Shown here: piece after piece, positions 1-64,000 of the stretch
Layout of the letters: each line of letters starts with the position of its first letter
Position numbering within the stretch: position 1 is the stretch's first letter
Assembly (NCBI GenBank): GCA_965207455.1
Contig: CBDBMJ010000001.1
Location: forward strand, 992,001-1,056,000
Reading direction: 5' to 3'
DNA: 64,000 nucleotides
Source of the DNA: Bdellovibrionota bacterium
GTDB taxonomy: Bacteria > Bdellovibrionota > UBA1018 > CAIPTA01 > JAALKR01
Notes under the pieces: model-generated
Database searches by the model: none
What the model was told of the DNA's origin: nothing
The model's input: only the letters and a program-made list of their open reading frames with translations
Program-made: the position numbers and the translations under genes

Positions 1-5
1 AAAAA

Positions 6-1343
6 ATGCCGGTCGATTCCATTGCCAAGTATGCTCTCGATGCAGGGTTCTTGCAGGATGTATTAAAGTCCTTTCCTGATCCAAGAAAAAGATACGAAGT
101 TCCTATTGAGTTTCTTTTATTAGCGCAGATTATTCAACGGCTAAATGATGAACACTCGTTAGTTTCAGCGCCTTATATGTTAAATTCAGCAGAGCTAATA
201 GCTAAATTAGGATACTCAGCTAAAGTGCTGGAAGATGGGTTTAATAGAAAAAATAAGTACCCTAGAGAGGTTGCATTTCATGGAGAGACTCTAAAACACG
301 TCTTACTATCAACTAAGGCAGGGGATATAGTAGATTGGTTTAATGGTATCCTAAATAATATATTCAAAGAGCAGTCGGTTGGAAGAACTCATCACTATAT
401 TATTGATGGAACTAAGTTACATATTCCAAAACATCTTTTCGAAAGTTTTCAAGGTGCTGGAGTTTTAAAAAATGCGGAGAATAATTCTGAGTATGGATAT
501 AAGGTTGTCTGGATTCAAGAAATCATCGACCGAAAGGGAATTATTCGTGCAATGAAATTTTCCCCTATCAATGAGCATGACCTTCCCCTTGGAAGAGAAC
601 TGGTAAAGAACTTTAATTTTGAAAGAGATTCCGTTTTAATCATGGATAGAGGTTTTTTAGATAGCAAATGGATAACCTCTTTAAAGCAGGATCGTGGAAT
701 TGATGTCTGCATTCCCTTAAAAAAGAGTTTAGAGGTAAGTAAATACGCAGTTGCTGAAGCTTTGGCAGAAAATAAATGGGCACCTCACCCCACAAGACAC
801 AAACAAAGAATAAAGGAACTTAAGGAGGACGATTTGGACTGGAAATCGTTTTCTGTATTTAAAAGTGGTGTATTAGTTAATTTTACAAAGAGAAACGGTG
901 AGGAAGAAAACATTATTTTTGCAGATACTAGGAAAAATAAATCAGCAAAGGCAGTTTTAAGCACGTATGACTTGCGCACAGAAATTGAAGAATCTCACCG
1001 CCAAATGAAGTGCTTTCAGGGACTAGAGAAACTACCTTCCAAAAAATACACCCAGGTTGTCTTTAGGGTTGTAATGGGAACGATTGCTTACAACCTTTTC
1101 AATCTCTTTCTTAACTCGGAAGAGTGTGAATCACTTGATGATTTCACATTAAAAACATACAGGCAAAAGCGACCAGAGGAGAAAAACCCTGATATTATCG
1201 TGTATACAGAAACAACCTTTGCTATCATGAAAACTTTTGACTTTATGCGATTGATCCTCTCATTCAAAAAGGAGATTCAGAAAAAGTTAATAAAGATTTT
1301 CGATGACCTATCAACAGAGATACATTCCACCGCGTACGGTTAG
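6..1343 (+). mobile_element. DDE transposase, IS4-superfamily-like (DDE_Tnp_1); frame is open to the window edge, so it may be 5'-truncated
   Basis: IIDGT, MDRGF and Y-x2-R-x3-E-x6-K (YDLRTEIEESHRQMK) motifs. Confidence 0.85.
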
Positions 1344-1817
1344 ATCATTTTTAAGCTATTCCCAGAATTAATTTTAGAAAAATCCTTTTTCTCTGGATTC
1401 TATTATTCAATTTAGTAAACAGCAGTGAAATTCATAGGCTAAAGTAGCCTGAACGGGTAACTTAGAGATAAATATGGATGTAGCTTGATTCCTATACCCA
1501 TAAAAATGGAGTTTGAGCAAGGATGATGCACTTATTTCCGTTTCACAGTTTATTTTCTCATACTTGATAACGTGTATTTTTGAGAAAATTTGTAAGTAAA
1601 AAGCTTATTTTCATTATTTTAAATTTATCTTTATGTAAAGAAATCATGTTTTCAACCGAAATGATTAATATATTGAGTAACAACAATGATAGTTTTGAAT
1701 CTGTTTGGTGCGTTGGAGCGAAAGGATTTGCTTATGCCGACATATAGTATGTAATTTTTGTATTAAAAATAGTACTATATTACTATCAACCTTACTCTTA
1801 ATTTTGGAGGATAGAAA

Positions 1818-3151
1818 ATGAATCTTTTTTCAAGAAAAATATATCTAATATTAATAACTCTTATTAATATATTTTTTATATTTGAAGCAAATTCTGAGAG
1901 TATAGTATATAAAGTAAAAAATCAAACTCCATCTTATAAAATTAAAAAAGGAAGTTGTCTTTCTTGGCACAAATGCTCTTATGATGTAATGATTAATTCT
2001 AAATATTCTGAGGAAGAATTAACTATTATAGCTAATGAAATAAAGGAATTATCTCCAATAGTTAATAGAATTTTCATAGTATATTACTTTCCATGCATGA
2101 AGATTGATAGCGGTGGATTAATTCTAAATATTCTGAGGAAGAATTAACTATTATAGCTAATGAAATAAAGGAATTATCTCCAATAGTTAATAGAATTTTC
2201 ATAGTATATTACTTTCCATGCATGAAGATTGATAGCGGTGGGTGGGCTACAAGTCATTTTCTTCCAGACCTTTCTGTTGATATTAATGATTACATGCTTA
2301 AACGTTTTCCTAAATGTGCAAAATTCAGGAAAAAAAATATAAAGAAAATAGTAAAAAGTAAAAATACCAATAAAATAAATGTAAAAATGGTTGTGGAATC
2401 AGAATTTGAAAATGGAAAAATATATATAAAAGGAAAAACAAATTTACCTGATTATACTGATTTATATATAAATGTGTCAAAAAATGGTATAGAATATTTT
2501 TCAAATATCACTACTGTTCAGGTCGGCGAATTTGATGCAACAGCATATTATTATCTTAAGCCAAAAGAAAAACTGCCAATTGGAAAATATGCAATAGAAA
2601 TTGGAACTACATCAATCAAATCTATGGACGAATCAGCAGAAAAAATATTAGGAAGTAACGGTGAGAATATGATAGGAAAATTAATAACCAAACAAGCATC
2701 AGGGAATGGTAAAATGGTTAAATTCAAATCAAATTATACCGTAACCAGTTTATTTAATGGAAAAAGAATCTCACGTTTATTAAATGAAGAATTAGATATT
2801 TTTAAAAACCATTATAATAAGCTAAAAAAAATATGCTGTGGAAAATCTAGCATGGAAGCTCTAGGAATAGACTGGGCAGTAGCCGGCGTAACATGGACCA
2901 GAAAAAGACAGAAATCGAGAGGTGATTTTGATAAAAAATTTTTTAAAAGCTCAGAAAAATATACTGCTCCATGTTCAGAAGTTAGGTTGAATATATATAG
3001 CTTGGGGCATGATTTATTTACTCTTTATCAAACAATGTATGCCGTCTCTCCTAGAAAATTAAAAAATAGAAAGATTTGGGAAAAAAATATAAAAGAAAAG
3101 ATCCGTAATATTGAAATGGGATTAAAAGAGTGTCGAAAATCTAAAAAATAA
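1818..3151 (+). pseudogene. Secreted hypothetical protein split into ORFs 1818..2147 and 2222..3151 by a 125-bp tandem duplication
   Basis: N-terminal signal-like segment. 1991-2115 repeats at 2116-2240; removing one copy gives a single 402-aa frame. Confidence 0.7.
1991..2240 (+). repeat. 125-bp perfect tandem duplication
   Basis: gattaattctaaatattctgagg...gatagcggtg occurs twice back to back. Confidence 0.95.
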
Positions 3152-3463
3152 TCTATAAATTAAAATTATGTGTATCTAGAATTTTCTAGAAAATTTTCTA
3201 AATGATTTAACAAGCTCATAAGTCAAAAATGAATTTACTATTAAGTGAAAAAAATTCAAGAAGCCAAACTCCTCTGCTGATGATTTAATGGGTATCATCA
3301 ATTGAGCGAATGAATTGAAGCAATTCCCTATAGAATCGCAGCTTTTAAAGCAATCTGTATAAAGAAAAAAGATTATTATATTGAAAATTAATTGCAATAT
3401 AAGTACTCTAAATGGAGCTGTGCCAAAACAACTAAAAAATGCCTCAATAGATAAGATTATTTT

Positions 3464-5076
3464 GAGCCTGTAAGTTATTTTGTGTAACTGCGGTTTTAGC
3501 ACCAAATCAACTCTCATCGTCAATGAAAAGTTAATTCAACTGCCGCTTCTATTTTTTTCCAGCAGCATTAACTGCTAGAAAATTATTTATATCAAATCCA
3601 TCTCTCCGTGTCAATCATGAAATTAAAAAAAATGTAAAATCTTAACGGGTAATAGCTTTCACTAAGTGAGTTTTAAGCAAAAACCATACAACCCCCTGGA
3701 ACCCAAGGGGTAGTTTTTAGATAGCGAAGACTAGCTAAATAATTTATATTTTACTTCAAGCGAAAGGTTACTCTCTTTTGCCTCAGAGATCGAACCTGCC
3801 TTCATATTCAATTGCAAATCGGTTCATTGCTAAAGGCCAATTATGCAATGGCATTGTCCATTTACGAGATGCCTGTTGTGTTGCTAAATAAATTAACTTT
3901 AAAGCAGACCCATCGTTTGGAAATATTTTTCTATTCCTAATGCTCTTACGGATAACACTGTTTAAAGACTCTATCGCATTCGTTGTATAGATAACTTTTC
4001 TGATCTCATAGGGATAATCAAAAATAGAAATTAAATTTTCCCAATTATTCCTCCAAGAACGCTCTATCTGAGGATATTTATCCGACCATTTTTTCCCAAA
4101 TGCATCTAGCGCTGTCTGGGCAGCTTCCAGTGTTGGAGCACCGTAAATTGCTTTTAGATCCTTAGCTACTGCCTTCTTATCTTTTGAGGGCACATATCGA
4201 AAAGAATTACGCATCATATGGACGATACATAACTGTATCTTAGCCTTAGGAAATGCCGTTGTAATTGCTTCCGGAAAACCAGTTAGACCGTCTACACAAA
4301 CAATAAAAATATCCTTAACTCCTCGGTTCTGCAAATCTGTTAAAACACTTAACCAAAATTTAGCTCCTTCTTCACCTGCAATCCAAAGACCAAGGAGTTC
4401 CTTGTGTCCCGACTGTGTAACTCCCAATGCAAGATAGACCGATTTATTTCTTACACGACCACTCTCATGAACTTTCACGACTATACAATCAAGGTATAGT
4501 ATGGGGTATACCTTATCTAGGGAGCGACTCTGCCATTCCTTAACGGTATCTATAACTGCATCTGTGACATTAGAGATAACCGTATGGGATATTTCTGCCC
4601 CACCATAGAGTTCCTTAATTGTTTCCTGAACATCTCGTGTGGTCATACCTCGGCTATACAGAGCCAGTATAGTGTCCTCAAAGCCCTCTAAGCGAGTTTT
4701 CCCTTTTGGGATAACTTTAGGCTCAAATGAGGCGTCTCTGTCTCTAGGAGTGCTCAAATCAAGCTCACCCTTATCACATTTTATCGTTTTTGAGCTGTAA
4801 CCATTGCGAGTATTCTTTCTTCGATTACCCAATTTATCATTTCTCTCATAGCCCAGGTGATCATCTAACTCTGCATTGAGCGCAGATTCAAAAATCGTCT
4901 TTGTTAGCTGACCCATGATCCCTGAAATATCTTTTTGTGTTTTTACACCCCTGGCAAGTTCTTTGCCTATCGCATCAATATCCATAACTACTTTCTCCTT
5001 CTGATGATTCATCATACCATTTGATGATTCCACCATATTATAAGTTAAGCAGTTACACAATTTACTTTACAGGCTC
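3464..5076 (-). mobile_element. IS256-family insertion sequence
   Basis: 28-bp terminal inverted repeats (3464-3491 gagcctgtaagttattttgtgtaactgc; 5049-5076 reverse complement gagcctgtaaagtaaattgtgtaactgc, 24/28 match) around a mutator-type transposase. Confidence 0.9.
3783..4985 (-). CDS. IS256-family transposase
   Basis: RNGY, PRDR, LYLDC, CVDGL, QLCIVH and YTTNAIES motifs; start re-assigned to ATG 4985 after an AAGGAG RBS. Confidence 0.95.
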   Translation of the reverse strand: MDIDAIGKELARGVKTQKDISGIMGQLTKTIFESALNAELDDHLGYERNDKLGNRRKNTRNGYSSKTIKCDKGELDLSTPRDRDASFEPKVIPKGKTRLEGFEDTILALYSRGMTTRDVQETIKELYGGAEISHTVISNVTDAVIDTVKEWQSRSLDKVYPILYLDCIVVKVHESGRVRNKSVYLALGVTQSGHKELLGLWIAGEEGAKFWLSVLTDLQNRGVKDIFIVCVDGLTGFPEAITTAFPKAKIQLCIVHMMRNSFRYVPSKDKKAVAKDLKAIYGAPTLEAAQTALDAFGKKWSDKYPQIERSWRNNWENLISIFDYPYEIRKVIYTTNAIESLNSVIRKSIRNRKIFPNDGSALKLIYLATQQASRKWTMPLHNWPLAMNRFAIEYEGRFDL

Positions 5077-5977
5077 CCGCTGTACGAAACTCTTCGTAAG
5101 GATGAATACCTTTTGCGTTTGGCGCATCTTTTACTATAATTTTTAACGTTCCAGATTTTAATTTTTTTTGAGTTCCGGAAAGATTAAATGTTCTTACTGT
5201 TGGTTTCATACTCCAACTTGCTGTAGTTTTTATTGGAAAGAGGATACGTAACCCCTTGAGAGAGAACTCTCGATTAAGATAGCACTCTAGTAATCCTCCT
5301 ATTTTTAATGGACTATCTTTATATAACTGTAAATAAAAATAAGGGAGTCCATTTTGATTAGTAACACCTTTAATTCGTGTTGAAATGCTCGTATTGCGAC
5401 AAACCGGTTTAAATTCTTTTTCAGAGAGACGCTTACACTGCTCTAGAGTATAAAAACTCAAAACACCTGCACTCATTGGTTGAAAATATTTTATTTTTGG
5501 AGGCATATCCTTCTCAGGAACAATTTTTAACCAACAAGACTGTGCAACATTACCAATCTGATCATAAATAAATTTTTGGAATGGAATGGAACTCTTTTTG
5601 GGTCTTTTTAATACAGTAAATTTTTTAAGAAGTTTTTGGGCTGTGGCTATCCCCAAGCTAGCAAAAAGTTTACAGTATTTTGCAGTATATACAGGAAAAG
5701 GACGAAAGCCCTTTTTGTGTTGAGCAGCTTTTAGTTTTGGAGGCATCTTTTCCTTCGAGGCAAGTTGTAACCAGCAAGATAGTGCGATACGGCTCATATC
5801 ATCATAAAGAAGACTTTTATCATAACCTGATCTTGTTGAAGATTTGTCTTTTTGTTTTTTTAATGAAGTGAATCTTTTAGCAATCTTTTTGGCTATACTT
5901 AAATTTGTTTCCTCACCATACGCCAAATTTGAAAACAAACAAATAATTAAGAAATACTTAATTGCATACTTTCCCAT
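5045..5977 (-). CDS. Secreted hypothetical protein with two internal ~80-aa repeats; C-terminus runs into the IS256 end
   Basis: Signal peptide; repeated KxFTxLK...YD....A.SCWL.....MPPK.K...YT...CK; the last codons are IS inverted-repeat sequence. Confidence 0.65.
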   Translation of the reverse strand: MGKYAIKYFLIICLFSNLAYGEETNLSIAKKIAKRFTSLKKQKDKSSTRSGYDKSLLYDDMSRIALSCWLQLASKEKMPPKLKAAQHKKGFRPFPVYTAKYCKLFASLGIATAQKLLKKFTVLKRPKKSSIPFQKFIYDQIGNVAQSCWLKIVPEKDMPPKIKYFQPMSAGVLSFYTLEQCKRLSEKEFKPVCRNTSISTRIKGVTNQNGLPYFYLQLYKDSPLKIGGLLECYLNREFSLKGLRILFPIKTTASWSMKPTVRTFNLSGTQKKLKSGTLKIIVKDAPNAKGIHPYEEFRTAGACKVNCVTA

Positions 5978-5989
5978 AAATTCCTAACC

Positions 5990-6298
5990 TCAAGAATCAT
6001 CTCTGATAACAACTGTTCTAGACAAGTAGTCCCATGCCTCTTTATTTTTCTTATTAAAGAATATCCACAAAGATCCAAGCACTATCACAGAAAATGGTTT
6101 TCCAATACACTCTCGTAAAAATACTGTCCAAAATGATAACTCTCCTCCTTGTTCAGAAATCACTTTCATTCTAAACATTTTTTTACCCAGAGTGGCTCCC
6201 AAAAAAATAAAACTAATTATAGTTAAAATAAAGGCATCAATAAAAAATGCTAAGAATCTATAGCTCCAATGAGCTGTTTGTTCCTCGTTAAACGCCAT
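5990..6298 (-). CDS. RDD family membrane protein (short)
   Basis: RFLAFFID...GATLGK...WDYLSRTVVI pattern. Confidence 0.75.
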   Translation of the reverse strand: MAFNEEQTAHWSYRFLAFFIDAFILTIISFIFLGATLGKKMFRMKVISEQGGELSFWTVFLRECIGKPFSVIVLGSLWIFFNKKNKEAWDYLSRTVVIRDDS

Positions 6299-6418
6299 TT
6301 ATTATTTCCCCCTCAATTCTCTTAAAAACCTACGCTGCCTTTACAGTATAAACAACCCAGTATATCAAAGCACTACCTTTGTTATTGTAATGGTAAATGT
6401 ACCCGGGTGAAATGGAGA

Positions 6419-6622
6419 CTATAGCTTTTTTTCTTGGTTATTTACGTTATTGTCGGGCAGGGTGCCTGGCTTCTCTGGCGTGTCGTCCTTGCCCTCAATA
6501 CCCCTCTTAAAGGAACGCAAACCACGTCCCAAAGCACTACCTAACTCTGGTAAACGCTTGCCACCAAAAAGCAATACAATTACCAATAAAACAATTAAAT
6601 GACCTAAACTTAAACCCATCAT
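6419..6622 (-). CDS. tatA: Twin-arginine translocase subunit TatA/E
   Basis: TM helix followed by LLFGGKRLPELGSALGRGLRSFK. Confidence 0.92.
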   Translation of the reverse strand: MMGLSLGHLIVLLVIVLLFGGKRLPELGSALGRGLRSFKRGIEGKDDTPEKPGTLPDNNVNNQEKKL

Positions 6623-6806
6623 CGTGAAAGCCTCCTAAGACAAACCTTATTTCTTATATATACCAAATAATTATTCGCGTCAACCTCAAATAAGAGCAAT
6701 CGCGGCGCATCATCTTCTTGTATTTCAACAATAATACCCATATAGTCAATATGCACTTGCAACTGGACAAAATCCCCGTACACTACTTTCCAAGGAGATA
6801 CATACG

Positions 6807-7496
6807 ATGGCAACAGCAGTTTTACATGTAAAAAATAGGGATGTAAATGGTCTCAATGGACGAAAGCTACGAAAGACTGGAATAATTCCTGCTGTCTTTT
6901 ACGGTCCAGGAATGAGCAATAATCATTTCATCATGCAAAAAAGAGAAATAGATGCAATCTTAAGAACAGAAGCCCATATTATACAACTCGTTATTGACGG
7001 AAATAAAAGAGCCCTAGCCCTCGTACAAGAGGTGCAAAGAAACCCGCTCACCAGACAAGTTATCCATGTTTCTTTCCTAAAAGTAAAAAAAGGAGAAAGC
7101 ACATTTGTTACTATCCCCATACACCTAGACGGAGAATCCATAGGAGTAAAACAGGACAAAGGTGATCTTAACCAAGTTATGCGAGAGGTGGAGGTGGAGT
7201 GCCTGCCAGAAAATGTGCCCGACAGCCTCCATGCAGATATCTCACATTTAAGAATGGACGACTCCCTTCTTTTAAGAGATATTCCCCTACCCGAGAGCAT
7301 AAAAATAGCAGAAAAGGACATGGAGCTAACAGTAGCCTCTATTCGTCACCATAAGGTAGTGGTAGAGGTAGCATCAGTAAGTGAGGAAGAAGGAACAGAA
7401 GCAGTAGCTGCTGGCGAAGAAAAAGATGGCAAGGAAACTGCAAAAGCTGAGGAAGCACCTGCTGCTGAGGCCAAGGCTACGGAAAAGAAGAAATAG
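6807..7496 (+). CDS. rplY: 50S ribosomal protein L25 / general stress protein Ctc
   Basis: RKLRKTGIIPAVFYG, VQRNP...IHVSF, C-terminal CTC domain and acidic tail. Confidence 0.93.
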   Translation: MATAVLHVKNRDVNGLNGRKLRKTGIIPAVFYGPGMSNNHFIMQKREIDAILRTEAHIIQLVIDGNKRALALVQEVQRNPLTRQVIHVSFLKVKKGESTFVTIPIHLDGESIGVKQDKGDLNQVMREVEVECLPENVPDSLHADISHLRMDDSLLLRDIPLPESIKIAEKDMELTVASIRHHKVVVEVASVSEEEGTEAVAAGEEKDGKETAKAEEAPAAEAKATEKKK

Positions 7497-7511
7497 ACTT
7501 TCGACTACCGA

Positions 7512-8003
7512 CTACTGTTGGAATTTTTGTATAAATTCGTAGGTTTCTTCCACAGTTGTGGTAGGACTCACGCTACGCCAAACCTGTTGAATTTTCCCCT
7601 CAGGATTAATGGCAAAAGAATCCCTGGATAAACCCTGAAAAGTCTTTCCCTGCCACTGCTGATCCCCATACACACCCAAGGCCTTGCTCAATTCCTTTTG
7701 TGTGTCTGCAATCAATGGAAACTGTAAGGAGAATTTCTCTTGGAACTCCTGGTGGGAAGAAATACTATCTAAACTAACCCCATAGATATTAATCCCTAGT
7801 GCTTGAAATCTTTGAAGATTTTCCTGGTATGTGCAAGCCTGTTTCGTGCAACCAGGAGTATCATCCTTAGGGTAAAAATACAGAACGCTCCACTTGCCTA
7901 AAAAGTCCTTAGGCAGGGAAAGGGTGCCTCCTGGAATGAGTTCTAACTCCAATGCGGGTAAATCTTTTCCTTCCATTTTGTCCATCTCTTCCGATACTAT
8001 CAC
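7512..8003 (-). CDS. bcp: Peroxiredoxin (Bcp/PrxQ); true start may be 7985 or 7976
   Basis: VLYFYPKDDTPGCTKQAC motif. Confidence 0.9.
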   Translation of the reverse strand: MIVSEEMDKMEGKDLPALELELIPGGTLSLPKDFLGKWSVLYFYPKDDTPGCTKQACTYQENLQRFQALGINIYGVSLDSISSHQEFQEKFSLQFPLIADTQKELSKALGVYGDQQWQGKTFQGLSRDSFAINPEGKIQQVWRSVSPTTTVEETYEFIQKFQQ

Positions 8004-8020
8004 TAATATTGGGAGGAGTG

Positions 8021-9010
8021 TTGGATTTTTCAGCCTATCGTATTCATAAACAAGAAAAAAAAGTTTTTGGTCGGATAGAAACCATAAACGAAAAAGACTT
8101 GGGACCAGGGGACGTGCTCATTCGTAGTGAGTTATCTAGTGTTAATTATAAAGATGCCTTGGGTGCAACAGGCACGGGGAGAATTGTCCGTCACTTTCCT
8201 CTTATTGGAGGAATTGATGTGGTGGGTACGGTGGAGGATTCCACTAACCCTCAATTTCAACCGGGGGATACAGTAATTGTCACTGGCTGCGGATTGGGCG
8301 AAGACCGAAATGGCGGGTATTCAGAATACGTTCGCCTACCAGCAGAAATCCTTATTCCCCTACCCAAAGGACTCACCTCTAAAGAATCCATGATACTGGG
8401 AACAGCAGGTTTTACTGCCGCTATTTGCTTATACCGAATGGAACAAAACGGACAAAAACCAGAACAAGGTCCTGTGCTTGTTACGGGAGCCAGTGGCGGC
8501 GTGGGAATGGTGGCAACAAATCTACTCGCAAACCAAGGGTACCATGTAATTGCAGTAACGGGCAAAGCCAGCGCGAAGGAAAGGCTGCAAAAACTTGGAG
8601 CCAAAGAAGTTTGCTCACTCGAAGAACTCCAACTAGGAAGCCGTCCTTTAGAAAAAGCACGATGGGCAGGAGCTATTGATAACCTGGGAGGGGAAGTAAT
8701 TGCGGGTATCGCTCGTCATATTAATTTCCTAGGAAACATTGCGACAGTAGGTATGGCCGCTGGCACAGAATTCCACTCCAGTGTAATGCCCTATATTTTA
8801 CGTGGAGTGAGTATACTGGGCATTAGCTCCAATAATTGCCCACTACCCCTTAGAAAAGAACTATGGCAACGCCTATCCTCAGAATGGAAACCCACAGAAC
8901 TTCCCAGCCTACTGGAAAAAACAGTGACCCTATCCCAACTCGATACCGTTTTTCAAAACATGCTGGCCAGAAAAACCCAGGGACGAACAATTGTGGAATG
9001 TAAAAAGTAA
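8021..9010 (+). CDS. YhdH/AcuI-family NADPH quinone / acryloyl-CoA reductase (MDR superfamily)
   Basis: SSVNYKDAL, GTAGFTAA, VTGASGGVG, PYILRGV; TTG start after GGAGG. Confidence 0.88.
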   Translation: MDFSAYRIHKQEKKVFGRIETINEKDLGPGDVLIRSELSSVNYKDALGATGTGRIVRHFPLIGGIDVVGTVEDSTNPQFQPGDTVIVTGCGLGEDRNGGYSEYVRLPAEILIPLPKGLTSKESMILGTAGFTAAICLYRMEQNGQKPEQGPVLVTGASGGVGMVATNLLANQGYHVIAVTGKASAKERLQKLGAKEVCSLEELQLGSRPLEKARWAGAIDNLGGEVIAGIARHINFLGNIATVGMAAGTEFHSSVMPYILRGVSILGISSNNCPLPLRKELWQRLSSEWKPTELPSLLEKTVTLSQLDTVFQNMLARKTQGRTIVECKK

Positions 9011-9013
9011 TCC

Positions 9014-9646
9014 CTATTTAGATGCTGTAAAAACAATAATACCGTCGATGGGATATTCCACCTTCCAACCCCTCCAGTGCCCAATCCAATCAAATGTTTT
9101 TTTCCCATAAAAACAAACATGGGTGGGATCTCTTCTGTACCACCAATCCTTAAAATTCTGTCCGTCGCTCAACAACTGAGTGCTAATGCCCAAAACGGCT
9201 CCGGGTTTTAAAAGACTCGTCAACTGTAGAAATATTTTTCTAGGTGAATGTACGTGCTCCACCACTTCGGTACAAGTAATAAAATCGTATGCTCGCTCCA
9301 ACTTGCTTGCCTGATTACAATAAAAAATATCGTAATTTTCTTGAGAAAAACCATAGCTTTGAAAAATAGTGTCCATTGTGGGCCCCGGTCCTGAGCCAAA
9401 ATCCAAACCCATCGCCCCTGGAGATAACTTTTTTGCCACAGGTGCGGCCACTCGCTCTAAAAAACGAACATACCCCAAATGCTCAGGACCATTTTCATGG
9501 TGATCGTAAATAGCCTTTTCCTCTTCGGGGGATAAAAAAAACTCACTGTCCATAAATACAAGACCGCACAACCCACAATCGTAGTATTTTTTTTCCCAGC
9601 AATAACGCAAATGCGTATTTTTATTTTCACATAGTGGGCAAATCAT
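9014..9646 (-). CDS. Class I SAM-dependent methyltransferase with N-terminal Zn ribbon
   Basis: CPLC...CGLC; LDFGSGPGP; CTEVVEH; WWYRRDPTH. Confidence 0.85.
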   Translation of the reverse strand: MICPLCENKNTHLRYCWEKKYYDCGLCGLVFMDSEFFLSPEEEKAIYDHHENGPEHLGYVRFLERVAAPVAKKLSPGAMGLDFGSGPGPTMDTIFQSYGFSQENYDIFYCNQASKLERAYDFITCTEVVEHVHSPRKIFLQLTSLLKPGAVLGISTQLLSDGQNFKDWWYRRDPTHVCFYGKKTFDWIGHWRGWKVEYPIDGIIVFTASK

Positions 9647-9776
9647 TTCTTCCTTTCCAGTACCTTTTTTTTAAATGATCGACAAGGTGAGAGGCTCAAT
9701 TGCTAGCAAATTGCTGCATATGATAGAGAGCCTGCGGCTTGATTTCTTACATTTTTCCATGCTATCTGTTCTATAG

Positions 9777-10442
9777 ATGAGTCGTTTTATTCTTGGTTTA
9801 TTCCTTCTCCTAATCATTATTGGACTTCGGGTCTTATGGCCTTCCCCTATGAATACACCTAAAGCACTCACGAGCCAACAAACTAAGCAACCACAGCTCA
9901 ACCGAACTCCTGCCCAAAAAGTGCGCCCTAAACCACGAAAAAAGATAATAGAAATCATCACGCAAAACACAACGAAAGTGGGGCAAGTTAACTCTGACCC
10001 TCAACAGGAAGAGGAACGCTTACAGAATATTGCCCAAAACCTGTCCGCAGAAAATCTTGCCTTCCTAAAAGAAATTTCTTTAAACCAAAAAGAAAATCCT
10101 GATGCGAGATTTCTTGCCGTCTACCTCCTCTCCAAAAGCCATAAAGATGGAGCCCTCTCCCACCTTGCTAGTATCGCTAGAGAACCTCTAATAAAAGATG
10201 AAAAGAGACAACGACACTTCGATTTTGAACGAACACTCCGGGCTCAAGCTATTGAAGGTTTTGCTTCCATCCCCAATAAAAGAAAAACAAAACAAGAATT
10301 ACTCATAACCATAAACAAACTTAACAATAAATTCCTAATCGATAGGGCACAGCGAACACTCCATCAACTCAATGGAGGAAAAAGTCCGAAAGAACAGGAC
10401 AAGGTAGCCCTAAAAAATCTCCTGAGAAACATCTCTAAGTAA
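9777..10442 (+). CDS. Membrane-anchored hypothetical protein with HEAT-like helical repeats
   Basis: N-terminal TM; RFLAVYLL and LRAQAIEG helical motifs. Confidence 0.55.
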   Translation: MSRFILGLFLLLIIIGLRVLWPSPMNTPKALTSQQTKQPQLNRTPAQKVRPKPRKKIIEIITQNTTKVGQVNSDPQQEEERLQNIAQNLSAENLAFLKEISLNQKENPDARFLAVYLLSKSHKDGALSHLASIAREPLIKDEKRQRHFDFERTLRAQAIEGFASIPNKRKTKQELLITINKLNNKFLIDRAQRTLHQLNGGKSPKEQDKVALKNLLRNISK

Positions 10443-11203
10443 TGCAAACGAAAGCAGTACATTTATCCCTCTTATTTTCCATGTTACTTCCCATGCTACT
10501 GTCCGCATGTGCAAGTACGAAATTTAAAGTACTAACAAAAAAGGAAATCTCTCGTGAACTAAGAGCAGTGAATACCTCCACACAAAAACGAAAAGAATCT
10601 TCGGGCACGATCTTCGTCAACTGGAAAAATTCTAAAAAAAACATCACTGCCACAGGCATACTCCTGCTACGCTGGCCGGACAAACTCCAACTGGAACTAC
10701 AAAATCCCCTCGGACAAACACTGGCATACCTTGTGCTCAATGGAGATAAATTCTGGTGGTATCAAAATAAAAAAGTGCAAACAGGAAATATTACTTCCCC
10801 AGAAAGACAACTTCCCATTCCACTATCCTCCAGAACACTCCTGCAAGCGCTTTTGGCCAGACCCGGTATTAATAAATCCTATATCTGGAAGGGGATTAAA
10901 AATTCTAACGAAGTAATGCTATACCCCGGCACAACGAATCAGGAACGCCTGAGATGGAACTCCGCTTTAAAAGAACCCACCCAATGGCGAAAAAAACTAA
11001 CGTCGACTAGTCGCCTTATAACTCACTATAGCAACTACCAAGTGCACTCCGGTATTCGTTTTCCCATGCATATAAAACTCCAAATACTTCAGAAAAAAAG
11101 AAAAGTATTGACGATAAATTGGTATTGGGAAGAAATTTCTAATTTCATCTCCCCTAAATCAAAGCCGTTTACAATCCCTCCCCGTTGGGCAAAACACCTT
11201 TAA
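10442..11203 (+). CDS. Lipoprotein, LolA/LolB-like fold (DUF4292-like)
   Basis: Lipobox LLSAC; LQLELQNPLGQ pattern; translationally coupled to the upstream gene. Confidence 0.55.
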   Translation: MQTKAVHLSLLFSMLLPMLLSACASTKFKVLTKKEISRELRAVNTSTQKRKESSGTIFVNWKNSKKNITATGILLLRWPDKLQLELQNPLGQTLAYLVLNGDKFWWYQNKKVQTGNITSPERQLPIPLSSRTLLQALLARPGINKSYIWKGIKNSNEVMLYPGTTNQERLRWNSALKEPTQWRKKLTSTSRLITHYSNYQVHSGIRFPMHIKLQILQKKRKVLTINWYWEEISNFISPKSKPFTIPPRWAKHL

Positions 11204-11314
11204 AACGCATAGCAAGCCACTATATTATACTTTTTTGACAATAAGAGGACGCATCAATCGCCTCTTTATGTTAAGAAGGGGAGGAATAAAAACCTAAATA
11301 TAAGGAGAAAAAAA

Positions 11315-13090
11315 ATGAAGAAAAAAAATCTATTCAGCGGTGTTTTAGTTTTAATCCTAACCCTACTAATCCTACCCAACTGCACAAAAAAACCAGTAGA
11401 GACAGGTAAAGTACTCAACCTCGTAGTAACAGCGAAGCTCAAAGGCTTGGATCCAGCTTTTGCCTCAGACCTATACTCCTCCACAGAAGTGAATCGAGTA
11501 TACGAATCCTTATTCCAATACCATTATTTGAAAAGACCCTACGTTCTCGTTCCTCTACTTGCTCAGTCCATGCCAAAAATTTCAAAAGATAAACTTACCT
11601 ATACAATCAACGTCCGCAAGAACGTATTTTTTCATAACGACCCTGCATTTCCACAGGGAAAGGGACGGGAACTGGTAGCAAAAGATTTTATCTATAGTCT
11701 TATGCGCATCGCCGACCCCAATCTTCACTCCACAGGCTGGTGGATTTTAGAAAATCGAATACAGGGCCTAGATAAGTGGAGAGAAGAAATGAAAGCAGCA
11801 CAAACTACAGATTACTCTAAGGGGGTATCTGGTCTCCGGCTTTTGGGAAAATATACTCTAAAAATTAAACTTAAAGATCCCTACCCACAACTATTAAATA
11901 TTTTAGCCATGCCTTATACCTCAGCAGTACCCGAAGAAGTTGTGAATAAATACGGACCTGAGTTTATTAACCATGCCATTGGCACTGGTCCATTTATCCT
12001 AAAGTTTTTCAAACCTTCCGAACAAGTAATTTATGAAAAAAATCCCATCTATTGGGGACATTACCCAAAGGATGGAGGAAAAGAAGACAGAGCCAATGGA
12101 TTACTCGCCGACGCAGGGAAATCCCTTCCTCTCGTAGACAAAGTAAAAGTTCGTGTGATTGTGGAGAGCCAACCGCGATGGATGCACTTTTTAAATTCAG
12201 AACTGGACATAGTGGCTGTTCCTAAAGATAACTTTAGTGATGCCATTACTCCCAACCTCACGCTCACGAAGAAATTTAAAGAGAAAAATATTCGTCTCTC
12301 CATCCTACCGTCATTGGATATAGCCTATACATCCTTTAACTTGGAGTCTGAGGAAATTCCCCAGTTTCGAAACAAGCGGGTACGTCGAGCAATCTCCATT
12401 GCTCTTTCCTCAGAGTCGGAACGTTTTATTAAGATTTTCTATAACGGTTTTGCCATAAAAGCCCAAACACCCATCCCCCCTGGAATTACCGGCTACCGGT
12501 CCGACTACCTCAACCCATATAAAAGAGGAGGTCTACAACGTGCTAAAAAAATGCTTGCCGATGCGGGATATCCCAACGGTAAGGGCATACCTGTGATTCC
12601 TTTTGATATTGTGAGTAGCACTAACTCCCGTCAAATAGCGGAATTTCAAATAAGAATCCTAGAAAAACTGGGACTGAAATTTAAACTTATAGCCAGTACA
12701 TGGCCCGAATTCCAAAAACGAATCCAACGAAGACAAACTCATTTCTGGAGTGTAGCTTGGGCAGCCGATTACCCCGATGCGGAAAATTTCCTGCAACTCT
12801 TCTATGGAAAAAATGCTCAACCCGGCGGAATGAACGGTTCCTACTATAAGAATAAAAATTTCGACCGTATCTTTACAAAAGCCCGGAAAATGCAAGACTC
12901 CTCTCGACGAACACGACTCTATGAAAAACTATCCCGAATAATTTCCAGTGACGTGCCCGTTATACTCAACGTACACAGGAAAAATGTGGTCCTAATACAA
13001 CCATATTTAAAAAATTACAAGCACAGTGAGTTTCCCGTGAATGTGGCAAAGTACCTAGATGTGGAAAAAGATATGAAGAGAGGTCTTTAA
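11315..13090 (+). CDS. oppA: Peptide ABC transporter substrate-binding lipoprotein (family 5)
   Basis: Lipobox-like LPNC; LDPA, YESL, GTGPF, WAADYPD. Confidence 0.88.
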   Translation: MKKKNLFSGVLVLILTLLILPNCTKKPVETGKVLNLVVTAKLKGLDPAFASDLYSSTEVNRVYESLFQYHYLKRPYVLVPLLAQSMPKISKDKLTYTINVRKNVFFHNDPAFPQGKGRELVAKDFIYSLMRIADPNLHSTGWWILENRIQGLDKWREEMKAAQTTDYSKGVSGLRLLGKYTLKIKLKDPYPQLLNILAMPYTSAVPEEVVNKYGPEFINHAIGTGPFILKFFKPSEQVIYEKNPIYWGHYPKDGGKEDRANGLLADAGKSLPLVDKVKVRVIVESQPRWMHFLNSELDIVAVPKDNFSDAITPNLTLTKKFKEKNIRLSILPSLDIAYTSFNLESEEIPQFRNKRVRRAISIALSSESERFIKIFYNGFAIKAQTPIPPGITGYRSDYLNPYKRGGLQRAKKMLADAGYPNGKGIPVIPFDIVSSTNSRQIAEFQIRILEKLGLKFKLIASTWPEFQKRIQRRQTHFWSVAWAADYPDAENFLQLFYGKNAQPGGMNGSYYKNKNFDRIFTKARKMQDSSRRTRLYEKLSRIISSDVPVILNVHRKNVVLIQPYLKNYKHSEFPVNVAKYLDVEKDMKRGL

Positions 13091-13105
13091 AACTAAGAGG
13101 AAAAA

Positions 13106-14041
13106 ATGTTTGCATATATAGTACGAAGATCCATGTACACAATACCTATCCTTTTAGGTATTGCCCTTGTCACGTTTCTTCTCTTCAACGTAGCCGCCGG
13201 TGACCCTGCTTTAATGATATTGGGCAAACACGCAGATGCACAATCTATCCAAGAAATGCGCATACAGTTGGGTCTGGACCGGCCTCTCATCGTTCAATTC
13301 TGGGATACGGTTGTACAAATGTTTACCTTCGACTTTGGTCGCTCCTACTATACCAAACAAGTGATTTCACAAATGCTCTCCTCTGCTGCTGTTGTCTCCC
13401 TAACCCTCACCGTTCCCGCATTTATCCTATTGATTCTAATTGCCCTAGTTATCTCCCTTTTCGTAGCCTTCTGGCGAGGTACTAAAATTGATAAAACCCT
13501 AGTGGTCTTCTGTGTAATGGGAATCTCCATTCCCTCGTTAAGCTATATTCTCTTTGGTCAAAATATCCTTGCCTACCAATTCCAACTTTTTCCTATTTCT
13601 GGGTATTCACGATACTTTCCCGAAATGTATATCTACCTAGCCCTCCCCATCCTTATATGGATAACTGGAAGTATAGGATCGGAAGTCCGATTTTATAGAA
13701 CGGTCCTACTGGACGTGAGCAACCAGGACTATGTGCGAACTGCACGAGCAAAAGGCCTAAGCGAGACACTGGTGATGGCCAAACATGTATTGAAAAATGC
13801 AATGATCCCCATCATCACACGAACCGTAATTATCATACCCAACTTAATACTGGGCTCCCTATTGTTAGAGAATTTTTTTAGTATTCCCGGTATGGGCAGC
13901 ATGCTCATTGATGCCATCAATACGGGCGACTTCCCCGTGGCACGTGCCATTGTAATGGTGATCTCCGTTTTATACGTTGCCTTTAACCTACTGACCGATA
14001 TTTGCTACACCATTGTCGACCCAAGGATATCTCTCCGATGA
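13106..14041 (+). CDS. oppB: Peptide ABC transporter permease
   Basis: LGLDRP; DYVRTARAKGL EAA loop; DPRI end. Confidence 0.9.
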   Translation: MFAYIVRRSMYTIPILLGIALVTFLLFNVAAGDPALMILGKHADAQSIQEMRIQLGLDRPLIVQFWDTVVQMFTFDFGRSYYTKQVISQMLSSAAVVSLTLTVPAFILLILIALVISLFVAFWRGTKIDKTLVVFCVMGISIPSLSYILFGQNILAYQFQLFPISGYSRYFPEMYIYLALPILIWITGSIGSEVRFYRTVLLDVSNQDYVRTARAKGLSETLVMAKHVLKNAMIPIITRTVIIIPNLILGSLLLENFFSIPGMGSMLIDAINTGDFPVARAIVMVISVLYVAFNLLTDICYTIVDPRISLR

Positions 14042-14928
14042 GCGCCCTAGCCCAAAACAAAAAAGCCACAAACGCACAGGGAGTATCCCTATGGCAAGAC
14101 GCCTGGAAACGACTAAAAAGGGACCGACTGGCCATCGCTAGCCTCCTTACTATCATCTTTTACTGCTTCATTGCCATCTTCACACAAATTGACTTTCTCA
14201 TGACCGACTGGAAAATAGAAGTAGCCGAAAGCTATGCAAGACCCAGCCTTTCCTCCTGGACACTATGGTTTGGAGCCGACATATTTGGACGCAGCGTATT
14301 ATTAAAAACTATTATGGGTGCCTATGTATCCATGTCTGTGGCTATCTACTCCAGCCTTATTGCCATCCCCTTGGGTGTAATGTTTGGAGCAACTGCCGGG
14401 TATTTCGGTGGATGGATAGATGAGATCATCACTTGGTTCTATACAACCCTATCGAATATTCCCTATATACTCCTGCTCATCTCCCTAACCTATATTATGG
14501 ATAAGGGAATTACCTCCATGTCCTTAGCCTTGGGGGTTACAAGCTGGGTTACAACATGTCGTCTGATCCGGGGAGAATTTATCAAACACAAGGAAAGAGA
14601 ATATGTACAAGCAGCTAAAAGCCTAGGTGCAAGCTCAAAGCGGCAGATTTTTATCCATATTCTCCCAAATGTTAGCCATATTATCATTATCCAAGTGTCT
14701 TTTCTGTGCATTTCGGCTATCTTAGCAGAGGTGGTTTTGAGTTATCTGGGTCTAGGTGTCCAGGGGCTGCCCAGTTGGGGAACAATGATTGATGAAGCAA
14801 AATTAGAGTTAGCTCGTGGCGTATGGTGGCAACTGGTGGCAGCCACAGGTTTTATCTTTTTAATTGCCCTGGCATTGAATATACTAGGAGATGCATTGAG
14901 AGACTGTTTGGATCCGAAACTCCGTTGA
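14038..14928 (+). CDS. oppC: Peptide ABC transporter permease
   Basis: FGADIFGR; EYVQAAKSLGAS; GDALRDCLDPK; ATGA overlap with oppB. Confidence 0.9.
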   Translation: MSALAQNKKATNAQGVSLWQDAWKRLKRDRLAIASLLTIIFYCFIAIFTQIDFLMTDWKIEVAESYARPSLSSWTLWFGADIFGRSVLLKTIMGAYVSMSVAIYSSLIAIPLGVMFGATAGYFGGWIDEIITWFYTTLSNIPYILLLISLTYIMDKGITSMSLALGVTSWVTTCRLIRGEFIKHKEREYVQAAKSLGASSKRQIFIHILPNVSHIIIIQVSFLCISAILAEVVLSYLGLGVQGLPSWGTMIDEAKLELARGVWWQLVAATGFIFLIALALNILGDALRDCLDPKLR

Positions 14929-14944
14929 TAAAAGTTGATACAAT

Positions 14945-15943
14945 ATGAATGTTTTAGAAGTAAAAAATTTAAAAACCAGCTTTTGCCTAGAAGATAAGCA
15001 ATGGGTAACTGCCGTCAATGATATCTCTTTTTCTGTGCCTAAAGGAAAAACAATTGGCATAGTGGGAGAAAGTGGCTGTGGTAAATCCGTTACTGCCCTT
15101 TCTATTATGCGCTTAATTGCAGATCCACCCGGGAAAATCACCGGAGGAGAGATATTTTTTCAAGGAACAAACCTCCTAAACCTTTCCAACCAAGAAATGC
15201 GCAAAATTCGAGGAAATAAAATTTCCATGATATTCCAAGAACCCATGACATCCCTCAATCCCGTCTTCACCATTGGCAACCAAATTATGGAAAGTATTAT
15301 CCTTCACCAAAAGGTTTCTCGAAGTGAAGCCAAGAAAAAAGCCATTGATATGCTACATCTTGTGGGCATTTCTTCTGCCGATACGCGTGTGGAAGAATAC
15401 CCCCACCAACTCTCAGGAGGAATGCGCCAGCGGGTGATGATTGCAATGGCACTGTCGTGTAACCCCACCCTATTAATCGCCGATGAACCCACCACCGCTC
15501 TGGATGTTACTATCCAAGCCCAAATTTTAGATCTTATTGCTGGTTTACAAAAAAAATTAGGCATGGCTGTTTTACTTATCACCCATGACTTGGGGGTTGT
15601 GGCCGAGGTATGTGATTATGTGGTAGTAATGTACGCAGGAAAAGTTGTGGAGCATGGAAATGTGGACGACATTTTTCTCAACACCGCTCACCCGTACACA
15701 AAGGGTTTGTTAAATTCCCTGCCATCCATTACTGGAATAAAACAAAAAAAACGATTACAAACAATCCCTGGGATTGTGCCAGACCTATTGTCTCTGCCCC
15801 CTGGCTGCTCTTTTAACGACCGCTGCACTCGTCGAAAAGAACATTGTTCTAAGGATACTCCTAGTTTACGTCCCATACTCTCCTCTACCCATCAAGCCTC
15901 CTGCTTTAATCCTTACAAAAAAAATGAGGCAATAGATCCATGA
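14945..15943 (+). CDS. oppD: Peptide ABC transporter ATPase
   Basis: [23 protein letters not shown]-terminal Cys cluster. Confidence 0.92.
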
Positions 15944-16932
15944 CACCAGCAAATCCCAACGAAAATTTACTGGTAGTAAGAAATTTATCAAAATTTTTTC
16001 CCATTCATGCTGGCATTCTCCGTCGAGAGGTAGCGTCCGTAACTGCTGTTTCAGACGTGAGCTTTTCCATCAAACGAGGAGAAACATTGGGGCTGGTGGG
16101 AGAAAGTGGTTGTGGAAAGTCCACACTGGGTCGCTGTATTTTACGCCTCCTAGACCCCTCTGCTGGAGAAGTCTGGTTCAATGGACAGAATATTTTAAAC
16201 TATAACGCTAAAGAAATGCGACGAATCCGTCAAAAGATGCAAATTATTTTTCAAGACCCGTTTGCCTCCCTAAACCCTAGAATGATGGTGAGCTCAGTCC
16301 TAGAAGAACCCATTCGTATTCATAAGCTTATGAAACACTCGGCTGATGTGAATAAACGCTCCTTAAAACTATTGGACCTTTGTGGCCTACATTCCAGCGC
16401 CATGAACCGCTATCCCCATGAGTTCAGCGGCGGTCAACGCCAGCGAATTTGCATCGCCCGTTCCTTAGCTGTGGAACCAGAATTTATTATTTGCGACGAA
16501 CCCGTATCTGCCCTAGACGTTTCCATCCAAGCCCAAATTGTAAACCTATTGCAGGATTTACAGGAAGAATTGAACTTAACCTATCTATTTATTGCCCACG
16601 ATCTACAAGTAATAGAACATATCTCTAACCGCGTTGCCGTAATGTATTTAGGAAAAATAGTGGAAATTGCCGAAGCAGATACACTCTATGCACAACCCAA
16701 ACACCCCTATACGGAAGCATTATTTTCAGCTATTCCCGTTCCCGATCCTCATTATAAAAAGAAACGAATTATTTTAGAGGGCGATGTGCCCAGCCCCATC
16801 TCTCTTCCCAGTGGCTGCTCCTTTCATCCACGCTGCCATCATGTAATGAGCAATTGCTCTAAAGATCGACCATTACTAAAGGAAGTGGCAAAAGATCACC
16901 ACACAGCTTGCTGGCTACACCCCGGCAGTTAG
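15940..16932 (+). CDS. oppF: Peptide ABC transporter ATPase
   Basis: [26 protein letters not shown]. Confidence 0.92.
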
Positions 16933-17025
16933 AGAAACAAATTTTGTACATTAGAATAAAAATTTATGGATACAATAGAAAGGAATCAGAAAGAAAAAGA
17001 ATAAAATCATAAAAAATAATAAAAT

Positions 17026-17439
17026 GCGATCGTGGTGGAATTGGTAGACACGCCAGATTTAGAATACAACCTGGACCTTTATGGAGAAACCCATAAAGTG
17101 GACACTCCTAATTCGGGGAAACCTTACTGGACCTTTTTTTATGGCCCACTGGCAATCCCGAGCTAGCAAAGAGCAAAAAATGTATGGCTTCTCAAAGCCT
17201 CCATTATAACTCTTGGGCAAGTGTAGAGACTGTACAGAGTGCACCTAAAACTTTTCTTTTTTTTTATTCCATAAAAGAAAAGAAACGGTGAAGAGACAGT
17301 CCAGACTACAAACACATTTCTCTTCTCCCTCCTATTTTCATAAATAGCGAAAGATCAGAAACGTGGCAGTGAAAACTGTAGTTAGAGAGAGGATCTGGTG
17401 CCGCAAGGTGTGAGAGTTCGAGTCTCTCCGATCGCACCA
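17026..17439 (+). tRNA. tRNA-Leu(UAG), intron-containing (exons 17026-17060 and 17390-17439)
   Basis: Spliced 85-nt cloverleaf: acceptor GCGATCG/CGATCGC with ACCA end, anticodon arm CCAGA-TTT|AGGA-TCTGG, long variable arm, GTTCGAG T-loop. Confidence 0.95.
17061..17389 (+). ncRNA. Group I self-splicing intron (IC3-like), no ORF
   Basis: Follows exon U and ends in G. P2 ctttatgg/ccataaag; P3 cactc/gagtg; P aattcggggaa; Q aatcccgagc; P7 gactgt/acagtc within R tagagactgta and S aagagacagtcc; P9 GAAA loop. Confidence 0.92.
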
Positions 17440-17613
17440 ACTCGCAATGCATTATCTTTCCCAAAAAAACGGACACTTTTACACAAAAATAAATGAAGAA
17501 AACAGTTTTTTCTAATTCACAGGCTTTTGCAAAAAATTAGACATGAAAGCAAGTTAATAGATACACGACTTCTTATATTCTAAATAAGAAGTTTAACCCA
17601 TCAGAGCAATTTT

Positions 17614-18900
17614 TTATGGAGTTTCTACTGGAAAAGCTGGAATTGAAATAGCTATGGTGCTGCAAAAAACGCTACCACATTTGCTAAGTGTAGAAAAGCC
17701 TAGCTGGTTATAAGTGTTACTTCCCCAGCATTTTATATTTCCACTATTTAAAAGTACGCAGGAGTGAGCAATTCCAAAAGCAATTTGACTTACATCATTT
17801 AAATCAAAAACATCAACTGGTATTAAACTATCTGTGGTGCTATTATTACCCAATTCTCCATAATTATTATTTCCCCAGCACTTCACAGTACCTGCTTCAT
17901 TGATACCAGTGGTGTTGGTATCATCAACTAGAGCTGCGCAGGTGTAACTTCCTCCCAAAGCAATTTGACTTACACCACTTAAACCCGAAACATCCACTGA
18001 TGTTGGACTATTTGTGGTGCTATTGTTGCCCAACTGCCCAGAACTATTAGATCCCCAGCATTTCACTGTTTTATCCTCTAAAATTGCACAGGAGTGTATA
18101 CCATTCAAGTCGATTTTACTTACATTGCTTAAATCCAGAGGAGGAACGGTATCACTAGGATCAGGATCAGGAAGCTTAACAGCAACTGGTGTTAAACTTT
18201 GTGTTGTACTATTATTACCCAACTGCCCAGAACTATTATATCCCCAGCATTTCACTGTTTTATCATTTAAAACTGCGCAACTGTGATACCTTCCTAAGGA
18301 AATTTGACTTATACCACTTAAACTTGAAATATCAATTGGTACTGGACTCTGTGTTGTACTATTATTACCCAGTTGCCCATAACCATTATATCCCCAGCAC
18401 TTTACAGCTCCAGTACTTAAACGTGCGCAGCCGTGAGAATCTCCTAAAGAAATTTGACTTACATCGCTTAAACCAGAAACATCAACCGGTGTTGAACTCT
18501 GTTCTGTAGTATTATTACCCAATTGCCCATAAACATTATCTCCCCAGCATTTCACTGTTTTATCATTTAAAACTGCACAGGAGTGCTGGTACCCTAAGGA
18601 AATTTGACTTACACCACTTAAACCCGAAACATCAACTGGTGTTAAACTATTATTATCGCTTTCACCATTACCCAACTGACCCTTCCCATTATTTCCCCAG
18701 CATTTCACACTGCCATCATTTAAAACTGCGCAGGTGTGATAATACCCTAAAGCAATTTGTCTAACGTCTTTTGGATTTCCTGTTAGCACACTCTCTTCTT
18801 CAAGAATTACCTCTTCTCCACCACACCCAATCAGTGCAATCATGAAAAAAAAAGCTGTATATATATTTTTTCTAAAAAGTAATACTTTTAATAAATGCAT
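17614..18900 (-). CDS. RCC1/BLIP-II repeat beta-propeller lipoprotein
   Basis: About 7 repeats of HxCAxLxDxTVKCWGxNxxGQLG; lipobox ALIGC. Confidence 0.9.
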   Translation of the reverse strand: MHLLKVLLFRKNIYTAFFFMIALIGCGGEEVILEEESVLTGNPKDVRQIALGYYHTCAVLNDGSVKCWGNNGKGQLGNGESDNNSLTPVDVSGLSGVSQISLGYQHSCAVLNDKTVKCWGDNVYGQLGNNTTEQSSTPVDVSGLSDVSQISLGDSHGCARLSTGAVKCWGYNGYGQLGNNSTTQSPVPIDISSLSGISQISLGRYHSCAVLNDKTVKCWGYNSSGQLGNNSTTQSLTPVAVKLPDPDPSDTVPPLDLSNVSKIDLNGIHSCAILEDKTVKCWGSNSSGQLGNNSTTNSPTSVDVSGLSGVSQIALGGSYTCAALVDDTNTTGINEAGTVKCWGNNNYGELGNNSTTDSLIPVDVFDLNDVSQIAFGIAHSCVLLNSGNIKCWGSNTYNQLGFSTLSKCGSVFCSTIAISIPAFPVETP

Positions 18901-19055
18901 TTGTAAATATCCTTTGTTTATAACTACCCTTTCGGAACATAGTGGCAATCCATTAATGAAAAATGAATTAAAAAAATTAAAGGTTAAAAAAGCAGGTTTT
19001 TTAAAGAGTGATTTTAAAACATGTATTAGGCTTGAAAGTAATCTTAATGCTTTAA

Positions 19056-19298
19056 TTAAGTGCTACTACAAATGGCTAGGTAGGGCATGAGGAAAAGAGC
19101 AAACATTAAGAGTTTATAAAACCCCATTAAACCATAATGGAGTCCATGGAACTGCTCTTTCGTGAGTTCAAAAAAATGACTGTGTATTTTGTAGATGCCA
19201 TCTTTGAAGAATATGAATACTACAAACCATATCAGAAGCAAACCAAAATTCAGAAGAAACGACTTTAACAAAAAACTTTGAACTAATTCAATACTCAT
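19056..19298 (-). CDS. Small two-TM membrane protein (DUF6868-like)
   Basis: NFGLLLIWF...IHSHFF...HYGLMGFYK...PYLAI pattern. Confidence 0.65.
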   Translation of the reverse strand: MSIELVQSFLLKSFLLNFGLLLIWFVVFIFFKDGIYKIHSHFFELTKEQFHGLHYGLMGFYKLLMFALFLMPYLAICSST

Positions 19299-19373
19299 TT
19301 TTAATTCTTACTCTCAAAACATAAAAGATAAACATAGGTTAATGGTAGCATGGGCTTCAATTCCTTAACAAGC

Positions 19374-20162
19374 CTACCTGTGTATATTTCCCTCTCCATC
19401 ATCTAGTTTTCTGGTGCATTTGTTTTTAAGTTCATACCAGCCCTTACGAAGACAAACATAGCCACAAGTACCTGTATAGCGAGGGGCACAGCGACCAACG
19501 GAATCAAAAGTTTTCGTATTAGTGGGTAGAATACAATTAGATTTAACTGTTGAATGACAAAGCATATATTCCTGAGTAACAACCCATGAAGTTCCTACGG
19601 GAATCTTGCGACATTCATTTTTAAGTTCAGACCAACCCCTATCAGTACAACCATAACCGCAAACACCTCTATAGCCAGAAGCACAGCGACCAGAGGAGTA
19701 AGCAAAATCAGTAGTAAATAAGGTGCAATTAGATAGTACAGCTTTTTCACAAGAAAACTTACTAGGGGGAGGCTTACGGCAAGTATTTTTAAGTTTAGAC
19801 CACTGATCATCCTCGCAAGTATAACTGCAACTGCCTTCATAACCGATAGCGCAAAAACCAGAGAAACCATCAGATCTGGATGGCCATGTAAGGTTGCAGT
19901 TGTCTTTTTTCAAGTGAGGACAGGAAGGCGATGAATCCGATGGTGTCAGAGTAACCTCTAGACCATTCAGCAAATAAGGAGCATGTGCAGTAGCAAATAA
20001 AGAGCAACTAGATTGAGTTTTGGTCGGGCAGACTAAGGAAGGAGAGCCTGAAATTCCATTGGCTGTAGTGGACAGCATTATTAGGGGCAATGCAAGGATG
20101 AGGCATAATTCCTGTTGTTGGAAGAAAAGAAAGGGCTTTAAAAATAAGTACTTTTTTTCCAT
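19374..20162 (-). CDS. Secreted cysteine-rich repeat protein
   Basis: Signal-like N-terminus; three 6-Cys repeats ending CxYxCxxxxWxxLKNxC. Confidence 0.7.
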   Translation of the reverse strand: MEKKYLFLKPFLFFQQQELCLILALPLIMLSTTANGISGSPSLVCPTKTQSSCSLFATAHAPYLLNGLEVTLTPSDSSPSCPHLKKDNCNLTWPSRSDGFSGFCAIGYEGSCSYTCEDDQWSKLKNTCRKPPPSKFSCEKAVLSNCTLFTTDFAYSSGRCASGYRGVCGYGCTDRGWSELKNECRKIPVGTSWVVTQEYMLCHSTVKSNCILPTNTKTFDSVGRCAPRYTGTCGYVCLRKGWYELKNKCTRKLDDGEGNIHR

Positions 20163-20453
20163 AAAACTCCGTACTGATCAGTTTAAGATAAGAAGAAAAT
20201 CCTTTACTATAACCATTTTAGTTCCATAGTTTAGATTTGGCAAGAAATCCTTTTCTTGAAAAATCTCTTAAAAATCAGCTATATAGAGAATTTTGAAGCA
20301 GAAAATCTTGCTACCTGCTAGGTATATTTTCCATTTTATAGGTATTTTGAGGTCATTGGCTTGACCTCTTATGCAGATTTTTTTTCTTAGTTTCCGAGCA
20401 AAATAATGAAATAAAAAGTTGACAAAAGCTCAAAATGATACTATGCATTAGAA

Positions 20454-20879
20454 ATGAAGACGCATCGCACTATTTTGAAGAAAGGAAAACCAGATTTGAT
20501 AAGAAATACGATTATAGTAGGCTTAGTAGCTCTATACCCAAGTGCGAAAGCCAATCCCCAAATAGATCTTCATTGTAAGTACAAAAATGGAATCCCTCAA
20601 AGATTCCAAATAAATTCGGAGAAAGGTCAGTTAATTATGTATAGAAATACAAACCGAGGGGAAGAACAGAAGGTTGAAAAAAATTGTAATGTTAGTTCTG
20701 ACCCTGATTCTGATTTCTCATTTTCCGTACATTGTGAAAATCTCAACGACATAATAAAATTAGAATGGGGTGGTCAAAAGGGAAAGGGCCTCTTTGAAAA
20801 GATATATACTGAAGTTGAAGCGCCTCCGCTCATAAATCATATGGAATGTGAAAATCCAGTTGCATTAGAGGTCCATTAA
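20454..20879 (+). CDS. Hypothetical secreted protein
   Basis: Hydrophobic segment ending AKA; four Cys; no recognised family. Confidence 0.5.
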   Translation: MKTHRTILKKGKPDLIRNTIIVGLVALYPSAKANPQIDLHCKYKNGIPQRFQINSEKGQLIMYRNTNRGEEQKVEKNCNVSSDPDSDFSFSVHCENLNDIIKLEWGGQKGKGLFEKIYTEVEAPPLINHMECENPVALEVH

Positions 20880-23800
20880 CGAGTACATACTTCATCTATA
20901 GTTTTCCCCTTGTTATGATAGGCCTCAAAAGAAACTTTTTCTATTCTAAGCACTCCCACTATTAATTCTAAAGAGTATTTCATAGAAGACTCCATACGGT
21001 TAAGAATTTTCTCAATAGATTTTTCATACATTCTTGCTTTTGATCCGTCTAAAGTCTCCACAGCCGCAAGTAATGTGGTGCGAATCTCTTGCAGATCTGC
21101 TGTCATAGACTTAAAGATTTCCTTCATGCTATCAAGGGATATCAAGGGATATAGTTGAGCTATAGTCTTCTCCTTCATGTTCATTAACAAAATAATTAAT
21201 TGAAGGGAAATTACCTTTTCTGCATTTAACGGCTGACTTTTCAAAGATACTCCATAATATTTCAAATTTTTCAGAGAATTTTTTTGTTGTAGCATCATAG
21301 TTATGTATATCATTGTCTTTTATCTCTGTTGACATGTTTTGTAAATCTTTATAAATTGTTCTTAAAACTTCTTTGAGATAGTACTTTACTTCAAAAAACA
21401 TGGAGTATAGATAACTTGATTCTACTTTATCTCTATTGATTTTTTTTGGATCCAGCATCCCTGAATAGTATCCTCCTGGACCTGGATTACTCTCTGAACA
21501 ATCTATCCCTAAAGGGTAAAAACCAAACAATGCTTTTCGAAATTTTCTTTTAGAGCCTTCTTGTTTTATTAAAGCATCACATTTCACCTTATCATTGGGA
21601 ATTTCCACATTATAATTCCACCATAAGCTAAATCGATTCTTAGCGCTACAGTAAGAATATTTTTTATAAGGAAAAACATCATTCTCAAGTGACTTGTCAA
21701 GATCGCAATCATCCTTTCCTTCACAAGAAAGCAATTCCTTGTCACAATACATTCTTGAACCTAACTCATTCAAAAAGAAATCTATATTGTCATGGATAAC
21801 TGCTGATATACTGCTATAGTGTCTTTTTTTGTCAGAAAAATACCAATGATAATCTCCATCAACGCTAGGGAGAACAAAACGACTCTTAGTAGAACCCCTG
21901 CGGCTACAAGGATCAGCCTTTATGTTGGGAAGCAGGGAGGGAGGACGAAATTCTATATCTTGTGCAAAGGAGGCATCAACGGAATCCTTGATTTTTTTTG
22001 GCCCACAAACCATGCTAAGAAAAAGAGATTCACTTAAAGATTTTGATTTGACAACTCCTGAAAGTATATTGTATTTAGAGAAACAATCTTTTTTCTCTTC
22101 CTTAAGATATTTATCTGGATTATATGAAGTGGATTTGCCATATTCCTCCTAAAATTGATTGAGTTTTATGCTCCGCAGGGCAGTAATTTCCTTCTTTTGC
22201 TTCATTCAATTTTTTTAAGTATTGTCTTACATAACTATCACTTGCCTCAGGAAAACCTAATATCTCATATGCTGGATAAAAAAGACAATCTATTGACTCA
22301 AATTTACTTTCTTTGCATTCTTCAAATGCGTTAGTTTTTTGAATTTGTTTTGCTAAGGTAAGCACACCTTCAGCAAGTTTCTCTCTATTCTTTATAGCGA
22401 GAGAATCTTTAATTTTTTTTATTTTTTTATACGTTGGATTGCTTGTAATCCATGGAGAGGATCGTGTAAAAGAATTTAGAGATTGCTTCAAGAAAGTTGA
22501 AGCCATTAAAATCCGGCACTGCTTCTCAAAACCTATTGGAGAGGATGAGTCTAAGGTGATTGAATAATTAGCTTTAGTCAAGGCGGGGTATGCTTCTCTT
22601 AAACCTATATTCAATTTTTCAATATGTTTTTCTCCACAGTTATCCAAACTCAGATCACAAGATTTTACAACATGATATTTTTCAAAAAGAGAGACTAACT
22701 GCTTTCTTGTTATATTCACTGTTTCTTTATTTCCATCTATTCTCCATGCATGCTTATTTCGTTTAGAAACTTTTAGCTCATTTTCATAAAAATTTCGAAT
22801 ATAAAACGTATGTTCGTCTGGAAACCTAATCGATTTTATAGAGTAATCTGATAATCTCTTTTTTTCTCCTATTTTTTCACAAATTGCTATATCAGGCTTT
22901 TCATCTATTCTTCCCAAATAACCTTTTCCCTGTTCACTATCAATATTCAGATATTTATATGCTTTTTTTTGGTAATAACCTTCTTGATCATAAGGTAATT
23001 CTCTGATTGTGTCTATGGGGTTAACTCTCTCCGCACTCATAAATTTAGGTATTGATTCATTGAGGCTTTCCCCATCTTTAGGTGGATTCTTTTCTATATA
23101 ATCTACATACTTTGTAATAAAATCGCCGTAAAAACTCGATGTTTGTTCACTAACAACATTAAAGTGAGACATATAGTTCTCATACTGGTAGTAAGTATTC
23201 TGCTCTTGCTCTATTAACGAACCATGCCACGCAGACTGATATTCAATAAAATCTTCCACATTATTATAAAAATCATGAATGCTTGTTTGAGTTGAAGTGG
23301 GTGCTGTAGCCTTGGCAGGTTCATTCATACTATAGAGTACACTAGATGATGAACTAGGCTTTTCTTTCGAGAGCTCACGAGTAAGTTCTAAAACTTCATC
23401 AAGTTTTCTTTTGCTATTTCCTACATACAAAGCATCAACCTTAGTTCCCAAATAGTTAGCACCACCTTCAGTTTCAAACATCCATCCTAAAAAAAAGAAA
23501 ATATGCCATATCGACTGCCCAATCATTGCCACCGTTGTGGCAGCTGGATGAAAGGGAAGAGTAAATAAAGTTATATTTTTAATTTTTGACCATACCGCTA
23601 GATGCTTAGAAAGAAATGAAACTTTCTTTCCTCCCCTAAGAGATGATATGGCACCGGTAGTTCCATGGGCTAGACCTGCAGCTGTTAAAATATGTACAAC
23701 ATCTACCCCCAAATGGGCAAAAAATTTTCCATTCTTAAACTTCTTGTACAATGCGGCGCATTCAGCTAGTTGTTGATCTTTATCCGTTTTTGACACATAG

Positions 23801-24708
23801 GGAGCCCCTCGCCTACCTTCTTTTATTTCATTTGGATTGGATAAAGCCCCGAAAGTACAATCTTTAATACCCCAACCCACATCTGTAATAATTGATGCTC
23901 CTATAGTTGCAAGCGCCATACCCGCATAAGTATTAAATTTACTCTCAAATAGTCTTTGCATAAAAGTATGGGGGCGAATCAATCCATGAGGCAGGGGTGC
24001 AGTTCGAAGCTGACTATAAGCACCATATAAACTATTTATAAAAATAAAGTTAAAGAAATGAAAAGTAGATCTTGCATCTGTTAACATTTCCAATTCAGAA
24101 TTAACACAACGAGGATCGGATAAATCCTTCACTTCATGGAAGGCGAAACATACCACATTTCCAGCAGCAAAAAATAGCAAAACCTCCAAGGGAAAGCGAC
24201 CTATTGTTCTTTTTAGGACTACGCCTTTTCCATACTTAATTTTTTGCTCTTCTTTAATAAGTTTAGAATAATATTCTCCAATTGTTTTTTGTATATTCCC
24301 AAGCACTGAAAGCTCTGATAGACTAAGAGATCGTTCTAACAGCGAGAAATCTTCCTTTGCTCCCTTTATTTGTTCTATTTTTTTTCTCAGTCTTTTCAGT
24401 AATCTTTTCTCCAGAGGAGCAAGGACAGGACTATTACGCTCCATCTCTTCTGCTAACGTAAATATTGTTATTGCTTGACTATTCCTATGACTATTCACAT
24501 TTTGTTCTAGATCATTCTCTTTTATAATTCCTTGTAATTTTTCGAATGCATCTCTGAAAATTTCTTCATCGTCCTTAGTGCTGGGCCTACGATCTTTTGA
24601 AGTTTTTGTGATCTTTGAAAATTTAGAAGAAGTAGAGTATAGCGCTGAAGTGCAGGAAGTGGAAAATATAATAAGAGCCAGAAATAAACACAGCTTTCGT
24701 TTCATCAA
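20876..24708 (-). pseudogene. Large (~1,270 aa) lipoprotein/membrane protein gene broken into three ORFs (22120..24708, 21132..~22150, 20876..~21140)
   Basis: Lipobox-like STSC; hydrophobic segments; frame change near 22120-22150; 10-bp duplication at 21131-21150 whose removal fuses ...STISLD to SMKEIFK... Confidence 0.65.
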
Positions 24709-24776
24709 ATATTATTATAATAGAGAACAGTATAAACATAAAGAGGCACTTTTATAAATGCAATCTCATTACCTCT

Positions 24777-24820
24777 TGAAGTGTGCCGGGCTGAAGTGTG
24801 CCGGGCTGAAGTGTGCCGGG
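24777..24820. repeat. 15-bp tandem repeat x3 (tgaagtgtgccgggc), intergenic
   Basis: Read directly; no spacers. Confidence 0.9.
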
Positions 24821-24840
24821 TGATCTTTTTGCTTTAAACC

Positions 24841-26907
24841 TTACAACAATGCTATCAGGGGAGCGATTAATAATGAAACCACGCTCATCACCTTAATAAG
24901 AATGGAGACAGCTGGACCAGAGGTGTCTTTAAATGGATCTCCTACCATATCACCCACAATAGCAGCCTTGTGGGTGTCGCCCCCTTTGCTGTGTCCTTGG
25001 AGTAAACCTTTTTCTATATATTTCTTTGCATTATCCCAAGCCCCACCAGCATTGGCCATAAATAAAGCCATCGTGGCACCAACGGCCATGGCTCCAGCTA
25101 AAGTCCCTGCTAAAACAACGGGTCCTAAAATAAATCCCACCAATATGGGAGCAAAAATAGCAATGGTTCCAGGCAGGATCATTTGCAGTAAGGCTGCATC
25201 GGTAGCAATTTCCACAATCTTTTTTGGTTCAGGTTCTGCTGTTCCTTCTCGTAAGCCTGGAATGTCTCGAAACTGTCGTTGAATCTCCTCCACAATAGTA
25301 CTGGCAGCGCGACCCACGGCCGTCATCGTAGTACAAGCAATGAGAAAGGGTAAAATAGAACCTATTAAAATACCAATCAATACATCAGCCGTCGTTAGGT
25401 TTAAAAGAAGGGGTTCCAAACCATTTTGGTTACGAATATAATTTATCTCCATATTGAACGCAGAAAATAAGGCAAGCACAGTAAGAATAGCCGAACCAAT
25501 GGCAAAGCCCTTACCAATAGCTGCGGTGGTATTTCCCACAGCATCCAGTTTATCTGTAATGGCTCGCACCTCAGGGCCCAAGCCAGACATTTCGGATAAG
25601 CCTCCTGCATTGTCTGCAATGGGACCATATGCATCCACGGTCATTACAATAGCCGTAGCAGCTAACATGCCCACAGCTGCAATAGCAATTCCGTATAAAC
25701 CCAAAAACTCATTGGCCACAAAGGCTGCCACAATTACAGCCAACATAGGAAGAGCCACAGATTCCATACCCACTGCAAGCCCTCGGATCACTCCCGTACC
25801 AGCACCCGTCTTGCAAGACTCTGCAATTAAACGAATGGGACGAGAGGCTGTATAGTATTCCGTAACCAAACCAATAAATCCACCGCCAATGGCTCCTGCG
25901 GCAAGTGCTATCGTAACTCCTTGGCTTAAGCCCAGCCAAGGCATCACTACGTAGGAAACTGCGGTAAGTGCTAGGGGAGGAAAAATTAAACAATTGCGAA
26001 GCACCGTCGCAGGATTCCTATCGCACATCAACCGGGCAAGAAAAATACTGGCAATGGAAATAAAAAGCCCCAATGCGGAAAGAAATAAGGGGAGGGTAAC
26101 TCCCATCATTCGAATATGCTCTTCCGTGTGACTGGCAGGATCCAGCATTAAAACCTCCAGCCCAAGACTTGGAATTGTCAATGCAATGGCCATGGCAGAA
26201 ACAATGGCTGCCACCATGGATTCGTAAATATCTGCTCCCATGCCGGCAACGTCGCCCACATTATCTCCCACATTATCTGCAATTACACCTGGGTTGCGAG
26301 GATCGTCCTCTGGAATATCTTCAATTACTTTACCTGCAATGTCGGCTCCCACATCGGCTGCTTTCGTATAAATCCCTCCACCGATACGGGCAAATAAAGC
26401 AATGGAGCTAGCCCCCACAGCAAAAGCATGAAGAACAGTGGCTATATGGGCATGATCGTGAAAATACCAATACAGACCGCCCAGACCCACTAAACCTAAA
26501 CCAGCCACACAGAGACCCATTACTCCACCACCGTCGAGTGCATTGAGTAATGCTAGGCCAGGTTTATTTTCCCTGGCTGCTTGTGCTGTACGCACATTAG
26601 CCAAAGTAGCAGAGTTCATTCCAAAAAATCCAGCCAATAGGCTTAAAAAAGCCCCCAGCAAAAAACATAGTCCAGATAAAATCCCTAGGCTCGCCCAAAG
26701 GAGTGCGAACACAATTAAAGAGTAGAAAAAAAGAACCTTATACTCACGCATGAGAAAAACCATGGAACCCTCTCTCACGTAGCCAGCAATACGGTTCATG
26801 GTTTCATTGCCTGCGGGCTGTCCCTTGATACGGACAAAAAAGAAAACGGCCACGAACAGGGCAAGGATGCCGGAAATAATAGGCATGGTATATAGAAATG
26901 TAGTCAT
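24841..26907 (-). CDS. hppA: Membrane-bound pyrophosphatase, K+-dependent, probably Na+-pumping
   Basis: [45 protein letters not shown]. Confidence 0.95.
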
Positions 26908-26968
26908 GAAAAAATCCCTTCAATATTAGTTTTTAATCCTTCCATTACTGTATACTAAAGTAAGCAAT

Positions 26969-27424
26969 ATGCAATACTGGCTCATGAAATCTGAACCTGA
27001 GACTTTCTCCATTGAGGATCTTAAGCAATCCCAAAAAACCCAATGGGATGGAGTACGAAACTACCAAGCTCGTAACTTTATGCGAGACAAAATGCGACTA
27101 GGGGATCTCATATTCTTCTACCACAGCAATGCCAAGCCCCCGGGCATTGTTGGCCTAGCAAAGGTATCCCGAGAAAGTCACCCCGACCCCACGCAATTGG
27201 ATAAAAAAAGCCCCTACTTCGACCCGCGAGCCACCCAAGACAAGCCCATCTGGTTCCTAGTGGAAATCACCTTTCAAAAGAAATTTTCCTCCATCCTCTC
27301 CCTAGAGAGCCTAAAAGAAGAGAAAATGCTCCAAGATTTTCCTTTATTGAAGCAAGGCAACCGACTGTCCATACTGCCTGTGAGCAAGAAACACTGGCAG
27401 CATATTTTAACCTTAGCTAATTGA
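26969..27424 (+). CDS. EVE domain protein
   Basis: YWLMKSEP, WDGVRNYQARN, FFYHS, RLSILPV. Confidence 0.93.
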   Translation: MQYWLMKSEPETFSIEDLKQSQKTQWDGVRNYQARNFMRDKMRLGDLIFFYHSNAKPPGIVGLAKVSRESHPDPTQLDKKSPYFDPRATQDKPIWFLVEITFQKKFSSILSLESLKEEKMLQDFPLLKQGNRLSILPVSKKHWQHILTLAN

Positions 27425-28748
27425 CCATGAATCCTGGACCTAAGCCCGATCCCACCAAGGCTTCCAGATCGTCCACCTCTTTGGGAGCACCTGAGGTGAG
27501 GACTTCTGGATCTCCTGTGGTCACAAGAATATCGTCCTCAATACGAACTCCAATGCCCCGGTATTCCGGGGGTACATCGTCCCTATCCTTAGAGATATAA
27601 ATGCCCGGCTCCACAGTGCATATATTTCCTGGGACTAAGGGAATACTCTCTCCAGAGTCGGTGAAATATACACCTGCATCGTGCACATCCAAGCCCAGCC
27701 AATGGCCTGTGCTATGGGGGAAAAAGCTCTTATATTTTTTTTCCTTTATAATTTGATTCCCTTTGAGGAAACCCAGATCCAGCAAACCGTCCACGATGAC
27801 TTCCAAAGATTTTTTATGCATGTAGTCATAAGGATTCCCCGATCGTGCCACGGCAATTGCTTGCTTTTGAGCCTCTAGGACAATTTCATAGATTCTTTTT
27901 TGTGCCGACGTAAAACGTCCATTAACGGGAAAAGTTCGTGTAATGTCGCTGGCATAAAGGTCCAGCTCTCCTCCTGCATCCACAAGAACAAGATCACCGT
28001 CCTCTAGAACGGATCGATTCTGAGTATAGTGCAAAACAGTGGCGTTATTGCCTCCACCCACAATGGATGGATATGCCAGTGCTTGGGCGCCACCCAGGAA
28101 AAAAGATCGTTCAATCTCGGCAGCTAATTGGTATTCGTATTGGTTCACAGTTGTGAGTGCCATACCGTCGCGATGGGCCTTGGCAGAGTTTTTCGCACTA
28201 GATCTCATTATTTCAATTTCGTGGGCATCCTTTACCATTCTTTGACGGGCCAAAATGGGTGCAGTGGAAAACACTCCCTCTATGGCTTTCTCTCCCCTGC
28301 GGGGGTTGGAAGAAAAGGCTTGCATATACTTTTGCATTGTAGCGTCCACTTCTCTATACACTCCCATGGGGTAGTACACCTTGCCCGTTTTTCGCAATAA
28401 TGGAAAAAACTCTTTTTCAAAGTCGGCTAGAGGAAAGCAGGCATTGGGTTTTAGCTGTGCTTTGGCTTCCTCCACTCCCATTCGTTTTCCCACCCACAGT
28501 TCCTTGCTTGGATCCTTGGGGGGTACAAATAAGCGATAGGGCGTGGAAGTATGGGGAGCAAAAATAGCGATGGCTTTTTCCTCTGTATATCCCGTTAGGT
28601 AGTAAAAAGAACTATCGGGTCGATAGGGGTAGTGGGAATCTCCGTTACGCAACACCTCTGGAGACGTAAAAAATACGGCAACAGCATCACCAAGTTCTGC
28701 TAAAAATTTGCTCCGACGTTCATGAAATATGTTCTGATCCACAGTCAA
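27417..28748 (-). CDS. pepP: Xaa-Pro aminopeptidase (M24B)
   Basis: FYYLTG, DAGGE..YASDITRT, HSTGHWLGLDVHD, VEPG, GVRIEDD. Confidence 0.93.
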   Translation of the reverse strand: MTVDQNIFHERRSKFLAELGDAVAVFFTSPEVLRNGDSHYPYRPDSSFYYLTGYTEEKAIAIFAPHTSTPYRLFVPPKDPSKELWVGKRMGVEEAKAQLKPNACFPLADFEKEFFPLLRKTGKVYYPMGVYREVDATMQKYMQAFSSNPRRGEKAIEGVFSTAPILARQRMVKDAHEIEIMRSSAKNSAKAHRDGMALTTVNQYEYQLAAEIERSFFLGGAQALAYPSIVGGGNNATVLHYTQNRSVLEDGDLVLVDAGGELDLYASDITRTFPVNGRFTSAQKRIYEIVLEAQKQAIAVARSGNPYDYMHKKSLEVIVDGLLDLGFLKGNQIIKEKKYKSFFPHSTGHWLGLDVHDAGVYFTDSGESIPLVPGNICTVEPGIYISKDRDDVPPEYRGIGVRIEDDILVTTGDPEVLTSGAPKEVDDLEALVGSGLGPGFMVN

Positions 28749-28943
28749 AAGTGTAAACCAGTACCTTAGGTGTGTAAAGCTATCTTATGATTCTTACCTT
28801 AAACATCCTAAGGCCTTCGCTGAGGCAGGAGAATTCCAGCAGTTAAAATCCTGCCATCAGTTTTTTCCTTTGCTACGTTCCACCAAAAGGTTCTATTTTC
28901 AGCACATTCTTTTAGAAGTGAAAAGAGTTTTGCAACATTATGT

Positions 28944-29843
28944 TTAGTGAAGAACTTTAGAAGATAGATCTAGTTTAATATCTTTGATAATTTTTTTTAA
29001 AAATTTAGTCAAAATTCTATTTGATGGCCAAACAGCGGAGATATTGTAGGGGTGGGAACATTCTTTTTCTAAAATAGGAGTAATTTGATCCCTGTACAGA
29101 TGATAATAATAATCGGGAAGTAGTGAAAACATATCGCTATTTTTAAGTGCGTTGATACAAATAGAAACATTATCGTGAAGAAGTTGTGGAGCTTGGGTCA
29201 CTCCTAACTTTAAAAGAGATGGATGTTTTTCACAATTATCTATTCCCTGGAAAGATTTTGGTAAAGTCAAAGGGTACTCAGTAAGTGCTTTTACTTTTGC
29301 CTTATTAGATAGCTTAAGAATTGGGTGGTTTTTCCTTACAAAAATGTGCATTTTTCCTTCATATAAAATTTCAGTTTCAATTTTTATATTTTCTTGAGGG
29401 GAGAAACAAAAGCCTATATCACGCTGACCATTTATGAGTGTCTTAACAACATTGGCAGAACGTAATGAGAAAATTTCAGTGCTAACCTTTGTATGTTTTG
29501 CCAAGCTTTTACTCAAAATAGGAGTGACAAGAAAATCAGCAAGGACGTGAGTTGCTACAATCTTATAATGGCCTTGATGATCAACATTATCCGATGTAAT
29601 TTCGTCTTTTAATGAATTAAATCTTGCAAGTATTTCTTCCACATGTTCAGCAAAATATTTTCCATGTGCTGTAAGAAAGATATTTTTGCCTTTTTTTTCA
29701 AATAATGGACGACCTATTTCTTCTTCAAGAAATGAAATACTATGACTAATGGCACTTGGTGAGATGCCCAATATTTTTGAAGCTTTCCCAATATGCTCAT
29801 TTTTGGCTGTCTCAAGAAAATAATTTAGTTGGTCTATCTTCAT
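28944..29843 (-). CDS. LysR-family transcriptional regulator, divergent from the biosynthetic operon
   Basis: N-terminal HTH (KASKILGISPSAISHSI..LEEEIG..LF..KGK...LT); about 300 aa. Confidence 0.93.
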   Translation of the reverse strand: MKIDQLNYFLETAKNEHIGKASKILGISPSAISHSISFLEEEIGRPLFEKKGKNIFLTAHGKYFAEHVEEILARFNSLKDEITSDNVDHQGHYKIVATHVLADFLVTPILSKSLAKHTKVSTEIFSLRSANVVKTLINGQRDIGFCFSPQENIKIETEILYEGKMHIFVRKNHPILKLSNKAKVKALTEYPLTLPKSFQGIDNCEKHPSLLKLGVTQAPQLLHDNVSICINALKNSDMFSLLPDYYYHLYRDQITPILEKECSHPYNISAVWPSNRILTKFLKKIIKDIKLDLSSKVLH

Positions 29844-29847
29844 ATTC

Positions 29848-29863
29848 GTTAGTTTCTCTCAAC
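29848..29863. promoter_or_regulatory. Candidate LysR recognition box (T-N11-A)
   Basis: gttagtttctctcaac immediately upstream of the LysR start in the divergent intergenic region. Confidence 0.35.
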
Positions 29864-29951
29864 AATATTGATGAATTCATATCATTTTACACATATATAG
29901 TCAAGCTCTACACTAGCAATCAAGAAGAAGACTAATTTAATTGGAGGAAGC

Positions 29952-31682
29952 ATGAAATTAATAAGATACAGCAGTGATAGTATGGGCAAGGCCTATGGAA
30001 TTAGTTGTTCCAATGACTTGCATCCAAATAATTCATGCGGCGCATCTTTTTTTCCAAGCTTATGTAGAGTGGAACAGGGTGGTGAAACGCTGATTCATTC
30101 ACATTATGAAACTGAAATTTTTATTGTCACAAAAGGAAGGGCTCTTGCTGTTGTTGAGGGTGAAGAGGTCTTCCTTGATCCCAATGATCAATTGCTTGTT
30201 CATCCCTTTGAGGAACATATTATAAAAAATATAGGGTCTGAGCCTCTTGAGTTCTTTGCTATTTATTCAAGAGTTAACTATAAGAATGATACTAAAAAGA
30301 GCAATACTCTCATCATTTCGGCTCCTCCCACACCCAATGGAGGTCTCCACTTAGGACATCTATCTGGTCCCTATCTTTCAGCAGATATTTTAAAAAGATT
30401 TTTATCATTAAGAGAAAAAAAGGTTAAGCATTTCTCATCGACGGATGACAATCAAACCTACACATTTAAAATGGCTCGTGACTATGGCAAAGATCAAGAA
30501 GAGATATTGCAAAAATATCATGAGATTATTTGCTCTGATTTACGTCAGGCCTCAATAGAAGTTGATGATTTTTTTAGCACATCTAAAGATGACAATTATA
30601 AAATTCATGTTAAAGAAAAATTTGAACAATTAAAGAAGAGTGATGCTGTTTCTATAAAAAAAATAGAGTTTCCTTTTTTAGATGGTTATAAATATGAAGC
30701 TTTTTTAGAAGGAATCTGTCCTGATTGTCAGAAAAAATCTTGTGGGCAATGCTGCGAATCCTGTGGATTTGTTGGTGAAGCAAGTGATTTTAATAGAAGC
30801 AATTTAAAATCAAAGGAATGTTTAACTTTAGATTTAAGTGAATTTAGAGAATTTCTTAAACAGTATCATAACAGTTTAAACCTTCAGGGCGAAGTTGCTA
30901 AAAGAGCAAAAAAATGGAGAAGAAATCTAAGTTCTTTCACACTTAATTATCCTGAAAATATTGGAATTGATGGAATGCATGTCTGGTGTGAAATGGCATT
31001 TGGAATGCTTTATCAAATCAATAAATATTCAGACAAAGTTGATGAACTTATTTATTGCTTTGGTATTGACAATTCTTATTACTATTTAGTTTTGATACCT
31101 TCAATTTTAAAAGCATTGGGCGAAGAAGGGAAACTTCCTAATAAAGTAATTATTAATGGATTTTATAATTTAAATGATCAAAAATTTTCAACGTCTAAGG
31201 GACATGCAATATGGGTGAAAGATATTGATAAAAGTGAGTGTGACAATCTAAGGCTTTATCTTTCATTGTTTAGACCTGAAGGAGCAGTTGGAAACTATAA
31301 TCATGATGAATTTCTAAAATTTTCTAATGAAATGAACTTAAAGCTAAGTCATTTAAGGTCTTTAGAGAAAAGTGAGCTTAATGGTGCATCGTTGATAGAA
31401 GCAGACCATAATTTTTACAAAAAGCTGGTCCGAAAACTTCTTTCACTAGAAAATAGCATGAGCGAAGATTTTTCGCTGAACGAATATGCATCTAACGCGA
31501 TTCAGATCTTGAATGATTATCTCTCATATATTGAATTTAGTGAAGATACATTAGAAAAAAAGAAAATATTTATTCCGCTTATAAAAATGGCTTTTTATCC
31601 AATAATGCCAAACACGTTTGAGCTTTCTGATTTTAATTCTGTTTGGAGCTTAGATTTAAGGAGAAATTTAAATGAGAAATGA
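29952..31682 (+). CDS. Cupin / methionyl-tRNA-synthetase-like fusion: putative hydrazine (N-N bond) synthetase, Spb40/PyrN type
   Basis: N-terminal cupin (HSHYETEIF...EEHIIKN) fused to a class I aaRS core (PPTPNGGLHLGH, TDDNQ, Zn knuckle CPDC..CESC, KFSTSKGH); canonical MetRS YVWxDA replaced by HVWCEM. Confidence 0.88.
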   Translation: MKLIRYSSDSMGKAYGISCSNDLHPNNSCGASFFPSLCRVEQGGETLIHSHYETEIFIVTKGRALAVVEGEEVFLDPNDQLLVHPFEEHIIKNIGSEPLEFFAIYSRVNYKNDTKKSNTLIISAPPTPNGGLHLGHLSGPYLSADILKRFLSLREKKVKHFSSTDDNQTYTFKMARDYGKDQEEILQKYHEIICSDLRQASIEVDDFFSTSKDDNYKIHVKEKFEQLKKSDAVSIKKIEFPFLDGYKYEAFLEGICPDCQKKSCGQCCESCGFVGEASDFNRSNLKSKECLTLDLSEFREFLKQYHNSLNLQGEVAKRAKKWRRNLSSFTLNYPENIGIDGMHVWCEMAFGMLYQINKYSDKVDELIYCFGIDNSYYYLVLIPSILKALGEEGKLPNKVIINGFYNLNDQKFSTSKGHAIWVKDIDKSECDNLRLYLSLFRPEGAVGNYNHDEFLKFSNEMNLKLSHLRSLEKSELNGASLIEADHNFYKKLVRKLLSLENSMSEDFSLNEYASNAIQILNDYLSYIEFSEDTLEKKKIFIPLIKMAFYPIMPNTFELSDFNSVWSLDLRRNLNEK

Positions 31683-32721
31683 AAATAACAAATATTCCGC
31701 AATCGTGATTGGCTCAGGCTGCCTTGGCGCAAGTGTTTTTCGATCTTTAAAATTAAAGGGAGTAAGTAAAGTGCTTTTAATTGACAAAAAAAAAGCAGGA
31801 GAAGGAATTAGTGCTCTCAGTGGTGGAATGGTGCGAGTGTTTCATAGAAAAGCTAAAGATAGAATGGCATCTAAGTATAGCCAGAATGTTTTCTATAACT
31901 TAGAAAGAGAAATTGGATTAAATATTTCTAAAGTAGGTTCTCTTTCTATAGTATCCGAAGAAGATATTAGAGATATAAATATTAACGACTTTGAAATCAT
32001 CAATTATGAAAATTTAAAAGAGAGATTTCCTCAATTCAATTTCTCAGATAATGAGATCGGAGTTTATGAAAAAAATGGAGCAAGTATATGCGTAAAAGAA
32101 TATATTGAAAAAGTTATTGCTCACTACAAAACTGAACATGATGACCTTATCGAAGACACGTATGTTAGTAAGATAGATAGTAGCTCAAAAGGAATACATA
32201 AAGTTATAACAACCTCTGGTACATTCCATTCCTCTAGAGTGATCGTAACCTCTGGCATTGGATTAAAAGAAATCTTACCTGAAATATATGAAGATGAATG
32301 TATCGAGCAACGTGAAATCACGGCATATAAAGTACAAACTAAAGATGCAAAGTCAATCCCTAATTTTTTTGATTACACAACAATCTTCTATGGCTCTAAG
32401 AACTTTCAAGGAGAAAAAGGGAATTTTAGAGTTGGTGTTCAATCCGGAACTAAAAACCCCATAGAAAAGGTAAGAGAATATTCCAAAAAAAGATTTTCAC
32501 TAGATTATGAAATAACTGAAGAGAAGGTATCTGCTAATGATCTTTATACTAAAAATAGAGATGGTTTCTTGGGCAAAGTCTGTGGAAGAGATGGACTTTT
32601 TGTCCTTGCAGGATGGGGAGGCGGCGCCTTTAAATTCGCTCCTTTTCTGGGTCATAAAATAGTTGAAGAAGTCATAAATAAAAGAGAGGTAATTGGAGGT
32701 TCGTATGAGATCACAATCTAA
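31672..32721 (+). CDS. FAD-dependent oxidoreductase, D-amino-acid / sarcosine oxidase family (Spb39-like)
   Basis: VIGSGCLG Rossmann motif, SALSGGMVR, C-terminal GWGGGAFKFAP; overlaps the upstream gene. Confidence 0.85.
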   Translation: MRNENNKYSAIVIGSGCLGASVFRSLKLKGVSKVLLIDKKKAGEGISALSGGMVRVFHRKAKDRMASKYSQNVFYNLEREIGLNISKVGSLSIVSEEDIRDININDFEIINYENLKERFPQFNFSDNEIGVYEKNGASICVKEYIEKVIAHYKTEHDDLIEDTYVSKIDSSSKGIHKVITTSGTFHSSRVIVTSGIGLKEILPEIYEDECIEQREITAYKVQTKDAKSIPNFFDYTTIFYGSKNFQGEKGNFRVGVQSGTKNPIEKVREYSKKRFSLDYEITEEKVSANDLYTKNRDGFLGKVCGRDGLFVLAGWGGGAFKFAPFLGHKIVEEVINKREVIGGSYEITI

Positions 32722-34003
32722 TTTTATCATTGTAGGAGCAGGTCCTAAAGCATTAGCGGTTGTTGCTAAATCGTATGTGTTAAATAAGTTATTTGATATA
32801 TCAATGCCGAAATTTCACATTATTGAAAAAAAAGAAATCGGTGCTAACTGGACAGGTAGTAACGGTTTTACAAATGGAAATTTAAAACTTGGAAGCCCGC
32901 CACAAAAAGATGTTGGATTTCCTTACAACTCAAAAATATTTGGAAATAAAAATGATGAATTAGTTAATCGTGAGATGAGAGCATTTTCTTGGGATATGTA
33001 TTTAATCAATAATGGGAAGTATGCTGACTGGATAGATAGAGGTAGACCCAGTCCGATACATATTGAGTGGGCTAATTATTTAAAGTATAGTTTTTCGCTT
33101 TTAAAGGATTATGTGGAAATTCACTCAGGAGCTTTAAAAGAAATCTTTTATAGTAATGGAACGGTTAGTGTAAATTTTGAAGATAAAGGCAATCTTAATC
33201 ATCTTGAAGCAGATTACTTGATGCTGACAGGTCCTGGGGAAACTACTTTAAAGCAATCTATTAAGAGCGAAAGGATATTTGATATTAATTCTTATTGGAA
33301 ATCTGATATTGAATTTGAAGAGAATGAAAAAATCCTCATTATAGGAGGCGGTGAAAATTCTGCGACTATTGCTCTTGATATACATCAAAAATTTAAAAAT
33401 AAAAGTATCACTTTAAATATTATCACACCCAGAGGAATACTCTTTACTAGAGGAGAGAATTATTTTGAAAATAGAGTTTTTACAGATGCCAGTAATGGAC
33501 ATTGGGACCAGTTAACTAGAGATGAAAAAATATCATTTCTTAAGCATACGGATTTTGGAGTTTATTCAGTTGATGCTATGAACGAATTAAGTTATAGTGC
33601 AAATTTAAATGTTATTAAAGGAATTGTAAAAGAAAGTACTGAATTAAATAATAAGGTTTTGGTATCGTTTGAAGATAAGAGAAAAGAAAACTCTTCCTAC
33701 GATAGAGTTATTTGGGCCAATGGATTGAAAAGAACAGGCTTACTAAGTTCAAAATTAAATTTTGAGAGCAAGAAAGAACTAGAAAGTATTATTGGAGAAA
33801 TAACGGATCGTAACCTTGAAAATAAAATAGACTACGATCTTTCATTAACTGGCATTGGAACCAAAATTTTTCTTCCAGCAATTTCAATGATTAGCCAAGG
33901 CCCAGGTCTTTCTAATTTAAGCAGTTTGGGCACTATAGCTGATAGAATTCTTTATAGTTTAATTTCTGTTGAAAATAAGGAGTTATATCATGTTTCAAAT
34001 TAG
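32705..34003 (+). CDS. Lysine/ornithine N-monooxygenase, MbtG/NbtG-like
   Basis: VGAGPKALAV, IGANW...LGSPPQKDVGFPY, WIDRGRP, IGGGENSA, QGPG.SNLS.LG. Confidence 0.88.
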   Translation: MRSQSNFIIVGAGPKALAVVAKSYVLNKLFDISMPKFHIIEKKEIGANWTGSNGFTNGNLKLGSPPQKDVGFPYNSKIFGNKNDELVNREMRAFSWDMYLINNGKYADWIDRGRPSPIHIEWANYLKYSFSLLKDYVEIHSGALKEIFYSNGTVSVNFEDKGNLNHLEADYLMLTGPGETTLKQSIKSERIFDINSYWKSDIEFEENEKILIIGGGENSATIALDIHQKFKNKSITLNIITPRGILFTRGENYFENRVFTDASNGHWDQLTRDEKISFLKHTDFGVYSVDAMNELSYSANLNVIKGIVKESTELNNKVLVSFEDKRKENSSYDRVIWANGLKRTGLLSSKLNFESKKELESIIGEITDRNLENKIDYDLSLTGIGTKIFLPAISMISQGPGLSNLSSLGTIADRILYSLISVENKELYHVSN

Positions 34004-34634
34004 ACAGCTTTATAGAAGTGATGCAAATGAAGTAAATAATATAAGAAAAGAAGCCTACGGCAAAGCCAAGGGAATGACAGTAAAAGATTCAGGGATTTTC
34101 TGGAATAAATCTGATGACCAGTCAACAGTTTTAGGCATTTATAACAAAACCAAGTTAATCGCTACAATGCGAGGTGAAATTGTAACATCCTTAGGAATAG
34201 TAGAAAAAAAAATGGAATGCCCTTGGACCTATGATAGTTTTTCTTTTCCTGCAATGATTCTTAGTAGAGCATCTATTAACTCTAAGTACGAAGGTAAGGG
34301 CTTTATTTCTATTTTAAGACTTCTTTTTTTTAAGTTGGCCCATAAATGGGAAGTTAAAACTATTCTTGGAACCATGACTGCAAATTCTCGTAGAATAAAA
34401 AGCATGGAAAATATGGGATATCGTTTTTTTGAGAATAATCTTGGTTGGGGTTGGAGAGATTACGGTTATGTATCACAAGATAAAGTTTTAATTTCAGTAC
34501 TTGATTTTGAAAAGCTTGAAACATACGCCTTGAAGAAACTAGAAACTAAATACAAAAATTTCATAGACAATGAAATAGATTTAGATTTGGATTTAGATTC
34601 AGTTTGCTATAACGAGGTTAAGGTGGTCGGTTAA
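33990..34634 (+). CDS. GNAT-fold acyltransferase
   Basis: LIATMR; LSRASINSKYEGKGFISIL acetyl-CoA motif A; MENMGYRF. Confidence 0.7.
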   Translation: MFQIRQLYRSDANEVNNIRKEAYGKAKGMTVKDSGIFWNKSDDQSTVLGIYNKTKLIATMRGEIVTSLGIVEKKMECPWTYDSFSFPAMILSRASINSKYEGKGFISILRLLFFKLAHKWEVKTILGTMTANSRRIKSMENMGYRFFENNLGWGWRDYGYVSQDKVLISVLDFEKLETYALKKLETKYKNFIDNEIDLDLDLDSVCYNEVKVVG

Positions 34635-34636
34635 CT

Positions 34637-35476
34637 ATGGACATATTAATATATATCTCTCTTCATACCATAAATATATGGTTGTTAAAAAGCCTTTCCC
34701 TAGAGAGCGTGCCCACTGAAGTAACATTAATAATAAGAGGATTAGGTTGTATTATTATGTCTGTAATTTTTGCATATAAAAATAATTTCAGTCTACTACC
34801 TAAAGATCCTAAACTTCAGTTAACACGACTTTTTACAGCAGGGCTTGGCCTTGGTCTAATGATTGCTTCTTATCAATATGTTAATGCATCAACAGCTGCT
34901 GTTTTGTTTAAGTTTGATGTAATTTTTCTTATTTTTATATCTATGTTTTTGGGAAATAAAGTAAAGACAATGATTTACTATGCTTTGGGAGCATTTGCTT
35001 TTCTTTTGACACATATATTTTTCTTTAAAGAATTTTCTGAGAATATCTTGGGATATATCACCGCACTTATTGGCACTTTTATTATTTCTATCGGATTTTT
35101 ACTATTAAATAAATCTGGTCAGTCTGAAAATCAAGCTGTAACATGCCTTGTTCCAGGAATTTCTATCAGCCTGTTTGGTGTTTTGTTGGCCTTGAAAAAA
35201 CAAGGAAATTATTTTGATACATTAAATGTTTCTTTGTTAATGGCGTTATGCTCTGGAATAATTATGTTTGCAATATATATTTATACTTTAAAATTATATA
35301 AAAAATACTCAGTTGTTTTTGCAGAAATTTTAACTTTTATTTGCATTATATTACTTGTTCCAATAGAGATTTGGGGATTGAGAACCTCGTATAGCCTCCA
35401 ACATTTATTTTCAATATTGGTCATCGCATCATATACTTTATTTGTTTATCTAAAAAAATATAAATCGCATACCTAA
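34637..35476 (+). CDS. DMT/EamA-family exporter
   Basis: About 10 hydrophobic segments in two repeats, 279 aa. Confidence 0.75.
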   Translation: MDILIYISLHTINIWLLKSLSLESVPTEVTLIIRGLGCIIMSVIFAYKNNFSLLPKDPKLQLTRLFTAGLGLGLMIASYQYVNASTAAVLFKFDVIFLIFISMFLGNKVKTMIYYALGAFAFLLTHIFFFKEFSENILGYITALIGTFIISIGFLLLNKSGQSENQAVTCLVPGISISLFGVLLALKKQGNYFDTLNVSLLMALCSGIIMFAIYIYTLKLYKKYSVVFAEILTFICIILLVPIEIWGLRTSYSLQHLFSILVIASYTLFVYLKKYKSHT

Positions 35477-35544
35477 AAAACGGCTCTGAAATTCAAATAA
35501 ACTTAATGCGCCGCGCGCTTTATCATAAGCTATCTTGCTTGAAA

Positions 35545-35787
35545 TTATTGTGTGATTTTGCTGGCCTCTAGCTCCGCATCCAAGGACAACTGATCAGAGG
35601 TGTTGGAGAGGAAGCGAACACGATTGGCTGCAATTTCACGAAGTGCCGTCACTGCGGGCTTATTTTTGCTATACACTAGGGGTTCAGAGCCAGAATAAAG
35701 CTGACGGGCTCGCTTAGTACACAGGTGCACTAGCTCATATCGATTACTGACCTGTTTTAAACAATCTTCTATGGTAACTCTAGCCAT
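35545..35787 (-). CDS. rpoZ: RNA polymerase omega subunit
   Basis: MARVTIEDC...NRYELV...KRARQL...ALREIA. Confidence 0.95.
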
Positions 35788-35819
35788 GGCTGTAAGTGTA
35801 CAGACAAATGGATGAAAAA

Positions 35820-37130
35820 TCAAGCACTCTCGGGCTTGGATCCCTCACTGGAGGTCTTTTTTTTCTTTCGCTTTACAGCGGTGGGTTCAGAGTAAATCAT
35901 CTCGGGCATTTCCTTTTTAAGGATTACCTCTTCCGTCACAAGGCATTTCTCCAAATTACTCATACTGGGAACCTCATACATCATATTTAACATGGCTTGC
36001 TCCAGTACTGCCCGAAGTCCTCTTGCCCCTGTCTTACGCTTGAGGGCCTCTTTGGCAATGGCTTTAATGGAGGCCTCGCTAAACTCCAAGTTCACGTTAT
36101 CATAGCTAAATAACGCCTTAAATTGCTTGAGTAGGGCGTTCTTGGGCTCCGTCAAAATTCTTGCTAAAACCATTTCATCCAATTCGTTTAGGGTGGTGAG
36201 AACGGGTAAGCGTCCCACAAATTCAGGAATAAGGCCAAAGGATAGCAGATCTTCTGGCTCCACCTCAGCCATAATTTTATCCATTGAACCACTTTTTCTG
36301 CTTCTCACACTGGCAGAAAAACCCATGGAGCGCTTTCCTGTACGAGCCTCAATTACTTTTTCCAAGCCAATAAAAGCACCACCGCAGATGAAAAGTATAT
36401 TGGAAGTATCCACCTGTAAAAATTCCTGCTGTGGGTGTTTTCGTCCACCCTTGGGCGGGATATTCGCAACCGTGCCTTCTATAATTTTCAGCAACGCTTG
36501 TTGGACGCCCTCACCGGAAACATCACGGGTGATGGAAGGGCTTTCTGATTTCTTTGAAATCTTATCTACTTCGTCGATATAAATGATTCCTTGCTGAGCT
36601 TGCTGCACATTGAAGTCGCAACTCTGTAGAAGGCTTAAAATAATATTTTCCACATCCTCACCAACGTAGCCTGCCTCAGTTAATGTGGTGGCATCCGCAA
36701 TAGCAAATGGCACATTTAAAAACCTGGCTAACGTTTGGGCTAAAAGAGTTTTTCCTGAACCCGTGGGGCCGATTAAAAGCACATTGGCTTTGGACAGTTC
36801 CACATCCGATGACTTTCTACTCTGAATGCGCTTGTAATGGTTGTAAATGGCAACCGATAAAACTTTTTTAGAATTCTCCTGACCCACAACATATTCATCT
36901 AAATATTTTTTAATCTCCATGGGCTTGGGTAAATGAAGGGCGTCGTTTTTTTTTGTAATTTCTTTAGGATTATCGTCGTCGACAATAATGCTATTACAAA
37001 GCTCCACACATTCATCACAAATGTATACACTTGGTCCAGCAATTAGTTTTTTTACTTCACGCTGACTCTTGCCACAAAAGGAACAATTAAGAGCTCCCCC
37101 GCCTTTACCACCATTTTTTTGCTTAGGCAT
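35820..37130 (-). CDS. clpX: ATP-dependent Clp protease ATPase subunit
   Basis: CSFCGK Zn finger, [30 protein letters not shown]. Confidence 0.97.
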
Positions 37131-37144
37131 AAATAAAGTTCTCC

Positions 37145-37780
37145 CTATTTACTGTCTTTGGGTTTCTCATGGCGTGTGAGCACTTTGTCGATCAGCCCAT
37201 ACTCCTTGGCCTCTTGGGCACTCATGTAGTAATCCCTATCCGTGTCCTTTTCCAGCTCATCTTTTGTTTTTCCTGTAAGGTCGCCCAAGATACTATTAAT
37301 CTTACTCTTTAAATACAATATCTCTTTTGCTCGAATCTCAATATCTGTGGCCTGGCCCTGAGCTCCCCCCAAAGGCTGGTGAATCATAATTCGAGAATTC
37401 ATAAGAGCATAGCGCTTTCCCTTGGCTCCAGCAGCTAAAATAAATGCTCCCATACTGGCTGCCATCCCCGTGCAATAGGTAACCACATCACATTTAATAA
37501 AGCGCATGACATCGTAAATGCCCATCCCCGCACTAATACTGCCACCAGGAGAGTTAATATAAAGATGAATATCCTTGTCTGGGTCGTTCCCCTCTAAAAA
37601 TAACATCTGTGCGATTAAAAGATTGGCCACGGTATCATTGATCTCTGTGCCTAAAAAAATAATCCTATCAAGCATCAGGCGAGAGAAAATATCGTACTGC
37701 CTCTCCCCACGGGGAGTCTGCTCCACTACTACTGGATTCGGAATATAGCCAGACGCGTTAAATTCTTTGGGATCCCACAT
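37145..37780 (-). CDS. clpP: ATP-dependent Clp protease proteolytic subunit (start uncertain)
   Basis: [29 protein letters not shown]. Confidence 0.97.
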
Positions 37781-37922
37781 ACTATTGTTTCCTACCATTA
37801 TTGAACTTATAAATCTATTCGGCAACCATACCTAGTTACTAAAGAAAAAACACTCGCTGAGAGAAAAAATACTTCCCTAGACATTTATTGATCCATGGGG
37901 AAATACAAGATAAAAGGACACT

Positions 37923-38891
37923 ATGAAAATAGGTTCTTACCCACTGGATACACTTTGCCGGCTAGCGCCCATGGCTGGAATTTCTAATATTCCCTTCCGA
38001 CTAATCTGTAAGGAAATGGGTAGCTCGCTGACCACAAGTGAGGAAATCAGTGCTGCGGGACTGGTGCGCAACCAGGCTAGAACAGGGGAGCTTGCTCGCT
38101 ACCTATATGAGGAAAAGCCCATTGCCATGCAGCTAGTGGGTTCCGACCCCACCATACTGGCAGAGGCATCTAAAATTCTTGTCGATAATGGAGCCAATAT
38201 CATTGACTTAAATATGGGATGTCCAGTACCAAAAATAACAAAAACAGGTGCTGGGTCGGCCCTTATGAAGGATCCTCTCCAGTGTGCTCGTCTCTTGAGG
38301 ACTATTCGTAGGGCTATCCCCCACAATCCCTTTACCATTAAAATTCGTGGCGGCTGGAGCGACCAGCAGGTAAATGCCCCTGAGATTTCTCAGATTGCAG
38401 AAAAGGAGGGTGTGGATGCTATCACTGTACATCCTCGCACCCGCTCTCAGGCATTCAGTGGAGTGGCCCCCTGGAATATTATACAAAGTGTGGTGGAGAG
38501 TGTATCTATCCCTGTCACAGGCAACGGGGATGTAAAATCCTTTTCCGACGCCTTTTCCATGAAAGAAAAAACGGGCTGTAAGAGTGTGATGATTGGCAGA
38601 GGGGCACTGGGAAACCCTTGGGTGTTCCATCCAACGATGGAGAGTTGGTCCCTAAAAAAACAGCACGAATATAAACAAAAAATAATTAATCGTCACTTTC
38701 AGCTTATGGAAACCCATTTTTCAGAGCGATTTGCCTGTATACAAATGAAAAAGCACCTAGCTTGGTATATTCGCAATACCCAGGGTGCAGCCCAAGCTAG
38801 ACAAATTATTTTCGCCCTAAAAACAAAACAGGACGTGCATGGATTCTTTGAAGACTACTGGGGAAGGTGCGGTCCTTCGGACTCCAATTGA
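37923..38891 (+). CDS. dusB: tRNA-dihydrouridine synthase
   Basis: LAPMAG, IDLNMGCP, GAGSAL, TVHPRT, GNGDV, MIGRG. Confidence 0.9.
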   Translation: MKIGSYPLDTLCRLAPMAGISNIPFRLICKEMGSSLTTSEEISAAGLVRNQARTGELARYLYEEKPIAMQLVGSDPTILAEASKILVDNGANIIDLNMGCPVPKITKTGAGSALMKDPLQCARLLRTIRRAIPHNPFTIKIRGGWSDQQVNAPEISQIAEKEGVDAITVHPRTRSQAFSGVAPWNIIQSVVESVSIPVTGNGDVKSFSDAFSMKEKTGCKSVMIGRGALGNPWVFHPTMESWSLKKQHEYKQKIINRHFQLMETHFSERFACIQMKKHLAWYIRNTQGAAQARQIIFALKTKQDVHGFFEDYWGRCGPSDSN

Positions 38892-39061
38892 GCAACGACC
38901 GTAAGCAAATACTCACTTAAAACTTCCCGTAAACTCTCCATTGTCATCTCCACAGGAGAGATTCCCTTTTTCTTTAATAATAGGGCTAGCTCCTCTTGGA
39001 TTAAGTGTTTGGGGAGACCTGTTAGTTCAGCCACTTCATCAAATAGTTTGTTTCCTAACAT
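38855..39061 (-). CDS. Small hypothetical protein
   Basis: 68-aa amphipathic helical ORF with an RBS-like GGAG upstream. Confidence 0.55.
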   Translation of the reverse strand: MLGNKLFDEVAELTGLPKHLIQEELALLLKKKGISPVEMTMESLREVLSEYLLTVVAQLESEGPHLPQ

Positions 39062-39300
39062 CAGTGGAGTTCTCCTCTATCCCTAAGGACTATAAAATTC
39101 CATACTGTTTACATTCCATACTACCTAAGGTTTATCATACTGATCTATAAAGAATTATTGCAAGGGTTTGTGTAGCTATTTTTTACCAGCCCAGCGCATC
39201 ATTTTCCTGTTGTCTTAAAATAAAATATTATTCAATAGAGAGGCATGACATAACTCGAGGCATTATCTCAAGTTCCCTTAGAAAAAGGAAATGCAACAAT

Positions 39301-40251
39301 CTAATTACAAGTTTTCTCAAAAAAATCAGCTCCACTAGTAGAACAATTTATGACTAAGCTAGAATTCACAGGGCTACCAAGAAAGGCTCTCTGATCCCCA
39401 ATGCCAGTGAAACTTCCCCACCGTACATTCAGTTCTATTAATTTTGGAGTATTTGTAAACATATAGGTTGCAGACGTAAGACTAGTGACATTCCAATCAG
39501 ATAAATCAGCCGAAGCTAACTTCTGAGCACCATAAAACATGGAGTCCATATTCTTTACTTGAGAGGTATCAAAACTAGATAAATCAAGCGAAGTCATGAC
39601 CGAGAAAAAAAACATAGAATTCATATTTGTTACTTGAGAGGTATCCGTATTGCCAACAGTAAATCTACTCAGCTTTTGACATTGATAAAAAGCATTGTGA
39701 AAACTTTTCCAACCCACTACTCCAAGGTTTTTTACTTCAATAAGTTTATTTTTATCATTATAGGATTCAAAATCCAAAGCTGGAAACTTTGAGCCTGTTA
39801 TTTTAATTATTTTATCTCCTGCTGATCCATAAGTATGAGTAATATCATTACTATAAGCATTAACTTCTTGCAGTTGAGAGCTATCACCCCAATCAATAGT
39901 AAAATCGTATTCAAAGTTATTTCCATCTTCATCAGATTCCTTTAGAGGAAGGGTGACAGTATAGTCTCCATCTCCATAATTTGAATTTCCAACACGCCAA
40001 ACAGACTCAAAACCACTATTGGAATTGTCATCACTATTGTCGTCATTATTGGAATCGTCATTACTATTATCGTTATTACTATTATCGTTATTACTATTAT
40101 CGTTATTACTATTATCTACATTATTAACATCACCGTTATATCCTGTAGTAGAATATTCATTGGCAAAACAGCCATTCAGTAGAACCAAAGCAGATAGCGC
40201 TACCATAGTATATACACTTCTTTGTAAAAAAATTATTGTAGACAAATACAT
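39301..40251 (-). CDS. BspA/DUF285 LRR surface lipoprotein with PKD-like domain and Asn/Asp/Ser linker
   Basis: Lipobox LLNGC; NNDNS repeats; FTIDWGD; DTSQVTNMNSMF repeats. Confidence 0.85.
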   Translation of the reverse strand: MYLSTIIFLQRSVYTMVALSALVLLNGCFANEYSTTGYNGDVNNVDNSNNDNSNNDNSNNDNSNDDSNNDDNSDDNSNSGFESVWRVGNSNYGDGDYTVTLPLKESDEDGNNFEYDFTIDWGDSSQLQEVNAYSNDITHTYGSAGDKIIKITGSKFPALDFESYNDKNKLIEVKNLGVVGWKSFHNAFYQCQKLSRFTVGNTDTSQVTNMNSMFFFSVMTSLDLSSFDTSQVKNMDSMFYGAQKLASADLSDWNVTSLTSATYMFTNTPKLIELNVRWGSFTGIGDQRAFLGSPVNSSLVINCSTSGADFFEKTCN

Positions 40252-40432
40252 TGGAAAACTCCTCCTATATATAGCTTCGGAATAATTTAAAATTACTTTA
40301 ATGAAATCTGAAAATTAAGTAAAAAATCAGGACTGCAATGAATTTCCATAACCTGAAAGCAGGTGTTCTCGTCTTAACCTTGAATCAACACATATTAGTT
40401 TTCACAAGTAAAAAGGAGGAGCCTGCAACAAT

Positions 40433-41464
40433 CTAATTACAAGTTTTCTCAAAAAAATCAGCCCCACTAGTAGAACAATTTATGACTAAATCAAAATTCA
40501 CAGGGCTACCAAGAAAGGCTCTCTGATCCTCAATGCCAGTGAAACTTCCCCATTGTACATTCAGTTCTATTAATTTTGGAGTATTTGTAAACATGCCGGA
40601 CGCAAACCTAAGACCGCTCACATTCCAATCAGATAAATCAGCCGAAGCTAACTTCTGAGCACCATAAAACATGGATCTTGTATTCGTTACTTTAGAGGTA
40701 TCCAAACCAGATAAATCAACCGAAGTTATGGCCGAGGAAAAAAACATGGCACTCATATCTGTTACTTTTGAGGTATCCAAGCCAGATAAATCAAGCGAAG
40801 TTAAGCTCCGGGAGTAATAAAACATTTGACTCATATCCGACACTTCTGAGGTGTCTGTATTGCCAACAGTAAACTCACTGAGTTTTTTACACTGATAAAA
40901 AGCATTGCTAAAATCTTTCCAACCTACTACTCCAAGGTTTTTTACTTCAATAAGTTTATTTCTATCATTAGAATAAAGATACAAAGTTGGAAATTTTGGA
41001 CCTTCTATTTTAACTGTATAATCCCCAGCTTCTGCATATTTATGATCTGCACTAATACTTTCGGTATTAAATGTTTCAGATCTTGATCCATCACCCCAAT
41101 CAACGGTGAACTCGTATTCAAACTCATTTCTATCTCTATCGGTTTTCTTTAGAGGAAATGCAATGCTAAGCTTTCCATCTCCATAATCCGAATTTCCAAC
41201 ACGCCAAACAGACTTAAAACTACTATTAGAAACATCATCGCCACTGTCACTACCACTGCCACTGTCACTGTCATTGTCACTGTCATCTATATCAACAGTG
41301 TCAGTATTATCGGGATCAGCGGTAGTACTGGCATTATCACTGTCATTGAAAAGCTCTATACTAGAATGTCCTTTACCAGTACAGCCATTCAATAGAGCTA
41401 GTGTGGATAGCATTATTACGATATAGATACTTCTTTGTAAAAAAGTTATTTTAGATAAATACAT
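40433..41464 (-). CDS. BspA/DUF285 LRR surface lipoprotein, tandem paralog
   Basis: Lipobox LLNGC; FTVDWGDG; DTSKVTDMSAMF; near-identical C-terminus to 39301..40251. Confidence 0.85.
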   Translation of the reverse strand: MYLSKITFLQRSIYIVIMLSTLALLNGCTGKGHSSIELFNDSDNASTTADPDNTDTVDIDDSDNDSDSGSGSDSGDDVSNSSFKSVWRVGNSDYGDGKLSIAFPLKKTDRDRNEFEYEFTVDWGDGSRSETFNTESISADHKYAEAGDYTVKIEGPKFPTLYLYSNDRNKLIEVKNLGVVGWKDFSNAFYQCKKLSEFTVGNTDTSEVSDMSQMFYYSRSLTSLDLSGLDTSKVTDMSAMFFSSAITSVDLSGLDTSKVTNTRSMFYGAQKLASADLSDWNVSGLRFASGMFTNTPKLIELNVQWGSFTGIEDQRAFLGSPVNFDLVINCSTSGADFFEKTCN

Positions 41465-41697
41465 TGGAAAACCCTCATCATTATTTTTTCAAATTTAACA
41501 AATCTACTCCTACACATGGTTTCGGAAGAATTTGGAATTACTTTAGGAAAAAAAAATAATGAAATCAGGTAAGAAATTGGGGTCGCAAGGGATTTCCGGA
41601 ACCTGAAAACAGGTGTTTCTGCTATAACCTTGAATCAATACCTGTTCGTTTTTATGTATGGAAAGGTAAGTTACCGCATCCACCTTTGCCTATCTTT

Positions 41698-41997
41698 TTA
41701 TACCTTCACCCGGCCCAGGTGTTTTTTCAGTTCGTCGGAAACCATACTTTGAAAAGGAGAAAGCCAAACCGACAGCTTGATGGAGATACTAACCTCAGAG
41801 GAAGCCCCTTTTTCCACCACCATTAAATCACCAGAAAACTTTTTGCCCTCTATATGACCCTTAGTTTTCTTGTCTTCCCAAGAAATATTCCCTCCCCATT
41901 TTTCCAAAACTTTTTTTTCCTTAAGGTAGGATTTGACCGCCTTATACACATCATCCTTATTTCCTTTTATTTTTTTATTTATCTTTACTGCTGGCAT
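41698..41997 (-). CDS. Polyhydroxyalkanoate-system-associated small protein (PHA_gran_rgn-like)
   Basis: MPxVKI...W...F.G.L.V...V.I.L...LSPF pattern; start overlaps the ygfZ-like stop. Confidence 0.55.
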   Translation of the reverse strand: MPAVKINKKIKGNKDDVYKAVKSYLKEKKVLEKWGGNISWEDKKTKGHIEGKKFSGDLMVVEKGASSEVSISIKLSVWLSPFQSMVSDELKKHLGRVKV

Positions 41998-42911
41998 TGT
42001 TTCCCTTCCTTCAATTGTAAGCTTTCCACTGTTACGGTGCCCCTTTCCAATTCTAGGCAAGTCCCCTGTATACGATAAGACCACTTTACAACTCCTAAAG
42101 CAAGTGCCCCACCTAGCTCTTTTGAAACCGCACTGGTAATTTTTCCAACTACTAGGTCTCCCTTTTTTAAGATCATTCCAGGGGTTAGTTCTTGATCACT
42201 GGTCAACTGTACTAAAGTTTTGGGTGGCTTTCCTAAATTTAAGGACTTCTCAATCACCTCCTGCCCAGGATAGCAGCCTTTTTCCCGATGGATCCAAGAT
42301 AAAAACCCAGCCTGCAATGCGGGAGTGGAATTCTCCCACTCCTGGTGGTGACGGGGCCACTGACACAAAATCCGAAGGCGCTCCCAAAAAGCCTCCTCCT
42401 CCCTTAGTTGCCAACCTCCTAAAAAATCCTCACCATTTATACAACAAGTCCAACCTAGGACGGGCATGGGCCAAGAAAGATAATTACCCTCTAGCGTATA
42501 AGAAAAATAGGGAAATAGATCAGCCTGTGGGATGGGCAGGGAAGAAGGAGAGGGGTGTGGATTTTCCAAACTCTCGAAATTCTCGAAATTCTCGAAACTT
42601 TCGAAGCCCTTGGCTTCTATTTTTTTCAACACCCAAGCCTCTCCAAAATGAAGACGCTCCAGTTCCTTTTCCAATAAGGAAGCACAGGAGGGCTCACAGA
42701 TAAGGAAAAATCCATCTTTAGACGTACGAAAGAGTAAAAAAGCTGCCACTAGGGTGCTGGTTCCAGTCAGGATCAAGGCACGGGTAGCTCCACCCACAGG
42801 CATTTGAGAAACCTCCACTGTGGAAATACGGTGAAGGTATTCGGGAGCATCCTTTCCCTGTAAAGAAAAGCAAGCTAAAGACAAGGGACGATAGGATTTG
42901 ATTCTGCGCAT
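41985..42911 (-). CDS. ygfZ: YgfZ/GcvT-family folate-binding protein
   Basis: GKDAPEYLHRIST; KGCYPGQEVI signature; VGKITS. Confidence 0.8.
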   Translation of the reverse strand: MRRIKSYRPLSLACFSLQGKDAPEYLHRISTVEVSQMPVGGATRALILTGTSTLVAAFLLFRTSKDGFFLICEPSCASLLEKELERLHFGEAWVLKKIEAKGFESFENFENFESLENPHPSPSSLPIPQADLFPYFSYTLEGNYLSWPMPVLGWTCCINGEDFLGGWQLREEEAFWERLRILCQWPRHHQEWENSTPALQAGFLSWIHREKGCYPGQEVIEKSLNLGKPPKTLVQLTSDQELTPGMILKKGDLVVGKITSAVSKELGGALALGVVKWSYRIQGTCLELERGTVTVESLQLKEGKQCQQ

Positions 42912-43017
42912 AAATTTGGTCTCCAGTCCTTATATTTTTCTCCACTCACTACAAATTGACAATATACCGTCTTTCGGTCTAACTTAATAGAATATAGAAA
43001 AATCTGGGAAAGAAAAA

Positions 43018-44301
43018 ATGGCAGAAAATTTGGAACCCCTATTCCAGGGATTTGGAAAACTTAATTATGAAGAGCGCTTGCTGCGCCTAAAGTCCATGGG
43101 AAGACTCAGTGATCAGGACTTGGATACCCTAGAAAACAAAACTTCCCTAGATATCAACCTTGCCGAAAGCTTTATTGAAAATGTGATTGGCTCTTTTTCT
43201 ATTCCACTGGGCATTGCCACTTATTTTTGTATTGACGGAAAAGACATTCCCATACCCATGGCCGTAGAGGAAACCTCCATTATTGCTGCTGCCAGTGCAA
43301 CTGCAAAATGGATCCGCAAACAAAATGGTACTATCTCCACAGGATCCAAAGGACGCTATATCATCGGACAAGTCCAATTTCCATCCGTCAACAACCTTCC
43401 TGCCTTGGAAAAAAAGATATATGAAAAAAAGAACGATCTCCTTACTGCAGCCAATTCCATCGTACCCGGCTTAGTGCGAAGGGGTGGTGGTGTAGAGGAA
43501 ATACAACTGCGACATATAGATCGCCCCGACGGAAAACAAATGCTCATCCTACATATCTATTGCGACCCCTGCAATGCCATGGGAGCCAACCTTATCAACC
43601 AAGTCTGTGAACACATTAAACCACTACTGGAGGAATGGACAGGAGAACAGGTTGGTCTATGCATTCTTTCCAATCTTATTGATTCGAAACTCACCCAAGC
43701 TACTGTGCGTATTCCCAATATGGATCCTGCCATTGGTAAAGGCATTCAAGAGGCCTCTCTCTTTGCGGAGTTGGACCCCTACCGGGCTGCCACCCATAAT
43801 AAGGGAGTACTCAACGGCATCGATCCCATACTGATTGCCACTGGAAACGACTGGCGTGCAGTGGAGGCTGGAATACATGCCTATTGCTCCAGAGGAAAGC
43901 AGTACTCCCCTGCCACAAAATGGAGAATGGAGTCCAATACATTAGTGGGCCACCTGGAGGCACCCATAGGTGTGGGAACCGTGGGAGGGGTTACTCGCCT
44001 ACACCCCACTGCTGCTGTTTGTATGCGTATTTTAGGCGTGAAAAGCTCTGATGAACTCTCTCGCATTACAGCCGCTGTAGGGCTAGTACAAAATCTAGGT
44101 GCCCTACGAGCACTCTCCACCGTAGGCATCGTAGATGGGCATATGAAGCTCCATGCAACGAACTTAGCTATCGAAGCTGGCGCAAAACCCAATGAAATCC
44201 AAATCATGAAAAAACGGCTTATAGAGTTGGTTACCCATAAAAAGTCCCTCACACTCACCTGTGCAAAAGACGTACTTTCTAAGCTCCGGGCTACCACTTA
44301 A
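43018..44301 (+). CDS. mvaA: Class II hydroxymethylglutaryl-CoA reductase
   Basis: ENVIG, AVEETSIIAA, NAMGAN, RAATHNKG, GNDWRAVEA, GHMKLH. Confidence 0.93.
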   Translation: MAENLEPLFQGFGKLNYEERLLRLKSMGRLSDQDLDTLENKTSLDINLAESFIENVIGSFSIPLGIATYFCIDGKDIPIPMAVEETSIIAAASATAKWIRKQNGTISTGSKGRYIIGQVQFPSVNNLPALEKKIYEKKNDLLTAANSIVPGLVRRGGGVEEIQLRHIDRPDGKQMLILHIYCDPCNAMGANLINQVCEHIKPLLEEWTGEQVGLCILSNLIDSKLTQATVRIPNMDPAIGKGIQEASLFAELDPYRAATHNKGVLNGIDPILIATGNDWRAVEAGIHAYCSRGKQYSPATKWRMESNTLVGHLEAPIGVGTVGGVTRLHPTAAVCMRILGVKSSDELSRITAAVGLVQNLGALRALSTVGIVDGHMKLHATNLAIEAGAKPNEIQIMKKRLIELVTHKKSLTLTCAKDVLSKLRATT

Positions 44302-44448
44302 AATATAATCTTCTTGAGTAATGTTCCCTCATTATATTGCATTTGAGGACCACTAAATTATGAGTCAATTCGGCATTTTTCCAATAGATTCAAATACCTT
44401 GATAATATCTGATTATTTTAGTATAATATTAAGGAGGGGGATGGGCAT

Positions 44449-45669
44449 ATGATGCAATCCATTGCATGGCAAAAGGCAAGAAATATTCATTATTTTCAGG
44501 CACCTCTATTGCTTTGCCTCTTTCTTCTACCTCTCTTTTCAAGCCCTATCCCTGCTCATGGAAGATCTGGGAAAGGCGATAAAAGCTTCACTCAACCGGA
44601 AGTAAAGCCAGAAAGAGAAGAGGAGAGAATAGTAGGCAATTGGGACAAAAAATCTAAGAAACTGGGCGCAGATCAAAAAACATACAGCGATGGTGGTGGG
44701 CAGTCCAATCACCAAAAAGGGAATGCTGAAAACAACCAAGATAATAGTAAAAAATCAACGATGCTAGGATGGGGTCTTATAGGATTTGGCGCGGATATGA
44801 TTGCTAAGGGCAGGGCTATGAACAATGCTAGCAAGTGCCACTGTGCTGGTTACCCTATGATAGGTGCTGGTGTCTATCTTATGTTTGAGGGAAACGGTGC
44901 TCTTGATGTTGCCGATGAAATGAATAGTACTGCAAATAGAAGTTGGAAGCACAGAGTGGACTTCGAAAGTACAGGAATAAATGCACCAAACACACCTGGC
45001 GCTTCTCCTGTCGGTGGCAATAACAATCCCGGCAATAGTCTCATTGTAGGCGAAGTTTGGCCCGATAAAGAGGAGTTGAAGCAAGGAGTTTTAAATGAAG
45101 GTTTCACTGAATTAGAGAAAGCCACTGGAATCGATAGAAATAAGTTTATGGAAGGTCTTAAAAACGGAGAAAGTATTTCCAACCTTTTATCCTCTCAAGA
45201 GGGATTCGGAATGACTGAGAGTGAAATTAATAGTGAGCTAGGCAAAATAAAAAATGACGAAGCATTACAGCAATTGGCTATCGATGAATATAACAAGCTA
45301 GCCGGCGCATCCGGTGCCAGTGTTGCTGGTGGTGCCAGTGTTGCTGGTGGTGCCAGTGTCGCTGGTGGCGCCAGCTTTGCCAGTCTTTTTAAAGCAAATA
45401 AAAAATCCCCTCTTTCCAAATTAAAAAATAGAATAAACTTTTTAAAACAAAATTCTGGAAAAAATGGAAAAAATAAGGACGGAAGTATTGGCATCAATAA
45501 ACAGGACGAATTGGACAAACAACGATCTCTAAGCAATCTATATGATGAAAAAAATATATTTGAACTTGTCCACGAGGAATACGAGTCTCGACTGGAAACA
45601 CTCGTAGGGGTTGATTACTTTATAAAGCAACAGATCGCTAAATCTAAAAAAAATAAGTTAGACTTTTAA
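44449..45669 (+). CDS. Secreted Gly/Ser/Asn-rich hypothetical protein
   Basis: Signal peptide; Gly-rich hydrophobic hairpin; GASVAG repeats; C-terminal NIFELVHEEY. Confidence 0.65.
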   Translation: MMQSIAWQKARNIHYFQAPLLLCLFLLPLFSSPIPAHGRSGKGDKSFTQPEVKPEREEERIVGNWDKKSKKLGADQKTYSDGGGQSNHQKGNAENNQDNSKKSTMLGWGLIGFGADMIAKGRAMNNASKCHCAGYPMIGAGVYLMFEGNGALDVADEMNSTANRSWKHRVDFESTGINAPNTPGASPVGGNNNPGNSLIVGEVWPDKEELKQGVLNEGFTELEKATGIDRNKFMEGLKNGESISNLLSSQEGFGMTESEINSELGKIKNDEALQQLAIDEYNKLAGASGASVAGGASVAGGASVAGGASFASLFKANKKSPLSKLKNRINFLKQNSGKNGKNKDGSIGINKQDELDKQRSLSNLYDEKNIFELVHEEYESRLETLVGVDYFIKQQIAKSKKNKLDF

Positions 45670-45690
45670 TAAAAAAATAGGAGAAAACTA

Positions 45691-46623
45691 ATGAGAAGTA
45701 CGAATTACCTTTATCCATACCTAATCATAGCAATGCTATTATCCCACCAACCCATAGCCTTGGGAAAAGATAACAAAGGTGCAGGATCACTAAACCAAAA
45801 AGAAGCCCAAGAGCAAGCTTCGGAAGACAAATCGAACGCTTCTGATATGCTAAATATGATTAGTATGGGCCTTAATGCTGTCGGTACGGTGATGTTGATG
45901 AGTCCGGATCCAGCAACTCAGAAGAAGGGAAAGTACTTTTTAGCTGGTGGTATGGTCGCTAGTCTCGTGGGTATGAGCATGGGTCAAAAATCAAAGGAAG
46001 GTAAGAGACATGCTGGAGACCTTGGCCCCGGTAGTACAAAAATCACTCCTCCATCGAGCTCTAGTCGAGTCGACTCCCCCGATCATCCTGTTATAAATAG
46101 GGCCTTGACCGAACTGTCTAAAAAAACAGGTGCCACTCGAGAAGAACTCATCAATGCATTGCAACCGGGTGGCGACCCCATAGGCGCTTTCTCAGAATAC
46201 CTTGAAAACCCGGATCAGATACGAAGCGACGTAGCCTCAGCAGCCTCTCAGTTGGAGAATTCAGGGGGCGCCATGAATCAACTACTGGCTGAAGCTGGAC
46301 TGAGCGACTTATCCGCATCATCTGGCACTTCCTACACTGGTGGGGGTCGTGGTATAGCTTCCAAGGGCAGTGCGCCATCCTTTGACTTTAAGGGGATAAA
46401 AAATATGCTGGGTCAAAAAAACAAAAAGCTTTCAGGAAAGCTACGTTTTGCTTCCAAAAAGCTTTCAGGAAAGCTACGTTTTGCTTCCCTAAGCCCTGGC
46501 TTGCAAAAAGCATTGGTAAAAAAGGGACATAACGCAAAAACCCTATTTGAAATCGTCCACAGTCGCTATAATAAAATGTCTCCCATGTTACTGGGTCATA
46601 TTCCTCAACAGCCTCAACAGTAA
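45691..46623 (+). CDS. Secreted Gly/Ser-rich hypothetical protein, distant paralog of the preceding gene
   Basis: Signal peptide; TELSKKTG matches TELEKATG; C-terminal TLFEIVHSRY. Confidence 0.65.
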   Translation: MRSTNYLYPYLIIAMLLSHQPIALGKDNKGAGSLNQKEAQEQASEDKSNASDMLNMISMGLNAVGTVMLMSPDPATQKKGKYFLAGGMVASLVGMSMGQKSKEGKRHAGDLGPGSTKITPPSSSSRVDSPDHPVINRALTELSKKTGATREELINALQPGGDPIGAFSEYLENPDQIRSDVASAASQLENSGGAMNQLLAEAGLSDLSASSGTSYTGGGRGIASKGSAPSFDFKGIKNMLGQKNKKLSGKLRFASKKLSGKLRFASLSPGLQKALVKKGHNAKTLFEIVHSRYNKMSPMLLGHIPQQPQQ

Positions 46624-46667
46624 AAAAATCCTAGACTAGGATAAATACCTGCACATACAATGAAACC

Positions 46668-47615
46668 ATGGGACGAATTCTTTTTCTTTGTACAATCTTG
46701 CTTTTACCCCTGACAGTAGAGTCTCAAAAAAAGGCAATCCCCTATTTAGGACCTGGTTTGGATAAACTATCTCCCCAAAAATACCTTGAAGTATATTCTA
46801 AATATATCAAGGAAAGTATTAGCCTAGGGTTTCCTCCTGACCGCTGTTCCCAGGGATCCTGTGAGCAAGCCCTAAGTTATTTATTCCGTATCACTGGCTT
46901 ATTCGACTATCCTGTTCCTCCCAGTGGAGAGATAAAATCTTGGATAAGTCCTAAAAAAACAAGGGAGTGTTATACCCATGCGGGTATAGTCGCTCAAATA
47001 CAGCGAGAGCAGGGCGGGGCCTTAGATAAGTTGGTAATCGTCTATGCAAAGTCTCCGAAAGCTATCAAACGACTGGTGCGCACCTGTCGAAAAAGAAATC
47101 TGGACCTCCAGAAGGATAGAGATACGGGTTTAGAGCGCCTTGCTGGAGTTCCTGTGGGCTATCCTCACCCCTACCTATGCCCCAACTCTCAGGGTCTGTA
47201 TGTGCGACAGTTGACGTTTCACAAGGACAGGAATGCCTGTCGCCCCACCAACTACAGCGACAACGCATGGGTCAATGGGTACATACTCAACGAGGACCGC
47301 TGCCAAGCCACTCAAAATGACCTCCTCCTCACTTGGCAGGGAAAAATAGATGCCCGCCGCTTTGCCGAGAGGGAGCAAAATCGACAGTATAAGCGATCCA
47401 TAAGTATTGCCATGGACAACGGTGCCAGCAAGAAAGAAGCCAAAAAGATGGGCAAAATACTTTTCGACAGCCCTATGGGCTTTGAGGTGAGCTATACGGG
47501 AATGGCAATGCGCAATCTTGAGGCCTGTAATCGCCTAGGTATTGGTAATCAAAAAGGTTCTACGATTCTACGAGCACCTGCTTCCTCTGGTCTACCCCCA
47601 AAAAAAGGGCAGTAG
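46668..47615 (+). CDS. Secreted hypothetical protein with multiple Cys
   Basis: Signal peptide; 315-aa ORF; no recognised family. Confidence 0.55.
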   Translation: MGRILFLCTILLLPLTVESQKKAIPYLGPGLDKLSPQKYLEVYSKYIKESISLGFPPDRCSQGSCEQALSYLFRITGLFDYPVPPSGEIKSWISPKKTRECYTHAGIVAQIQREQGGALDKLVIVYAKSPKAIKRLVRTCRKRNLDLQKDRDTGLERLAGVPVGYPHPYLCPNSQGLYVRQLTFHKDRNACRPTNYSDNAWVNGYILNEDRCQATQNDLLLTWQGKIDARRFAEREQNRQYKRSISIAMDNGASKKEAKKMGKILFDSPMGFEVSYTGMAMRNLEACNRLGIGNQKGSTILRAPASSGLPPKKGQ

Positions 47616-47704
47616 AGCAATCTAAGCTGCCTTCTCTCATTATTTTATTTTCCAATTGACGTATCGCATTATCCATGGTAGTCATAGCCAAGGAAGGAAA
47701 TAAA

Positions 47705-48595
47705 ATGAAAAACAATAAGAAACTGGCTATCGTAATGAGCATTCTAATGCTGGGTGGGAGTCCTAGTTGGGCCCATAATACCAAGAATAAGAAGAAGCTA
47801 ACCGCAACTGTTCCAAAAAAAGAGGGAGGTAAAGCAGTATCTGTAAACTATTCACTCCATTTTTCAGGGCCAAGCTTTACATCTCTGGATGGAAAGGCAG
47901 GTCCAGGGGCATCCATTGGCATGGCTCACTGTCTCGCTGCTTCTAGGGAACTCAAGCCCAACTGGAATTTGTCTCTGACAACAACTACAACGAATACTCT
48001 ATCCAGTGATTCAGTTTGGGACACATTTGCTTTTCAAGACCCAAGCCTTACCTTAAGCCGTTCCAGTATTTTAAACCAAAAAGATAATCAGGTGGGTCTT
48101 AGCGCTAATGTTATCTACCATATACCAACATCTTCAGGAACGTATGAGAATATTGGTTCAGACCAAGATTCTGGAAATGGTGCTCTTCAGCTCTCCGTTA
48201 CTCCATCAAGAACTTTTCTTAAGGGGAAACTAAGCGTATTTTTGCAAAACCAACTAACAGTTCCACTCGCTGTCTCAGACCTAGAAACAGGAGAGCGATT
48301 AAACAACGGTGTTACAGAACAACACAATCTTTCGTATCTCATAGTCGCTGGTAGCAGTTATAAACTGTCTGATAATCTTAAACCATATCTTTATTATATT
48401 GCAGGTGCCAGACACTATCAGAACAAACAAGGCACTGGTAACGGCACACCGTGGGGAGGAAGAGTTAGACTTGGCTCTAGCTATCAGCCCGATGTGAAAG
48501 ATCTAAGTTTGGGTCTATATATGGATTTCCCCACAACAAAGGAAATATTCACTAAAGCCCAGATTGTTCTATCTTTGAGCTATACAGTCTTTTAA
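47705..48595 (+). CDS. Putative outer-membrane beta-barrel protein
   Basis: Signal peptide ending SWA; alternating amphipathic strands; C-terminal LSLSYTVF. Confidence 0.6.
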   Translation: MKNNKKLAIVMSILMLGGSPSWAHNTKNKKKLTATVPKKEGGKAVSVNYSLHFSGPSFTSLDGKAGPGASIGMAHCLAASRELKPNWNLSLTTTTTNTLSSDSVWDTFAFQDPSLTLSRSSILNQKDNQVGLSANVIYHIPTSSGTYENIGSDQDSGNGALQLSVTPSRTFLKGKLSVFLQNQLTVPLAVSDLETGERLNNGVTEQHNLSYLIVAGSSYKLSDNLKPYLYYIAGARHYQNKQGTGNGTPWGGRVRLGSSYQPDVKDLSLGLYMDFPTTKEIFTKAQIVLSLSYTVF

Positions 48596-48679
48596 CAAAG
48601 TCAAAGAAACAAAATAGCAATAAAGTCGAGGGGAGTGTTCTTTCCCGAAAAAACGGACACTTTTTATAATGTGCGGCGC

Positions 48680-48935
48680 AGTATAGATATAACTTGCAAA
48701 AGGTGATTCACCCATTTTCGGCTTATAACCAAGCCTCCTAGCAGCCTCTGATTGCGTTATCAGCCCTTCAGCAATGCTCAGCATTATCTTCTCTCTATCC
48801 TCTATCTTTTTTGTCAACTTAATCTCCCTTTCCATTGACGCTCCCTCCCTTAAATTATTGATTATAAAGAAGATTATACACCGTGGTGTGATCTTTCCTT
48901 TTGCTAAGGTGTGATCTTTTAGTGTTGCCCCTACA
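48680..48935 (-). mobile_element. IS1202/ISNCY-like left-end relic
   Basis: Minus-strand TGTAG terminus with repeated aaagatcacacc; truncated HTH ORF ...ITQSEAARRLG. Confidence 0.55.
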
Positions 48936-49233
48936 ACGCATAAAAAAACATTGACACGCCAGTATTCTTTGTTGTAAATCCTAAAAAGTCAAGCAATGGT
49001 GCTTGGCGCAATTGAAATTGAAAAAGGAGAACAAAATAATGAAAATATTAAAATTAAACCTTAATGTACTGATCTTTTTATGTACATTTTCCGTAACGGC
49101 ACTGGCTGATTCACCAGAACAGGTTGGATCGCCGAAACAACAATCCGAGCGAGATACTGGTCCTCTGAAAATGATGAGCGGTGATACCACTTGGTACGAT
49201 GTACTGAAAGAAGCTTTTGAAAAAGCAGGAACA
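48864..49233 (+). repeat. ~370-bp dispersed repeat A (copy 2 at 51691-52061): IS end, promoter, leader, signal peptide
   Basis: Near-identical sequence in both copies. Confidence 0.92.
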
Positions 49234-49806
49234 ACAAATTTTACAGAAAACTATAGAGATACTCTTCGTTGGTTAGCTGGGAATAACGACAGTACTGATG
49301 AGAATTACGGAAGGCCTCCTGAATTTGTAATGAGAGTTTTTGGTAAACCAGTAATAAATAGGAGTTATACTAGTGATACAACTGGACGATGCTTTTCTAA
49401 AATTGCTCCAAACTATGCCCAAAATTCATTGGTTTCTGGCACTATTAACAATAAAATTTTGGGTCCCGGACAAAACCCCGTCTTTAAAGCTATATTTTTT
49501 AATAGCTATGACAAGCCTTCAAACTACTATGACAAGCGTTCAAACTTCCTTGAAGATCCTAGCAACAAAGATGGGTATCATTTTCCGTGGCATATTGATA
49601 ATGACACACCAATGATAGCGCTGGAAGAGGACGGTCCTTATATCCAGGATTTTCATCGTAATGTAAAATCGATTTTTAGAACGGGAGCAACAAAGCTAGC
49701 CCCAAATGATGAATATCTTCTAGTAGAGGTCGCTGATTTAGAATCAGACAACGCTGTCAAGAAATACTGTTATTACTTTTATCGAACTGGGATGTCCGCC
49801 TGGTGA
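49039..49806 (+). CDS. Secreted paralog family member 1
   Basis: AGGAG RBS; signal peptide ending ALA; family motifs EAF..A, GRC, SLV, YYD, YLL, YCYYF. Confidence 0.75.
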   Translation: MKILKLNLNVLIFLCTFSVTALADSPEQVGSPKQQSERDTGPLKMMSGDTTWYDVLKEAFEKAGTTNFTENYRDTLRWLAGNNDSTDENYGRPPEFVMRVFGKPVINRSYTSDTTGRCFSKIAPNYAQNSLVSGTINNKILGPGQNPVFKAIFFNSYDKPSNYYDKRSNFLEDPSNKDGYHFPWHIDNDTPMIALEEDGPYIQDFHRNVKSIFRTGATKLAPNDEYLLVEVADLESDNAVKKYCYYFYRTGMSAW

Positions 49807-49888
49807 GGATACGTTAATTTAGATGGTTTGATATCGCATATTAATAATTTGCGAAATTGTCTGTTTCGATGATCCGCCAACAACAATA

Positions 49889-49925
49889 AATCCTCTGTCT
49901 AGTTAATAGGGCAGGGGATTTTTTG
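49889..49925 (+). terminator. Intrinsic terminator
   Basis: aaatcctctgtct/gggcaggggattt stem followed by a T run. Confidence 0.6.
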
Positions 49926-50201
49926 TTTCATCGCCTATAGAAGGCAGAATCTATTTTTTACGTGATTTGAACGTGATCAAGTAGTTAAATTGAGGGAATT
50001 AGCGGTTGCAGTAGGGACTGTGCGGTAATGGCTAGGTTAGTGTTTTTGTTTGCGTTTCTTTAATTTCAACAACTTACAATTTTTTTTCTAACTATTGCGC
50101 CTACGCAAAAAAAAGAGTTGACATGCGATCACTGCTTGTTGTACAAGGATGCCTGAAGGTTAAGCAATAACGCTTGGCGAGAAAAGAAAGGAAGATAAAT
50201 A

Positions 50202-50783
50202 ATGAAAACGATTAAATATTATGTACTAATCTTATGTGCGCTTTCTGTACCGGCACTAGCTAGCGATGACGATGCGCTTAATCATGACATGTTGAAAGAG
50301 GCTTGGAATGGAGCAACAGCAGCAAATGTTGCTGATATTAGTGGAAACTGGGTAATGGGAGAGTGCTATCTTCAGAATAGTCTACCAGTTGACTCAATAC
50401 TCGTTTCGGTCACAGAGCCTTCTGAGATTTATGGTCCTGCGTTTACCGCATATAAATATAGGATAGATGTTGTGAATAAAAACTCTTACAGAGGTCAGAC
50501 CCCAAAAGAGATAGCTCGTCATTTGAGAAACAGTGGAGTTTTAAAATTCACTCATTTTTCTCAAGTAAACAATGGAGACTCTGATGGAACGGGGTGGGGT
50601 GAGGATAGCCTTAATACTGAAGGAGGAGACTACAACAGGGGATATTACTACCTTAAGAAAGGACCTGTAAAAGCAGATGGTCCAGCACACCTACTATTGA
50701 AAGTGAAACCTCATACAACATTTAATAAAGGTGAAAACTACTTTTGCCACTACTTTAAACAAATAAAACAACCAAACAACTAG
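50202..50783 (+). CDS. Secreted paralog family member 2
   Basis: Signal peptide; LKEAW, GNWVMGEC, SILV, LKKG, HLLL, YFCHYF. Confidence 0.75.
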   Translation: MKTIKYYVLILCALSVPALASDDDALNHDMLKEAWNGATAANVADISGNWVMGECYLQNSLPVDSILVSVTEPSEIYGPAFTAYKYRIDVVNKNSYRGQTPKEIARHLRNSGVLKFTHFSQVNNGDSDGTGWGEDSLNTEGGDYNRGYYYLKKGPVKADGPAHLLLKVKPHTTFNKGENYFCHYFKQIKQPNN

Positions 50784-50801
50784 AAAAAGGAGAACAAAAA
50801 A

Positions 50802-51419
50802 ATGAAAAACACGAAATATTATATACTAATCTTTTTATGTGCACTGCCTATGGTAGCACTTGCCGATGGTGCTAATCCCAACATAAAATCTAATTACACA
50901 ATGTTGGTGGAGGCTTGGGATAAAGCGCCATCAGCCAAATTTTCTGATGTTGACGGAGAGTGGGTAAATGGACGTTGCCTTATTGACCCTCAAAGCGGCA
51001 TTATTTCTCTGGCAGCGAATTCCTCGCTACTTGTTTCAACCTTAGACGTTTCTAAAACTTCTAATGGTTATGAGTATTCCCACAAATTTGCGCAAGTCCG
51101 CGAACCCGGCCCTGGAACACACAGTGTTTCAGACTATTTTGATGATAGAACAAAAGCTGATGTTTTGGATGAGTTAGCTGATGTGGGTGAACTTCGCCAG
51201 TTGGCTTTTGAGGGATTTAATGGAAATGGAGCAAAAGAACAGAATGGGAGTCTTTTTATGTCTCACTCACGTGGAGCGCGACTGGAACTTAGAAAGGGAG
51301 CAATACAAGGAGGACAAAATAATAAAGAGTACCTTCTGCTAAAATTAACTTACGAAGACGATGGAACTAGCTGGCAGCCGATTTCATACTACTGTTATTA
51401 CTTCCAAGAACTTAAATAA
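50802..51419 (+). CDS. Secreted paralog family member 3
   Basis: Signal peptide; LVEAW, GEWVNGRC, SLLV, YFD, LRKG, YLLL, YCYYF. Confidence 0.75.
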   Translation: MKNTKYYILIFLCALPMVALADGANPNIKSNYTMLVEAWDKAPSAKFSDVDGEWVNGRCLIDPQSGIISLAANSSLLVSTLDVSKTSNGYEYSHKFAQVREPGPGTHSVSDYFDDRTKADVLDELADVGELRQLAFEGFNGNGAKEQNGSLFMSHSRGARLELRKGAIQGGQNNKEYLLLKLTYEDDGTSWQPISYYCYYFQELK

Positions 51420-51443
51420 GCGAAAAAATACCCTAAATAAATT

Positions 51444-51474
51444 AAAATCCCCTCCAACATGAGGGGATTTTTTT
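51444..51474 (+). terminator. Intrinsic terminator
   Basis: aaaatcccctc/gaggggatttt stem plus T run. Confidence 0.8.
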
Positions 51475-51589
51475 ATTTTATTTCCTATATTTTTTAACTC
51501 TGCTTCTATGTTAATTACCTCTCTGAGTTACGATACGACCAAGCTGTAATTCGTTTTACGTGCGTTTTTCATATCGATTATAGCCTTGG

Positions 51590-51762
51590 GACACTCGCAA
51601 ATGTCTTGCATTGCCCTCTCTCTATCCCCTACCTTTTTTATCAATTTAATCACCTTCTCCATTGATGCTCTCTCCCTTAAATTGTTAAGAATAAAGAAGA
51701 TTATACACCGTGGTGTGATCTTTCCTTTTGCTAAGGTGTGATCTTTTAGTGTTGCCCCTACA
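51590..51762 (-). mobile_element. IS1202/ISNCY-like left-end relic (second copy)
   Basis: Same terminus as 48935; MEKVIKLIKKVGDRERAMQ fragment. Confidence 0.5.
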
Positions 51763-51866
51763 ACGCATAAAAAAACATTGACACGCCAGTATTCTTTGTT
51801 GTAAATCCTAAATAAGTCAAGCAATGGCGCTTAGCGCAATTGAAATTGAAAAAGGAGAACAAAATA

Positions 51867-52529
51867 ATGAAAATATTAAAATTAAACCTTAATGTACTGA
51901 TCTTTTTATGTACATTTTCCGTAACGGCACTGGCTGATTCACCAGAACAGGTTGGATCGCCGAAACAACAATCCGAGCGAGATACTGGTCCTCTGAAAAT
52001 GATGAGCGGTGATACCACTTGGTACAATGTGCTGAAAGAGGCTTTTGAAACAGCAGGAACAGTATCTAAAGAAGAGGTTGTTGGCTGGATGAGTGGACGA
52101 TGCTTCCCTGCAGATAATCCATATCGTGCTGAAAACTCATTACTGGTTGCAACTGAAGTTCGATACCACAGTGGTGGTCCTGCATTAGAAGGTGAGCATC
52201 ATTTTGCAATGTGGTGGGCTTCAAATCAAGGTGTAACTTATTTTGATTACATGTCCCAAAGAGAGATAATATCGACCAGAAACAGCTTAAATTGGATTTT
52301 TAGCAACGCTCAGAATCCATCGCAACAGTTTGATGGGAGCCTTATGATAACTTATTCTTCAAACTATCGGATGGATGGTCGGCACAAAAATGTGTTGAAT
52401 ACGGAATATATGCTTAGAAAGGGGTCAGTAGCAGGTTCAAAAAAACACTACCTTATTGCACGGATAACTCATGGAGAAGGTTCCGGTAAATTTTGTTATC
52501 AGTTTGAGCGACTTCGAGACGAATACTAG
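51867..52529 (+). CDS. Secreted paralog family member 4 (mosaic)
   Basis: N-terminus nearly identical to member 1; core nearly identical to member 5. Confidence 0.78.
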   Translation: MKILKLNLNVLIFLCTFSVTALADSPEQVGSPKQQSERDTGPLKMMSGDTTWYNVLKEAFETAGTVSKEEVVGWMSGRCFPADNPYRAENSLLVATEVRYHSGGPALEGEHHFAMWWASNQGVTYFDYMSQREIISTRNSLNWIFSNAQNPSQQFDGSLMITYSSNYRMDGRHKNVLNTEYMLRKGSVAGSKKHYLIARITHGEGSGKFCYQFERLRDEY

Positions 52530-52550
52530 TCCAATTGAATTGTTTCAATG

Positions 52551-52582
52551 AAAAATCCCCTCCATTATGAGGGGATTTTTTT
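52551..52582 (+). terminator. Intrinsic terminator (identical copy at ~53944-53975)
   Basis: aaaaatcccctc/gaggggattttttt. Confidence 0.8.
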
Positions 52583-52675
52583 AGCGTCATATTTGTTATA
52601 ACTACCTAGATCCCCTATTTCAGGGAAGTTGTCCGTTTAACGATCTCCGTGGGTGTTTTCGGTCGACTTTTTTCA

Positions 52676-52933
52676 TGAAAGCCATAACTGATACCACTAG
52701 CGAGGCTCCATGCTCTCTTGAAAAGCTAGTATTCCACTCACCAAGGGGAGTCAGTACTGTTCTACACAAGTGCGAGAGAGACTTAATTTATTGAGAATTA
52801 CTCAATCAATGTCGAGAAAGGGAAATGATAATGCTTATGCAGAAAGTTTTTTCCATACAATTAAAAATGAGCTAGGAAAGACAAAATTTAAGGATGTATC
52901 TGAGGCAAGGAGGACAGTTTTTGAATACATAAG
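52676..52933 (+). pseudogene. IS3-family transposase (integrase core) fragment
   Basis: GSQYCS...QSMSRKGNDNAYAESFFHTIKNE; frameshifted and truncated. Confidence 0.8.
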
Positions 52934-53328
52934 TTTAATCCTAAATCTTTCCAACAAAGTCTCTGACATCAGAGTGGGTCCAAAGCCCTTATAAATTTTT
53001 GCACTAACGACCTTATTTATACGCTCCTTAAAATCATCCGTTAACTTTCTCATAATTTGGCTTTCCATATCGCTGAGAAGCTAAAGCACTAACACCATCC
53101 CTACGATATATCTTGAAAAGATAATTCATCCACACTCGACTTAAACTAAACTCCCTAGCAGCCTCTGATTGTGTCATCACTCCCAACATAACGCTCTGCA
53201 TTTCCCTCTCTATCCCCTACCTTTTTCATCATCTTAATCTCCTTTTCCATTGACGCGCCATCTCCATTAAATTGTTAAGAATAAAGAAAGTTATACACCG
53301 TGGCGTGAACTTTCTTTTTGCATCTACA
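52934..53328 (-). mobile_element. IS1202/ISNCY-like 5' relic (third copy)
   Basis: TQSEAAR HTH and YKGFGPTLMSETL motif, frameshifted; TGTAG terminus. Confidence 0.65.
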
Positions 53329-53424
53329 TGCGAAAAAACAATTGACATATCTATCCTTTTTCTTTAAAAGAATTAAAGTTAAGCAATAATGCTTAACATT
53401 AACTAATAAAAAGGAGAACAAAAA

Positions 53425-53935
53425 ATGAAAAAGAAAAATATAAACATTATGTACTTAATAATATGTGCACTTGCTATGCCAGTACTAGCTGAGGCTAATT
53501 ATTATAAGCTGGAGGATGCTTTTAATAAAGCGGGAACAGTATCTAAAGAAGAGGTTGTTGGCTGGATGAGTGGACGATGCTTCCCTACAGATAATCCATA
53601 TCGTGCTGAAAACTCATTACTGGTTGCAACTGAAGTTCGATACCACAGTGGTGGCCCCGCATTAGGAGGTGAGCATCACTATATGATGTGGTGGGCTTGG
53701 AACGAAGGTGCAACTTATTTTGATTACATGTCCCAAGGAGAGATAATATCGACCAGAAACAGCTTAAATTGGATTTTTAGCAACCTCAGAATTCGCAAGA
53801 GTTTTGGGAGCCTTATGATAACTTATTCTTCAAACCTCGGCACAAAAATGTGTTGAATAATATGCTTAGGGGTCAGTAGCAGGATTGCACGGATAAAGAA
53901 GGTTCCGGTAAATTAGTTTGACACCGAATACTGTG
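53425..53935 (+). pseudogene. Secreted paralog family member 5, 3' half disrupted by many small deletions (ORF stops at 53856)
   Basis: Own signal peptide; core matches member 4, then diverges by about 10 indels. Confidence 0.7.
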
Positions 53936-54067
53936 TTTCAATGAAAAATCCCCTCCATTATGAGGGGATTTTTTTAGCGTCATATTTGTTATAACTACCT
54001 AGATCCCCTATTTCAGGGAAGTTGTCCGTTTAACGATCTCCGTGGGTGTTTTCAGTCGACTTTTTTC

Positions 54068-54457
54068 ATGAAAGCCATAACTGATACCACTAGCGAGGCT
54101 CCATGCTCTCTTGAAAAGCTAGTATTCCACTCGACCAAGGGGAGTCAGTACTGTTCTACACAAGTGCGAGAGAGACTTAATTTATTGAGAATTACTCAAT
54201 CAATGTCGAGAAAGGGAAATGATAATGCTTATGCAGAAAGTTTTTTCCATACAATTAAAAATGAGCTAGGAAAGACAAAATTTAAGGATGTATCTGAGGC
54301 AAGGAGGACAGTTTTTGAATACATAAGATAATATAATCGAGAAAAACTGCATTCTTCGTTTGGGTATTTGAGTCCGATAGATTATGTTAGAAAAACAAAG
54401 CGCTGTGTTGTGTAAAAGTATCCTACACCTTGTATTTTTCACTTGACATTATATGAA
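54068..54457 (+). pseudogene. IS3-family transposase C-terminal fragment with probable right end
   Basis: LVFHSTKGSQY, AESFFHTIKNE, frameshifted YNREKLHSSFGYLSP. Confidence 0.8.
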
Positions 54458-54536
54458 TGCACGCGATACATGGTAATAGGTAAGAGACGTGAAAAGACAT
54501 AAATAACTAAACTAAAATATAGAAGGGAATTAAAAA

Positions 54537-55511
54537 ATGAAAAGTAATATAAAATCACTACTAACCATCATGAGCATTCTAATACTAGGTGGAAGTTCTA
54601 GTTGGGCTGCCGACAACAGTAAAAAACCTGTTGCCGACGGTAAAAACCTTAGTGCCACAGCCTCTCCAAGTGTTGGGCTACAAACAGAGAGCACTCCAGG
54701 AACGGTAACTGCGACTATGCCAGAAAAAAAGGAAAATAAACCAGTATCTTTATACTATTCACTCTATTTTTCAGGTCCAAGCTTTACACATCTGGATGGA
54801 AAATCAGGTCCAGGAGCCTCACTTGGTATGCAGCACTATCTTGGTGGTTCTATGAAGCTAAGCTCCAACTGGAAACTGTCTCTTACAACACTCACAACCA
54901 ATACGCTATCCAGTGATTCTGTTTGGGACACATTTGCTTTTCAAAATCCATACCTTACTCTAAGCCGCTCTAATCTTTTAAACCAAGAAGATCATGGAAT
55001 GGGTTTTAGTGCTAACCTTAGGTACTATGTACCCACATCCTCAGGAACGTACGATAGTATTGGTACATCTAGCGATTCTGGAAATGGTACTCTTAGATTC
55101 TCTGTTGTTCCATCGAGAACTTTTTTCAAGGACGACAGCTTAAGCGTACGTTTAGAAAACCGATGGACAGTTCCTTTAGCTGTCTCCAACCTAGAAACAG
55201 GGGAGAGATTAGGATCTAAAGTCACAGAGCAGCGTGACCTTACATATACCTTAATTGCTAGTGCTGGCTATGATATGACTGACAACTTTCAACCATATTT
55301 AGTTTATCTTTCAAACACCAGCCACTATCAGAGTAAACAAGGTGCTGGCCGTGGCACATCATGGGAAGATAATCAGATACTTGAACTTGGTTTTGATTAT
55401 CAGCCTGCTGTTAAAGGTTTAAATTTAGGCATGTATGTGGACTTTCCCACAGCAGAAAAGACGTTCACTGAAGCTCAAATTGGTCTATACTTAGACTACA
55501 CAATGCTCTAA
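54537..55511 (+). CDS. Putative outer-membrane beta-barrel protein, paralog of 47705..48595
   Basis: Shared blocks FSGPSFT.LDGK.GPGAS, TNTLSSDSVWDTFAFQ, LETGERL, GxYxDFPT. Confidence 0.65.
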   Translation: MKSNIKSLLTIMSILILGGSSSWAADNSKKPVADGKNLSATASPSVGLQTESTPGTVTATMPEKKENKPVSLYYSLYFSGPSFTHLDGKSGPGASLGMQHYLGGSMKLSSNWKLSLTTLTTNTLSSDSVWDTFAFQNPYLTLSRSNLLNQEDHGMGFSANLRYYVPTSSGTYDSIGTSSDSGNGTLRFSVVPSRTFFKDDSLSVRLENRWTVPLAVSNLETGERLGSKVTEQRDLTYTLIASAGYDMTDNFQPYLVYLSNTSHYQSKQGAGRGTSWEDNQILELGFDYQPAVKGLNLGMYVDFPTAEKTFTEAQIGLYLDYTML

Positions 55512-55539
55512 AAAGTTCATAAAAAGCACCGTATTTAAT

Positions 55540-55570
55540 AAAAAGCACTCCTAATGGGAGTGCTTTTTTG
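55540..55570 (+). terminator. Intrinsic (bidirectional-type) terminator
   Basis: aaaaagcactcc taat gggagtgctttttt. Confidence 0.85.
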
Positions 55571-55584
55571 GTTTTTGCTCCCTT

Positions 55585-56421
55585 ATGGAGTACAATTTCT
55601 ATATGGAGCACTGCTATATTCGACTTCAGGGACTTACTACTGGTCCCTACACAAAACAGAAAATTGAAGACCTGCTTAGCAAAGGGGATTTAAATCCCCA
55701 AACTCCTATTTTTTTCTCACAAAACCGCCAATGGAAACAAGCTCAAGATTGGCAAATATTTTACCCTCAAGCCAAACAGACCTCCTCCCTCCTGCCTCCT
55801 CCTAAATGGAAGAAACCTAGCACCGTCAAAAGAGTCCAATGGTGGGACAAAAAGAAAGTTTTTTTCGAACCAACGAAAGAAACTATTTCTCCACCCAAGG
55901 TTGTCGCCAAAAAAGCAATACCCAAAGCAACGCCCACTGTAGCGCCCGTTATTGCGCCTGTCATTCCTAAAAAGCTCCAAGAAAAAAAACCAGAGATTAT
56001 TATCAAAAAAGAAGCACCCAAGGCAACGCCCACTACTGTGCCTATTATTGCCAATGAGACACCTCTAAAAGAAGACCCTGTTTTTCTCGCTCTTCTAGAG
56101 GATGTGAGATCTTTACAAAAAGAACCTATTCCCTCTCTCGAACCCCTTCCCAATAGTGTTCTCTATACGAATAGACATCGAAATAAAATCGTTGTTTTAA
56201 CCACTGCTTTTTTTCTACTGATTACTGCCACTACACTCCAGTTTGTATTTAATCCAAGTACAGTAACCATGCCTCCTAAAGCAATAAGTAAGAAAACACC
56301 GGTTATCCCTTCCTCTAAAATCGTACAGAGCAATAGAAAAAAAATAAATACACCCACAGTGAGCATGGAATTTCCCAAGCTAAGAGCTCCTCTACGTCCC
56401 AAGCGTAGCCGAGCCCGATAA
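55585..56421 (+). CDS. GYF_2 (DUF4339) domain membrane protein with Pro-rich linker
   Basis: GPYT...I..L...G.L...T.I......W; single C-proximal TM. Confidence 0.65.
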   Translation: MEYNFYMEHCYIRLQGLTTGPYTKQKIEDLLSKGDLNPQTPIFFSQNRQWKQAQDWQIFYPQAKQTSSLLPPPKWKKPSTVKRVQWWDKKKVFFEPTKETISPPKVVAKKAIPKATPTVAPVIAPVIPKKLQEKKPEIIIKKEAPKATPTTVPIIANETPLKEDPVFLALLEDVRSLQKEPIPSLEPLPNSVLYTNRHRNKIVVLTTAFFLLITATTLQFVFNPSTVTMPPKAISKKTPVIPSSKIVQSNRKKINTPTVSMEFPKLRAPLRPKRSRAR

Positions 56422-56424
56422 AAA

Positions 56425-57318
56425 ATGGCTTTAAGAACTCGAAAAGAAACTCGTTCCGTAGTTCAAAAAATCCTTTCCTTACCCCGTCTGCTACTCATTT
56501 CTTTCTATTTAGGTATTGTGCTTCTTGGATGCAATCTATTCCAATATGCCTCTATTGTCGTACGTCCTTTTTCAAAAAAAACATTTCGTAGGATAAATCA
56601 CTTTATTGCCCATGTATTTTGGAAAGCCCTTTGCGACAGCTTAAAAAAATTCAATCACTACTCCATCAACTACTCTGGCGATCATTATCCAGAGAAGGAG
56701 AAAAAGAATATACTAATTATTGTAAACCACCAAGCCATCTGTGATATTCCCTTGATTCTCGACTTTGCCCATAGAAAAGGGTGCAAGGGCACGATTAAAT
56801 TTTTTCTGAAAGAATCCTTAAAATATATTCCGGGTGTGGGCTGGGGAGGACGGTTGCTGGAGTTTTTATTTGTAAAGCGTAATTGGACAAGGGATAAAAA
56901 GTTTGTACAACAAGTACTTCATTGCTACAGAGAATATGATGTACCCTATAGCATTGTTATTTTTCCAGAAAGCACGAGAATTACAGCAAAAAAACTCCAA
57001 CGCAGTCAACAGAGGGCCAAGGAAAAGGGTATTGGTATTGAAACAAAACAAGTGCTATCTCCCCGTGAAAAAGGATTTGTTACCACTCTCCAGTCTCTCC
57101 GCGACAATTTGGACATAGTCTATGACGTTACGATTTCCTATCCTGAGGGAGCCCCCACTCTCCTCCAATTACTTTCTGGAAATGGTGGACCTATAAATGT
57201 AGACGCGAAGGGTTATAATGTCGCAACGCTTCCTCTCAGTGAAGAAGCATTAACCACATGGCTACAGCAACGTTTCCAAGAAAAAGATAGCGCACTAGCA
57301 AACTTTGCTGCTATATAA
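56425..57318 (+). CDS. Lysophospholipid acyltransferase (PlsC/YihG-like)
   Basis: NHQAICD, FFLKESL, FVKRNW, IFPESTR, YDVTISY. Confidence 0.88.
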   Translation: MALRTRKETRSVVQKILSLPRLLLISFYLGIVLLGCNLFQYASIVVRPFSKKTFRRINHFIAHVFWKALCDSLKKFNHYSINYSGDHYPEKEKKNILIIVNHQAICDIPLILDFAHRKGCKGTIKFFLKESLKYIPGVGWGGRLLEFLFVKRNWTRDKKFVQQVLHCYREYDVPYSIVIFPESTRITAKKLQRSQQRAKEKGIGIETKQVLSPREKGFVTTLQSLRDNLDIVYDVTISYPEGAPTLLQLLSGNGGPINVDAKGYNVATLPLSEEALTTWLQQRFQEKDSALANFAAI

Positions 57319-57351
57319 TAAAGATTAAGAGGGAATGAGGGTAAATAATAA

Positions 57352-58281
57352 ATGAAAAAATTTAGCCATACCACCCAAACAGCCGATGGTGCAGCCCGTG
57401 CCTGGGTAGCCCCTGTACAGCTTGAAACTCTTTGGATCAATACGGGAACCTTATGTAACCTCACCTGTAAAAATTGTTATATTGAATCCAGCCCCCATAA
57501 CGACCGTCTAGTCTATATTACAACCAATGAACTCCGCACCTACTTGGACGAAATTAAAACTGAGAGCTATGGCACGAAAGAAATAGGTTTTACTGGAGGG
57601 GAGCCTTTTTTAAATCCCGATATGCTGGAAATGATAAAAGAGTGCTTAGAGCGTGGATTTGAAACTTTAATTTTATCCAATGCTATGAAGCCCATGCAAA
57701 ATCATTTTGAAGAACTCCTTGCCCTAAAAGAAAAATATCCCCAGCATCTTAAAATTCGAGTTTCTCTAGACCACTATAAAGAAGAAATGCATGCAAAGGA
57801 ACGTGGACCCAAAGCATGGAAGCCTGCACTAAAAGGATTAAAAGACCTTTCCCTACATAATTTTTCTATCAGTGTGGCTGGAAGGACTGCTTGGGAGGAA
57901 ACAGAGGATTCCATGCGACTCGGTTACCACCAACTATTTATGAAAGAAAATATCAATCTGGATGCCAGCAATCCAAATCTCTTGGTACTATTTCCAGAAA
58001 TGGACGTTAATGTAGATGTTCCAGAGATCACCACTAAATGCTGGGATACCTTAAACATTTCCCCTAAAAGTATTATGTGTGCCACTTCCAGAATGGTAGT
58101 AAAACGAAAGGGAGAGTCCCATCCCAAAGTGTTGGCCTGCACCCTACTTCCTTATGATAGGGAATTTGAAATGGGTTCCACATTAAAAGAATCCCTACGC
58201 CGTATATACCTAAACCACGTTCACTGTGCAAAATTTTGCGTACTGGGTGGTGCTTCCTGTAGCGTGCAAGAAACTCCCTAA
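57352..58281 (+). CDS. Radical SAM protein
   Basis: CNLTCKNC, FTGGEP; extra C-terminal Cys (HCAKFC...ASC). Confidence 0.9.
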   Translation: MKKFSHTTQTADGAARAWVAPVQLETLWINTGTLCNLTCKNCYIESSPHNDRLVYITTNELRTYLDEIKTESYGTKEIGFTGGEPFLNPDMLEMIKECLERGFETLILSNAMKPMQNHFEELLALKEKYPQHLKIRVSLDHYKEEMHAKERGPKAWKPALKGLKDLSLHNFSISVAGRTAWEETEDSMRLGYHQLFMKENINLDASNPNLLVLFPEMDVNVDVPEITTKCWDTLNISPKSIMCATSRMVVKRKGESHPKVLACTLLPYDREFEMGSTLKESLRRIYLNHVHCAKFCVLGGASCSVQETP

Positions 58282-58326
58282 ATTCCTTCATAATACTACC
58301 TGCTTTACTGTTTTTTTTTACTATTC

Positions 58327-58356
58327 TTGACAGAATTTTAAATTAACGTTCATACT
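58327..58356 (+). promoter_or_regulatory. Candidate sigma70 promoter for top6B
   Basis: TTGACA-N18-CATACT upstream of an AAGGAG RBS and TTG start. Confidence 0.4.
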
Positions 58357-58388
58357 ACATTATGAAGCAGTAAGGAGCGCCGTACACT

Positions 58389-60137
58389 TTGACGAAAAAT
58401 ACAATTACTTCCAGCAGTGCCGCAGAGTACTTTTCCAAGAATCTACAACAGGTGGGGTTTTCCTCTCCCATAAAAGCAGTACTCACCACCCTAAAGGAAT
58501 CAGTCGACAATGCTTTGGATGCTTGTGAATCTTACAATATTTTGCCAGAAATCAGTGTGGAGATCAGCAGGATCAGTAAAGGAACCACAAAAAACTCCGA
58601 TCTAATAGAAATCAAAGTTACGGATAATGGTCCCGGTATTGATCCTACCGACCTGGCCAAGGTGTTTGGTGAGTATTTAGCTTCCTCGAAATTTGGTCGC
58701 GGACAATGCTCCCGTGGTCAGCAAGGTATTGGTATTTCAGCTGCTGTTACCTGGGCCCAGCTTACCAACGCTAAGGGAGTGGTTGTAACTACGAAGACAA
58801 AGCGTATGAGAAAGGCTATAAAAGCTCTTGTAAACGTAAATATTAAGGGCAACGAAGGAATTATTAAAAAGAAAGAAACCATAGACTGGCATCAAGACCA
58901 TGGTACTTGTGTGCTGTTTCGTATTGACGGCAAGGTGCAACTAAAGGGTGACGGTGGTTTAATCACCTACCTGGAGGGCACCATCTTAGTCAATCCCCAC
59001 CTCACCTTACAATATAAATTATTAGACAATGAAACAGTCCATGCGAAGCGGGTATCCGATGAAATACCAAAAATTCCAGAACCTACCCTTCCCCATCCCC
59101 ACACCATGAAGTTGGGAGAATTTATGTCCCATGCCCATCTCCATGGAAAGGTACAGTTTAGAAAGTTCCTCCGAACTGGATTCTCTCGAATCACGGATCA
59201 AACCATAAAGGAATTGATAAAGAATGGGTTTCCTCGAAAGGTATTAGATACCCCCATACTCAAGCTCACCCAAGACGATTATAAAAAATGTTTTCAAGTG
59301 ATACAGGAAGCGAATCTGATGAGTCCCAGCACCCGTTCCGTACTGCGGGTAGGAGAGGAAGCTCTCTCCAAAAGTATTCAGCGACTGGGGCTAGTGGATT
59401 TCTTCAGTGTGGTGGCTAGACGGCCCTGTATTTGTGATTCTAAGCCTGTGGTAGTGGAGGTAGCTATTGCCCGTTTTAAGAATCGTGGTGGCGAGGCAGA
59501 TGACCCGGTCCAGCTCCTACGTTTTGCCAATCGAGTGCCTCTCCAGTTCGACAAATCTTCCTGCGCCATTACCAAAGCCATAGAAACGGTAAACTGGCGT
59601 TCCTATGGCCTACAACAGCCCAAGGGTTCCATCCCTCTGGGGCCCTATGTGGTGGCTGTGAGTATGGTTTCTCCATTTATTAAGTTTAAAAATGCGTCTA
59701 AAGAAACGATCGACGCCAGTGACGAGTTAGTGGAAGAAATTCGACGAGCCGTAATGCAAGCAGGACAACGCCTGTCCCGTCACATTAAGAAAGAGGATCG
59801 GGAGTCAGCGTTAGAAAAAAAATTACAGCATATTGAAAAATTTGGACCCCTACTGATCAGTATTTTGGGTAGGATCACAAAGTCACCTGCAAAGCGCATT
59901 AAGAAAGCAGAGGCTGGACTCAAAAAAATACTGGGACGGGATACAAAGGAAGCGAAAAAAGATTTGGCAGAGGCAGCACAAAAATTAGATAAATTACATG
60001 AAAGACACACCCACCTTACTGTGGATTCCAAACCAGAAGAACAGAAACCAGAAGAACAGAAAAGTAACAAGAAAACCAAAAAGAAGGGAAAGCATGGCAC
60101 TACTAAAGGTAAGAAAACTAGAAAAAGACATTCCTAA
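58389..60137 (+). CDS. top6B: DNA topoisomerase VI subunit B
   Basis: S.AEYF.KN...GF, KESVDNALDA, DNGPG, SRGQQGIGIS, HPH, RFANRVPL, SKE. Confidence 0.93.
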   Translation: MTKNTITSSSAAEYFSKNLQQVGFSSPIKAVLTTLKESVDNALDACESYNILPEISVEISRISKGTTKNSDLIEIKVTDNGPGIDPTDLAKVFGEYLASSKFGRGQCSRGQQGIGISAAVTWAQLTNAKGVVVTTKTKRMRKAIKALVNVNIKGNEGIIKKKETIDWHQDHGTCVLFRIDGKVQLKGDGGLITYLEGTILVNPHLTLQYKLLDNETVHAKRVSDEIPKIPEPTLPHPHTMKLGEFMSHAHLHGKVQFRKFLRTGFSRITDQTIKELIKNGFPRKVLDTPILKLTQDDYKKCFQVIQEANLMSPSTRSVLRVGEEALSKSIQRLGLVDFFSVVARRPCICDSKPVVVEVAIARFKNRGGEADDPVQLLRFANRVPLQFDKSSCAITKAIETVNWRSYGLQQPKGSIPLGPYVVAVSMVSPFIKFKNASKETIDASDELVEEIRRAVMQAGQRLSRHIKKEDRESALEKKLQHIEKFGPLLISILGRITKSPAKRIKKAEAGLKKILGRDTKEAKKDLAEAAQKLDKLHERHTHLTVDSKPEEQKPEEQKSNKKTKKKGKHGTTKGKKTRKRHS

Positions 60138-61254
60138 ATTAGCTCAATCCATCTGTGAGTCCATGTTAAAAGACTTGGAGAACTCCAAGCGTCCCGTGCT
60201 AAAAGCCATAAAATGTGCTCTTGATAATTGCGTCTACGATGCCAAGGTAGGTTACCTCACCCCTGGAGGTAAGAAAGTACAAACGGAGCTCAATGTATCC
60301 TCTGTACAAAAAATGTCTCGCATGGTTTTTCTCCTAGAGATTTTACTACGCAATATCAGCGTTGCTGGAGTAAACACAAAACGTGAAATTTATTATATTG
60401 CCAAAGGTTTTATACGATCACAGGCAATGTATAAACCATTAGATTTTGAGGATCAGGTGGAAAGTGATGCCATTATTGATTTCATTTGCGACATGATGGA
60501 AATATACCGCGAAGAACTCAACTGCTTTGCCAACGACCGTGGAGGGCAAACCTACTCCCAGCAGCTCATTGTAGTGGAGACTTTATTAGATAAAACAAAA
60601 GCCACCATCGACCTTTCCTCCCTGGGAACCTCTCCCTTTCAGCCAAAGAATAAACCCCAGTCCTTACAGCTAAAAATGAAACAGAAAATAGACTTTTGTC
60701 TAGTGATGGAATCCGAGGGCACTGCCAACACTCTCGCTGCCAACGGGTTTACTAAAAGAAATAAATGCATTCTTGTGGGTGCCCAAGGAGTGCCCAGCAA
60801 TGCGGTTCGAGGATGGATTAAACTCATTCAAGATCAACTGAAAATTCCAATTTTTTTCTGCGGAGACCTGGACGCCTATACCTTGCAAAATATTTACCGA
60901 ACCCTAAAAGCTGGCTCTGCTGCTAGCTTGATTCGTAATAGCGATTTCTCTGCTCCTAAGGTACATTTTCTAGGCGTACTACCTGAAGATGTAAAGAAAT
61001 ACGATCTCTATTGCTATTCAGTGGGTGGAAAAGACAAAGGCGAACTACGATCATTGAAAAAAGCAAGAGATGCACTAGCCAACGATCCATTTTTTCAAGA
61101 TAAAAATAATAAAAAATTAGCCTCCATATTAAAATGGCTTATTACAAATAAAAAACGTTGTGAGCAACAGGCGTTTTACTCCATAAATCCCAGAGACCCT
61201 CAAATGTTTGAGAAAATATTAGTACAAAAAATTAAAAATAAGTCTTATATATAA
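60094..61254 (+). CDS. top6A: DNA topoisomerase VI subunit A (Spo11-like)
   Basis: TKREIYY catalytic Tyr, Q.ESD, Toprim VMESEG and GDLD, EQQA. Confidence 0.9.
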   Translation: MALLKVRKLEKDIPKLAQSICESMLKDLENSKRPVLKAIKCALDNCVYDAKVGYLTPGGKKVQTELNVSSVQKMSRMVFLLEILLRNISVAGVNTKREIYYIAKGFIRSQAMYKPLDFEDQVESDAIIDFICDMMEIYREELNCFANDRGGQTYSQQLIVVETLLDKTKATIDLSSLGTSPFQPKNKPQSLQLKMKQKIDFCLVMESEGTANTLAANGFTKRNKCILVGAQGVPSNAVRGWIKLIQDQLKIPIFFCGDLDAYTLQNIYRTLKAGSAASLIRNSDFSAPKVHFLGVLPEDVKKYDLYCYSVGGKDKGELRSLKKARDALANDPFFQDKNNKKLASILKWLITNKKRCEQQAFYSINPRDPQMFEKILVQKIKNKSYI

Positions 61255-61271
61255 GACTAAAAATTAGAGAA

Positions 61272-61745
61272 TCAGCCAACTTTAGGGCGCACATGCTCCT
61301 TCACATACTGTACAATGGTATCCATGGACGTACCTGGAGTGAAAACTATACTCACACCATGTTTTTTTAAATTGGAAAAATCATCAGTGGGAATAATCCC
61401 TCCCACAATTAAAAGAATATCTTTTTTAAGAATAATACCTCTTTCTGCTAATTTTTTAGAAATTTCTGGAACTAAATAGTTATGGGCTCCAGATAATATG
61501 GAGAGACCAAGCACGTCCACATCCTCTTGAATAGCCGTATTCACCACCATATCTGCTGTTTGGTGCAATCCCGTATATACCACCTCAAACCCAGCATCAC
61601 GAAAGGCACGGGCAATAATTTTAGCTCCCCGGTCATGACCATCTAAACCCACTTTACCAATAAGCACACGAATTTCCGATCGTTCAGGATAGATAATATC
61701 CCCATCATTAAAAATTTCTTTCTTATTTTTTTCTGAGTTAGTCAT
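61272..61745 (-). CDS. Cobalamin-binding small subunit of acyl-CoA mutase (IcmB-like)
   Basis: GLDGHDRGAK DxHxxG motif, SILSGAH, VGGIIP, FTPG. Confidence 0.92.
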   Translation of the reverse strand: MTNSEKNKKEIFNDGDIIYPERSEIRVLIGKVGLDGHDRGAKIIARAFRDAGFEVVYTGLHQTADMVVNTAIQEDVDVLGLSILSGAHNYLVPEISKKLAERGIILKKDILLIVGGIIPTDDFSNLKKHGVSIVFTPGTSMDTIVQYVKEHVRPKVG

Positions 61746-61763
61746 ACAATACCTTTCCAATAA

Positions 61764-63425
61764 TTAAAAGTTAGCGGGCTCAGAGTACGTTCCAAATTCT
61801 TCTCGAAAGATGTCGCAAATTTCTCCAAGGCTTGCATACTCTTTCACTGCATCGATGAGACTGGGAATAACATTTTCTCCAGAACAACAGGCTTGCCGTA
61901 CATTTTTCAACCTTTTATTTAACTCCGTTTTATTACGACCCGCCATTATTTTCCTCACATCCTCCACTTGTTTTTGTTCTAAGTTGCTATCAATCACCAA
62001 AACAGGTATTTCATCTTTCAAACCCTCATCAACATATTGATTCACACCCACAATGATTTTTTCTTTTCTATCCAATTGTTTTTGGTAATGGTAGGCTGCT
62101 TGAGCAATTTCATTTTGAGGAAAGCCTTCATGAATTGCTGCGATCATACCACCCATCTCATCCAGTTTGTTAATATACTCCAATGCCTCTTTTTCCACCT
62201 TATTTGTCATATCTTCCACAAACCAGGATCCTCCCAAAGGATCCACCGTATTAATAATTCCACTTTCCTCTGCAATGATTTGCTGAGTACGCAAGGCAAC
62301 TTTTACTGCTTGCTCCGTGGGAAGGGATAGAGTTTCATCCATGGAGTTAGTGTGTAGAGAGTTTGTGCCCCCTAGAACGGCTGCCAGAGCTTGCATAGTT
62401 ACTCTAGCCACATTGTTCATGGGTTGCTGAGCAGTCAAAGATACTCCAGCCGTCTGGGCATGGGTTCGCAACATCATGGACTTGGTGTCTTTGGCATTAA
62501 AACGCTCCTTCATTATTCGAGCCCAAATTCTTCGAGCTGCACGAAATTTAGCAATCTCTTCAAAAAAATCGTTATGTACGTCGAAGAAAAAACTTAATCG
62601 AGGGGCAAAAGAATCCACGTCTAAACCACGCTTTATGGCATCCTCCACGTATGTAATACCATTATATAGGGTAAAAGCTAATTCTTGAACAGCAGTCGCC
62701 CCAGCTTCCCGAATGTGGTAACCAGAAATGGAAATACTATTCCAACGGGGAAGTTCCTTTGTGGAAAACTCCACAAGATCCGTCACTAATTTTAAACTCG
62801 GCTCTGGTGGACAAATCCATTCCTTCTGAGCAATAAATTCCTTGAGCATGTCTGCTTGAATGGTGCCGCCCAGTTTATTTCGAGGAACTCCTCTGTTATC
62901 TGCCATGGCTACATACATGGCCAGTAATATAACTGCTGGCGCGTTGATGGTCATGGATGTGGTTACTTCTCCTAGAGGTACTTTGTGGAAAAGAATTTCC
63001 ATATCAGCTAGTGTGGAAACATTTACTCCCTCACGACCTACTTCTCCCTTGGCTAATTCATGGGTGGCATCATAGCCCATCAGCGTTGGCATATCAAAAG
63101 CAGTAGATAGGCCCATTGTTCCCTGAGATAATAAATAATGGAAACGCTTGTTGGTATCTTTGGGAGAACCAAAACCTGCAAATTGTCGCATGGTCCACTT
63201 TCGTCCACGGTACATATCGGGCTGCACTCCACGGGTAAAGGGATATTGACCAGGATAACCAATGTCTTCTGCCACATCTGTTTGAGAAATATTCTCATCG
63301 GTAGCAACGGTGGCAACCTCCATGTCTGAAATAGTTGTGAATTTTTTTCCTTCATAGATCTTTTTATTTTTCAATATGTGGGGCTCAAGAACTTCCTTGC
63401 GCCACTTACGTTCTTCTTCCATCAT
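61764..63425 (-). CDS. Acyl-CoA mutase large subunit, isobutyryl-CoA mutase (IcmA)-type residues
   Basis: PGQYPFTRG, WTMRQFAG, KEFIAQKE, SISGYHIREAG, DPLGGS. Confidence 0.88.
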   Translation of the reverse strand: MMEEERKWRKEVLEPHILKNKKIYEGKKFTTISDMEVATVATDENISQTDVAEDIGYPGQYPFTRGVQPDMYRGRKWTMRQFAGFGSPKDTNKRFHYLLSQGTMGLSTAFDMPTLMGYDATHELAKGEVGREGVNVSTLADMEILFHKVPLGEVTTSMTINAPAVILLAMYVAMADNRGVPRNKLGGTIQADMLKEFIAQKEWICPPEPSLKLVTDLVEFSTKELPRWNSISISGYHIREAGATAVQELAFTLYNGITYVEDAIKRGLDVDSFAPRLSFFFDVHNDFFEEIAKFRAARRIWARIMKERFNAKDTKSMMLRTHAQTAGVSLTAQQPMNNVARVTMQALAAVLGGTNSLHTNSMDETLSLPTEQAVKVALRTQQIIAEESGIINTVDPLGGSWFVEDMTNKVEKEALEYINKLDEMGGMIAAIHEGFPQNEIAQAAYHYQKQLDRKEKIIVGVNQYVDEGLKDEIPVLVIDSNLEQKQVEDVRKIMAGRNKTELNKRLKNVRQACCSGENVIPSLIDAVKEYASLGEICDIFREEFGTYSEPANF

Positions 63426-63433
63426 AAACCTCC

Positions 63434-64000
63434 CTAATCCTTCAATTCAAAAGCAGCTATTACCATTCGTTGTACCTCACTGGTACCTTCGTAAATTTCA
63501 GTAATACGCTGATCTCGATAATAACGTTCCACGGGATATTCTTTACAAAATCCATACCCTCCATGAAGTTGCAATGCCTTGTCTGTAATAAAATTCGCTG
63601 ACTCCGAGGCATAAAGTTTAGCCATGGCAGCCTCTTTGGTAAAGTTCTTTCCCTGATCTTGCAGACTAGCTGCTTTCCATACCAAAAGACGGGAAGCTTC
63701 CAAACGAACCGCCATATCCGCAATCATAAATCGAGGCACTTGGTGCTCCCCTATTGCCTTCCCAAATACTTCCCTTTCTTTTATAAATTTCTTTGCTGCC
63801 TCCAAAGCAGCCCGGGCAATACCCAAAGCCTGAGCTCCAATACCTACACGACCAGTATCCAGCACAGCCATGGCAATTTTAAAACCCATGCCTTCCTTTC
63901 CCAACAAAGCCTTTTTGGGAACTTTTACATTTTCAAAAATCAACTGAGAGGTACTGCTCCCCCGAATACCTAATTTTTTTTCCAATTTACCCACACTTAA
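63434..64000 (-). CDS. Acyl-CoA dehydrogenase (short/branched chain), 5' part outside the window
   Basis: KLGIRGS, LDTGRVGIGAQALG, QLHGGYG, IYEGTSEVQR. Confidence 0.92.
   Translation of the reverse strand, partial: LSVGKLEKKLGIRGSSTSQLIFENVKVPKKALLGKEGMGFKIAMAVLDTGRVGIGAQALGIARAALEAAKKFIKEREVFGKAIGEHQVPRFMIADMAVRLEASRLLVWKAASLQDQGKNFTKEAAMAKLYASESANFITDKALQLHGGYGFCKEYPVERYYRDQRITEIYEGTSEVQRMVIAAFELKD

Follow-up and report, generated by a model that had tools for sequence, protein, structure and literature searches.

The closest described systems are the group I introns of bacterial tRNA genes. Those of Azoarcus pre-tRNA-Ile(CAU), tRNA-Arg(CCU) and tRNA-fMet, classical members to which two sources give the subgroup name IC3 (Williams 2020; PMC13168695), are inserted in the anticodon loop after position 36 (Ile, Arg) or after U33 (fMet), and those of tRNA-Leu(UAA), the setting Leu.3Ug, lie between positions 34 and 35. 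A first-pass annotation of the present DNA had given Leu(UAA), fMet(CAU), Ile(CAU) and Arg(CCU) as the classic hosts, a picture that is now outdated, as Williams 2020 (bioRxiv 10.1101/2020.01.27.920355) counts 5292 tRNA genes split by group I introns among 80,413 bacterial genomes, detected by combining sub-threshold Rfam matches with ARAGORN, and widens the intron-interrupted tRNA settings to 21. In its running text the Leu settings named are Leu.3Ug and Leu.3Cg only, and a search of an open-access library turned up no description of such an intron in a bacterial Leu(UAG) gene. The locus presented here is an instance of the general phenomenon catalogued in that work, intron-split bacterial tRNAs, and yields to the same detection logic. 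We consider it highly probable that the locus holds a real group I intron, lacking an ORF and most likely active, which interrupts the one resident tRNA-Leu(UAG) gene of an uncultured member of the Bdellovibrionota.

The window, by which is meant the whole 64-kb stretch of DNA that was analysed, contains at positions 17026-17439 (+) a tRNA-Leu(UAG) gene in which an intron of 329 nt separates a 5' exon of 35 nt from a 3' exon of 50 nt (Table 1). An insertion of 329 nt between the first and second anticodon bases (U|AG) had been proposed at the outset, and the sequence, ARAGORN run with its intron option (tRNA-Leu(tag), 329-nt intron) and RF00028 all agree on it; the boundaries, which place the intron between U34 and A35 and hence inside the anticodon, are read from the sequence. 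The 5' exon terminates in ...CCAGAUUU and is colinear with the uninterrupted 85-nt tRNA-Leu(UAG) of relatives, and the 3' exon, in which the CCA end is encoded, starts with AGGAUCUGG. The acceptor stem reads GCGAUCG...CGAUCGC, which tells this gene apart from the tRNAs of other organisms. When the exons are joined in silico, ARAGORN calls a tRNA-Leu(tag) of 85 nt in which the splice junction yields a 7-nt anticodon loop, UUUAGGA. The joined exons are 86% identical to the uninterrupted Leu(UAG) of relatives and 65% identical to the genome's own Leu(UAA); judged by these identities, the exons are those of the resident Leu(UAG), and a Leu(UAA) gene with a mutated anticodon is ruled out. Among intron reading frames of at least 60 aa there is a single antisense frame of 61 aa with no Pfam match, and no endonuclease ORF is present within the intron. 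The split tRNA locus adjoins an Opp operon, and the downstream gene encodes an RCC1-repeat protein with no ortholog at the corresponding place in four relatives.

Table 1. Coordinates, within the 64-kb window, of the split tRNA-Leu(UAG) gene and of the elements of its intron.
Feature	Positions	Strand	Basis
5' exon of tRNA-Leu(UAG): acceptor strand, D arm, anticodon stem strand CCAGA, U32 U33 U34	17026..17060	+	sequence; ARAGORN intron option
Group I intron, 329 nt, without protein-coding gene	17061..17389	+	RF00028; family alignment
3' exon: A35 G36 G37 A38, stem strand UCUGG, long variable arm, T arm, acceptor strand, A73, CCA	17390..17439	+	sequence; ARAGORN
P1: 17055-17062 (5' exon end and first two intron bases) with internal guide 17071-17078; 8-nt loop	17055..17078	+	sequence; Rfam alignment
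P10 guide bases CCU, predicted to pair with 3' exon AGG 17390-17392	17070..17072	+	sequence
P2 hairpin, 6 bp (17079-84 with 17091-96), loop AGAAAC containing GAAA	17079..17096	+	6 of 7 family pairs
P3 5' strand CACUC, pairs with GAGUG 17237-17241	17103..17107	+	read from sequence
J3/4, P4 (17113-18 with 17156-61), P5 (17122-23 with 17151-52), P5a extension (17128-33 with 17143-48)	17110..17162	+	family pairs; sub-fold
P6 with long extension, inner hairpin 17186-90 with 17195-99	17166..17218	+	sub-fold
J6/7, P7 5' strand (G17226, bulged A17227, G17228-G17232), P3 3' strand	17221..17241	+	alignment
P8: base CACC 17242-45 with GGUG 17287-90; long A/U-rich helix 17251-60 with 17273-82	17242..17290	+	pairs; sub-fold
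J8/7 (AAGAGA) and P7 3' strand (C17297-C17302)	17291..17302	+	alignment; pairs
P9 domain	17306..17388	+	alignment; pairs; sub-fold
Terminal G (omega G) before 3' splice site	17389..17389	+	alignment column

The gene is hidden from default annotation. The Rfam model RF00028 (Intron_gpI) matches the intron at 42.1 bits, with an E-value of 2.4e-9 in the window and of 2.1e-9 in the genome-wide search, a match well beyond chance; the score is under the gathering threshold of 50 bits, and a default Rfam scan at that threshold reports no match for the intron. Williams 2020 gives a cut-off of 40 bits for an older Rfam model. Default ARAGORN likewise reports no tRNA anywhere in the 64-kb window, so that the earlier suspicion that standard annotation could miss this tRNA is borne out by both tools, and such intron-split tRNAs are also missed by tRNAscan-SE (PMC8450103). 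In the genome as a whole (2.38 Mb) ARAGORN identifies 33 uninterrupted tRNAs, with the Leu anticodons gag, caa and taa present and no uninterrupted Leu tag or cag anticodon among them. The split gene is therefore the sole Leu(UAG) found in a genome estimated to be 94.7% complete, in which a second Leu(UAG) or Leu(CAG) could lie on unassembled DNA. A further hidden tRNA, Ile(CAU), also carries a group I intron (RF00028, 106.8 bits) and is the sole decoder of AUA. Two of the genome's 35 tRNA genes, both sole decoders, are thus invisible to default ARAGORN, and the tRNA sets of such MAGs seem incomplete though they are complete, because default tools overlook intron-split genes; a sub-threshold Rfam match combined with an intron-tolerant tRNA search recovers them. 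The Ile(CAU) intron is of the Azoarcus type, has a different P9 region and is distant in the tree; alignment and tree rule out that the Leu(UAG) intron is a copy of it.

All of the elements expected of a bacterial tRNA group I intron can be traced in the sequence. The three features pointed out at first reading, namely a P1 with U.G at the splice site and one A-C mismatch, a P10 between CCU and AGG, and a terminal G, are each found in the sequence, with the pairing of P10 predicted. In P1, seven of the eight positions are paired: on the exon side A17055-U17078, G17056-C17077, U17058-A17075, U17059.G17074 and U17060.G17073, with A17057xC17076 mismatched, and on the intron side A17061-U17072 and G17062-C17071. 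The wobble U17060.G17073 sits at the 5' splice site, and G17073 occupies the family column that pairs with the base before that site; the irregularities of the helix are the single A x C mismatch and the two adjacent U.G pairs. P10 would bring A17390, G17391 and G17392 opposite U17072, C17071 and C17070. The P2 loop is closed by A.C where the family has G-C, P3 has five base pairs and misses the family's sixth (C17108 x A17236), and in P6 G17166 and C17218 stand in place of a family A/A column pair. Beside the bulged A17227 of P7 are the pairs G17226-C17302 and G17228-C17301, all in columns invariant in 28 of 28 sequences; the G-C pair next to the bulged A we take to be the guanosine-binding site. 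The sequence GUAGAGACU of the J6/7-P7 region is likewise invariant in 28/28 aligned sequences. Within the P9 domain, P9.0 (CUAC 17306-09 with GUUAG 17381-85) comprises 4 bp and one bulge, with U17307/A17384 as a compensatory change relative to the family's C-G; an enlarged P9a stem (17313-21 with 17357-65) holds an extra hairpin (17332-37/17342-47), and the P9 hairpin (17367-70 with 17375-78) bears a GAAA loop. The column of G17389 is that of the terminal G in family members with an 11-nt tail after P9.

Membership in the family was assessed in an alignment of the intron with 27 bacterial tRNA group I introns (28 sequences). Forty-five columns are invariant across all 28, and at 83 of the 90 highly conserved columns the intron has the consensus base; since 24 of the 27 comparison introns were collected with a pattern of two conserved blocks, the core match is in part built in, and the agreement of the GAAGA.A.AGUCCAGAC block, which belonged to that pattern, is not independent. 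The seven deviating columns fall in the guide sequence, the P2 closing pair, the first J3/4 base, the P6 pair and the compensatory P9.0 pair, and none in P7 or the centre of J8/7. The intron forms the family pairs of P4 (4/4), P5 (2/2), P7 (6/6), the P8 base (4/4) and P9 (4/4) besides 6/7 of those of P2, whereas the pairs of P3 and P9.0 were established by direct reading, as the automatic alignment shifts the register of both. The family structure itself is paired in 92.7% of 1222 cells versus 71.0% in shuffles, 0 of 500 of which reach 92.7%, and when partners are slid 29-42% of cells pair; 32 of the 44 family pairs change on both sides, and covariation extends to all seven pairs of P2 and all six of P3. 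The intron thus has the P4-P6 and P3-P7-P8 domains with the P3/P7 pseudoknot, as well as what is expected of an anticodon-loop tRNA intron: a site in that loop, a canonical joined tRNA, and shared core blocks and helices. By its predicted fold it is a compact bacterial tRNA-type group I intron, the IC3 label being borrowed from Williams 2020.

Like the Leu(UAA) introns, this one is inserted at 34|35, follows a U, ends in G and has a compact core; in both, a GAAA loop caps the P9 hairpin, from which a short tail leads to the terminal G. However, the host anticodon is UAG and not the UAA of Leu.3Ug (G36 and G37, an 85-nt tRNA, a different variable arm), the guide sequence fits the exon end AGAUUU, unlike that of the Leu(UAA) introns, and P8 and P9a are much enlarged, for a length of 329 nt versus 205-272 nt in the Leu(UAA) members sampled. 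The Azoarcus Ile(CAU), Arg(CCU) and fMet introns belong to the same ribozyme family and likewise occupy the anticodon loop, but at the other positions given above.

These elements allow a splicing pathway to be proposed. The split gene would be transcribed as a precursor of ~414 nt, in which the intron would fold into its P3-P9 core and the guide at 17071-17078 would base-pair with the last bases of the 5' exon, giving P1 and its U17060.G17073 wobble. Free guanosine bound in P7 would attack after U17060; G17389 would then occupy the guanosine site, with P10 (CCU with AGG) aligning the 3' exon, and ligation of the exons would give the 85-nt tRNA with the anticodon loop UU-UAG-GA. Splicing is very likely, because the anatomy is as described, the gene is the only one of its kind and needed, and the changes found in a diverged relative avoid the exons and the conserved core. 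A search for sequencing runs that contain this DNA listed three, none of them recorded as RNA. The relative is represented by a 381-nt contig (record 13) in run X2, from a different study, which spans 17033-17427 and differs by 19 substitutions and 6 indels (16 nt). It keeps the intron and has no exon changes; 4 substitutions fall in 192 family-aligned intron positions versus 15 in 137 peripheral ones (Fisher p 0.0012), and none in the 90 conserved columns. A17236>G supplies the sixth P3 pair with C17108, C17145>U turns the A17131xC17145 mismatch of P5a into A-U, and the indels remodel the tip of the P8 helix.

The same observations bear on whether the split gene might be a decaying relic, that is, a pseudogene, with CUA and CUG read by another tRNA outside the assembly. 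The Rfam score under its cut-off, the mismatches in P1, P2 and P3 and the 94.7% completeness of the genome would be in keeping with decay, yet the exons are intact, the X2 relative shows no change in them, and its substitutions avoid the ribozyme core. Moreover, the 33 uninterrupted and 2 intron-split tRNA genes make up a complete and non-redundant anticodon set only when Leu(UAG) is counted, and 24% of Leu codons (CUA 14.7%, CUG 9.4%, in 576 ORFs of at least 400 codons) depend on this gene, which leaves a relic very unlikely indeed. That the 329 nt were mis-assembled into a tRNA gene has a probability close to nil. The source is a metagenome-type assembly, and the tRNA exons are common to many organisms in the same samples, whose contigs join 17060 to 17390; however, contigs span both junctions in two runs of two studies, that of X2 being diverged and that of X1 (411 nt, record 2, spanning 17033-17443) showing 0 differences, and the intron guide is complementary to precisely this anticodon arm. 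The contig joints 17060>17390 were considered as spliced RNA and rejected, as they belong to other, more abundant organisms with an uninterrupted tRNA-Leu(UAG); one such contig continues into unlike sequence inside the acceptor stem.

A Leu(UAG) host had been called unusual for this lineage, and the scans bear this out: no further intron-split Leu(UAG) was found in 149 relatives (RF00028 search), in 400 other genomes of the phylum (pattern search) or among 80 loci of the same intron subfamily. An uninterrupted Leu(UAG) is present in 20 relatives. In a genome of the same family (G001, 88% complete) the 414-nt gene, used as a BLAST query, matched only the Leu(UAA), and the intact Leu(UAG) of a relative matched nothing. 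The hosts of the intron family met in the scan are Arg, Thr, Lys, Ser, Ile, fMet, Asn, Leu(UAA) and Leu(CAA); for two of the metagenome loci (L165/L167) the same record also stands in a viral collection. As to whether Leu(UAG) introns are already catalogued, these scans gave no other bacterial case, but in two viral contigs of ~250 kb (IMGVR_UViG_3300005965_000002 and IMGVR_UViG_3300049048_000052) introns of 792 and 798 nt interrupt a tRNA-Leu(tag) at the identical U34|A35 site. Leu(UAG) is thus a rare host, not a unique one.

The origin of the intron is a separate question. This lineage probably acquired it through the lateral spread of a promiscuous family of introns, which hop from one anticodon loop to another. 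The insertion position had been noted to match that of the Leu(UAA) intron and taken to hint at transfer between isoacceptors; the position is indeed the same, whereas the transfer is neither favoured nor rejected by the tree, in which the intron has no supported sister. According to such a scenario, a tRNA-Leu(UAA) intron would have moved to Leu(UAG) by reverse splicing or recombination at U34|A35, its guide then being re-tuned. Consistent with this are the use of the same site by the phylum's Leu(UAA) introns (those of G110, G023 and G092, and those of Bdellovibrio or Pseudobdellovibrionaceae MAGs), the P9 architecture and AGUCCAGAC..CAAAC block common to Leu(UAA) and fMet introns, and the AU test, which does not reject a single clade of this intron and the four Leu(UAA) introns of the phylum (p 0.29). 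However, as a U is needed before the splice site, a common 34|35 position says little about descent. The intron sits on a long branch (0.74-0.77) with no specific phylogenetic tie to the Leu(UAA) introns, the rows closest to it are Thr(UGU) introns from gammaproteobacterial MAGs, and its core identity is 54-61% to the phylum's Leu(UAA) introns versus 73% to a Thr(UGU) and 69% to an Arg(CCU) intron. A clade with all 16 Leu(UAA) rows has an AU p of 0.023, yet those rows are themselves scattered over the tree. As the subfamily also resides in Arg, Thr, Lys, Ser, Ile, fMet and Leu(CAA), any of these could be the donor, and descent from a Leu(UAA) intron is rather unlikely.

An alternate scenario would derive the intron from the Leu(UAG) introns of the very large phages, which carry, between their 5' exon and the ribozyme, an antisense endonuclease-like ORF and could have homed into the bacterial gene, with the ORF then lost. 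Host tRNA and insertion site are the same, the phage introns likewise start with AG and have AGUCCAGACUACAA in common with the bacterial one, and a clade uniting them is not rejected (AU p 0.37). However, identity is 56% over 203 aligned columns, the phage ribozymes may lack the P2 hairpin and appear to differ in P4 sequence, the intron of the bacterial chromosome contains no ORF remnant, and a viral scan for its long-P9a form gave 0 matches. A phage source is accordingly quite improbable, and lateral spread within the promiscuous family is preferred.

It is conceivable that splicing acts as a gate, so that translation of CUA/CUG and AUA codons would follow the guanosine nucleotide pool or the growth phase of a predatory bacterium, and that the intron is kept for this purpose, as both split tRNAs are sole decoders whose maturation would depend on a guanosine cofactor. 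This proposal is a long shot; if it were true, the Leu(UAG) intron would not be a neutral passenger. In a milder version of it, the intron would represent an independent host switch of its family, with a guide already re-tuned to the new anticodon arm. The compact ribozyme, with its unusual A/U-rich P8 and P9a extensions, is of potential use for splicing studies, and no new kind of mechanism is opened by it. The locus is a real yet fairly ordinary case within a known, mobile bacterial intron family, to whose promiscuous range it adds a bacterial chromosomal Leu(UAG) host, with a guide sequence fitted to the new anticodon arm.

The interrupted gene reads as a class II tRNA in two pieces. With its intron option on, ARAGORN recognises a tRNA-Leu(tag) whose intron is 329 nt long, and the exons, once joined computationally, are called as an 85-nt tRNA-Leu(tag); at its defaults the program returns zero tRNAs across the entire 64-kb window. 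A Rfam scan at gathering thresholds gives no match in the window, the intron's score of 42.1 bits (E 2.4e-9, full RF00028 [Intron_gpI] model, E-value threshold) falling under the gathering score of 50. Taken together, the E-value, the intron-option call and the joined exons confirm the group I intron in tRNA-Leu(UAG) proposed in the first-pass annotation. Reading of the sequence likewise bears out the P1, P10, terminal G and intron length given there, and the observation is therefore upheld.

Features of the split tRNA-Leu(UAG) locus (window numbering)
Feature	Position	Strand	Description
tRNA-Leu(UAG) gene	17026-17439	+	class II, in two pieces
5' exon	17026-17060	+	acceptor strand GCGAUCG, D arm, anticodon-stem strand CCAGA, then UUU
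Intron	17061-17389	+	329 nt, last base G
3' exon	17390-17439	+	AGGA, UCUGG, long variable arm, T arm, complementary acceptor strand, A73, CCA
RF00028 match	17050-17323		
CCAG of 5' exon	17053-17056		can pair with intron CUGG or with 3' exon
CUGG of guide region	17071-17074		same letters as anticodon-stem strand of 3' exon
Opp/Dpp-type peptide ABC transporter operon	11315-16932	+	five genes, including SBP_bac_5 and two ABC_tran + oligo_HPY ATPases; tRNA just downstream
RCC1-repeat beta-propeller protein gene	17614-18948	-	convergent; tRNA upstream of this gene

The RCC1-repeat protein has no ortholog at the matching place in four relatives.

The source genome (2.38 Mb, 3 contigs, 40% G+C, estimated completeness 94.7%), in which the window occupies G000:C1:992001-1056000, contains 33 uninterrupted tRNAs by ARAGORN, among which the Leu anticodons are gag, caa and taa, with neither tag nor cag. 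A second group I intron (RF00028, 106.8 bits) splits a tRNA reading as Ile2(CAU), the cut falling after CAU, and with these two split genes the total of 35 forms a complete, non-redundant anticodon set; thus the genome has two intron-split tRNAs that are sole decoders. The Ile2(CAU) intron is 248 nt long and lies outside the window (G000:C1:1515437-1515772; locus L001, 1476-1800), and its host is miscalled Gln(ctg) by ARAGORN with the intron option. Among the Leu codons of 576 long ORFs, CUA accounts for 14.7% and CUG for 9.4%, so with no other tag or cag gene found the split gene is needed, unless another copy resides on unassembled DNA.

The intron can be placed among the compact bacterial tRNA anticodon-loop introns. 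An RF00028 search of 150 relatives, the source genome included, gave 16 matches in 14 genomes, whose hosts, assigned by ARAGORN and reading, are fMet (four), Ile(CAU) (three), Leu(UAA) (three), Asn(GUU) (two), 23S rRNA (one), Leu(UAG) (one, the present intron) and unclear (two). A pattern of two conserved blocks further matched at least 117 stretches in one-genome-per-species contigs, of which 80 loci were fetched; their hosts are Arg(CCU) in Bartonella, Leu(UAA), Leu(CAA), Thr(UGU), Thr(GGU), Lys(UUU), Ser(UGA), Ile(UAU) and fMet. In a MAFFT alignment of the Leu(UAG) intron with 27 collected introns, 45 columns are invariant across all 28 sequences, and the Leu(UAG) copy carries the consensus at 83 of the 90 highly conserved columns. 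It deviates at seven columns, located in the guide, which is host-specific, in the closing pair of P2, at the first base of J3/4, in a P6 pair (A/A to G-C) and in a P9.0 pair (C-G to U-A, compensatory). Because GUAGAGACU, CACCUAAA and GGUGAAGA.A.AGUCCAGAC were the blocks of the collection pattern, agreement within them is partly built in; the match in the helices and the remaining blocks is not.

Pairing counts strongly support the family structure, in which P7 is written as a pseudoknot: of 1222 cells, 92.7% are paired, the shuffles give 71.0% (none of 500 attains the observed value), sliding the partners lowers pairing to 29-42%, and 32 of the 44 family pairs change on both sides. Of the family pairs, the Leu(UAG) intron forms 6/7 in P2, 4/4 in P4, 2/2 in P5, 6/6 in P7, 4/4 in the P8 base and 4/4 in P9, and direct reading adds P3 (CACUC with GAGUG) and a P9.0 helix (CUAC with GUUAG, one bulge), both of which MAFFT places off register by one column. 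G17389 sits in the terminal-G column of the alignment, and this places the junction at U34|A35 independently. Peculiar to this copy are a P5a extension, a long P6 extension, a 10-bp A/U-rich P8 helix and a P9a that is about 40 nt larger with an extra hairpin. It contains no endonuclease gene: its sole ORF, antisense and 61 aa long, has no Pfam match. The anatomy of the intron reads as that of a member of this known and mobile family. Since the guide CUGG repeats the letters of the 3' exon stem strand, it is possible that the two compete for CCAG during folding of the precursor; the CCAG-intron pairing is an alternative to P1 and is the one seen when the segment is folded on its own to minimum energy.

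Retained function is suggested by contigs from two public runs of two studies, mapped on 16700-17700. In the first, a 411-nt contig spans both junctions with zero differences. In the second, a 381-nt contig over 17033-17427 carries 19 substitutions and six indels (16 nt), and so comes from a diverged relative that also has the intron. None of its changes fall in the exons; four substitutions lie in 192 family-aligned intron positions versus 15 in 137 peripheral ones (Fisher p 0.0012), the 90 conserved columns are free of substitutions, and the aligned core is free of indels. Two substitutions convert mismatches to pairs, C17145>U giving A17131-U in P5a and A17236>G giving C17108-G, the family's sixth P3 pair. 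Such a pattern would be expected of a ribozyme under selection. From anatomy and conservation, we infer that the tRNA-Leu(UAG) precursor would be spliced by the standard two-step, guanosine-initiated reaction.

It might be proposed that the gene is a mutated Leu(UAA). However, the joined exons (85 nt) share 86% identity with relatives' uninterrupted Leu(UAG) and 65% with the 89-nt Leu(UAA) of the genome itself, and Leu(UAG) is uninterrupted in twenty relatives, five from the same order; this origin was therefore rejected. The exons are those of a resident Leu(UAG), into which the intron was inserted. When the 414 nt were compared by BLAST with 60 relatives, matches were confined to query 1-57 and 365-414, which cover both exons and as many as 22 neighbouring intron bases, with no match for 58-364. 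In maximum-likelihood trees of 43-44 introns the Leu(UAG) copy has a long branch (0.74-0.77) and lacks a supported sister, the nearest rows being Thr(UGU) introns of gammaproteobacterial MAGs; its core identity to family members is 54-73%. AU tests gave p 0.29 for a clade with the phylum's four Leu(UAA) introns, 0.023 with all 16 Leu(UAA) rows and 0.37 with phage Leu(UAG) introns. The guide of the intron is fitted to the Leu(UAG) anticodon arm: its pair with the third base upstream of the splice site is U-A, in place of the C-G of Leu(UAA) introns.

No other Leu(UAG) intron was found in 149 relatives (RF00028), in 400 further genomes of the phylum (junction pattern) or in the 80 subfamily loci. 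The junction pattern matched six genomes of the phylum, at a tRNA site only in the source genome; the other matches are at chance level, as a reversed control matched about a dozen genomes. In a metagenome collection, the pattern for 3' exons beginning AGGA found four stretches, three of one phage-like type in which the ribozyme adjoins a Leu(UAG) 3' exon and is preceded by an antisense ORF (metagenome contigs L165, L167 and L168). Another contig, L166, has a group I ribozyme core whose surroundings are protein-coding and phage-like; the 3' flank of this core begins AGGAAAAAG and is not a tRNA. Two viral contigs, IMGVR_UViG_3300005965_000002 (258,580 nt; L175, 1421-4481) and IMGVR_UViG_3300049048_000052 (251,780 nt; L182), carry tRNA-Leu(tag) with introns of 792 and 798 nt at U34|A35. 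The introns of these ~250-kb contigs differ in having an opposite-strand ORF in the first ~530 nt, starting beside the ribozyme; by eye, its N-terminus is HTH-like. The Leu(UAG) host is thus non-classical but not unique.

Other hosts were also seen. tRNA-Asn(GUU), outside the four classical hosts, is split in two genomes of the same phylum (L033, G139:C12; L037, G140:C138), apparently between U35 and U36. The subfamily occupies Ile(UAU)-like, Lys(UUU), Thr(GGU), Ser(UGA) and Thr(UGU) genes of Pseudomonadota (L062, L102, L112, L113 [Roseobacteraceae]; L109; L116; L127; L049/L051/L071/L075), and the Arg(CCU) intron is almost the same in about 30 Bartonella species. Bacteroidota Leu(UAA) introns (L084, L091, L094, L101, L126; Prevotellaceae, Spirosoma, related MAGs), for which ARAGORN made no call, have an ORF upstream of the core with an HNH-like Cys/His motif by eye. 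In a same-class genome, a weak RF00028 match (L043, G022:C1:1382808-1383018) lies beside 23S rRNA-like sequence and is preceded by an ORF.

A survey of 80,413 genomes raised the intron-interrupted tRNA settings from 4 to 21 (Williams 2020, bioRxiv 10.1101/2020.01.27.920355), and passages of PMC2686568 and PMC8450103 report intron-hidden Leu(UAA), fMet and Ile2 genes; text search of a collection of open-access papers found no description of a bacterial Leu(UAG) group I intron. The intron is real, well preserved and ORF-less and interrupts the only tRNA-Leu(UAG) gene in a Bdellovibrionota genome, and its main value lies in annotation and in one more data point on host switching by tRNA introns.

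Follow-up and report, generated by a model that had tools for sequence, protein, structure and literature searches.

Gene content and layout of the locus

The window, a stretch of 64,000 nucleotides from a Bdellovibrionota genome (GCA_965207455.1, CBDBMJ010000001.1:992001-1056000), contains six open reading frames between positions 28944 and 35476. A LysR gene on the minus strand is divergent from a plus-strand operon of five genes, in which adjacent genes share 11 to 35 nt or are separated by a gap of 2 nt, in agreement with a preliminary description of the locus.

28944..29843, minus strand: LysR-family regulator (Pfam HTH_1, 57.1 bits, and LysR_substrate, 68.5 bits, each exceeding its cut-off)
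29853..29914, plus strand: conserved divergent control region, with a LysR-box-like block at 29853-29894 (containing TCAACAATATTGA) followed by promoter-like elements
29886-29891 and 29909-29914, plus strand: promoter-like -35 (TTTACA) and -10 (TACACT) elements
29952..31682, plus strand: candidate hydrazine synthetase, 576 aa (Pfam Cupin_2 and tRNA-synt_1g, PDB matches, structural model, tree)
31672..32721, plus strand: DAO-family FAD oxidoreductase, 349 aa (Pfam DAO, 84.5 bits)
32693..34003, plus strand: flavin N-hydroxylase, 436 aa (Pfam Lys_Orn_oxgnase, 48 bits; PDB 4d7e)
33990..34634, plus strand: ORF5, candidate acyltransferase with a GNAT fold, 214 aa (predicted structure)
34637..35476, plus strand: EamA-like (DMT superfamily) membrane protein, 279 aa (Pfam EamA, 21.7 bits, below the cut-off of 28.2)

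Two start codons need comment. The N-hydroxylase begins at TTG 32693 or at ATG 32705, the latter giving 432 aa. The longest frame of ORF5 opens at TTG 33969 (33969-34634, 221 aa); its true start is likely to be ATG 33990, in agreement with the public gene call (P0180) and with the N-termini of orthologues. Pfam annotation of the window places housekeeping genes at both ends, and the locus is self-contained, as had been claimed. Pfam detects no carrier protein, adenylating enzyme, NRPS or PKS at the locus.

Of the 15 related loci, 14 also have a LysR gene beside the cassette. An alignment of 14 intergenic regions between it and the synthetase gene reveals a conserved block, TTTTTTCAAC-N9-TGAAAAT-N-ATCATTTTTATTCA, and in the same alignment the -35 element always keeps its TT and the -10 element its TA. 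A promoter scan lists this -35/-10 site, with site counts in the region at chance level, and GGAGG lies 6 nt 5' of ATG 29952. The region 29853..29914 may comprise a LysR binding site and a promoter.

The cupin::MetRS-like fusion protein

As claimed for the first operon gene, Pfam places both Cupin_2 (residues 37-105, 42.7 bits) and tRNA-synt_1g (residues 120-460, 139.6 bits) in its single product. This protein is made up of an N-terminal zinc cupin (approximately 33-106) and a MetRS-like ligase (approximately 118-576), and falls approximately 80-100 residues short of the length usual in the family. The cupin tetrad H49/H51/E55/H89 aligns with the zinc ligands of RHS1, D63/H65/E69/H103, of which the Glu is essential (PMC8664883), and HHEH is found at these four positions in 136 of the 139 aligned rows. 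As a single sequence the cupin domain finds DddK-type cupins (E 1.6e-7) ahead of RHS1 (E 0.0014); RHS1 matches the profile of fusions with E 5.4e-12.

The ligase motifs HLGH (133-136) and KFSTS (411-415) and the D373/N374 pair are invariant among 24 aligned fusions. Their counterparts in PyrN are HLGH and KFSTG (bioRxiv 10.1101/2025.08.22.671884) and D420/N421, the Asp-Asn pair that holds both substrates; the essential cupin Glu of PyrN is E56. The PyrN substrate contacts N143, Q182, E286, D420 and N421 are retained as N129, Q168, E269, D373 and N374, and the ligase carries one 4-Cys knuckle (C256/C259/C268/C271).

Searches of solved structures point in the same direction. Single-sequence phmmer ranks PyrN-C (95.9 bits) above archaeal MetRS (84 bits) by a small margin, and a profile of 24 fusions does so by a modest one (PyrN-C 410.8 bits, Pyrococcus abyssi MetRS 375.6, bacterial MetRS at most 252). 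With an AlphaFold model of the fusion (pLDDT 86.4), Foldseek returns PyrN-C chains (9l8v) at ranks 1-3 (TM 0.72/0.78, rmsd 3.4), and MetRS structures as the next-best folds (best TM 0.66/0.63, rmsd 4.8). In a tree of cupin-fused proteins and two canonical MetRS, the fusion groups with 71 other cupin-fused proteins, away from both MetRS (SH-aLRT 99). Of the phylogeny proposed in the preliminary description, this tree bears out the separation from MetG; the apparent tie to Spb40, PyrN, Tri28 and the other characterised hydrazine synthetases rests on the PDB matches, motifs and gene context. The family is widespread, with more than 1,200 members estimated (PMC13149037), and the fusion is an uncharacterised member of this large known enzyme family, not new chemistry.

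Hydroxylase, oxidase and permease

The N-hydroxylase matches an ‘L-Lys monooxygenase’ (PDB 4d7e) over residues 11-421 (4-413 in the structure) with 264.1 bits (E 2.1e-77), and MbtG (9nns) at only E 3.8e-5. It is a flavin N-hydroxylase of the Lys_Orn_oxgnase family, nearer the NbtG type than the MbtG type first described, and is probably an NbtG-like L-lysine N6-monooxygenase.

The Pfam match bears out the DAO-like flavoenzyme of the earlier account; in the PDB this protein finds only weak matches, to sarcosine oxidase and N-methyltryptophan oxidase. Its gene lies between those of the synthetase and the hydroxylase in all 15 related loci. From family, position and the precedents of Spb39, Tri27 and AzsM (PMC11705231, PMC10445470), it would fill the Spb39-type slot and release the hydrazino acid by oxidative C-N cleavage.

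The product of the last gene falls under the PF00892 cut-off, as do all 14 orthologues, and is better called EamA-like than EamA: eight of these orthologues have sub-threshold matches to EamA and to no other family, and 30 of 30 Atlas feature matches fall in the EamA set (score 0.97). Each of the 15 related loci carries the gene, flanking the operon on one side or the other, and its product is presumed to be an exporter.

Substrate pocket and building blocks

Which amino acid does the ligase domain activate? Its pocket is formed by S123, A124, D165, Q168, W345, M348, N374 and Y378 (SADQWMNY), with G351 placed between M348 and N374. The glycine enzymes Spb40 and AzsN have TPDQWMNH, the threonine enzyme ThzN SADQWYGH (PMC12376268) and the glutamate enzyme PyrN SFVQALNR (bioRxiv 10.1101/2025.08.22.671884). 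All 16 cassette enzymes share the pattern xADQWM-NY. The DQWM-N core held in common with Spb40 and AzsN makes hydrazinoacetic acid (HAA) the likeliest core product, and glycine is our preferred, if far from secure, acceptor amino acid. With somewhat more assurance, lysine may be named as the nitrogen donor.

The N-N bond could instead be built from a non-glycine amino acid, from a hydroxylamine other than N6-hydroxylysine, or from both, giving a different hydrazino acid. Three of the eight pocket positions are unlike those of the glycine enzymes (S, A and Y for T, P and H, the last residue being Tyr where they have His), and the first four residues, SADQ, are those of ThzN. The DQWM-N core is almost invariant among the 120 best homologues and so, among these proteins, may not separate one substrate from another. 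Enzymes of mixed Ser/Gly and Ala/Gly specificity are on record (bioRxiv 10.1101/2025.08.22.671884), as are non-lysine donors: because hydrazine synthetases may also take N-hydroxy-ornithine, -DABA, -putrescine and -diaminopropane (PMC12376268), the substrate of the hydroxylase is not settled by its 264-bit match to a lysine enzyme. However, W345, M348 and N374 are the same as in Spb40 and AzsN, ThzN is fitted to threonine through exactly the changes Met to Tyr and Asn to Gly (PMC12376268), and the match of the hydroxylase to the solved lysine enzyme spans its full length. We regard such other building blocks as the less probable reading, though not a remote one.

ORF5, a protein with a predicted GNAT fold

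The preliminary description listed ORF5 as a GNAT. No Pfam or NCBIfam model matches it at E<=0.001, the sole match being FeeM (PF21926; 15.3 bits, E 0.018, cut-off 27 bits), and the GNAT fold, a mixed beta-sheet with helices, is evident from the predicted structure only. The fold assignment can be kept, and assignment by sequence cannot. FeeM is the top structural match of the model, tied with other GNATs. Among 64 family members weak FeeM matches occur in 37 (best E 2.4e-4, all below cut-off) and Acetyltransf_1 appears at E<=1 in just ten; the family spans 114 clusters, every named one of which is “hypothetical”. Nowhere in these searches does a characterised enzyme match ORF5 at family level, and the protein founds an unannotated family of diverged proteins, GNAT-like in predicted fold and not recognisable as GNATs by sequence.

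In triacsin and azaserine biosynthesis, Tri31 and AzsS acylate the distal nitrogen of free HAA with succinyl-CoA (bioRxiv 10.1101/2021.05.12.443849, PMC10445470). By analogy, ORF5 is a candidate N-acyltransferase for the released hydrazine, a role to which we give an even chance.

Alternatively, ORF5 may work earlier, on the hydroxylase product or a lysine-bound intermediate, for example acylating N6-hydroxylysine in the manner of hydroxamate siderophore pathways, or guarding an amino group before cleavage, in which case an acylated derivative of lysine, or some other hydrazide, would be exported. Two independent single-chain N-hydroxylase::ORF5 fusions, L046/P0236 (no stop and no Met at the junction) and the compositionally different P0238, tie ORF5 to the hydroxylase and not to the last step, and the ORF5 gene is always immediately 3' of the hydroxylase gene. 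In the system proposed by Iyer and Aravind (2010), moreover, the GNAT modifies lysine N6, as in aerobactin (PMC2922099). Weak ORF5 paralogues also adjoin oxygenases in other small cassettes, an association that would fit early action. Yet fusion need not mean consecutive steps, and since the two genes already overlap, a small indel would be enough to join them. N-acylation of N6-hydroxylysine would draw on the very intermediate that the synthetase needs, Tri31 and AzsS of the HAA pathways act on free HAA, and the Pfam annotation of the window's locus shows neither a receptor for siderophores nor another gene for their assembly. Early action is doubtful, and acylation of the released hydrazine is the reading carried forward here.

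Distribution and probable acquisition

A search by ORF5 alone retrieved 15 species-representative loci, 14 of them labelled as Bdellovibrionota lineages. All 15 contain the synthetase, oxidase, hydroxylase and ORF5 genes together with the EamA-like gene, and this recurrence means that the operon arrangement is not chance. The gene set was found again in a metagenome contig (L051). Across 401 sampled genomes of the phylum, cupin-fused homologues occur in 18 and strong ORF5 matches in ten, every one of the latter also being fusion-positive.

The six genes have a GC content of 28.9-33.5% (LysR gene 32.2%) against 43.2-47.2% for their neighbours, and with 31.7% the operon ranks among the bottom 0.76% of 4,738 genome windows. 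This contrast with the flanks suggests that the six-gene set is probably an acquired island, gained by horizontal transfer. Is it then a recent passenger, silent or decaying in this genome? Beside the GC deviation, no homologue was found in the one family-level and eight order-level genomes searched, and some related loci are damaged (LysR split in L036, hydroxylase split in L042). In the window, by contrast, all six frames are intact and full length relative to orthologues, the catalytic motifs are intact and the control region retains its conserved block, which makes such a passenger very improbable.

Least credible of all is a methionyl-tRNA synthetase, functional or spare, with unrelated neighbours, a candidate we reject: the fusion does match tRNA-synt_1g and several NCBIfam metG models (E 1e-25 to 1e-56), with MetRS folds ranking next after PyrN-C, but it scores far below every metG cut-off (116.9-118.5 bits against 336.35 for TIGR00398; 191.3 against 553 for NF008859), carries KFSTS in place of KMSKS and an attached N-terminal zinc cupin, stands apart from canonical MetRS in the tree and is linked to hydroxylase and oxidase in 15 of 15 loci, while the separate canonical metG that the preliminary description proposed looking for is present away from the locus at 451.9 bits.

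Proposed pathway

The metG scores, the tree, the PyrN-C fold match, the lysine-monooxygenase match and the self-contained setting support the original proposal of a cassette of the Spb38/39/40 type. That the locus forms an N-N bond is very probable. That it is self-contained and under LysR control, a hydrazino-acid cassette of the Spb38-40, Tri26-28 and AzsLMN type, is a reading we hold with good but lesser confidence, the homology of the enzymes being observed and their chemistry inferred.

In the proposed sequence, the NbtG-like flavoenzyme would hydroxylate N6 of L-lysine, and the MetRS-like domain would adenylate a small amino acid, glycine being likeliest, and esterify it to the N6-hydroxyl. 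The zinc cupin domain would then rearrange the ester to an N-N bond, and the DAO-type oxidase would cut the lysine C-N bond to give HAA. ORF5, nearest to FeeM-type N-acyl amino acid synthases, may next acylate the free hydrazine nitrogen as Tri31 and AzsS do, and the EamA-like permease would export the product. Given the absence of carrier protein, adenylating enzyme, NRPS and PKS genes, the small (acyl-)hydrazino acid itself is the likely end product.

More speculatively, and against the odds as we see them, this product would be made by ORF5 and leave the cell as free N'-acyl-hydrazinoacetate, methylated in most relatives, to serve as a chemical weapon or signal against prey, and ORF5 would found a family of new FeeM-related ‘N-acyl hydrazino-acid synthases’. 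Such a small and reactive Bdellovibrionota hydrazide could, for example, mimic glycine or poison PLP enzymes. It would be the first natural product of such a pathway assigned to a Bdellovibrionota lineage, and the first case of a hydrazine cassette constituting a whole pathway and not a feeder module.

Comparison with known systems

The closest known systems for ORF5 are FeeM N-acyl amino acid synthase (PDB 2G0B; 8% identity) and LuxI-type acyl-homoserine lactone synthases. The cupin resembles the zinc cupin RHS1 of Rhodococcus jostii (PDB 5UQP) in its metal tetrad and essential Glu (E69 = E55); similarity is weak, RHS1 is a stand-alone protein and its first ligand is Asp, whereas the window cupin is fused and has His.

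By sequence, profile and fold, the best solved-structure match is PyrN of the pyrazomycin PyrN/PyrM pair (PyrN-C, 9L8V, 9VQ4, 9VQJ, 9VR2). HLGH, KFSTx and the D-N substrate pair are shared, at approximately 21% identity in structural alignment. PyrN takes D-glutamate via R390/R425, where the window fusion has G351/Y378, and has two zinc knuckles to its one.

A system of MtRS paralogue, cupin and lysine N6-monooxygenase was predicted by Iyer and Aravind (2010), who describe the same strict three-way association, frequent GNATs and an always separate conventional MetRS (PMC2922099). Their prediction was of a peptide ligase, and the phyla listed in that account are actinobacteria, proteobacteria and firmicutes. 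The name Bdellovibrio gives no match in a word search of its text (PMC2922099).

Spb38/39/40 (s56-p1), Tri26/27/28 (triacsin), AzsL/M/N (azaserine) and NngK/L/M (N-nitroglycine) are described as converting lysine and glycine to HAA (PMC11705231, PMC10445470, PMC13274452, bioRxiv 10.1101/2021.05.12.443849). By protein type and pocket, the window locus shares with them an N-hydroxylase of the lysine type, an FAD oxidase of the DAO family, the cupin::MetRS-like didomain with its pocket core D-Q-W-M-N, and an accompanying GNAT-fold acyltransferase (the Tri31/AzsS/Spb43 slot). It differs at pocket positions 1, 2 and 8, in the unannotated family of its acyltransferase and in its gene order of synthetase, oxidase and hydroxylase. 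As these sources present them, the known cassettes feed large actinomycete clusters via an AMP-ligase and a carrier protein; the window locus has neither and is completed instead by an exporter and a regulator.

A Self-Contained Six-Gene Cassette

The six reading frames named in the preliminary description of this locus are exactly those in the ORF listing of the window. Pfam and NCBIfam searches confirm its labels for four of them (LysR, fusion, DAO flavoenzyme and Lys_Orn_oxgnase-type hydroxylase).

28944-29843, minus strand: LysR gene (HTH_1 and LysR_substrate)
29952-31682, plus strand: cupin::MetRS-like fusion (Cupin_2 and tRNA-synt_1g)
31672-32721, plus strand: DAO-family flavoenzyme
32693-34003, plus strand: hydroxylase (Lys_Orn_oxgnase type, 48 bits)
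33969-34634, plus strand: ORF5 (nothing in Pfam or NCBIfam at E<=0.001)
34637-35476, plus strand: EamA-like gene (EamA, 21.7 bits, under the 28.2 cut-off)

The other two labels are weaker than had been stated: the sixth protein scores below the EamA threshold, and the sole match of ORF5, called a GNAT, is to FeeM (E 0.018), although its predicted fold does support the GNAT assignment. Plus-strand neighbors within the operon either share 11 to 35 nt or are separated by a 2-nt gap, and a GGAGG motif lies 6 nt upstream of the first ATG. Pfam matches identify a proton/sodium pyrophosphatase, an EVE-domain protein and a Xaa-Pro aminopeptidase on one side, and rpoZ, clpX, clpP and dusB on the other. 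Because housekeeping genes flank both sides the locus is self-contained, and its earlier portrayal as stand-alone is borne out.

Elsewhere in the window, two transposase genes (DDE_Tnp_1, Mutator family; 6-1343 and 3783-5060) lie in a 30-37% GC stretch approximately 24 kb from the cassette. An RCC1-repeat protein of 444 aa (17614-18948) has an RCC1-like beta-propeller, and a 34% GC region (19374-24708) holds ORFs without a Pfam match at E<=1e-5, one of them encoding 862 aa (22120-24708). Just beyond dusB is a tandem pair of DUF285-domain proteins (39301-40251 and 40433-41464), with GC falling to 35.5% across 40001-42000. An HMG-CoA reductase gene (43018-44301; 317.5 bits), which marks the mevalonate pathway, is also present.

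The Fusion Protein Is of Hydrazine-Synthetase Type

By sequence and modeled structure, the fusion is a hydrazine-synthetase-type enzyme and not the cell's MetRS. A separate canonical metG is found elsewhere in the genome and, at 451.9 bits, clears the cut-off of 336.35; the fusion scores 116.9 bits in the same search. A single-sequence search of the PDB with the fusion returned PyrN-C (9vq4/9l8v) as best match (E 1.9e-26), followed by Pyrococcus abyssi MetRS (E 7.4e-23); a profile built from 24 cupin-fused proteins scored PyrN-C at 410.8 bits, P. abyssi MetRS at 375.6 and bacterial MetRS at 252 or less. The AlphaFold model (pLDDT 86.4) points the same way, since PyrN-C chains occupy the first three Foldseek ranks (TM 0.72/0.78, rmsd 3.4) and the top MetRS aligns less closely (TM 0.66/0.63, rmsd 4.8).

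The HLGH and KFSTG motifs of PyrN correspond to HLGH (133-136) and KFSTS (411-415) in the fusion, and the PyrN contacts N143, Q182, E286, D420 and N421 are all kept, as N129, Q168, E269, D373 and N374 (bioRxiv 10.1101/2025.08.22.671884). In the cupin domain, H49/H51/E55/H89 align with the RHS1 zinc ligands D63/H65/E69/H103 (PMC8664883), and HHEH occupies the same columns in 136 of the 139 rows aligned. A 74-row maximum-likelihood tree (quick search, LG+G4, without a mixture model) upholds the predicted distinction from housekeeping MetG, splitting 72 cupin-fused proteins from the genome's MetG and a second canonical MetRS (SH-aLRT 99), where these two are the only canonical MetRS rows, both sit on long branches, and the rows do not include characterized hydrazine synthetases. 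Within it the cassette synthetases share a single group of 36 rows, modestly supported (SH-aLRT 86), and the window's enzyme falls in a 6-row clade with support of 100.

The Amino-Acid Pocket

The published pocket codes of characterized enzymes are TPDQWMNH for Spb40/AzsN (Gly), SADQWYGH for ThzN (Thr) and SFVQALNR for PyrN (Glu) (PMC12376268; bioRxiv 10.1101/2025.08.22.671884). Mapped via PyrN alignments, the pocket of the window's fusion is S123, A124, D165, Q168, W345, M348, N374 and Y378, and PyrN R390 is replaced by G351. An xADQWM-NY pocket is present in all 16 cassette enzymes; the code SADQWMNY was not found in the literature searched. The D-Q-W-M-N core of the cassette enzymes is that of the glycine enzymes, and the threonine fit of ThzN changes exactly the Met and the Asn (PMC12376268). 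Glycine is therefore the favored amino acid, and hydrazinoacetic acid (HAA) appears the likelier core product by a modest degree. As the core is almost invariant across the 120 best homologs, it is uncertain how well it separates substrates in this part of the family.

The Hydroxylase and Oxidase

The hydroxylase matches PDB 4d7e, annotated “L-Lys monooxygenase”, over its full length (E 2.1e-77, 264 bits), whereas its match to MbtG is weak (E 3.8e-5). The entry 4d7e is presumably NbtG, and the original “MbtG-like” label is better replaced by “NbtG-like”. A siderophore (hydroxamate) locus was rejected as the main reading, since the synthetase and oxidase belong to the invariant core of the cassette. 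The DAO-type oxidase has weak PDB matches alone, to sarcosine oxidase and N-methyltryptophan oxidase; from its fixed gene position and the precedents of Spb39, Tri27 and AzsM we infer a similar role (PMC11705231 and PMC10445470).

ORF5 Belongs to an Unannotated, Putative Acyltransferase Family

Nine ORF5 orthologs align well (mean column identity 54%), and AlphaFold models the protein with confidence (pLDDT 86.9). At probability 1.00, Foldseek matches the model to GNAT-fold proteins only, including PA3270-type N-acetyltransferases, RimI, LasI, BjaI and FeeM, and an Atlas search likewise indicated GNAT clusters. Weak Pfam matches among 64 family members are most often to FeeM (37/64, best E 2.4e-4), and Acetyltransf_1 is matched by 10/64. 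The majority of 120 remoter relatives have no match; the notable ones are all to GNAT-clan families (Acetyltransf_9 in 14, Acetyltransf_1 in 10, FeeM in 7 and Acetyltransf_5 in 4), and DUF5774 also matched one member. The family is small, comprising 114 clusters at 90% identity whose named members are all “hypothetical protein”; at 50% identity, 413 representatives were retrieved from 1.84 billion (E<=0.001).

On what does ORF5 act? In the triacsin and azaserine pathways, the GNATs Tri31 and AzsS place an acyl group on the distal nitrogen of HAA; both prefer succinyl-CoA, and Tri31 also takes hexanoyl-CoA (bioRxiv 10.1101/2021.05.12.443849; PMC10445470). Action on N6-hydroxylysine or a lysine-bound hydrazine instead is a rival reading and seems rather improbable. 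Its chief support is that two different hydroxylase::ORF5 fusions tie ORF5 to the hydroxylase: P0236, a single 639-aa frame (L046:7714-9633, plus strand) whose junction has neither a stop nor a Met, and P0238, a compositionally different 637-aa protein from the library representatives.

Distant paralogs (E 1e-17 to 1e-34) occur in small cassettes in genomes without the cupin fusion (L052:6721-7332; L053:5810-6439 and 12454-13068; L054:6320-6952; L055:6146-6712), near a Haem_oxygenas_2 iron enzyme with LysR, Asp/Arg-hydroxylase-like oxygenases, a radical-SAM enzyme and a PLP enzyme. The L054 copy is divergent from pepP, which is also the neighbor of the window's cassette. Such contexts fit a general role in acylating unusual amino acids and do not fix the substrate.

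Conservation of the Cassette and Its Control Region

An ORF5 alignment was searched against all species-representative genomes; since a single peptide pattern was used, the search is narrow. It recovered 15 loci, 14 labeled as Bdellovibrionota lineages and one as a “Gammaproteobacteria bacterium” MAG. The fusion as a single-sequence query retrieved no related loci from genome or metagenome contigs, and alignment queries were needed. The synthetase, DAO, hydroxylase, ORF5 and EamA-like genes occur in 15/15 loci and the divergent LysR in 14/15, and on one metagenome contig, L051, all six genes recur at 68-82% identity. Across 401 sampled genomes of the phylum, 18 (counting the window's own) have a cupin-inclusive match and one more the ligase part only (E 1.7e-48); strong ORF5 matches occur in 10, all within the cupin-positive 18. 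Matches to LysR at L036:4130-4877 and to the hydroxylase at L042:7627-8926 are split, which may reflect decay or assembly error.

Related loci also carry genes absent from the window, namely a SAM methyltransferase after ORF5 (11/16), a small Cupin_3 protein (7/16) and a classical GNAT (Acetyltransf_1; 4/16). Extra genes directly follow ORF5 in L035-L044 and L046 (e.g., L039:9597-10379 and L039:10379-10717), and at L032:10459-10932. The product of these relatives is probably a methylated derivative, and the window holds the minimal form of the cassette.

The LysR/synthetase intergenic regions share the block TTTTTTCAAC-N9-TGAAAAT-N-ATCATTTTTATTCA and a -35/-10 pair with invariant bases (window 29886-29891 and 29909-29914). 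Regulator and putative operator evidently travel together with the enzymes. Site counts in a promoter and terminator scan equaled the shuffled expectation, and the predicted promoter is called from cross-locus conservation alone.

Probable Acquisition as an Island

The six-gene set is probably an acquired island. Its genes have 28.9-33.5% GC vs. 43.2-47.2% for their neighbors, and with 31.7% the operon ranks among the lowest 0.76% of 4,738 equal-sized windows genome-wide. The closest copy, L051, is on a contig of 31-39% GC with unrelated flanks. Order-level relatives keep dusB/clpP-clpX-rpoZ and lack the island, and no cassette homolog was found in the one family-level (88% complete) and eight order-level relatives searched. 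Beside dusB/clpP-clpX-rpoZ in four order-level relatives there is no counterpart of pepP, LysR or the cassette, and no clean insertion site is apparent; a ClpX search of the single family-level relative was negative at E<=1e-80. Repeats at the island borders amount to short AT-rich matches such as chance alone would produce, and no tRNA, integrase or transposase genes lie between pepP and rpoZ. Contamination was rejected, as the island sits inside a 1.875-Mb contig with housekeeping genes on either side.

Comparison With Known Systems

To our knowledge, nearly all characterized hydrazine synthetases feed large actinomycete pathways. The system was predicted in 2010 by Iyer and Aravind (PMC2922099), and its biochemistry has been solved since 2018, with >1,200 members now estimated (PMC13149037). 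The literature search turned up no report of such chemistry in Bdellovibrio-like bacteria; Matsuda et al. (2024, ChemBioChem; 401 synthetases, 13 clades), outside the search, may list such a clade. Similarly, no paper was found that mentions Bdellovibrio together with Spb40 or HAA, one metallophore paper containing “Bdellovibrio” and “hydrazine-forming” once each in its searchable text, and the searchable supplements of PMC8664883 and PMC13149037 do not name Bdellovibrio, Bacteriovorax, Halobacteriovorax or Oligoflexia.

Hydrazine synthetases are wanted both for biocatalysis and to flag N-N natural products, and here a compact regulator-enzymes-exporter cassette is found in many uncultured Bdellovibrionota. 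With five structural genes, the pathway is short enough to be expressed complete in E. coli in a single step, making it unusually easy to test. Its expression would reveal the product and a function for the acyltransferase family, and might provide the first small molecule for a lineage noted chiefly for predation. The locus would leave the understanding of N-N bond formation unchanged and would not surprise a specialist. What is distinctive is the minimal architecture of regulator, enzymes and exporter together with the unannotated acyltransferase family; otherwise, the family is already known.
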